NCBI RefSeq assembly: GCF_035285525.1
Contig: NZ_JAYKGW010000209.1
Span: forward strand, 1-32,000
Direction of reading: 5' to 3'
Length of the DNA: 32,000 nucleotides
Origin: Okeania sp.
GTDB lineage: Bacteria; Cyanobacteriota; Cyanobacteriia; Cyanobacteriales; Microcoleaceae
The translations under genes and the position numbers were made by a program. The first letter of the stretch is position 1. Each line of letters opens with the position of its first letter. The notes below the pieces were generated by a model, which had not been told where the DNA came from, made no database searches, and worked only from the letters and a program-made list of their open reading frames with translations. Positions 1-32,000 of this stretch are shown here, piece by piece.

Positions 1-146
1 GAAAAAGTAAGAAGGAAAAAGTAAGAAGGAAAAAGTAAGAAGGAAAAAGTAAGAAGGAAAAAGTAAGAAGGAAAAAGTAAGAAGGAAAAAGTAAGAAGGA
101 AAAAGTAAGAAGGAAAAAGTAAGAAGAAAAAAGTAAGAAGAAAAAA
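1..146. repeat. 14-bp tandem repeat GAAAAAGTAAGAAG, about 10 copies; the array runs off the left edge of the window
   Basis: Direct reading gives nine perfect 14-mers at nt 1-126, then two degenerate copies (G->A) to about 146. The unit is not a multiple of 3 and no ORF spans it. It resembles a double-heptamer STRR-type repeat. Confidence 0.95.
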
Positions 147-307
147 GGACTTTAGAAATAATTTCTTGATAAATGATAGATTTTTTTACATAGCATTTCT
201 CAAGCTCGTGAGGTAAAGTTATCTTTGTTTTCCCTGTATCCTAAATAGGTTGTAAAATTTAATGGTGTGGGTTTGGTATCCAAACCGATCTAAAAACTAT
301 AAAATTT

Positions 308-1855
308 ATGATATTTCCAGATTTCTCCCAATTTTCCCAACTAGCAAAACAAGGTAATTTTATTCCTGTGTTTCAAGAATGGGTAGCAGACCTTGATACT
401 CCTGTATCTGCTTGGTATCGGGTTTGCGCTGCTCAACCCTACAATTTTTTACTAGAATCAGTTGAAGGTGGGGAAAAAATCGGACGTTATAGTTTTCTTG
501 GTTGCGATCCATTGTGGATATTGGTAGCAAGAGGGAACCAAACTACCCAAACTTACCGGGATGGCACAGTTAAAACTTTTGAGGGCGACCCTTTTGAGAT
601 TCTAGATAAATGTATTAAACCATATCATCCTGTAAAATTACCCCAACTACCTCCTAATATTGGTGGTTTATTTGGGTATTGGGGTTATGAACTAATTAAG
701 TGGATCGAACCTCGTGTTAATGTTTATCCAGCTACCGAAAATGATTTGCCTGATGGTTTGTGGATGCAGGTAGATAATTTGTTGATTTTTGACCAGGTGA
801 AGCGGAAAATTTGGGCGATCGCTTACGCAGATATTAGTTCTCCAAAGGTAGACTTAGAAGTAGTATATCAACAAACTTGCGATCGCGTTTCTCAGTTAGT
901 AGAAAAACTACAGTCTCCCTTATCGCGAGAAAATACTTTGCTAGAATGGCAACCACCTAGAAAAAAGGATAAAGAAGTTAGTGATATATATACTAGCAAC
1001 ACACCTCGTGCAGAATTTTGTGCCAACGTTGAGAAAGCTAAAGAATATATCAAAGCAGGAGATATTTTTCAGGTAGTTATTTCCCAACAACTTTCTGCTG
1101 AATATACGGGAAAACCTTTTGCTCTGTATCGTTCCCTAAGATTAATAAACCCTTCTCCATATATGGCATATTTTAATTTTGGTGATTGGCAAATTATTGG
1201 TTCGAGTCCAGAAATCATGGTAAAAGTAGAAACAGCACCCGATGGGAAACACTTGGCAACTTTGAGACCTCTTGCTGGTACTCGTCGTCGTGGTAACACT
1301 TATGCAGAAGATAATGCTTTAGCTGAGGAGTTGTTACAGGATCCGAAAGAGAGAGCGGAACATATTATGTTAGTTGATTTAGGTCGGAATGATTTGGGGC
1401 GAGTTTGTCGAGTGGGAACGGTAAAAGTTGATAAGTTAATGGTGATTGAACGTTATTCTCATGTGATGCACATTGTAAGTAATGTGGTGGGAGAGTTGGC
1501 AGAAGAGCAAACTGCTTGGGATGTATTGAAAGCTTGTTTTCCTGCGGGTACTGTGAGCGGTGCGCCAAAAATTCGAGCGATGGAGATTATTAATGAATTG
1601 GAATTTTCTCGACGAGGGGTTTATTCTGGGGTTTATGGATATTATGATTTTGAGGGGCAGTTGAATAGTGCTATTAGTATTAGGACGATGGTTGTGAAAC
1701 CGAAAAATGATGGCAAACATACTGTAATTGTACAAGCTGGAGCTGGTTTAGTTGCAGATTCTGTACCGGAAACAGAGTATGAGGAAACTATTAATAAAGC
1801 TAGAGGTTTATTGGAGGCAATTAGGTGTTTAAAAAGTGATGAAAAGAAAGATTAG
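308..1855 (+). CDS. trpE: Anthranilate synthase component I (TrpE)
   Basis: 515-aa ORF with LLESVEGGEKIGRYSF (the Trp-feedback LLES motif), GTRRRG, VDLGRNDLGRVC, and the GAPKIRAMEII and AGAGLVADSVPETEYEET chorismate-binding signatures. Confidence 0.92.
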   Translation: MIFPDFSQFSQLAKQGNFIPVFQEWVADLDTPVSAWYRVCAAQPYNFLLESVEGGEKIGRYSFLGCDPLWILVARGNQTTQTYRDGTVKTFEGDPFEILDKCIKPYHPVKLPQLPPNIGGLFGYWGYELIKWIEPRVNVYPATENDLPDGLWMQVDNLLIFDQVKRKIWAIAYADISSPKVDLEVVYQQTCDRVSQLVEKLQSPLSRENTLLEWQPPRKKDKEVSDIYTSNTPRAEFCANVEKAKEYIKAGDIFQVVISQQLSAEYTGKPFALYRSLRLINPSPYMAYFNFGDWQIIGSSPEIMVKVETAPDGKHLATLRPLAGTRRRGNTYAEDNALAEELLQDPKERAEHIMLVDLGRNDLGRVCRVGTVKVDKLMVIERYSHVMHIVSNVVGELAEEQTAWDVLKACFPAGTVSGAPKIRAMEIINELEFSRRGVYSGVYGYYDFEGQLNSAISIRTMVVKPKNDGKHTVIVQAGAGLVADSVPETEYEETINKARGLLEAIRCLKSDEKKD

Positions 1856-2174
1856 GGAGTAGAAAATATAATTATAATAAAGCAAGCATTTAGCGGTTAG
1901 CTATTTATTTTACTTTGAGATAAAAGCTTTATGATTAAATAATTTGATCTGTAAAAAATTCAGATTTCAGTTTTTTTATTCACTTAAATATCCTCCTTAA
2001 GATTAAGCTTTTTATTGCTATTAGCTGACAGCTAATAGCTGGATGTTTAAATAAATAATAACAAACAAAATGAAAGCATAAAAAAACAGATGAATAGTAT
2101 TATAAATTTATGGAAATTCCTCTGGAATATATTACAGAGAATTATATTGGAGAGGTTAGTTATTAACTTTAATA

Positions 2175-2627
2175 GTGAAAAATAAAGCAGGAAGATGGAT
2201 ATTTCTGTCTTTCATCTTGCCTACACTAATGCTTCATATTCTCGGTTATGTATCAGATTCAGAAGAAAGTAAAACTCAGGAAGCTATTGATGGATTAACA
2301 ATAGTTTGTAAGGCTCAAGAAAATTATTACTTAGAGAGGGGAAAAATGTATAAGTAACCTAATCGTTCTAAAAGTGAGGCTAAATACTATTATTTCGGCT
2401 CAATTAAAGATAATCAAAATGACAATATTTCTGCTACTTATGCAGAACCAAAAGAATCTAATCTATCTACTTTTGTAGGAGTTCCATCTATGTCAAGTAA
2501 AAATAAATTTTATTGTTTAATTTGTGAAGCTAGTGCGGGGCATAGTGTAGATTTCTCAAAAGACTTTCCCATTGTTAATGGAGACTCAGTTGACTGCCCT
2601 GAAGGATATGCTCTATTGGCAAAATAA
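2175..2627 (+). pseudogene. Cyanobacterial type IV pilin-like (G/H family-like) gene interrupted by a single in-frame TAA at 2355-2357
   Basis: The GTG-started 60-aa ORF (TM helix, then ESKTQEAIDGLTIVCKAQENYYLERGK) continues in the same frame after the TAA for 89 more codons. The continuation (SEAKYYYFGS...STFVGV...FYCLICEA...DCPEGYALLAK) matches the AQQAYYLE / ILCEA / CPxGY layout I recall for cyanobacterial pilin-like proteins. No canonical GFTLIE prepilin motif is present. Confidence 0.5.
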
Positions 2628-2703
2628 AAGAGTCTTTTTTTATTATTAACAATTACCCCAAATTTATCGCAAATAAGAAATTTGAACTAGGAGAAAAAAT
2701 CAA

Positions 2704-4038
2704 ATGCAAACTGAATTTAACTTTTTCCAACATTGGTATCCTCTTTCACCTGTGGAAGACCTTGACCCAGAAATTCCTGTTCCCGTAACTCTATTGGGAA
2801 TGCGTTTAGTAATTTGGAAACCAAGATATTCTGAAAATTACCAGGTATTTTTAGATGTTTGTCCTCATCGTCTAGCACCTTTAAGCGAAGGTCGTGTTGA
2901 TGAGAAAACTGGTAATTTAATGTGTAGTTATCATGGTTGGCAATTTGATTCTGATGGTATTTGTACTCATATTCCCCAAGCTGAAAATAAACAAATAATA
3001 GAAAAAAATCGGCAAAATTTCTGTGTAACTGCCTTGCCAGTACAGGAGAAAAATGATTTACTTTGGGTTTGGCCTGATGCCAAAACAGCAGAGTTAGCTG
3101 CGACTACACCTTTGCCATTATCACCACAAATAGATGCTGAGAAAGGTTTTGTCTGGTCTTCTTATGTCCGCGATCTAGAATATGATTGGGAAATTTTAGT
3201 AGAAAATGTCGCCGATCCTAGCCATGTTCCTTTTTCTCATCACGGAGTACAGGGTAATAGAAACAAAGCAATACCAATACCAATGGAGATTTTACAATCA
3301 ACTATTGATTTAATCGAAGTTTCTATTTCGAGAAAAGATTTACCTACGAAAATTACTTTTGAACCTCCTTGTCATTTAGAATATGCAATTAGTATTGGTA
3401 GTGCTGAGAAAAAATTAGGACTTGTAACTTATTGTTTGCCAGTATCTCCTGGAAAATCTAGAATTGTTGCTCAGTTTACGAGGAACTTTGCTAAAACAAT
3501 TCATCGGTTGACACCCCGTTGGTGGGATCATATTGGAGAGCGGAGTTTGATCCTTGATGGTGATATGGTTTTATTGAATCAGCAGGAGTATTTACTGAAA
3601 CAAAAACAATCAAGTGAAAGTTGGAAAATAGCTTATAATTTACCTACAACTGCAGACCGTTTAGTAATTGAGTATAGAAATTGGTTTGATAAATATTGTG
3701 GTGGTAAATTACCTTGGAATGAGGTGGGAGTTAGTGATGTAAATAATTCTTTAATAAATAATAATCATGCTGTACTATTGGATCGTTATCAACAACATAC
3801 TCAGCATTGTAGTAGTTGTCGCCAGACCTTAAAAAATCTACAAAGATTACAATTTTTACTTGTAATTTATTTCATAGTTATTGTTTCTGGAGTGTCTGTT
3901 TTTCCAGATAGTTTAAGGATGCAAATAGGTTTACCTTTAGTAATTACAGCACTTTTAGGAATGGGAATTTATGGTTGGTTGAAAATGTGGTTAATTCCTC
4001 AATTTTACTTTGTTGATTATATTCATGCTAAAAAATGA
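2704..4038 (+). CDS. Rieske [2Fe-2S] oxygenase of the PaO/Tic55/LLS1 family, with a C-terminal membrane anchor
   Basis: Rieske motif CPHRLAPLSEG...CSYHGWQF, a mononuclear-iron region (NVADPSHVPFSHHG), the CxxC motif HCSSCRQ typical of PaO-family proteins, and hydrophobic C-terminal helices. Confidence 0.85.
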   Translation: MQTEFNFFQHWYPLSPVEDLDPEIPVPVTLLGMRLVIWKPRYSENYQVFLDVCPHRLAPLSEGRVDEKTGNLMCSYHGWQFDSDGICTHIPQAENKQIIEKNRQNFCVTALPVQEKNDLLWVWPDAKTAELAATTPLPLSPQIDAEKGFVWSSYVRDLEYDWEILVENVADPSHVPFSHHGVQGNRNKAIPIPMEILQSTIDLIEVSISRKDLPTKITFEPPCHLEYAISIGSAEKKLGLVTYCLPVSPGKSRIVAQFTRNFAKTIHRLTPRWWDHIGERSLILDGDMVLLNQQEYLLKQKQSSESWKIAYNLPTTADRLVIEYRNWFDKYCGGKLPWNEVGVSDVNNSLINNNHAVLLDRYQQHTQHCSSCRQTLKNLQRLQFLLVIYFIVIVSGVSVFPDSLRMQIGLPLVITALLGMGIYGWLKMWLIPQFYFVDYIHAKK

Positions 4039-4141
4039 ATTTATATTTTTGAGGCAGTAAGAAGATGGTTTTGGGATATTTCTACTTTTTCCACCCTCCT
4101 CAGATTCTCAGGACTTACGCAAATTCTTAGACAACACAACA

Positions 4142-4208
4142 CCCTATTTGTAGGGGGCGAATGGGATTTGCGCTCCGCAAAGCTCCGCTAACGCTTCTAC
4201 AAATAGGG
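4142..4208. repeat. Small inverted-repeat element (CCCTATTTGTAG ... CTACAAATAGGG) in a repeat-rich spacer
   Basis: A perfect 12-bp inverted repeat at 4142-4153 / 4197-4208 flanks a GGGGCGAATGG...GC-rich core. Neighbouring copies of AGGACTTACGCA (4110) and the CTGTTCCCTGTTCCCT heptamer repeats (4292) are dispersed-repeat families seen elsewhere in the window. Confidence 0.7.
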
Positions 4209-4613
4209 TATATATTTTCATTTATAGCAACGGACAAGGCGATTAGGACGTGGACTGATGATTAATCAAAGACCACGGAAAGACTTGAACAACTGTTCCC
4301 TGTTCCCTCTTCCCTACTATACCTTGATAAAAAGTCAAGCTTTTCATTGTATCATGTTCGTTGGTATCGTTAGTGTAAAAATTGGGGAAATCTCTACCGC
4401 CATAATAAGGTTTTTCCTGCGTTTTAGGGGCGTTACGAAGTATGGGAAGCAAACGGCCGTTCGCCCCTACTTCTTCTTTATTTAGTAATTTTAGTAACAC
4501 AAGTATCCTGCTTTTTACAGCCTAGAAGGCTGTGTTACAGTAGAGATTAACTGTACCTCACCATCCTCAAAAGTTCTATAATTCTTACTTTTGACTTTTG
4601 AATTTTGAATTAA

Positions 4614-5483
4614 TTAACGTTGAGAAATAGTAATTAAAAATACTCCTGATACCATAATTGCAGCTCCTAATAATCTTTCTTTAATACCTTTTTCTTTAAG
4701 AATTATTTTTCCTAAAAATACGCTAAATAATGCACTGGTTCTTTTGACTGAAATTACATAGGCAACAAAAGTTAAATTTATGGCTACCATTTGACATCCC
4801 ATTGCTACAGAATTAATCATACCATATATTATTAATTTCCAGCCACCAGTTTTAAGTTTGGATAGATTATGATGGGATTTATATAAAACAATTGGTAATA
4901 GCAAAATTGATACGGTGAAAAATACACAAACCACCCAAAAAATAGGAGAAGAATTTTGTACTCCTACTTTATCAAAGTTAGCACTAATACTCCAAACAAA
5001 AGCAACTAATAAGGCTAGTCGTGAACCTTCATCAGTAATTATTGCTTGAAAAGGAGCTAAATATCCTTGTTGTTTTTGTCTCAGATTTAATAGATAGGAA
5101 CCTATGACAATTAATAATACTCCAATTATACCGAGTGGTTGAGGAAATTCTCCCACGATTAATGGAGAAGTTATTAACAAAAATAAAGGGCTAAAAGTAG
5201 TGATGGGAGCAATAATTGATAAGTCAGAAATTTTAATAGCTCTAAGATAAAAGGTGTAGGCGATCGCGTCTAATAAACCAGTTACTAAGAGAGCAAACCA
5301 AAAATTATTTCCTAACTGAGGAATGCCAATTAAAAATAATAGGGGACTCAAAAATAAAGAGGTGAAAAATGCTAGACTACATGTAGTAATATATTCATCA
5401 AAATTTTTAAGTTGTGTCTTGTTATAAACATCTTTAACAGATTGAAGAGAAGCTACTGAAATGGCTAAAAAAAACCAAAGCAT
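4614..5483 (-). CDS. EamA/DMT-family integral membrane transporter
   Basis: The 289-aa ORF is almost entirely hydrophobic helices (about 10 TM) in two similar halves, the typical EamA-duplication length and composition. Confidence 0.75.
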   Translation of the reverse strand: MLWFFLAISVASLQSVKDVYNKTQLKNFDEYITTCSLAFFTSLFLSPLLFLIGIPQLGNNFWFALLVTGLLDAIAYTFYLRAIKISDLSIIAPITTFSPLFLLITSPLIVGEFPQPLGIIGVLLIVIGSYLLNLRQKQQGYLAPFQAIITDEGSRLALLVAFVWSISANFDKVGVQNSSPIFWVVCVFFTVSILLLPIVLYKSHHNLSKLKTGGWKLIIYGMINSVAMGCQMVAINLTFVAYVISVKRTSALFSVFLGKIILKEKGIKERLLGAAIMVSGVFLITISQR

Positions 5484-5559
5484 TAATTGTTTTCCTGTTT
5501 AATTAGGGTTTCTTTTTTAAGGAGTAGGGGAGTGGGGGAGTGGGGGAGAAATATTATTG

Positions 5560-5660
5560 TTGGATTTCAGGTGCCATGGTTTCCTGCGGAATGCTTCCCG
5601 TTAGGGATGCTAGGCAAAGGCAAACGCAACCCTAACGGGAACAACCCAACCTAAATCTGA
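5560..5660. repeat. MITE-like hairpin element (inner inverted repeat CCCGTTAGGG / CCCTAACGGG)
   Basis: The inverted repeat sits at 5597-5606 / 5631-5640. The flanking AACCCAACCTA resembles the GTAGGTTGGGTT family at 30.2-30.6 kb. A GTGGGGGA heptamer-type repeat lies at about 5530-5550. Confidence 0.55.
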
Positions 5661-5701
5661 AACTTTTATCTGTTCCCTATTCCCTCCATACCTATTCCCA
5701 G

Positions 5702-6439
5702 TTAAGTGTTCCCAGTTAAGTGTTCCCTAAAATAAAATAACTTCAAAGCTAAATCTGGTCTATCTGTAATTAATGCAAATGCTCCTTGTTTCACAACTTC
5801 AGCCATTAATTTTTGATCATTAACTGTCCAAACATAAATATTCTTATTCATAAATTTCATTCGGGCTGCAAAACCTAATTTCATTAACCGATAATTAGGA
5901 GAAACAAAATCAGCTTTAGTTGTAAACAAACGAAATTCTGGAAAAATTTCTGATAATTGAGTAACAATTAAATTTTGAGGATTTCCCAATCCTAATAGCA
6001 ACCCAGTTGTAATTTTATTATCAATCTTTTTAATAACAATAATTGCTGCATCAATAAAAGATTTAATTACATAATCTTGATAATCTAAATATTTTTTGAC
6101 TAAATTAATTATCCCCATTTCATATCCAGCTTCTTTCAATTCAATATCAAGTTTAATTTTTCCTTGACACAACTTCAGCACATCTTCTACTAATGGAATT
6201 TCCAAACCTTTTGGTCGTGAAATATCTAAAAGTTGTTGATAAGTCAAATCACTAAGTTTTCTGCCATCAATTGACTCATCGTGAAAAGCAACAAATAAAT
6301 TGTCCTGAGTTTTTCTAACATCAAACTCTACCATTGAAACCCCTAACTCAATAGCTTTGGCAAAAGATTCTAAAGTATTGTCAAATTTCACCAAGCCAGA
6401 TGCGCCCCGGTGAGCAATAATTAATGGTTGAGTAGTCAT
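5702..6439 (-). CDS. Glycerophosphodiester phosphodiesterase (GDPD/UgpQ-like)
   Basis: N-terminal IIAHRGASG and VEFDVRKTQD...AFHD motifs of the GDPD family; 245 aa. Confidence 0.88.
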   Translation of the reverse strand: MTTQPLIIAHRGASGLVKFDNTLESFAKAIELGVSMVEFDVRKTQDNLFVAFHDESIDGRKLSDLTYQQLLDISRPKGLEIPLVEDVLKLCQGKIKLDIELKEAGYEMGIINLVKKYLDYQDYVIKSFIDAAIIVIKKIDNKITTGLLLGLGNPQNLIVTQLSEIFPEFRLFTTKADFVSPNYRLMKLGFAARMKFMNKNIYVWTVNDQKLMAEVVKQGAFALITDRPDLALKLFYFREHLTGNT

Positions 6440-6515
6440 TAGATTTTATTTTTTGTGATAATTAAGGTTTAATAAGTTAGTCTAATCTATAATTGTTACT
6501 CTAAATAGAATAGAC

Positions 6516-7850
6516 ATGACAAATACACCAATAGAACCACCATCAGGAATAGAACCACCATCAGGGCCAAAGCCAGTGAAATTTGATGAGTGGATTGCCA
6601 TATTTGTAGCCTTAGCAGCTTTTGGCAGTATATTTTTCTGGGCAACAACTAGAGAAAATAGCGGGTTTAATCTACTTTCTAATCCCATGCTTTCTACATC
6701 TCTACCTGAAACTGTTGATGGTCCTAATATTACTACTGAGAAGTCAATTTTTAATTTAGGTACTGAACTTCCAACTCCTACTGATAAGTCAGTATTAAGT
6801 ATTGCTCAAACACCTCTAACTATTCCAGAATTAGGACAAAGTTTAGGTACTTTGCCCCCTATTACTGATAGTGTTAAGAAGTTAGGAGAAGTTGAGGTAG
6901 AAACTGAAATAGTTGAATTGGATAAACCAACAAAAAGAACTAATCGAAAAGCTGTTCCAGAAGTTAGTGATGATTTAGCACAATTAGAAATTACTAGAAG
7001 ATTATCGGAATCTTTACCTACTGCATCACCAGAAGTTCAAGATTCTCCAATCGTAACTGAGATTATACCTGTAGCACCTCTTATTCCTAGTCCAACTACA
7101 AGTTCACCCCAAGCTACGGATATTCCTGAATCTCCAAAGGTGGAAACTCCTAAGTCTAAAGCTACGGATATTCCTGAATCTCCAAAGGTAGAAACTCCTA
7201 AGTCTAAAGCTACGGATATTCCTGAATCTCCAAAGGTAGAAACTCCTACTGAGGTGATTAAATTTTCTGATGTTCCTGATAGTTTTTGGGCAGGTAATTT
7301 TATTTACTCTTTAGCAGAACAGGATATTATTAGTCAGATTAATAGTGGTAAATATGAACCAGATAAACCTGTAACCAGAGCAGAATTTGCTAGTCACGTT
7401 TTGCAAGTAGTTGAAGAAAAATCAACTAGAAAATCACTTAATTATGAAGATGTAAAGGAAAATTCAACAGCTAAAAATGACATTCAAATAGCGACTGAAT
7501 CTGGTTTTTTAAGTGGGTATCCAGGGAATGTTTTTCGCCCAGATCAACAAGTATCAAAAGTACAAGTTTTAGTTTCTTTAGTTACTGGTTTAAATCTGGA
7601 AATTCCATCTAATTCTGATGAGGTTTTAAGTATTTATAAAGACAAGGAAGAAATTCCTAATTGGGCTAAAGAAAAAGTAGCTGCAGCTACTGCTGCTGGA
7701 TTAGTAGTTAACTATCCAAATGTGACAAGTTTGAATCCCAACCAACCTGCTACTCGTGCTGAAGTTGCAGCAATTCTTTATCAAGCTTTAGTAAAATTAG
7801 GGGAAGAAGAACAGGTTGTGTCTGAATATATTGTAATTCCTAAAAAGTAG
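6516..7850 (+). CDS. SLH-domain cell-envelope protein with an N-terminal TM segment and a Pro/Thr/Glu-rich repetitive linker
   Basis: TM helix (WIAIFVALAAFGSIFFWA), a low-complexity linker with 3 x ATDIPESPKVETPKSK, and C-terminal SLH-like modules (FSDVPDSFWAGNFI, YPGNVFRPDQQVSKVQVLVSLV, ATRAEVAAILYQAL). Confidence 0.8.
   Translation: MTNTPIEPPSGIEPPSGPKPVKFDEWIAIFVALAAFGSIFFWATTRENSGFNLLSNPMLSTSLPETVDGPNITTEKSIFNLGTELPTPTDKSVLSIAQTPLTIPELGQSLGTLPPITDSVKKLGEVEVETEIVELDKPTKRTNRKAVPEVSDDLAQLEITRRLSESLPTASPEVQDSPIVTEIIPVAPLIPSPTTSSPQATDIPESPKVETPKSKATDIPESPKVETPKSKATDIPESPKVETPTEVIKFSDVPDSFWAGNFIYSLAEQDIISQINSGKYEPDKPVTRAEFASHVLQVVEEKSTRKSLNYEDVKENSTAKNDIQIATESGFLSGYPGNVFRPDQQVSKVQVLVSLVTGLNLEIPSNSDEVLSIYKDKEEIPNWAKEKVAAATAAGLVVNYPNVTSLNPNQPATRAEVAAILYQALVKLGEEEQVVSEYIVIPKK
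7113..7247 (+). repeat. 48-bp in-frame tandem repeat (about 2.8 copies) inside the SLH protein gene
   Basis: GCTACGGATATTCCTGAATCTCCAAAGGT(G/A)GAAACTCCTAAGTCTAAA starts at 7113, 7161 and 7209. Confidence 0.95.
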
Positions 7851-7906
7851 AATTAATTATCTTTTTTTGATTAGGACTTACCCATGAACGCTATTGTTAG
7901 TGGATT

Positions 7907-8023
7907 GTTTCACCTAAAATGGTGCATGGGGTAGGGGCGGATTTTAGCAAGAATTTTCATAGCTAATCTAAGGTTTACATAAACCCGCCCCATTAGAGGG
8001 TGCGTGGTAATGGGGGACGGGTT
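7907..8023 (+). repeat. Dispersed ~115-bp element of the GGGGCGGGTTT...AAACCCGCCCC family, copy A
   Basis: Near-identical to 8145-8259, and to 25171-25255 on the opposite strand. It has an internal inverted repeat, GGGGCGG(A/G)TTT / AAACCCGCCCC. Confidence 0.9.
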
Positions 8024-8144
8024 TAGCTAACTTACTGGTGAAGACTCATTAACTCACTTGTAATTTTTCGGGAACCGTAACCCGCTCCTACAGAACCTGA
8101 TTCCTGAATGCAGGATTTTAGTTGTGTCTGCTGACTACTGGGGT

Positions 8145-8259
8145 GTTTCACAAAATAGTGCATGGGGTAGGGGCGGGTTTTAGCAAGAATTTTTCATGGC
8201 TAATCTAAGGTTTACATAAACCCGCCCCATTAGAGAGTGCGTGGTAATGGGGGGCGGGT
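8145..8259 (+). repeat. Same dispersed element, copy B
   Basis: Aligns by eye to copy A over about 115 bp with a handful of substitutions. A related GGGAACCGTAACCCGCTCCTAC fragment lies between the copies. Confidence 0.9.
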
Positions 8260-8391
8260 GAGAAATTAATGAATAATGAAATCAGGTTTCCGCCCCTTGC
8301 CTAATATATCTCGATTTTAACCAGAGGTAATAATTAATTATTAATTATTGAACTGTTCCCTGTTCCCTAAAAGCAAAAATAAGATTGCTAT

Positions 8392-9840
8392 ATGCTGGAA
8401 TCAATAGAAAAATTATTAGTAAATCTAGGTCAATTGTTTACAACTCCTCTACTCTATATAGGAGATACTAATATATCTTTAAGTTTACTTTTTCAATTAA
8501 GTATATATTTAATTATAGCCCTGCTTTTAGGTAGAATATTCAAAAATTTACTCACCAAAGTATTGTTAGTAAAACTAGGTATAGATAAAGCTAATCGAGA
8601 AGCAATATCAACAATTTTTAGCTATGGAATTAGCAGTTTAGGAATATTAGTTATTCTCCAAACCCAAGGTTTTAATGTTTCTTCATTAGCAGTTTTAGCT
8701 GGGGGTTTGGGTGTCGGTATTGGTTTAGGTTTTCAGAATATTACAAAAAACTTTATTAGTGGTTTGAATGTATTAATAGAAAGACCGATTAAAATAGGAG
8801 ATTTTATTCAATTAGAGAATGATTTAGGTTTTGTGGAAGAAATTGGTTTACGTTCAACCAGAATTAGAACTTTACAGGATAGTCATGTGATTATTCCTAA
8901 TGGTATGTTAATAGAAGGGAAAATACATAATTTAACTTACGATAATTTTCAAGGCAGAATTGAAGTTGATGTTTTTGTTTCTGATGATAGTGACCCAGTA
9001 TTAGTTACGGAAGCTATTTTAATGGCAGCTTATATGGAACCAGCAGTATTACGAGAACCTCATCCAAAAGTTTTGTTTTTAGGTTTTGAAGATAATGCTT
9101 TTAGATTTCAATTATGGGCATGGGTAAATGAAATCTATAATGAACCGCTTTATATGAGTTCTTTACGATTTTCAATTCAGCATAATTTGGATAAACAAGG
9201 TGTTTTAGTTCCTTGGGATCATTTTAATATTTATTTTCACCATCCACCGCATTCTAAAAATTCAGAATCATCTCCAAATACTATTCTTCACGGGTTAAAA
9301 AACTATGAGTCTATATCTGATAAACCTTTATCAGCTAGAGATTTATTAAAGCAAGTTACTTATTTTGAAAATTTTACTAATTTGGAGTTAAGAAAACTAA
9401 TTGAAGTAGGATATAGAAAACGTCTCAAACGATTAGATTTTTTATTCCATGAAGGAGAACCTGGTGATACTTTTTATATTATTCTTTCTGGTTCTGTAGA
9501 GGTTTTTGTGGAAAAAATTAATAAGCATTTGATTACTCTTAAAGCGGGAAAATTTTTCGGAGAATTATCTTTAATGTTAGGTATTCCTCGGACGGCTTCT
9601 GTGAGGGCAATTGAAGATACTATTTTATTTGCAATTCATAAAAAAGGCTTTGAAAAAATGTTGCATGAAAATCCAGAATTAGCAGAGGTAATAGTACAAG
9701 AGTTTGGTAAACATCAAGAGGAATTATTGGAACGTCAAAATGAGCTAAGGGAAATGGGGTTAGTTGATGCACAAGAATATGATAAAAATATTCTGGTTTG
9801 GGTAAGAAACCGTCTCAAGAATTTGTTTAATTTGAATTAA
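8392..9840 (+). CDS. MscS-family mechanosensitive channel fused to a C-terminal cyclic-nucleotide-binding (CAP_ED) domain
   Basis: N-terminal TM helices followed by the MscS beta-domain signature (ERPIKIGDFI...G.VEEIGLRSTRIRT). The C-terminal cNMP domain shows FHEGEPGDTFYIILSG and FGELSLMLGIPRTASVRA. Confidence 0.85.
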   Translation: MLESIEKLLVNLGQLFTTPLLYIGDTNISLSLLFQLSIYLIIALLLGRIFKNLLTKVLLVKLGIDKANREAISTIFSYGISSLGILVILQTQGFNVSSLAVLAGGLGVGIGLGFQNITKNFISGLNVLIERPIKIGDFIQLENDLGFVEEIGLRSTRIRTLQDSHVIIPNGMLIEGKIHNLTYDNFQGRIEVDVFVSDDSDPVLVTEAILMAAYMEPAVLREPHPKVLFLGFEDNAFRFQLWAWVNEIYNEPLYMSSLRFSIQHNLDKQGVLVPWDHFNIYFHHPPHSKNSESSPNTILHGLKNYESISDKPLSARDLLKQVTYFENFTNLELRKLIEVGYRKRLKRLDFLFHEGEPGDTFYIILSGSVEVFVEKINKHLITLKAGKFFGELSLMLGIPRTASVRAIEDTILFAIHKKGFEKMLHENPELAEVIVQEFGKHQEELLERQNELREMGLVDAQEYDKNILVWVRNRLKNLFNLN

Positions 9841-10390
9841 TTAGGAATTAGGAAGAGGGAAAAAGGAGGAAGAAGTAATAGCGATCGCTTCCCTTTTCAA
9901 CTAATCGGCATTCAACTCTACAGTGGGGTGAGACCTAGAAACCCGGTTTCTGTTTCCAGTGCATAACAGAGAAAGAAGGGGGAAGGAAGATGAAAAACCA
10001 CCTTTGTCCATTTTTTATAATTCACATTTCCCAAAAAAAATTTTTATAGCAGATTCTTGAAGTTATCAGGACTAAAGCGATGATGAAGGAGTTTTAGGCA
10101 TTTGAGATTGCTATCAGTCCGGAATGGGACCCATTCATGTCGCGGAGCGAAACGCTGTCGTTCGTATCGGAAAAATTGCGTTGCTTTGCGTAAGTCCTGG
10201 TTATATCATGTTCGGTTAAATAGTTATGATTAGGATATAGATGGAATAGATGGAAGAGATACCTCAAACGAGATTGCTTCCTTGCACTCCGTTCCAGTCG
10301 ATTGTAAGCGACATCCGAACATGACATGATCAGGATTTACACAAAGGCGCTATATATAGAGTCTTGGTGCGTTACACTTCTTCCTGCTTC

Positions 10391-12442
10391 TCAGCTATTT
10401 GTTGAACCAAACAATAGCATGGAACAAGTTAAATTTTGGATTACTTCCATAGTAATATTACTAACTGCTAACCCACCAGCAGTACGACGGCGAATCGAAC
10501 GCAAAATAACTAAATCAACATATTTTGATTCTTGGGTAATCACACGGGAAGCATCATCATGGCGAACTGTTTTAATTTCTGTTTTCACCTGAAAACCTGA
10601 CTGATAAATTATAGTCGATAACTGAGATTCAAAATCATTCATCTGTTGTTCAGCAGTTCTCGGATCGCAAACATGGAGAAATGTTACTTCCCCTTGATTT
10701 GTATCTGCAAACATTAGGGAAAAAGTAATTTCTTGCAAAGTTTGTGGCGTTATATGCTTCAGAGGAACTAAGATCACACGAATATTAGTCGGTTCATCTA
10801 ACAAACGCATTACAGCTACCGGACAGTGACAAGAGCCAAACACATTGTTAATAATATTGCCAAATAAACGCGAACGCAAACCACCTATTTCACTCCATCC
10901 CATAACAATGAGATCGGCATTTTTCTCTTTTGCGGTGCGACTTATTCCTTCCGCAATATCATCATCAATTCTAATATCAGGTTGAGCTTCAACCTGAAAT
11001 TCTTTACTGATCTCCACAGCACGATTCAGTAAACGCCGATTCATGCGCATGGCACTATCTAGTTCTATCTCATCCATGTGAACATGAGCTTGGACAATAG
11101 ATAATGGGATAATAAATCCTGATTGATGACGAGCTAAAAGTGCTGCCATTTCCACTAAATATATTACTGTGAGGCGATTATTTACTGGAACTAATACAGT
11201 AAAAGGATCGACTTTACCATCTTCAGCATATTTTTGTTTACTTATTATCTTGTCAGTTTTGATATCTATTTGAGGTAGTGGCAACCGACTAGCAAATATA
11301 GTAGTCATCAAAGGTCCCAAAATAGATGTCACTAACATTAAAACTATAATACTATTGAATACTGATTCAGAAATTAATCCCACATTGAAACCAACTAATG
11401 CTGCTGCTAGGGTTGCTGCTACTTGTGGTATTGATAGAGACCACATAGTAAAAGCTTGATTCCAACTATAACGGTAAATAATTTTAGCGATCGCTGCTGC
11501 TAAGAATTTACTTCCTACTAAAGCAACTACTATTCCCAGAGTTAGTGCAAAGTTGTTGGTGAGACTTTCTATAAATGCTTGTATATCTAAAAGTAAACCC
11601 ATACCCACAAAGAAAAAAGGTATAAATAGGGTGCTACCAACAAATTCAATTTTTTCCTTGACTGGACCTGTACCTACGAGATCGTTAACTGCTAAACCTG
11701 CTAAAAATGCACCTATAATTTTATCAACATTGATTAACTCTGCACCAACTGATGCCAAAAATACTGCTAACAAAATAAACAAAAATTGATTGCTTTCTTG
11801 GTCTCCAGTGCGCCGGAAATATTGTCTTCCTACTGAGTCTAAACCGAATAATACTCCGACTGAATATAATCCTAAAGCGATTAACTGTACGCTTAAACTA
11901 GCTACAGAAAATTCTCCAGCATGAATTGATACACAAATTGCTAATACTAACAATGCAGCAATATCTGTAAAAATTGTTGCACCGATGGTGACAGTCACAG
12001 CTTCATTACTTACTACCCCTAAGCGGTTCACAATGGGAAAACCTAACAAAGTATGGGAAGCAAGTAAAGAACCAATGAGAACAGAAGAGTTCCAACCAAA
12101 GCCAAATATTTTCCCTAAGAGAAGACCACCAATGAGCGGTAGTGCAAAGGTAGCCATGCCAAAACCCAGGGAACGTTCTTTAGTTTTCCGGAACTCAGCG
12201 AGATCAATTTCTAGTCCGGCAACGAACATTAAATATATTTTGCCTATTTCTGTGAATAATTTCATTGCCTGATCGTCAGAAGTTAGAAGTTGAATCCCAC
12301 TGGGTCCTAAAATAACTCCAGCAACCAATAAACCTACTAACCCAGGAAGACGCAAACGCTCAAAAATTGGCGGTACAGTTAAGATGACTGCTAAAAGAAT
12401 AGTAAATGGAACGATAGGAGTATCTGGTAAAAATTGTAGCAT
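10391..12442 (-). CDS. CPA2-type cation:proton (Na+/H+ or K+/H+) antiporter with a C-terminal tandem USP-like domain
   Basis: The 683-aa ORF has about 12 TM helices of the Na_H_Exchanger type (LPGLVGLLVAGVILGP...), then a soluble tail of about 280 aa with the alternating beta-alpha pattern of universal-stress-protein folds (ADLIVMGW..., VDLVILRS). Confidence 0.82.
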   Translation of the reverse strand: MLQFLPDTPIVPFTILLAVILTVPPIFERLRLPGLVGLLVAGVILGPSGIQLLTSDDQAMKLFTEIGKIYLMFVAGLEIDLAEFRKTKERSLGFGMATFALPLIGGLLLGKIFGFGWNSSVLIGSLLASHTLLGFPIVNRLGVVSNEAVTVTIGATIFTDIAALLVLAICVSIHAGEFSVASLSVQLIALGLYSVGVLFGLDSVGRQYFRRTGDQESNQFLFILLAVFLASVGAELINVDKIIGAFLAGLAVNDLVGTGPVKEKIEFVGSTLFIPFFFVGMGLLLDIQAFIESLTNNFALTLGIVVALVGSKFLAAAIAKIIYRYSWNQAFTMWSLSIPQVAATLAAALVGFNVGLISESVFNSIIVLMLVTSILGPLMTTIFASRLPLPQIDIKTDKIISKQKYAEDGKVDPFTVLVPVNNRLTVIYLVEMAALLARHQSGFIIPLSIVQAHVHMDEIELDSAMRMNRRLLNRAVEISKEFQVEAQPDIRIDDDIAEGISRTAKEKNADLIVMGWSEIGGLRSRLFGNIINNVFGSCHCPVAVMRLLDEPTNIRVILVPLKHITPQTLQEITFSLMFADTNQGEVTFLHVCDPRTAEQQMNDFESQLSTIIYQSGFQVKTEIKTVRHDDASRVITQESKYVDLVILRSIRRRTAGGLAVSNITMEVIQNLTCSMLLFGSTNS

Positions 12443-12624
12443 ATCTGTTCAATAATTGATAATTAATGGTAGTCCTGCATAGTAATGATATACAGGAAAT
12501 AAGGAATACCTAATGTCGCAGCAAGATGCTCTCACTGTGCCTCCTAATCAAGGTAATGAAAATGCACGACCATTACAATGCACCACTACCGTAATTTTTG
12601 CCTTTTTTTTAACCTTGAAATTTC

Positions 12625-12713
12625 AGGACTTACGCAAAGGTACTACCTATAGATTTAAAAAACTATTGTGCAATAGTTTTTGAAGCTACATATAGCTTCC
12701 CTGCGTAAGTCCT
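12625..12713. repeat. MITE-like element with AGGACTTACGCA / TGCGTAAGTCCT termini and a central AAAAACTATTG..CAATAGTTTTT palindrome
   Basis: A 12-bp terminal inverted repeat and the internal palindrome are read directly. The same family occurs at 19857-19943 and 22230-22318, with half or partial copies at 16405-16470, 20383-20436 and 30310-30354. Confidence 0.85.
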
Positions 12714-12729
12714 AATTTTAACAGTCTTT

Positions 12730-12829
12730 GGACTAAAGCCATGTGAACCCAGAAACCCGGTTTCTCCAGGATGTTTATTGTCAAAAACAATAATTTACCG
12801 TAAAAACCGGGTTTCTTTGCATAAGTCCT
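12730..12829. repeat. Second MITE-like element (GGACTAAAGC ... GCATAAGTCC termini) with two AGAAACCCGGTTTCT-type hairpins
   Basis: The termini are imperfect inverted repeats. The AGAAACCCGGTTTCT hairpin is also at 9938-9952. Confidence 0.65.
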
Positions 12830-12857
12830 AATAAAATCAATCCTGACAATATATTAC

Positions 12858-12925
12858 CCCTACTCCCTTACTCCCTACTCCCTACTCCCTTACTCCCTTA
12901 CTCCCTACTCCCTACTCCCTACTCT
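12858..12925. repeat. Heptamer tandem repeat (CTCCCTA/CTCCCTT, about 10 copies), STRR-type
   Basis: Direct reading. It lies immediately 3' of the LysR gene stop codon. Confidence 0.95.
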
Positions 12926-12932
12926 AGTAATA

Positions 12933-13871
12933 TTATTGACTAACAAGATGGGAACTAACATCCTTTTTTTGAGTATATTCTTGAATGTATTCCAAAAATG
13001 CTTGCGCTATAACTGATAATTGTTTCCCATCTAAATAGGATATATACCACTGTCGCTGAATGGGAAAACCTTTAACTTCTAAAGTAGTAAGTTCCAACTC
13101 AGAACCTTGACTATATAAGGTATGTTCCGACAAAACAGAAATTCCTAACCCACCGGCGATCGCTTGTTTAATCGCCTCATTACAATTAAGTTCTAAACGC
13201 ACGTTCACAGAAATTTTGTGTTTAGCAAAAAGTTGTTGTACTGCTTTGCGCGTACCAGAACCCTGTTCTCGCATAATAAAAGCTTCATTTATGAGACGTT
13301 TAATTGGTATATTTTTCTGCTTTGCCAAGGGATGATTTTTGTTAGCCACTAAAACCAAGGGATTATCCATTATCGGTTCTCTACATAAAGGAATATCTTC
13401 TGGTGGTTGACTCATTATATATAGATCGTCTTGGTTTTCCAACATTCGCCTAGCGATCTGTTGATGGTTTGTTACTTCTAGAGCAACATCAATTTTGGGA
13501 TATTTTTGGCAGAAATAACCTAAGATTCTAGGAACAAAATATTTAGCAGTTGTCACCACGGCTAAACTTAACTTTCCTTGTTTTGTACCTTTACTATCGG
13601 CAACTAACATTTCAAAGCGATCTAGTTGTCCAAATACTTCCTGACAAGTAGCCAATAATTCTTGACCAATGTCAGTTAAGTAAAGTTGTTTACCTATTTG
13701 CTCAAATAAAGGCATCCCTACTGTCTGGGTGAGCTGCTTCATTTGACTTGAGACAGTGGGTTGGGTAATGAATAATTCTTCAGCAGCTTTAGTAAAGCTA
13801 CCATAACTAGCTACTGTCCGAAACACTCTTAACTGATGTAAAGTTGCCTGAATCAAGGACTTTTCCTCCAA
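12933..13871 (-). CDS. LysR-type transcriptional regulator of the CbbR/RbcR/CmpR group
   Basis: ATLHQLRVFRTVASYGSFTKAAEELFITQPTVSSQMKQL HTH region, then LFEQIGKQLYLT and a co-inducer domain (GSGTR, NEAIKQAIAGGLGISVLS) that closely resembles CmpR/RbcR as I remember them. It is divergent from a bicA-like gene. The ORF-track start is a TTG, so the exact start is uncertain. Confidence 0.85.
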   Translation of the reverse strand: MEEKSLIQATLHQLRVFRTVASYGSFTKAAEELFITQPTVSSQMKQLTQTVGMPLFEQIGKQLYLTDIGQELLATCQEVFGQLDRFEMLVADSKGTKQGKLSLAVVTTAKYFVPRILGYFCQKYPKIDVALEVTNHQQIARRMLENQDDLYIMSQPPEDIPLCREPIMDNPLVLVANKNHPLAKQKNIPIKRLINEAFIMREQGSGTRKAVQQLFAKHKISVNVRLELNCNEAIKQAIAGGLGISVLSEHTLYSQGSELELTTLEVKGFPIQRQWYISYLDGKQLSVIAQAFLEYIQEYTQKKDVSSHLVSQ

Positions 13872-14020
13872 TAATCAGAAATATAAAGAAAAACTTAAGA
13901 CTTATATAAGTAATTGCAAACTATTAGGTATTGCATTCTTGATTAATTTTTATCATAATTCTTAACATAGACTAAAGTCAATAGTTAATAAAAACTACAT
14001 TGACTAAATTAAATAGAACA

Positions 14021-14335
14021 GGGCGTGACATTTGTAGTCATCTTGAGATGACTCAGCTATCAGCCAAGGATTAAAATCCTTGGCCAGCCATCGGGTATAT
14101 GGTTAACATCAGGTTGCATTAATTAACCGAAATACAAAAAGATAGGGCGCGACATTTGTAGTCATCTTGAGATGACTTCAGCTATCAGCCAAGGATTTCA
14201 ATCCTTGGGGAGCCATCGGGTGTATGGTTAATATGAGGTGGGATTAATTAACCACAATACAAAAAGACAAAGCACGACATTTGTAGTCATCTTGAGATGA
14301 CTTCAGCTATTAGCCAAGGATTGAAGTCCTTAGCT
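14021..14335 (+). repeat. Tandem repeat of ~124-125 bp (2 full copies plus a 65-bp third copy) filling the regulator/bicA intergenic region
   Basis: Copies start at 14021, 14145 and 14270. Each carries AGTCATC-TTGA-GATGACT and CCAAGGA-N6-TCCTTGG hairpins. The full copies also carry GGTTAA-N16-TTAACC. The array ends 38 nt before the bicA ATG. Confidence 0.95.
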
Positions 14336-14373
14336 ACCTAATAAAAAAAAGAAGATAACAATAATATAAAACA

Positions 14374-16095
14374 ATGGCTACGCAAGTATTTAACAAAATC
14401 AATTTCAGAAACGTTAAGGGCGATATGTTCGGTGGTTTAACTGCTGCTGTTATCGCTCTCCCTATGGCACTCGCCTTCGGTGTTGCCTCTGGTGCCGGAC
14501 CTGCTGCTGGTTTATACGGTGCCGTATTAGTTGGTTTATTCGCCGCACTGTTTGGAGGTACTCCAACTCTAATTTCCGAACCCACCGGACCAATGACCGT
14601 AGTAATGACTGCGGTGATTGCTCACCTAACCGCTTCCAACCCAGAAAATGGCATGGCAATGGCTTTCACAGTAGTAATGCTAGCTGGTTTATTCCAAATT
14701 GGTTTTGGTTTATTAAAGTTGGGTAAATACATTACCATGATGCCTTACAATGTGGTTTCTGGCTTCATGTCAGGCATCGGTCTCATTCTGATTATCCTGC
14801 AAATAGGTCCGTTTCTCGGACAAGCTAGTCCGAAGGGTGGTGTAGTTGGAACAATCCAGAATATTCCCGAACTTTTAACGAATATTAATCCCATAGAAAC
14901 AGGTTTAGCAGTTCTGACAGTAGTTATCCTGTTCACCATGCCAGCTAAACTCAAGAAAATTGTTCCAGCACCATTAGTAGCATTAGTAGTTGGAACCGTG
15001 ATTTCCGTTGTATTGTTCTCAGGTACTGAAATTCGTCGCATTGGTGAAATTCCTAGTGGTCTTCCTAGCTTACACTTACCTTACTTTACTCCGGAACAGT
15101 TACAGTTAATGGTAGTTGATGCTGTAGTATTAGCAATGCTTGGTTGTATTGATGCTCTATTAACTTCTGTCGTTGCTGACAGTTTAACTCGGACTCAACA
15201 CGATTCTGATAAAGAATTGATTGGTCAAGGTTTAGGTAACTTAGCTTCGGGTTTGTTTGGTGGTATTGCTGGTGCTGGTGCAACTATGGGTACTGTTGTT
15301 AATATCAATACAGGCGCTCGTACTGCTTTATCAGGTATCACTCGTGCTGTAATTTTGATGGTGGTAGTTTTGGGAGCTGGTAGTTTAACAGCACAAATCC
15401 CGATGGCTGTTTTAGCAGGTATTGCTCTCCAAGTTGGGATTAAAATTATTGACTGGGGTTTCCTCAAGCGTGCCCATAATATCTCCTGGAAATCGGCAAT
15501 TATTATGTACGTTGTGATTGGTCTAACTGTATTTGTTGACTTGATTGCTGCTGTAGGTATTGGGGTATTTATTGCTAATGTTCTGACTATTGATCGCTTG
15601 ACTCAGCTCAAATCTGAAGATGTTAAAGCTATCACTGATGCTGATGATGCAATTATCTTGGATAATGATGAGAAAGAATTATTAGATCGTGCTGAAGGTC
15701 GAATTTTACTGTTCCATTTGAGTGGTCCGATGATATTTGGTGTTTCTAAAGCTATTTCTCGTCAGCACACACTTTTGAATAACTATGAAGTCTTGATTGT
15801 AGATTTGAGTGAAGTACCTCACATGGGTGTAACTTCTGCTCTAGCAATAGAAAATGCGATTCAAGAAACTCTTGATACAGGTCGTGCAGTATTCGTTGTT
15901 GGTGCTGCTGGAAGTGTAAAACGACGGTTAGAAAAATTGGGAGTTTTGAATATTGTACCTTCACAAAATCAATTGATGGATCGAAAGCAAGCATTGGTTA
16001 AAGCTGTGAGTTTAGTTACTTCTGATATTAGTGTTAATAGTGCTGTTCTTAATGGAACTCAAAGTCAATCTCCAATAGATACTCTGATTAAATAG
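14374..16095 (+). CDS. bicA: SulP-family, STAS-domain, Na+-dependent bicarbonate transporter (BicA-type)
   Basis: The 573-aa ORF is very close over its length to the Synechococcus PCC 7002 BicA sequence as I recall it (FRN.KGD.FGGLTAAVIALPMALAFGVASGAG, FGGTPTLISEPTGPMTVVMTAVIAH, CIDALLTSVVADSLTRT.H.S.KELIGQGLGN). It has a C-terminal STAS domain (LLFHLSGPMIFG). Confidence 0.85.
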   Translation: MATQVFNKINFRNVKGDMFGGLTAAVIALPMALAFGVASGAGPAAGLYGAVLVGLFAALFGGTPTLISEPTGPMTVVMTAVIAHLTASNPENGMAMAFTVVMLAGLFQIGFGLLKLGKYITMMPYNVVSGFMSGIGLILIILQIGPFLGQASPKGGVVGTIQNIPELLTNINPIETGLAVLTVVILFTMPAKLKKIVPAPLVALVVGTVISVVLFSGTEIRRIGEIPSGLPSLHLPYFTPEQLQLMVVDAVVLAMLGCIDALLTSVVADSLTRTQHDSDKELIGQGLGNLASGLFGGIAGAGATMGTVVNINTGARTALSGITRAVILMVVVLGAGSLTAQIPMAVLAGIALQVGIKIIDWGFLKRAHNISWKSAIIMYVVIGLTVFVDLIAAVGIGVFIANVLTIDRLTQLKSEDVKAITDADDAIILDNDEKELLDRAEGRILLFHLSGPMIFGVSKAISRQHTLLNNYEVLIVDLSEVPHMGVTSALAIENAIQETLDTGRAVFVVGAAGSVKRRLEKLGVLNIVPSQNQLMDRKQALVKAVSLVTSDISVNSAVLNGTQSQSPIDTLIK

Positions 16096-16170
16096 AAGTA
16101 TTCAAAAAAGATAACAGGTTTGACTAAAGATTAAAAATCAGAAACAGGCGATCGCTTTGGTTTTCTGAGT

Positions 16171-16210
16171 GTAGGGGTGAATAGCATTCGCCCCTACAAT
16201 ATTTTTATTC
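16171..16210 (+). terminator. Candidate intrinsic terminator of bicA (also a member of the GTAGGGGCGAAT...CCCCTAC repeat family)
   Basis: GTAGGGGTGAAT-AGC-ATTCGCCCCTAC gives a 12-bp stem with one G.U, followed by AATATTTTTATT. It lies 76 nt after the bicA stop. Confidence 0.6.
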
Positions 16211-16561
16211 AACTATACTTCTCCAGAAAAGAGGTATGGGGGCAATAGGCAATAGGAAGAAGTAATAAAAATCCGGTTGAATACTCGTTATATAGTTGTG
16301 GGTGATAGGGTGATGAGGTGATTAAAGTGTAGATAAAATTATGAACATATACACTTGTAACCGGATTCTATATAATTCATAATTTCTGGATAAGATATAG
16401 ATCGAGACTTAGGCAAAGCTACTATATATAATATATAGAGTTCAAAAACTATTGCGTATGGGGTTTTAAGCACTATATCTAGCGCTTATTGCACTTTAGC
16501 GATCGCCTATGATACATTATTTTATTACTTCAATCATTGCTGTTACTGTACCTCACCATCC

Positions 16562-19500
16562 TCATGCATTGCTGTCAAATAATAATTCCACAGTTCCCTT
16601 ATACCCATCTACCCTAACTTTTTGCCCATCCTCTAAACGAGTCATTGCTCCAGAAACATTCATTACTGCCGGAATGCCATATTCCCGCGCAATAATAGCA
16701 CCGTGGGATAACTGCCCCCCCACCTCTGCAATAATACCTTTTGCCTTCAACAACAAAGGTGCCCAACCAGCATCGGTATAAGGTACAACTATAATTAGAT
16801 TTTCCGACTCAGGCAGATTTACCTCTAAACTCCCACAAACCTTGACATAACCTTCGACACAACCAACACTCCCTGGTATCCCTTCTAAAATAGAAACATT
16901 TTCCTCAGTAGAGATAGTTTTCTGGCTTTCTTGGGGTAATATATTCCCATAAACCACAGAAGGAACTTGGCGATCGCGATCTTTTGCCAACTGTTCTTTT
17001 CTTTCATGGATAAGTTGTTTGAGATGGTGAGATGGGGGGATAGGGAGTTGAGGCGATCGCTTGTTTTTTTCTTCAGTTCCTAGACTATTTCTTGGGTTTC
17101 GTTCCTCAACCCAACCTACTGTTAGAATCCATTGCCTAATTTCCGGAAATTCTAAATAAAAAATATCTCCTTTTTCTTCAAAAATTTCTGCCTCTAATCC
17201 ATAACTTTCTATTGCCAAAAACGTCATTCGTAAATAAGCTAAAAGTTTCCCATAAACTTCAGCAATTTTACCTTTAGTTCTGGCACGTTTTGCACATTTT
17301 GCTAGTCGCCACCTCTGCCAGAAATTTAAAGACTTTACTGAAAAATTATCTTTTTCCCTCTCATCTTTTCCTGTCATTCCAAATAATAACTGACGGAAAT
17401 TATCGGGTTTTTCTCCCCAAGTTGCCACTGCAATATCCGTACCAACTTCACTCAAATAACCATAACTTTCTAACCATTGCTGAAATTCCTTTTGTAATTC
17501 CTGATTTTTCTCAAATTCTGCCTCTATTTCTCCATCAGAATTAGTTGCCATTTTTAACTTAACTGCCAACTTTTGTAATTCTCGAATCGAAACAATTTCT
17601 GGAGCAGTATCAGTAGGCAACCATTCCTCAGAAATTTGGAACAGCGATCGCCTAATCGCCAAACCTATAGGACCCAAAATATTATAAAAAGTAATTGGTT
17701 TTAACCATTCTTGAATTTTTTCTGCTTGCTCTAATAATTCTGATAAAGACTGAGATAAATTTTGTTTAAAATTATTCTCTAAACTTTCTAACGCTGGAAC
17801 AAAAATTTGATAATAATCCCGTTCAAACTCATCATCAACCGTCATTTCTTTTTTAATCAAACGCCATAAACCAGGCAAAGAAGGCAACACTTTTCCTAAT
17901 GGTGGTTTTCCCATTTTTTGCCCTCGTAATAAAAACTCTAAACCCTGTTCTGGCAAACCCATCATTCTAAAAATTTCCCCTAACAAAGTAGCATTAAAAT
18001 AAGCATAGGAACCTAACAAAGTTGCGGTTTCGGTAAAGTCTAATTTGGCTACCTTTTCCCCTAAAACGATAGTAAAAATTTCTCCCCAAACCCCACAAGT
18101 CAGAGGGCGATTTATCGACCAAGTTAAAGGATGAATAGCTCCGGGAATTACTTCTGCTGCAATAGTTCGAGTCCAGATAGGTCTCAAATTAGTAATCGGA
18201 CGACTTTGCAAAATCCAAACCTTTTCCCCATCCCAACACCATTCAATATCTTGAGGTAAACCATGAAAAAATGCTTCAATTGTTTCTGCTTGATTTACCA
18301 ATTCTTGAATAGTTCCTTCTGGTAAAATATTCTGATTTTCTAAACCAACATATTTTTCAGTCTCATCATAATTTTCTATTTTTTCCTCTCTTTCATTTAC
18401 CAATTCTTTAGTGATTTCCAGAGGTAAAATATCTTGACATTCTGAATCAGAACTTTTGTCTTTTTCTTTTGAGTTTAATAACTCGTCGTCTATAGGATAT
18501 TTAAAATTAGTTGAAGTTTGAGTAACCACCCACTTCTTATCCCCCCCCTTCAAAAGGGAGATTTCTTCTTTCCCCCCCCTTTCAAAGGGGGGCAAGGGGG
18601 GATTCCTTCTTCCTTCTTCAACAATTTCTAAATGCACAGGAGTTAACTGCCCACCCACAACTTTTTCCGCACCTCCAGGCAGAGCTTCAATAATTATTTT
18701 TGCACCACCATCCAAAGGATTACGAGTAAACATTACTCCCGCTACTTTACTCTTAATATAAGGCTGAATTAATACTCCCATTTCTGCATCAGGAATTTCT
18801 CTTTGTCGCCGATAAGCAACAGCATCTGGCAACCAATAAGATTGACGACAAATATTAATCGCCTCCAATAATTCCGTTTTATTTCTGACAGGAAAAATAG
18901 TTTTATATTGTCCCGCAGCCGAACTATTATCGCTATCTTCTCCAACTGCTGAAGAACGAACAATTAAGGGAAAACTCCCAGACATTTTCTCTAATTTATC
19001 TAGAATTTTATCTACTGATAAAAATAGAGAATCAGGAATAGATTTTTTCTGTTCATTCCCTACCATTAATGCAGGTAAAACTAAACCTTCAGGAATATTA
19101 AAGCCAGCTTTTTTTAATAGAGATAATCTAGCTGCTTTTTCTCCACAAATTTTAGTATCTAGTTTACTATCGAGAGAAAATATAGATTGTTTATTTAAAG
19201 CCATATCATCACTTTGAATAAAATTTATTACTGCTAAGAAAATGACTAATACTGCCATTGCCAACAATTCAGAAAAAGACGGTTCCTGGCGAAATAATAA
19301 AACCGATAGAAAGCCACTGAGACATCCTAAACGAGCTGACCATTGACGAACATTTTGATTTTTTTGAGGAAATAGTTGTTTGCCGATTACTAATATTAAA
19401 CAACCTATAATTCCCGAAGCCAAAGCAACAATAGGAGAATAAACCAAAACTCCCCAAGTAGCATTAGTAACACCACCACCTTGAGCAATAAAATATCTAC

Positions 19501-19795
19501 CCGCTACTAAAAATATTAATCCTAATAATTGCCAAAAAGGAATTTCTGGAAATAATAATTTTGCTGCTAAAACCGGAGCAATACCTCTACTAATTTCTGC
19601 AAAAACCGCGACTATTGCCACAGGTTTCGGTGCGTGAACAAATGCGGCAGATACACCAACATTACCTGTACCAACCTTTTTTAAGTCGATATTTGCTAGA
19701 TTTTTAACTATTAAATTAGTTAGAGGAAAAGCACCGAGACAAAAGGATAAAATTAGAAATAATATTGCAATTAATATTTGCATATCAAGAAACAT
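16562..19795 (-). CDS. Fusion protein: N-terminal PlsY-like polytopic membrane domain, then a PPDK_N-type ATP-grasp domain, a long middle region, and a C-terminal PEP-utilizer swivel-His domain
   Basis: Residues 1-~195 are hydrophobic helices with KKVGTGNVGVSAAF (compare PlsY GSGNxGATN) and GGGVTNAT. Then come IVRSSAVGEDSDNSSAAGQYKTI, GVMFTRNPLDGG and PQDIEWCW..ILQSRPIT (ATP-grasp of the PEP synthase/PPDK family). The C-terminus has TDAGWAPLLLKAKGIIAEVGGQLSHGAIIAREYGIPAVMNV (phospho-His swivel domain). No TIM-barrel PEP/pyruvate domain follows. Confidence 0.85.
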   Translation of the reverse strand: MFLDMQILIAILFLILSFCLGAFPLTNLIVKNLANIDLKKVGTGNVGVSAAFVHAPKPVAIVAVFAEISRGIAPVLAAKLLFPEIPFWQLLGLIFLVAGRYFIAQGGGVTNATWGVLVYSPIVALASGIIGCLILVIGKQLFPQKNQNVRQWSARLGCLSGFLSVLLFRQEPSFSELLAMAVLVIFLAVINFIQSDDMALNKQSIFSLDSKLDTKICGEKAARLSLLKKAGFNIPEGLVLPALMVGNEQKKSIPDSLFLSVDKILDKLEKMSGSFPLIVRSSAVGEDSDNSSAAGQYKTIFPVRNKTELLEAINICRQSYWLPDAVAYRRQREIPDAEMGVLIQPYIKSKVAGVMFTRNPLDGGAKIIIEALPGGAEKVVGGQLTPVHLEIVEEGRRNPPLPPFERGGKEEISLLKGGDKKWVVTQTSTNFKYPIDDELLNSKEKDKSSDSECQDILPLEITKELVNEREEKIENYDETEKYVGLENQNILPEGTIQELVNQAETIEAFFHGLPQDIEWCWDGEKVWILQSRPITNLRPIWTRTIAAEVIPGAIHPLTWSINRPLTCGVWGEIFTIVLGEKVAKLDFTETATLLGSYAYFNATLLGEIFRMMGLPEQGLEFLLRGQKMGKPPLGKVLPSLPGLWRLIKKEMTVDDEFERDYYQIFVPALESLENNFKQNLSQSLSELLEQAEKIQEWLKPITFYNILGPIGLAIRRSLFQISEEWLPTDTAPEIVSIRELQKLAVKLKMATNSDGEIEAEFEKNQELQKEFQQWLESYGYLSEVGTDIAVATWGEKPDNFRQLLFGMTGKDEREKDNFSVKSLNFWQRWRLAKCAKRARTKGKIAEVYGKLLAYLRMTFLAIESYGLEAEIFEEKGDIFYLEFPEIRQWILTVGWVEERNPRNSLGTEEKNKRSPQLPIPPSHHLKQLIHERKEQLAKDRDRQVPSVVYGNILPQESQKTISTEENVSILEGIPGSVGCVEGYVKVCGSLEVNLPESENLIIVVPYTDAGWAPLLLKAKGIIAEVGGQLSHGAIIAREYGIPAVMNVSGAMTRLEDGQKVRVDGYKGTVELLFDSNA

Positions 19796-19856
19796 ATTTA
19801 CTATTATCGAATATTTTGATTTTTTCGAGTCAAGACTTATTTATCTATTACTAACA

Positions 19857-19943
19857 AGACTTACGTAGAAACCATATATATAGCGCTCAAAACTATAGCG
19901 CTATAGTTTTGAGCGCTATATCTATTACCTTTGCGTAAGTCCT
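19857..19943. repeat. MITE-like element (AGACTTACG...CGTAAGTCCT termini) containing a 44-bp perfect palindrome
   Basis: The palindrome ATATAGCGCTCAAAACTATAGC|GCTATAGTTTTGAGCGCTATAT is at 19878-19921. The element is a direct-orientation partner of 22230-22318. Confidence 0.9.
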
Positions 19944-19945
19944 GG

Positions 19946-20515
19946 CTAATATAAAAAAACAGTTATTCCCAAAGCCAAAGCAACAATAGGATAATAAATC
20001 AAAACTCCGCAACTAGCATTAGTAACATCACCACCTTGAGCAATGAAATATCTACCTACCACTAGAAATATTAATCCTATTAATTGCCAAGTAGGAATTT
20101 CTGGAAATAATAATTTTGCTGCTAAAACCGAAGCAATGCTTCTACTAATTTCTGCCAAGACAGCAAATATTGCGACAGGTTTCCGTTAATCCTAATAATT
20201 ACTAAGAAGGAATTTCTGGAAATAATAATTTTGCTGCTAAAACTAGAGCAATACCTCTAGTAATTTCCGCCAAGACAACAAATATTGCCACAGGTTTCCA
20301 TGTGTGAACAAATGTGGTTGCCACACGAACATTACCTGTACCAAATTTTATTAAGTCGATATTTGCCAGATTTATGACTATTCAGCACTTATGCCAAGGT
20401 ACTGATTATATATAGAGTTTAAAAACTATTGCACAGAGGAAAAGCACCGAGACAAAAGGAGAAAGTTAGAAATAATACTGGAATCAATATTTGCATATCA
20501 AGAAACATATTTATA
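19946..20515 (-). pseudogene. Decayed partial duplicate of the 5' end (about codons 1-135, the PlsY-like domain) of the adjacent fusion gene
   Basis: About 85-90% nt identity by eye to 19390-19795, including the ATG and 8 upstream nt. It contains stops and frameshifts, an internal duplication of the KPVAI...LLFPEIP segment (junction about 20180), and a 54-nt half-MITE insertion at 20383-20436. The track ORF 19946..20158 is its best-preserved piece. Confidence 0.88.
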
Positions 20516-21004
20516 CGGTCGCCTTGCTGTCACAGGATTAAACTGAGTATCCACAAATTCCACTGGTTCGTAAGTCTCAATCCACAAATGTGCGCCACAA
20601 GGCAAGGGTTCATAAGGTTTATAAACTATACGACACCTACCTTCGAGAATCATCTGATAACCCATATCATTACGATTTGTTTGCTTCAAGGCAACTACTG
20701 GCATTAATTGGTCAGAAGTCATTAGAGGATCGTTCTTAATTCTCTTGGCATTTGCTTTAATCAAACTTTGATTAACATGAATCTTGGTCGGAGTTTTACG
20801 CCTGCGATGGCACCAAACACCTTTCGGACCTCTTTTGCCTTCTATAATGATAGGCATCTCCTCTTTTCCATAAACAGGAATGCGCCAAAATCCTCTTTGA
20901 TCCTTGTACCCACCCTTGATTCTACCTTCTCTAAGTAAATCTCTAACTCTTTGAGAACAAATACCCAATATAAAAGATGCTTCTTTGGTTCCAATATACG
21001 TCAT
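20498..21004 (-). CDS. Hypothetical protein: N-terminal excisionase/MerR-like HTH plus a basic linker and a ~100-aa domain of unknown function
   Basis: GTKEASFILGICSQRVRDLLREGRIKGGYKDQRGFWRIP fits the HTH_17/excisionase pattern (LG.s..tv.r....G.i.......g.W.Ip). I could not recognise the rest. The ATG lies 6 nt downstream of a TATAGCGCTATAGTTTT palindrome. The stop overlaps the ATG of the pseudo-PlsY copy (ATGTTTCTTGA). Confidence 0.55.
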   Translation of the reverse strand: MTYIGTKEASFILGICSQRVRDLLREGRIKGGYKDQRGFWRIPVYGKEEMPIIIEGKRGPKGVWCHRRRKTPTKIHVNQSLIKANAKRIKNDPLMTSDQLMPVVALKQTNRNDMGYQMILEGRCRIVYKPYEPLPCGAHLWIETYEPVEFVDTQFNPVTARRPYKYVS

Positions 21005-21182
21005 TTTTAGTATAGCGCTATAGTTTTAGGATGTACTATTTATCATATGTAAATTAATTGTATTTATCATACAAGTATTTTTCGTAACATTAGCTACATT
21101 AATAAAAAAATAGTCAGCTAATGGTGTTTATGTCTAATTCATACAAATATTTTTACTCATAAGTAAACCTAGAATATTATAT

Positions 21183-22221
21183 TAGACTTGTCGCTAAATA
21201 AAACCTGGAAACTGGCAAAACAAAATTGTTAAATCCTCGGTTGCATCCATTAACTTATGCTGCTATTAAATAGAAATTCCATAGTCCTACAGCAGTTAAC
21301 GCGACAGCGATCGTCTAAATATTTGAGCCTATTTCTATAGATTGCTGTTGTTGCATTGTATCTTTTTACTCCTGATCTTGTGTGTTCACACAGATACGCG
21401 AACACTACTTTTTTCTCGGTTTGATTGTTTCTGTTTATCTGTTAATTCTTTTTTTCTCGGCTTTTTCGTGGGTATTTTGATGTTAACAAATTCTTTTTGT
21501 AATCCCTGAAAACCTGAATCCACATGAATTGTCACTTCCGAAAAGCACAAATTCTGCCAGTTTTTCTTCATCTAGTTGCCGTTTATCATGCACCTTACCC
21601 CCTCGCGATGAGTGAAAGCACTAAAACTCTCTTATTCTCGTCTGTCATAATTAAATGTTGACTCGTATGACGCTTTTTTTTACCTGAGTAATGCTCTTTC
21701 TGCTTCTGTTGCTCTTTTGGACGTTGAATTGGGCGTTCTGTACCATCAATCATTACTTCTCTAGCTGATGGAAATTTGCTCATAAATTCTCCGACACTTT
21801 CTAATTTACGTTCTGGTAAGGCCATTTTTTTCCCCAATGACTTCTCCAGTATTGCTTGTAGTCTTAACATCCAACGGTGTGCTCGACTGCGGTGCAAGTC
21901 AAACAATACCCCCGCTACATCAAAGGTAGGATAACATTTAAAATAGAACAAAATCAAAAATAGTTGATCTTTGGCTTCTGGCAATCTCGCCTTTCTACTT
22001 CCTCCTCTGGCTCGGAGTCTAGGCTTTTGGGTTCTGGCGATCGCTTCCAAGTCAAGCTGGACAGAAAAAACTTCCAACAATTCATCAAATGCTTTACGGT
22101 TTAGTCCCGTTAATGCTCTTAATAGTCTATCTTCTTTTAGCACTCGATTAATGTCCAGCATTTTTTCATCTCATCTTTATAGATACTAACCATTACTTTA
22201 CCTTATTAAGCGACAAGTCTA
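21183..22221 (-). mobile_element. Degenerate IS (~1.04 kb) of the IS5-like / DDE_Tnp_4 (Harbinger-type) kind with recognisable terminal inverted repeats
   Basis: Terminal inverted repeats are TAGACTTGTCGCT(A)AATAA at 21183-21201 and TTATT(A)AGCGACAAGTCTA at 22203-22221. A possible 3-bp ATT duplication flanks them if the ends are trimmed by 1 nt. A transposase reading frame fills the interior. Confidence 0.75.
21250..22161 (-). pseudogene. Frameshifted DDE transposase (HTH_Tnp_4 + DDE_Tnp_4-like)
   Basis: The 188-aa ORF carries IDGTERPIQRPK...YSGKKKRHT. The 61-aa ORF carries VDSGFQGLQK...PTKKPRKKELT..K..NR..S..RV. After another frame change at about 21386 the tail reads VEHTRSGVKRY....YRNR. 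At least two, and probably three, frameshifts are needed to join them. Confidence 0.8.
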
Positions 22222-22229
22222 TTTAATTA

Positions 22230-22318
22230 GAACTTACGCATAGACCATAGATATAGCGTTAAAAACTATAGCGCTATAGTTTTTGAACTCTATATATACT
22301 ACCTCCCGTGTAATTCCT
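22230..22318. repeat. MITE-like element, same family and orientation as 19857-19943
   Basis: GAACTTACGCATAGACCATAGATATAGCGTTAAAAACTATAGCGCTATAGTTTTTGAACTCTATATATACTACCT...TAATTCCT aligns position-for-position with the 19857 copy. The palindrome is slightly degraded. Confidence 0.85.
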
Positions 22319-22325
22319 ATTAATT

Positions 22326-23732
22326 TTACACTCTTGAATTAATTTCAATCTGATAATTGTCTGCAATTCTTTTAATAGGAAATTGAACAAACTTTGGTTC
22401 ACCTATTATTTTCCACTCAAACATCCGTAGCAAATGAGATGCAAAAATTTTACTAATTATCATTGCCATCTGCGCTCCTAAACAACCATGCACTCCACCC
22501 CCGAAAGGAATAAATTTGTAAATTTGACCTTCATTACGTTCTGGCAAAAAACGTTCTGGTTCAAATTTCTCTGGTTCCTGAAAATGTTCTGGCATAATGT
22601 GAGCTATCCTGGGTTCTGCCATTAAAGTCCAGCCTTTTTCATAGAGCATACCATCAACAACAACAGATTTTGTTAACCGACGACTAGCAGTGGAACTTGG
22701 TGGTAAAGTGCGGAGAGTTTCTTTAATCGTTGCCTCCAGAAAAGTCATCTGTTTTAAATGCTCTGGTGAAAATTCACTAATATTATTATTTTCACCTAAT
22801 ATCTGTTCTTGCTCTTGTCGTAACTTTTGCAATATTTGGGGATATTTTCCAAGTTGATATATTAGAGAACATACAAATCCGGAAATTTCGTAGTGGGATG
22901 CCCACAACTGCAAAAGACATTGATTTTTGATCAGAATATCTATAAATATTCCATCTGGATTTTCCTGCTGACCAACTAACATCATTGACAAAAAGTCTTG
23001 AGTAGGATTAATATTTTCCTCTTCTCCCAATCGTCGCTTAATAACTGCATCCATAAATTCAATCAACTTTTTTCGTGCTGTTATTCCGCGCCCATAAGCA
23101 GTTAAAGGAGATTGCCACTTCAGCAATCCATAAAAACCATCAAAATAGGTTTTGTATAAAGCTTTTAATTCTGCTTTTGAAGAAATTGGTAATCCCTCAA
23201 AAGTAGTAGAGTCGGAATCGTTTAAACTAATTCCTAATAGTAGGGGAGTAAGTATATCAAAACTAATTTTCTCTACTGCTGGATATAACTGAATTTTTTG
23301 ACTACCCCATGTTTTGATGCCTTGATAAATAATGTTATTAATGTGGGGAATATATCCTGCTAATGTTGCACCAGTTAAACCAGGTGCTAATGCTGATTTA
23401 CGTTGACTGTGTAGATCGGGACGTTGAAATAAACTGTACTCGCCAAACATTTCCATTGTAGTTGCTGGCAATGCAATTTCTGTATATTTATTGTCTCCAT
23501 TAAATGCCATTTTATTTGCATTAGCACTTCCTATAAATACTGTCGTTCCACCAAAAACACCAGTTTTGAATATAGGACCATATTTTTTGAAGTTTTCACT
23601 ACAGAAGCGATCAGGATTAGCTATGTAATTAAATGTGTCATGCCATTTTGGTTTTCGTGGTGGAATTTTAGTTTCCTCTGGTGCTGTTTCTCCATCAGCT
23701 AATAATAGTAATTCAGTTGTTTGTAAGTTCAT
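22326..23732 (-). CDS. Cytochrome P450
   Basis: Heme-thiolate loop FIPFGGGVHGCLGAQMA, EXXR (ETLR), PERF (FEPERFLP), 468 aa. It generally resembles cyanobacterial CYP120-type P450s, but the family assignment is not verified. Confidence 0.9.
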   Translation of the reverse strand: MNLQTTELLLLADGETAPEETKIPPRKPKWHDTFNYIANPDRFCSENFKKYGPIFKTGVFGGTTVFIGSANANKMAFNGDNKYTEIALPATTMEMFGEYSLFQRPDLHSQRKSALAPGLTGATLAGYIPHINNIIYQGIKTWGSQKIQLYPAVEKISFDILTPLLLGISLNDSDSTTFEGLPISSKAELKALYKTYFDGFYGLLKWQSPLTAYGRGITARKKLIEFMDAVIKRRLGEEENINPTQDFLSMMLVGQQENPDGIFIDILIKNQCLLQLWASHYEISGFVCSLIYQLGKYPQILQKLRQEQEQILGENNNISEFSPEHLKQMTFLEATIKETLRTLPPSSTASRRLTKSVVVDGMLYEKGWTLMAEPRIAHIMPEHFQEPEKFEPERFLPERNEGQIYKFIPFGGGVHGCLGAQMAMIISKIFASHLLRMFEWKIIGEPKFVQFPIKRIADNYQIEINSRV

Positions 23733-24906
23733 TGTTTATGTCTAAAACTAATTTTAAAAAAGGTAGTATGTGTCAAGGTAAGTGTTAGAAATTAAAGAAA
23801 AATACTAATTTTTCAAGTAATTGTCAAAACAAGATTATAACAGCTTTCAGGTTAATTATATACACAATAAAAAAAATTGGCTTATAACTTCATTAATAAT
23901 CTTTGTTATTGCAATAAAATATCAGCCCAAACTCTATACCAATCCTATTTTATTTGTCTATAAAAATCTTACCGCTTTTAGGGAATAGGGAACAGAGAAC
24001 AGATAAGATTTTCAGTTTTTTATCTAACTTTTGATTTGTCACAACCTATTTAGGATTGCTATGCTATATTTGTTTCTGGTAAATTTGGTTCTCTTTGTCT
24101 TGTCGATTATTTGAACATCGCTCTTAATTTGATGATTAATAAACTAGCATAATTTGCCAGTTTCTTAATCAATCAATTTCAATTAAATGAGTCCGACTAT
24201 TGAATATTAACCCTCGTTTTTGTTTATATTTTTATTTACCTAAACCAGATTAATAGTGAATAATAAAAATGTCAGCATTCAGCTATTAGCAACTGTCAGC
24301 TAACGTCCTGCGAAGGAACTGTCTTAACAACAATAATACGGGTGCATATCATAGAGCGCCAAAATACTTTTTTCCTATTCCTGACTCCCTATTCCTTGTT
24401 CCCTGTTCCCAGTTAAGTGTTCCTTAAAAGCGACAAGTTTTTGGCTTTATTCATGCATTGAGATGCACCCAATAATAATCTATGTTTAAGGATAGATTTT
24501 AAGTGAATGTAGACTTTAGAGATTACTTTTATAGTAAAATTTTTCGTTTCTCAATTAAATATTGCTTTGATCACTCACTAAAAATAATAGCTGGTAGCTC
24601 ATGGCTGACGTCTAAATGCTTACATAAAAACTATAGAAATCTCCGCTTATATTATAACAATTAAAAAAAAATTAGAAACCAACTCCGAAACTATTACTTA
24701 TTACCATTACCTCCAAACCTCACATATAAAATATTAGCAAGATTTTTGACACCAATAAAATAAAATTACTATATCCCTAATTATCAATTATCAATTATTC
24801 ATTATCCATTAATAAATTATTTTCTATTCAAAAAAACACACATTAACCTGAAATATGCTGTAATATTTAATGGTACTCAAAAAAAATATAATAGGAAAAT
24901 TTAATT

Positions 24907-25080
24907 ATGGTACAAGGAGATTTATGGATTCCCATAGCAGTTGTAGTAGTAGGCTTTGTCGCTGCTGTAGCTATTGGTTCAATTGCTTGGTATAACTCTA
25001 AGCGTCCTCCTGGCTGGGAAGGTACCGAACGTCCTGACTATGTTCCTCAAATCGATCGAGATGAAAATGAAAATAGCTAG
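24907..25080 (+). CDS. Small (57 aa) single-pass membrane protein, below the ORF-track length cutoff
   Basis: Reads ATG..TAG as MVQGDLWIPIAVVVVGFVAAVAIGSIAWYNSKRPPGWEGTERPDYVPQIDRDENENS. It has one clean TM helix followed by a charged tail, with a purine-rich TAGGAAAA 9 nt upstream of the ATG. The WYNSKRPxGWE tail looks familiar from small conserved cyanobacterial proteins, but I cannot name the family with confidence. Confidence 0.5.
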   Translation: MVQGDLWIPIAVVVVGFVAAVAIGSIAWYNSKRPPGWEGTERPDYVPQIDRDENENS

Positions 25081-25170
25081 TCTTAAATAATGGATAATTG
25101 ATAATGAAAGAGTTTTTTGCATATCTAATTTTCTATCTAACTTTCTAATGGATTGACACATCTAAATTTT

Positions 25171-25255
25171 ATGCATTAGGGCGGGTTTGTATAAATCTTA
25201 GAGTAAGTATAAAAGTTTCTGCTAAAACCCGCCCCTACCCCATGCACTATTTTAG
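25171..25255 (-). repeat. Third copy (reverse orientation) of the GGGGCGGGTTT...AAACCCGCCC dispersed element
   Basis: The reverse complement reads CTAAAATAGTGCATGGGGTAGGGGCGGGTTTTAGCA...AAACCCGCCCTAATGCAT, matching 8150-8235. Confidence 0.85.
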
Positions 25256-25524
25256 CTGTGTCAGTCTATTACTAATCCTCTAATTATCAATTATCCATTA
25301 AATTCAAGTATGGTTTTAACCAAAGGTAATTATCCATTTCTATTCTCAATTAATGAATGCTATTTGTAGTTCAATCAACTAAAATTTAGGGGCATTGCAT
25401 CAACGTCCCTACTAAAAAAAATATTCAAGCATTTAGCTGTCAGCTATTAGCTATAAGTTATTAAATAATTATCAGACTTAAAGGATAAATTAGTCTCCCA
25501 GGATAATTAAAACTTAAGAATAGT

Positions 25525-25561
25525 AAAGGTAACAACTTAACTTTAATAAGTTATTACCTTT
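25525..25561 (-). terminator. Possible terminator hairpin downstream of the DUF2993-like gene
   Basis: AAAGGTAACAACTTA / TAAGTTATTACCTTT form 15-bp arms (14/15 paired) with a 7-nt loop, 50 nt past the stop. The trailing U-tract on the minus strand is weak (ACTATTCTTAAGTTTT). Confidence 0.35.
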
Positions 25562-25611
25562 AAAAGCTAAATGCTTTCCAAAATATATTCTTACATCAAT
25601 TTAATTTTATC

Positions 25612-26373
25612 CTATTTCTTTTTAATTCCACTGGGGAATTGATCGATCTTAGCGATACCGTAAAATGTGATGTTATCTTTTCCAACTCGAAGCCGATCTA
25701 CTCGGAGTTGAGTATTTTCTAGTGCAAATTTATCTAAGTCTAGTAAATTATTAACATGATCTATTAGAGATTTACTTAAGTCTACTGATTCTTGATTACC
25801 ATTATATTTGACATTAACAAATTTGATTTTACGTCGTTCCTCCACTTCTATCTCAGAAGTAAAATCAAGGTCTACAAGTCTATCGGAATCTCCTACTTTA
25901 ACCTGAGTTTTTAGTTTTAAACCCCTATCTTCAGTAATAGTCATTTCGGTATTTTGGAAATGTAGGGGTTGTCCTTGATACTTGAGCCTTTGGAGTTTCT
26001 CTACCACAAATGGGGTATTGAAAGAAGTGGACAAATCTGACTCAGTTAATACAGTCCTCATTGTGGCCTGGATCGGCTGCTTGAGTTTTACTTTACCTGT
26101 AAAAATTGCACTGAAGTCTATTGATATAGCTTGCAAGTAAAGCTCCATGACTTCGATCCGAAGGCCATTATACATCTGCATTCCTTTGCCTATGAAGTCA
26201 AACCCATCCAAGCTACCCTGTAAGAGTTTGGCCACTGGCTCGGCGCGGACATTGGCTTCGACTTTATCGGAGCTTTTAAACAAAGCTGCTATTGCTGCTC
26301 CTGCTACTTTGCTCACTAGGCGATCGCCACTTTGATTTTGCATTGGTCTAGTGGTAAACAATGCCGTCACCAT
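25612..26373 (-). CDS. DUF2993 / LmeA-like (putative lipid-binding) protein
   Basis: The 253-aa ORF has the pattern I associate with cyanobacterial DUF2993 proteins (SGDRLVSKVAGAAIAALF... V.A.P...LLQG.LD...I.G.......LRI..L.L....I.ID). The assignment is from memory only. Confidence 0.55.
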   Translation of the reverse strand: MVTALFTTRPMQNQSGDRLVSKVAGAAIAALFKSSDKVEANVRAEPVAKLLQGSLDGFDFIGKGMQMYNGLRIEVMELYLQAISIDFSAIFTGKVKLKQPIQATMRTVLTESDLSTSFNTPFVVEKLQRLKYQGQPLHFQNTEMTITEDRGLKLKTQVKVGDSDRLVDLDFTSEIEVEERRKIKFVNVKYNGNQESVDLSKSLIDHVNNLLDLDKFALENTQLRVDRLRVGKDNITFYGIAKIDQFPSGIKKK

Positions 26374-26836
26374 AATTTTTCAATATGTACCTTCTTTCAC
26401 ATTATAACTATTTTGTGAAGATTTGTAAAATTTACTTGTACTTATGTAAATAATTAAGTTTCATTAGATTTAAGTCAAAAGTCCAAATTCAAAAGTCAAG
26501 AGTAATTTAGGAAGTCCAAATTCAAAAGTAGGACAAGAAAATTAGATTTTATATTTTATATTTTTAAATTTACTTAGGGCTGGCTGGTTAAATGTAAAAG
26601 TCTTGACAGGTAGAAGTTTTAGTCTTTTTAGGTACTAATAAAGTACCAGCTTTTAGATGATTCAGGTACGGTTCCCGAAAAATCAGGCATTTTAGCATTT
26701 TGATCAAGACAAGGGAAAAAATCAAGGGACGATTCTTTTGAACTACCTCTTTTATAATTTCTATTCCTCCTGGATTGCAGGATTGCTGGATTCTGGCTCC
26801 TGTCCTTATCACTAATTTTCCATAAGCAAACCCTAC

Positions 26837-27439
26837 TTAACCAAGAGGTGTGCCTTGGACACAAGCATCAGTCAATAAAGTTCCAGTTAAGTCAGCTTGT
26901 TCGAGTAAAGCACAGAGTAAATTTGCTCTTTGTAAATTTGTGCCTCGGAGTATTGCCCCACTTAAATTAGCTTCTTCTAAATCTGCCTGAGACAAATCTG
27001 CGCCGGAAAGATTAGCACTACTAAACTCTGCCTGAAACAAATTAGCTCGAATCAAATTTACTCCTCGTAAGTCAGCTCCACGAAAATCAAGGCCACTGAG
27101 GTCTAAGTCATTAAAAATAGCTCCGTTTAAGAAAGCTCCGGCAAAACTAGCTTCCTTGAGTTGAGCATCAATAAAAATAGTACCCCGTAGATCTGCATTA
27201 CGAAAGTCTGCCCCTCTTAAGTCGGCACCAGTAAAGTCTACACCTCGAAGGTTAGCTCTCAGTGTAGCTTTTTGTAGATTCGCACCAGCAAAATTAACTC
27301 CAACTAAGTGAGCTTGATAAAAATCTGTTTCTGGAAGTTCAATTCCTGCTAAATCTGCACCAGGAAGGTGAGAATTTGCCAAGACTTTAATTGTACCTGC
27401 TCTAATTGCGTTCAGGTCAGGATATTTTAATTCATTCAT
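26837..27439 (-). CDS. Pentapeptide-repeat protein
   Basis: About 30 consecutive A(D/N)LxG-type pentapeptides (ANLQKATLRANLRGVDFTGADLRGADFRNADLRG...). Confidence 0.93.
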   Translation of the reverse strand: MNELKYPDLNAIRAGTIKVLANSHLPGADLAGIELPETDFYQAHLVGVNFAGANLQKATLRANLRGVDFTGADLRGADFRNADLRGTIFIDAQLKEASFAGAFLNGAIFNDLDLSGLDFRGADLRGVNLIRANLFQAEFSSANLSGADLSQADLEEANLSGAILRGTNLQRANLLCALLEQADLTGTLLTDACVQGTPLG

Positions 27440-27773
27440 CTTGAATCAATTGGATTATTATGTTTCTGGTTTTGGACTTTAGTTAATATCCTCAACCAGC
27501 TATTAGAGTATTTTAAACTTGACGTGCCACTTTAACGAAGTCAGAAGTGTGGGAAGTTTGGGAAGGCAAAGACATTAGGAAGAATAATTTTTCTTTAGTT
27601 TTTCTACCTTTGGTCTCCCTAAAATCCTAACTTTTTGGGTAGCTCTGGTAAGGTTCCCGAAAAATCAAAAAGGAGCGTATTTTGAGGAAGAGTTAGGGAA
27701 TAGATACCTTCTGAACGCTATAATTTTCTTCTGACTTTTGAATTTTAAATTTTAAATTTTGACTTATATTTTT

Positions 27774-29186
27774 ATGCCTTATTTAACCACTTATGTTCAG
27801 CCCCCTCTAAAATTAATCTCACCCAACTTCAAACCTCTAGTCAGAAAAGGCACTAAGTTAATCTTACCTTGGTGGTTAAAGTTCCAAACATCTATCTCAG
27901 TAGCTGATATACAAACTGATAACCTAGAAACCCTAGCCCAACTATATCAAAGCTTCCACCAAGGCAAAACCCGTTTTATGATGGCATTCCGTCATCCTAG
28001 CACTGACGATCCATTTTGTATGGGATATATGATTTGGTATTTATTGCCCAAACTAGCTAAAAAGCAAGGAATAACTCTTCCATCTCTTCTTCACTATCAC
28101 TTTATTTTTGACCGAGGTATTCCTTTATGGGCAGGTAACTATGTAGGTAAATGGTATTCTTATTTGGGAGGAAGTTCTATTCTCCGTGGAAAATTAGATC
28201 GTCAGGGACTAAAATCAGCTCGTGAATTATTTGCTAATGCTAGTTTACCAATGATGGCTGCTCCAGAGGGAGGGACAAATGGTCATAATGAGAGAGTTAG
28301 TGCCTTGGAACCTGGTATTGCTCAAATGGGATTTTGGTGTGTTGAGGATATATTAAATGCAAGTCGTTCAGAAGAAGTATTTATTGTGCCAGTGGGTATT
28401 CAATACAAATATTTAGATGAACCTTGGGAAAATCTGGAGAAACTTATAAGTAAATTAGAAAAAGATAGTGGTTTGTCTCTAGAGAATGAGAATATTTCTG
28501 ACCATAGAAAATTAGCGCCTTCTAGACTTTATCAAAGACTTTTGAGATTAGCAGGTCATTTATTAGGAAAAATGGAAGATTTTTATCGAATATTCTATCG
28601 TCGAGAGTTAGTTCCAACTCCAGAAAATTTTTCCTCAGAAATTCCAACAGATGAGGAAGTTAATGAGAATATTAATTCTCGTCTCAATACTCTTTTTAAT
28701 GTTGCTTTAGAAGTAGCAGAAGAATATTTTCATATTCATCCCAAGGGTAATTTTATAGATCGTTGTCGTCGCCTCGAGCAAGCAGGATGGGATCGTATTT
28801 ATAGGGAGGATATTGAAAATTTGGCTACTCTTGCTCCTGTAGATAAAGGTTTGGCAAATAGACTGGCGGAAGAAGCTAGTCTACAGATATGGCACATGAG
28901 ATTAGTGGAAGGTTTAGTAACAGTTAGTGGTAAATATGTCAAGGAAAAGCCAACAGTAGATAGGTTTGCTGAGGTAACTTTATTAATATGGGAGCTGGTT
29001 AATCGGATTAAGGGTGGTAATATCTCAAAACGTCCTATACTAGGGAAACAAAGGGTGCAAATGACTGTGGGAGAACCAATTTCGGTTTCTCAACGGTGGG
29101 AAACTTACCAAACTAAACGTCGAACAGCAATATCAGCTCTAACCCAAGATTTGCAAAATTCCCTTGAGAGTATGATTGAATCTTGA
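27774..29186 (+). CDS. PlsC/GPAT-superfamily acyltransferase (lysophospholipid/glycerol-phosphate acyltransferase-like) with a long helical C-terminal extension
   Basis: HX4D motif in AFRHPSTDDP, motif III-like AAPEGGTNG, and VPVGIQY. The track ORF starts at a TTG (27759). The ATG at 27774 is the more likely start. Confidence 0.72.
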   Translation: MPYLTTYVQPPLKLISPNFKPLVRKGTKLILPWWLKFQTSISVADIQTDNLETLAQLYQSFHQGKTRFMMAFRHPSTDDPFCMGYMIWYLLPKLAKKQGITLPSLLHYHFIFDRGIPLWAGNYVGKWYSYLGGSSILRGKLDRQGLKSARELFANASLPMMAAPEGGTNGHNERVSALEPGIAQMGFWCVEDILNASRSEEVFIVPVGIQYKYLDEPWENLEKLISKLEKDSGLSLENENISDHRKLAPSRLYQRLLRLAGHLLGKMEDFYRIFYRRELVPTPENFSSEIPTDEEVNENINSRLNTLFNVALEVAEEYFHIHPKGNFIDRCRRLEQAGWDRIYREDIENLATLAPVDKGLANRLAEEASLQIWHMRLVEGLVTVSGKYVKEKPTVDRFAEVTLLIWELVNRIKGGNISKRPILGKQRVQMTVGEPISVSQRWETYQTKRRTAISALTQDLQNSLESMIES

Positions 29187-29296
29187 CATATAGTCATTTC
29201 AAATAAGAATGAAACACTTTTTAGGCTAATCCTTTCATAGCAAGAAATAGTTGTCTCAATCTAAACTAAAACGGCTATACTTCTAAATTTTTTTCT

Positions 29297-30118
29297 ATGA
29301 CTAAAAAATCTATTACTAAATCTGCTAATTTTGTTAAAAACAAATTAATGAATCTTGTTACTCAAGAAATGTTAAGTCCCTTAACTTCTGTGACAGGAAT
29401 GGCAAGTGTTTTAAATCAAGAAATCTATGGACCTCTAACAGAAAAACAAAGAGAATATGTAGAAATTATCAATGAAAGAAGTCGATATTTGCGATCGCTA
29501 GTTCAACAAATTATTAGTCTAGCAAAATTAGAGGAGGTTGAGCAAACCTCAGAAGTAAATCCTGTTGATGTAAAAAACCTCTGTCAACAAATAGTGAAAA
29601 ATTTAGAAGTAGAAAGAGATTATCATCAGGTTGAATGTTTTGTATTAGCTGGAGGTAGTGAACACAAAATTGGTTTGTTTGATAAAGAAATTTTAGAACA
29701 AACACTATACAATTTGATTTATAGTATAATTCAATCTTCTGATTCGGGAAGTGAAGTCAAACTTCATTTGTCTGAAAAATCAGAAGAACTTAATGTAGCA
29801 GTGTGGGTTTCTCATCCTCTTCTGGGAGATAGTTTTCCTCATAGTCAACTTTACTCTCAAAAGTTATCTGCAATTAAGAAAAAGAGTAATTCAAGCTTGG
29901 AGCTGAATAAATCACAAATAACATATATTGAGTTGAAAAAAATAATTTTTGAGAAAATTTCTACACTAGGAGAAAATTCTACTGCTAATCACACTCGCGC
30001 TTTATTAGCATTGTTGTTTAGTTGTCAGTTAGCAGAACAACAGGGTGGAACTTTGTGGATTCAAGATTCTGCTGAATCAGGTTATAGATATATTTTAGTT
30101 CTACCATTCTCTAAGTAG
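29297..30118 (+). CDS. Histidine-kinase-like protein with degenerate H-box (His replaced by Gln) and degenerate ATP-binding boxes
   Basis: The DHp-like helix LVTQEMLSPLTSVTGMASVL aligns with the canonical FxxxxSHELRTPLTSI, with Q in place of the phospho-acceptor H. The C-terminus ends with the HATPase-like GGTLWIQDSAESGYRYILVLP, but I cannot see N-box Asn or DxGxG G1-box equivalents. Confidence 0.65.
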   Translation: MTKKSITKSANFVKNKLMNLVTQEMLSPLTSVTGMASVLNQEIYGPLTEKQREYVEIINERSRYLRSLVQQIISLAKLEEVEQTSEVNPVDVKNLCQQIVKNLEVERDYHQVECFVLAGGSEHKIGLFDKEILEQTLYNLIYSIIQSSDSGSEVKLHLSEKSEELNVAVWVSHPLLGDSFPHSQLYSQKLSAIKKKSNSSLELNKSQITYIELKKIIFEKISTLGENSTANHTRALLALLFSCQLAEQQGGTLWIQDSAESGYRYILVLPFSK

Positions 30119-30378
30119 GGTTTTAGGGAGTGTGGTTCGTGTGGGAAGACAAGGGAGACAATCTAATGCACAGTGCGATAACTGTAGGTTGGGTTGAGGG
30201 ACGAAACAAGGGCAATAATCTTTCTCTTCCACTCTTCTACTCCCCTACTCCCTAACCATTTTAAATGAAACATTACAGTAGGGTGCGTTACGAAGTGCGC
30301 TAACGCTAACAGACCAAGGCACTATAATATATATAGAACCTTTGCGTAAGTCCTGAAACAGTTCAGCAGACTGAAACA

Positions 30379-30580
30379 CTTAAAAATCTAGGTTAGGTTT
30401 CACTCCGTTTAACTCAAAAAAACTTACTAATGTTGGGTTTCGTCCCTCAACCCAACCTACGGCTTAAAAATCTAGGTTAGGTTTCACTCCGTTTAACTCA
30501 AAAAAACTTACTAATGTTGGGTTTCGTCCCTCAACCCAACCTACCCCTAATGTTGGGTTTCGTCCCTCAATCCAACCTAC
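30379..30580 (+). repeat. 84-bp tandem repeat (2 copies plus a 36-bp partial), each ending in the TGTTGGGTTTCGTCCCTCAACCCAACCTAC hairpin
   Basis: Units start at 30379 and 30463, with the partial at 30545-30580. An inverted copy of the hairpin core is at 30186-30209. The same core lies inside the CDS at 17092-17119. Confidence 0.92.
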
Positions 30581-30610
30581 GTCTATTATTTATTCTATTA
30601 AATTCAGAAA

Positions 30611-32000
30611 ATGAACTCAGTTTGGCAAAAATTAACACTAACTAATCTATCATTCTATGATTCTGAATGGTTAAACGCTAGCTACCTCTTTGGTTTACTT
30701 AATGGTTCCCTCCATAACTGGCGACGAGGTAGTTGGTTAATGCAATGGGGCGAACCCCTTGGTTTTGTCTTGTTAGCAATTATTTTTAGTCTAGCTCCTT
30801 TTGTAAATACTGCTCTCATTGGTTTCTTATTATTTGCTAGTGCTGGTTTTTGGGTATTGCTCACTGTCTCGAATAACACTCAAGAATATTTAACTCCTAT
30901 TCATTTACTAATATTTATTTACTGGAGTATTGCTACATTAGCAGTGGTTGTCTCTCCAGCAAAAACCGCTGCTTTTAGTGGGTGGGTAAAATTGACGCTT
31001 TATTTATTGTTGTTTGTTTCAGGTTCATTGGTATTGCGATCGCCGAAACTCCGCTCTTGGTTAATCAACATTTATTTATTAGTTTCTCTCATTGTCAGTT
31101 CTTATGGTATTCGACAATGGATAGACAAAGTTGAACCCCTAGCTACCTGGAATGATCCTACCTCCATCGAAGCAGGTGTAACTCGTGTCTATAGTTATTT
31201 AGGAAATCCTAATTTATTAGCTGGATATTTGTTGCCTGCTATTGGTTTGAGTTTTGTGGCAATTTTTGCTTGGCGTAGTAGGGCGCAAAAATCTTTAGCA
31301 GTAACAATATTTTTAGTTGACTTTGCTTGTTTGCGTTATACAGGTAGTCGAGGAAGTTGGATCGGGTTTTTGGCTTTGATGTTTGCTATGTTAATTTTAA
31401 TGTGGTATTGGTGGAACATCTATATGCCTAAATTTTGGCAAACTTGGTCGCTGCCAATAGCTTTAGGAAGTTTGGGAGGGTTGTTGATTTTAGCAATAAT
31501 TTTATTGGAACCATTGCGAAATCGTGTTTTTAGTATTTTTGCAGGTCGGCAAAATAGCAGTAATAATTTTCGGATGAATGTCTGGATGTCTGTGTTTGAT
31601 ATGATTCGCGATCGCCCAATATTAGGTATTGGACCTGGAAATAATGTGTTTAATAAAATTTATCCTCTCTATCAGCGTCCGCGTTATAGTGCTTTGAGTG
31701 CTTATTCTGTACCTTTAGAAATAATTGTGGAAACTGGTTTTATTGGTTTTTCTGTTTTCTTGTGGTTATTGTTAGTGACTGTTAATCAAGGTATGTTGCA
31801 GTTAAGACGTTTCCGAGATGTTGGTGACAATCAAGGATATTGGTTAATTGGGGCGATCGCTGCTATGGTAGGATTAATGGCTCATGGTTTCGTAGATACA
31901 GTTTGGTATCGTCCCCAAATTAATACTCTTTGGTGGTTGATGGTGGCTATTGTTGCTAGTTATTATAACAGGGAACCTATGAGAGATTCTCTAAAAAGTT
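30611..32000 (+). CDS. ictB: IctB-family membrane protein (O-antigen-ligase/Wzy_C-like; 'putative bicarbonate transporter'), 3' end beyond the window
   Basis: The open frame runs from ATG 30611 to the window end (463 codons) and is absent from the ORF track because no stop falls in the window. It closely parallels Synechococcus PCC 7942 IctB as I recall it: TPIH.L...YW, RVYSYLGNPNLLAGYL, GSRGSW.GF, SSNNFRMNVW, RP.LGIGPGN..FN..YPLYQ, SAYSVPLE, DTVWYRPQ..TLWWL. Confidence 0.82.
   Translation, partial: MNSVWQKLTLTNLSFYDSEWLNASYLFGLLNGSLHNWRRGSWLMQWGEPLGFVLLAIIFSLAPFVNTALIGFLLFASAGFWVLLTVSNNTQEYLTPIHLLIFIYWSIATLAVVVSPAKTAAFSGWVKLTLYLLLFVSGSLVLRSPKLRSWLINIYLLVSLIVSSYGIRQWIDKVEPLATWNDPTSIEAGVTRVYSYLGNPNLLAGYLLPAIGLSFVAIFAWRSRAQKSLAVTIFLVDFACLRYTGSRGSWIGFLALMFAMLILMWYWWNIYMPKFWQTWSLPIALGSLGGLLILAIILLEPLRNRVFSIFAGRQNSSNNFRMNVWMSVFDMIRDRPILGIGPGNNVFNKIYPLYQRPRYSALSAYSVPLEIIVETGFIGFSVFLWLLLVTVNQGMLQLRRFRDVGDNQGYWLIGAIAAMVGLMAHGFVDTVWYRPQINTLWWLMVAIVASYYNREPMRDSLKS

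Follow-up and report, generated by a model that had tools for sequence, protein, structure and literature searches.

The window, a stretch of 32,000 nucleotides from Okeania sp., contains on its minus strand (16562..19795) a gene for a fusion protein of 1077 amino acids, counted from the first ATG of the open reading frame to a TGA stop codon at 16562-16564. The NCBI model of an identical Okeania sp. protein (100% identity) starts at M5 (nt 19783), four residues downstream of the start of this frame, and comprises 1073 amino acids. A Pfam search identified PF02660 (G3P_acyltransf) at aa 17-188 with 50.5 bits (cut-off 24.1, E 3e-13), PF01326 (PPDK_N) at aa 250-537 with 154.6 bits and PF00391 (PEP-utilizers) at aa 998-1067 with 78.2 bits, scores that are far beyond chance; PF02896 was absent from the protein at E-values up to 1. 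This is the set of domains, and the absence, that the original prediction had anticipated, and the score for PF02660 supports the PlsY-like N-terminus proposed there. Each of the motifs it had quoted was located in the protein, namely GTGNVG (aa 42-47), AEISRG (aa 66-71), GRYF (aa 99-102), GGGVTNAT (aa 106-113) and GGQLSHGAI (aa 1026-1034).

The order of the soluble domains, an ATP-grasp domain followed by a middle region of about 430 residues and a C-terminal swivel histidine, is that of the RPH enzymes. RPH-Lm (5FBS, 5HV1; PMC4844700), which has the same order of ATP-grasp domain, large helical substrate-binding region and C-terminal swivel histidine, is the top solved relative in the profile search (E 1e-85) as well as in the fold search (E 1e-28), and its match to the AF2 model of the fusion protein (pLDDT 82.7, pTM 0.71) spans the whole soluble part. 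Together with the Pfam search this confirms the predicted RPH-type order without a PEP/pyruvate TIM barrel. An assignment to PEP synthase or pyruvate phosphate dikinase was rejected, as PF02896 is missing, the swivel domain is C-terminal and not central, and TIGR01418 reaches 170 bits against a cut-off of 740. The gene is a PlsY-derived membrane domain joined to an ATP-driven histidine-relay kinase. In the literature searched, neither a characterised enzyme combining a PlsY-like and an RPH-type part nor a studied member of this family was found, in agreement with what had been stated before.

Over 200 clusters of proteins, drawn from independent genomes, share the fused architecture; the uninterrupted frame, already noted in the original prediction, therefore does not stem from misassembly or a frameshift, and the fusion junction is real. 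Within the Cyanobacteria the fusion is spread from Gloeobacter to Trichodesmium and Leptolyngbya. Among 58 informative metagenomic loci of uncultured bacteria, both parts are fused in 16, the kinase gene is adjacent in 21 and nearby in another 5. The possibility had been raised that orthologues might be two separate genes and the junction an artefact: separate genes do indeed exist, but as natural variants which overlap by 14 nt or sit 8 nt apart, and which strengthen the functional link of both parts. At locus L048, where the two genes are also separate, the kinase is 28% identical over the whole soluble part. Besides these translationally coupled or adjacent arrangements, the PlsY-like domain persists even at loci where no kinase is seen nearby. 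We define a module here by a PlsY-like domain with Thr35, Asn37, Glu59, Lys/Arg62, the glycine loop and a C-terminal Asp-Asp (PlsY numbering), together with a fused or adjacent RPH-type kinase sharing the post-grasp motif described below. The signature of the PlsY-like domain holds for members from cyanobacteria and from the environment, which are about 30% identical; in the window it consists of T43, N45, E67, R70, G106-G108 and D196-D197, by which the protein is assigned to this uncharacterised module of a DD-type PlsY-like domain and a putative swivel-His dikinase.

The membrane domain (aa 1-197; 19205..19795, minus strand) was delimited by PF02660, Foldseek and residue tables as a PlsY-derived domain of seven transmembrane helices with an altered G3P site and a preserved glycine loop ('phosphate hole'). 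In the fold search it matched the PlsY structures 5XJ5/5XJ7 with a target-normalised TM score of 0.75 and an rmsd of ~3.7 A over ~197 columns. aaPlsY (5XJ5-5XJ9) shows the seven-helix topology with both the C-terminus and the active-site cleft in the cytoplasm (PMC5700162), and because of this position of the C-terminus the kinase part is expected to be cytoplasmic. The domain has a mean conservation of 0.62, the same as the ATP-grasp domain (0.62), and 20 invariant positions, with buried polar and charged residues among them; T43, N45, E67, G71, R100, G108, T110, N111, W114, G115, R150, D196 and D197 are invariant in the family. Those invariant residues that are polar or charged all fall in the cytoplasmic cleft, which is the active site in PlsY.

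In aaPlsY, the phosphate of G3P is clamped by Ser35, Arg45, Lys104 and Asn180 and its 2-OH is bound by Ser142 and His177; the S35T mutant has 17% activity left, R45K loses more than 90%, and His177 is indispensable (PMC5700162). All six positions are altered in the fusion protein: Thr43 is found at Ser35, Val at Arg45 and Gly at Lys104, Ser142 is lost, and His177 and Asn180 are without an equivalent, a conserved Asp-Asp standing instead. The residue tables show that this loss holds family-wide. Genuine cyanobacterial PlsYs (n=12), in contrast, retain all six residues. The Asp-Asp pair (Asp196-Asp197; 19205..19210, minus strand), identified by conservation and alignment to aaPlsY, sits where the last transmembrane helix ends on the cytoplasmic side; it takes the place of PlsY motif 3, with an acidic residue at Arg183, and marks the domain boundary, as split-gene versions terminate 2-5 residues beyond it.

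The acyl-phosphate site of aaPlsY is made up of the backbone of the glycine-rich loop 3, the hydroxyl of Thr41, His92 and Asn37, the last being the oxyanion stabiliser in acyl transfer (PMC5700162). Here the fusion protein keeps the GxGN motif, the E/D..K/R-G pattern (D..KG of PlsY being E..RG), Gly102/103/105 and Asn37 (= Asn45); Thr41 is replaced by Ser49 with retention of the hydroxyl and His92 by Arg100 with retention of a basic residue. Lys104 and His92, which belong to the acyl-phosphate site of PlsY, are thus themselves altered, and Asn42 has become Ala. The substitutions flagged from the motifs beforehand (D..KG and His92) are therefore correct, and they are systematic. Asn37 is near-universal in the DD-type family; its retention is weak evidence, because the genuine cyanobacterial PlsYs, which keep all other compared G3P and acyl-phosphate residues, have Ser there. 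Judged from these residues, the acyl-phosphate half of the PlsY site appears retained and is compatible with phosphate binding, and the membrane domain is unlikely to acylate G3P or to be a G3P acyltransferase. Of the 'acyl-phosphate or G3P-binding scaffold' of the original prediction only the first part stands: since the G3P positions are changed and the acyl-phosphate elements kept, the scaffold narrows to one for acyl-phosphate or another lipid phosphate.

Downstream of a short linker (aa 198-210; 19166..19204, minus strand; low pLDDT at aa 198-202) follows the ATP-grasp nucleotide-binding domain (aa 211-537; 18185..19165, minus strand), delimited by PF01326 and alignments to RPH-Lm. R280-S281-S282 corresponds to Arg117 of RPH-Lm and T299 to Thr136, and QDIEW is located at aa 515-519; alignment and pLDDT show lineage-specific disordered insertions at aa 396-425, 434-441 and 455-484. 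R280/S281/S282, QDIEW and GGxLSHGA are invariant in the kinase part of the family. The post-grasp segment (aa 538-660; 17816..18184, minus strand), assigned by conservation and alignment to RPH-Lm, is the best-conserved stretch of the protein: 55 of its 123 residues do not vary, and it is 65% identical even to its counterpart in the distant Leptolyngbya/Nodosilinea branch, yet in the alignment it has no sequence match to the equivalent RPH region 332-540. It is a candidate for the acceptor site or for the interface with the membrane domain. The helical middle domain (aa 661-960; 16916..17815, minus strand) is homologous to the C-terminal part of the RPH substrate-binding domain, and Pfam PF27448 (Rph_4th) is present in orthologues. 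Finally, the phospho-histidine swivel domain (aa 961-1077; 16565..16915, minus strand), recognised by PF00391 and alignment to RPH-Lm, contains the catalytic His1031 (nt 16703-16705) within the invariant motif GGQLSHGAIIAREYGIPAV, aligned with His825 of RPH-Lm. As far as conserved ATP-grasp residues and His1031 can tell, the predicted kinase machinery is intact.

Overall the fusion protein is only ~18% identical to RPH-Lm. Of three residues of the RPH second site, one is retained, as the invariant Lys841 (nt 17273-17275) aligns with the likewise basic Arg666, whereas Glu667 and Lys670 correspond to Gly842 and Ala845 and have no conserved counterpart; the second-site motif REYPKY is consequently absent, although unfused homologues (loci L033-L037) retain it. 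RPH is also soluble, unlike the fusion with its N-terminal seven-helix domain, and the NCBIfam models for RPH remain below cut-off (NF041857, 201 bits versus 999; NF000283, 136 bits versus 1700). Further relatives are the prodiginine ligases PigC, HapC and RedH and the aromatic kinases HpeHI and MarK (PMC13534948, PMC12167813, PMC12624787). The NCBIfam models of PigC and RedH match the fusion at ~1e-59 and ~1e-49, but the scores lie far below the family cut-offs (NF052631, 200 bits versus 1300; NF052632, 167 bits versus 1350), and HpeI (9GOJ) is among the fold-search matches. These enzymes use the same relay of ATP-grasp domain and swivel histidine on hydrophobic acceptors, which as far as is known are soluble metabolites with a pyrrole aldehyde or phenolic oxygen as the accepting group, and in HpeHI the relay is divisible between polypeptides. 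None of them has a membrane domain, in contrast to the fusion.

The cyanobacterial gene neighbourhoods compared gave no consistent functional clue; a CYP120-type P450 hydroxylase gene is the immediate upstream neighbour within the Okeania/Trichodesmium lineage (45-nt gap at L008 and L023) and is specific to it. Among the environmental loci, VTT/DedA lipid-flippase genes adjoin the PlsY-like gene in 20, in two arrangements and with PlsY-like proteins that are only 48-62% identical; this family includes undecaprenyl-phosphate and PE flippases (PMC12893004, PMC10193950). Genes of the PAP2 lipid-phosphate-phosphatase type are found sporadically downstream (L045, L042). One operon has the order SDR, PlsY-like protein, CrtO-family membrane acyltransferase and kinase, with a 5-nt gap followed by a 4-nt overlap; this CrtO link comes from one organism (the near-identical loci L048 and L051) and does not recur elsewhere among the loci compared. 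Loci lacking the kinase retain the PlsY-like gene with the same neighbours, and the PlsY-like protein must therefore have a function of its own. The natural partners of PlsY are producers of acyl-phosphate (PMC10146087), and at kinase-less loci acyl-phosphate made by PlsX could supply the PlsY-like protein.

Taken together, the fusion probably serves to activate a lipid of the membrane by an as yet undescribed route, and we consider it fairly probable that it is a two-module enzyme with a membrane lipid as its substrate. The flippase genes beside the PlsY-like gene agree with such a lipid setting. The residues suggest a membrane-integrated histidine-relay dikinase whose predicted PlsY-derived lipid-phosphate pocket would no longer bind G3P. 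By homology to RPH-Lm, whose mechanism has been established experimentally (PMC4844700), and from the conserved residues, ATP would be bound by the cytoplasmic ATP-grasp domain, its beta-phosphate would be transferred to His1031 with release of AMP and Pi, and the swivel domain would carry the phosphate to a second site formed by the post-grasp and helical domains (Lys841). This site may abut the cleft by which the PlsY-like domain faces the cytoplasm, and the acceptor would be a membrane-resident lipid, with the carboxylate of a free fatty acid as the favoured candidate. The labile acyl-phosphate might then sit in the retained 'phosphate hole' (glycine loop, Asn45, Ser49, Arg100), from which the acyl group would pass to an acceptor other than G3P, bound by Arg150 and Asp196-Asp197 or by a partner acyltransferase.

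This version, with ATP-driven conversion of a fatty acid to acyl-phosphate, hand-over to the PlsY-like pocket and an acceptor other than G3P, is put forward with clearly more reserve than the broader claim; direct formation of acyl-phosphate, already suggested in the original prediction, fits the residue pattern and the single CrtO operon. The entire dikinase route from fatty acid and ATP to acyl-phosphate, AMP and Pi, channelled to a neofunctionalised PlsY whose acyl acceptor would not be G3P but perhaps an amine, a sugar or a different lipid head group, is possible but somewhat doubtful. Transfer from phospho-histidine to a carboxylate has precedents in succinyl-CoA synthetase and ATP-citrate lyase. 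Within the kinase superfamily itself we know of no characterised relative that phosphorylates a carboxylate; RPH, PigC/HapC, the phenol kinases HpeHI and MarK, glucan water dikinase and PEPS/PPDK use hydroxyl or enol oxygens only. The fusion would be a one-polypeptide functional analogue of the Gram-positive two-step pathway, in which FakAB or PlsX hands acyl-phosphate at the membrane to the PlsY pocket (PMC10146087). FakA, FakB and PlsX share no homology with its kinase part, and the proposed route would differ by the swivelling phospho-histidine, the conversion of ATP to AMP and Pi and the acceptor.

The main rival accounts for the data nearly as well, although on balance we think it unlikely: the dikinase may phosphorylate a hydroxyl group on a lipid of the membrane, for instance a polyprenol, a lipid resembling diacylglycerol, or an isoprenoid or fatty acid that has been hydroxylated, and the PlsY-derived pocket would present the head group or hold the lipid-phosphate product without any acyl transfer. 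O-phosphorylation of hydroxyls on hydrophobic molecules is established RPH chemistry (PMC4844700). Any lipid phosphate could find a place in the retained glycine loop, and the flippase, PAP2 and P450 neighbours all suit a lipid alcohol, as does the use of hydroxyls by the other relatives so far as these are known; the links to PAP2 and P450 genes are, however, sporadic or lineage-specific. This explanation leaves unaccounted for the PlsY-like gene at kinase-less loci, the near-universal Asn37 and the CrtO acyltransferase between both genes in one operon.

Quite improbable, in our opinion, is a membrane domain that merely tethers a kinase whose substrate, be it a xenobiotic, a pigment or a secondary metabolite, is bound wholly by the soluble middle domain, with no ligand in the pocket. 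The complete RPH-type substrate-binding region (Rph_4th), the action of such enzymes on hydrophobic small molecules and the degenerate G3P site would agree with it; a passive anchor would not be expected to be as conserved as the ATP-grasp domain, to confine its invariant polar and charged residues to the active-site cleft, to hold the signature down to ~30% identity or to persist as a separate coupled gene and even at loci where no kinase is seen nearby. Very improbable is that the NCBI and UniRef name 'glycerol-3-phosphate acyltransferase' is correct and the kinase an accessory or regulatory domain. PF02660 exceeds its threshold, but five of six G3P-binding residues are absent and the sixth is the substitution that leaves aaPlsY with 17% activity (PMC5700162). 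NF010993, the sole PlsY-type NCBIfam model among the matches listed, reaches 33 bits against a cut-off of 249, an exhaustive search found canonical PlsYs at ~24-30% identity and only at E 1e-7 or weaker, and cyanobacterial lineages including Leptolyngbyaceae and Oscillatoria own a separate full-featured PlsY of ~225 aa. The database name is probably wrong for the fusion family.

To our knowledge, PlsY has so far been described with one activity only, and RPH-type dikinases as soluble enzymes for antibiotics, pigments and aromatics. If our reading holds, the DD-type family is the first documented PlsY fold with a new function, and its changes follow a clear rule: the site for G3P has been lost, that for the lipid phosphate has stayed, and an acidic Asp-Asp pair has been acquired. 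A membrane-integrated RPH-type kinase would imply a lipid substrate, and thereby either a new synthesis of acyl-phosphate or a new lipid kinase. Hundreds of database entries probably bear the name 'glycerol-3-phosphate acyltransferase' or 'PEP synthase' wrongly, and reconstructions of lipid metabolism that draw on them could be led astray. Among the Cyanobacteria the family is ancient and has a broad distribution, which takes in Trichodesmium, a nitrogen fixer of global importance; as a related module is found in many uncultured bacteria, its product may be a common but overlooked membrane component. Should the dikinase route to acyl-phosphate prove true, it would represent a new pathway of lipid activation and acylation, shared by cyanobacteria as far apart as Gloeobacter and Trichodesmium and by many bacteria that are uncultured, and perhaps also a new class of lipids.

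The gene is a single ORF of 1077 aa that spans 16562-19795 of the window on the minus strand and ends with a TGA stop. The Okeania sp. protein P0001 is 100% identical to it, with the NCBI start placed 4 residues later (1073 aa). In the Pfam search, PF02660 (G3P_acyltransf) matched residues 17-188 with 50.5 bits (cutoff 24.1), PF01326 (PPDK_N) residues 250-537 with 154.6 bits (cutoff 27) and PF00391 (PEP-utilizers) residues 998-1067 with 78.2 bits (cutoff 23.1); PF02896 was not found in the protein. These are the domains that the original prediction had expected to be present or absent, and its observation of a PlsY-like membrane domain fused to an RPH-type kinase is confirmed in full by them together with the matches to RPH-Lm and PlsY. 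All motifs quoted there are present in the ORF at the places given for them.

The soluble part is nearest to the PRK06241 'PEP synthase' subfamilies, RPH, PigC and RedH of NCBIfam, with scores that are all far under the cutoffs (approximately 200 bits versus 900-1350). Its best solved relatives are the entries of the rifampin phosphotransferase RPH-Lm (5FBS, 5HV1), found with E 2e-43 from the single sequence and E 1e-85 from the family profile, which were also best by fold (E 1e-28, whole chain aligned). An AF2 model of the protein, built on 66 homologues, was called confident (mean pLDDT 82.7, pTM 0.71), and its first 197 residues fit onto PlsY structures with target-normalised TM values of 0.72-0.76 and an rmsd of approximately 3.7 Å. 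The low-confidence stretches are found where the lineage-specific insertions are. These charged low-complexity insertions (aa 396-425, 434-441, 455-484 and 893-920; nt approximately 18344-18610 and 17036-17119) lie in the ATP-grasp and middle domains and are lacking in more than 70% of the aligned homologues; pLDDT is below 50 in most of aa 396-487 and in a few residues of the aa 893-920 insert.

More than 200 protein clusters, drawn from independent assemblies, have the fused architecture. Fused members are known from Okeania, Dapis, Trichodesmium (including T. erythraeum IMS101), Planktothrix, Microcoleus, Oscillatoria nigro-viridis PCC 7112, Tychonema and Lyngbya, in a second set from Leptolyngbya, Nodosilinea, Phormidium tenue, Elainellaceae and Trichocoleus, and also from Gloeobacter kilaueensis and the unicellular Cyanobacterium stanieri. 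An assembly or frameshift artefact at the junction, which had been considered as an alternative, is thus ruled out by the recurrence of the fused ORF in hundreds of independent assemblies. Many orthologues carry PF27448 (Rph_4th). Some fused members, P0148 (Cyanobacterium stanieri), P0149, P0168, P0176 and P0262, show degenerate catalytic motifs, e.g. RPC in place of RSS, EGN in place of the glycine loop or no GTGN motif, and may be decaying or re-purposed copies.

Split versions exist as well. In locus L043 and the independent contig L044 a 197-aa PlsY-like gene and a 750-aa kinase gene overlap by 14 nt, and in the cyanobacterial MAG locus L045 the two genes are 8 nt apart. A scan of metagenome contigs, for which non-cyanobacterial PlsY-like proteins of the family type had been aligned as query, yielded 80 loci; 58 of them were informative, with 400 nt or more of sequence following the PlsY-like gene. 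A fused gene of approximately 1000 aa was present in 16 of these 58, a kinase immediately downstream on the same strand in 21 and a kinase nearby in 5, and no kinase was seen in the sequence of the other 16. The kinase of metagenomic locus L048 aligns with the whole soluble part of the window protein at 28% identity, and the match takes in the swivel His as well as the post-grasp motif specific to the family. That the two parts are joined in some loci and separate in others, across distant lineages, is evidence of a classical kind that the PlsY-like part and the kinase work together. In loci L087, L090 and L046, the PlsY-like gene has the neighbours that recur in the environmental clade (see below), but these sequences contain no kinase gene, which may be encoded elsewhere in the genomes; this suggests that the PlsY-like protein is a functional unit in its own right.

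In the structurally solved aaPlsY (5XJ5-5XJ9), the G3P phosphate is clamped by Ser35, Arg45, Lys104 and Asn180, the 2-OH of G3P is bound by Ser142 and His177, the acyl-phosphate is held by the backbone of the glycine-rich loop 3 (104-107), Thr41 and His92, Asn37 is the oxyanion stabiliser, and the opening of the active site faces the cytoplasm, at mid-depth of the inner leaflet (PMC5700162). Family residues were read from alignments with aaPlsY and canonical PlsYs. Ser35 of the clamp is Thr in the family, Arg45 is variable (Val in the window protein), Lys104 is Gly or Ala in cyanobacterial members, and Asn180 and His177 have no equivalent; Ser142 is variable, and Arg183, which acts in Pi release, is Asp within a conserved Asp-Asp. 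Asn37 is kept, as are Gly102, Gly103 and Gly105 of the phosphate hole. Thr41 is Ser in cyanobacterial members, Asp59 and Lys62 of a conserved motif are represented by Glu and by Lys or Arg, and His92 is Arg in cyanobacteria and mostly Thr in environmental members.

Genuine cyanobacterial PlsYs (n=12, approximately 225 aa), which were retrieved with a self-composed cyanobacterial-style PlsY probe, keep every one of these residues except Asn37 (Ser), and share just 24-30% identity with the N-domain of the window protein in partial alignments. Such PlsYs of approximately 225 aa were obtained from many cyanobacteria, with neither Okeania nor Trichodesmium among the best 120 matches to the self-composed probe. 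An exhaustive search with the N-domain alone gave 36 representative clusters at E 1e-10 or better, mostly fused or split family members, and canonical PlsY appeared only at E of approximately 1e-7 or weaker.

The PlsY-like domain equals the ATP-grasp domain in conservation (mean 0.62 each), and 20 of its positions are invariant in 66 sequences (G21, P24, L38, G42, T43, N45, F52, E67, G71, R100, G108, T110, N111, W114, G115, R150, L183, I190, D196 and D197). Aligned to the published topology, the polar ones among them would all lie on the cytoplasmic half, at the PlsY cleft. Judged by its residues, the domain is most probably a neofunctionalised member of the PlsY superfamily in which the site appears to have lost its glycerol-phosphate half and kept its lipid-phosphate half; a passive anchor is improbable.

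In the kinase part, the ATP-site residues R280/S281/S282 (corresponding to Arg117 of RPH-Lm), Thr/Ser299 (Thr136) and QDIEW are invariant, as is the swivel motif GGxLSH(1031)GA, whose His1031 pairs with RPH-Lm His825 in a bridged alignment. The domain order and the conservation of the ATP-site and swivel-His residues point to an RPH-type architecture and relay chemistry. Of the second-site triad of RPH-Lm, Arg666/Glu667/Lys670 (PMC4844700), only the first position is kept in the family, as an invariant Lys841, whereas the unfused RPH-like homologues in loci L033-L037 retain the REYPKY motif. Conservation is highest in the post-grasp stretch aa 538-660, with 55 of 123 positions invariant and 65% identity to a distant branch versus 32-39% in the neighbouring domains; the alignment gave no sequence match for it in RPH. 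As far as sequence can tell, the kinase part is RPH-type, but apparently neither an RPH nor a PigC nor a PEP synthase.

The fusion gene appears to stand alone in the window. Downstream and convergent to it lies the gene of a SulP/STAS transporter (+), which forms a cluster at 10391-16095 with a Na+/H+ exchanger with Usp domains (-) and a LysR regulator (-) and is followed by a terminator-like hairpin (16170-16198). This cluster resembles cyanobacterial inorganic-carbon or ion-uptake loci. On the upstream side, a palindromic element of approximately 90 nt (19855-19944) contains a 20-bp perfect hairpin core (19878-19921) approximately 83 nt before the start codon, and the element occurs again at 22229-22298. 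Flanked by these two copies, a 2.3-kb segment lies between the fusion gene and a gene for a CYP120-like P450 of 468 aa (22326-23732, minus strand; best solved relative Synechocystis CYP120A1, 2VE3, E 2.5e-56). Since in the Trichodesmium MAG loci L008 and L023 the P450 gene is merely 45 nt upstream of the fusion gene, the palindrome-bracketed segment looks like a mobile insertion that splits an ancestral pair. It encodes a truncated DDE_Tnp_4/HTH_Tnp_4 transposase (188 aa, 21595-22161, minus strand) and an HTH-like ORF of 168 aa with a weak HTH_17 match (20498-21004, minus strand). In several loci of Okeania, Dapis and Trichodesmium, a homologue of this ORF immediately precedes the fusion gene, ending 1 nt from its start codon in L002 and L010; in L015 a homologue lies elsewhere. 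The ORF is possibly a mobile-element gene that exists in multiple copies and inserts preferentially at one site. A 114/115-nt unit is also present before the fusion gene, as two tandem intergenic copies that are 89% identical (20071-20299).

Further upstream, an AT-rich stretch of 1.9 kb (23733-25611, 29-32% GC) contains several short repeats and no ORF of at least 100 aa. It is followed by genes for an LmeA-like phospholipid-binding protein (PF11209, 253 aa, 25612-26373, minus strand) and a pentapeptide-repeat protein (26837-27439, minus strand). A 475-aa ORF with a TTG start (27759-29186, plus strand) had no Pfam match at E up to 0.001, and Rfam and tRNA scans found no RNA genes in the window.

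Among the relatives, the P450 gene is directly upstream of the fusion gene solely in the Okeania/Trichodesmium/Dapis lineage, where it is a possible functional partner as a lipid or isoprenoid hydroxylase. In Oscillatoriales, the LmeA-like and pentapeptide genes are conserved as a block in synteny with the fusion gene, upstream of it and with gaps of 288-630 nt; in related loci the block also includes a DICT/CHASE6/HD sensor. The P450 and LmeA-like genes are confined to Oscillatoriales; in the Leptolyngbya and Nodosilinea loci the DICT/HD-pentapeptide-LmeA block is absent and the neighbours are unrelated. We treat the block as lineage synteny and rejected the cyanobacterial neighbourhood as a guide to function.

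In the environmental clade, two families of VTT/DedA membrane proteins (PF09335) recur in 20 loci, next to other recurrent neighbours, i.e. a cupredoxin-like, a DUF3108-like and a DUF255 protein. The VTT and PlsY-like genes are direct neighbours, in some loci pointing the same way (11-17-nt gaps) and in others divergent, and this adjacency holds across PlsY-like proteins that are just 48-62% identical to one another. DedA-family proteins flip undecaprenyl phosphate or PE lipids (PMC12893004, PMC10193950). HMMs for VTT/DedA, cupredoxin-like, DUF3108-like, DUF255 and DUF2141 proteins matched none of the cyanobacterial loci, and carrying these neighbours over to cyanobacteria was therefore rejected.

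The near-identical loci L048 and L051, which stem from one organism, contain an operon of an SDR gene, the PlsY-like gene, a CrtO-family membrane acyltransferase gene (PF18927, 104.7 bits) and the kinase gene, with 5 nt between the PlsY-like and CrtO genes and a 4-nt overlap of the CrtO and kinase genes. As CrtO is absent from the 78 other metagenomic loci and all cyanobacterial loci examined, it was rejected as a recurrent partner and is a single-lineage hint. PAP2-type genes (lipid phosphate phosphatase family) lie just downstream of the split module in L045 (3615-4334) and, as a weak match with a VCPO_2nd domain, convergent to the fusion gene of Oscillatoria nigro-viridis (L042, 11131-12852); they did not recur in the other loci examined.

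No description of the family came up when the literature was searched for the fusion, for PlsY-like proteins and by Pfam domain name, in line with the earlier statement that no characterised enzyme with this architecture is known. Each module is a member of a known superfamily; their combination, the rewiring of the PlsY site and the change in the second kinase site have no characterised counterpart.

From the conserved residues and the homology to RPH-Lm, ATP would be bound by the ATP-grasp domain and its beta-phosphate transferred to His1031, whereupon the swivel domain would take the phosphate to a second site. We infer that this site faces the PlsY-like cleft and that the acceptor is a membrane lipid. 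The conservation data fit poorly with two other explanations, namely that the protein is a G3P acyltransferase, as NCBI and UniRef name it, which is very unlikely, and that the PlsY-like domain merely tethers the kinase, which we regard as improbable. The main rival is a kinase acting on a lipid alcohol, a rather doubtful proposal even though it is the better fit to the known chemistry of the kinase family and matches the DedA, PAP2 and P450 neighbours.

Our tentative preference is for a fatty-acid carboxylate as acceptor, which would give an acyl-phosphate. PlsY's natural partners are producers of acyl-phosphate that must deliver this labile intermediate at the membrane (PMC10146087), which speaks for such a product. 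The residue pattern also favours it by keeping exactly the acyl-phosphate half of PlsY, as do the kinase-less variants, which could use PlsX-derived acyl-phosphate, and the acyltransferase inserted between the two genes in one operon. Transfer from phospho-His to a carboxylate has a precedent in succinyl-CoA synthetase, which argues in the same direction. The acyl-phosphate would be held by the retained phosphate hole and then used to acylate an acceptor other than G3P.
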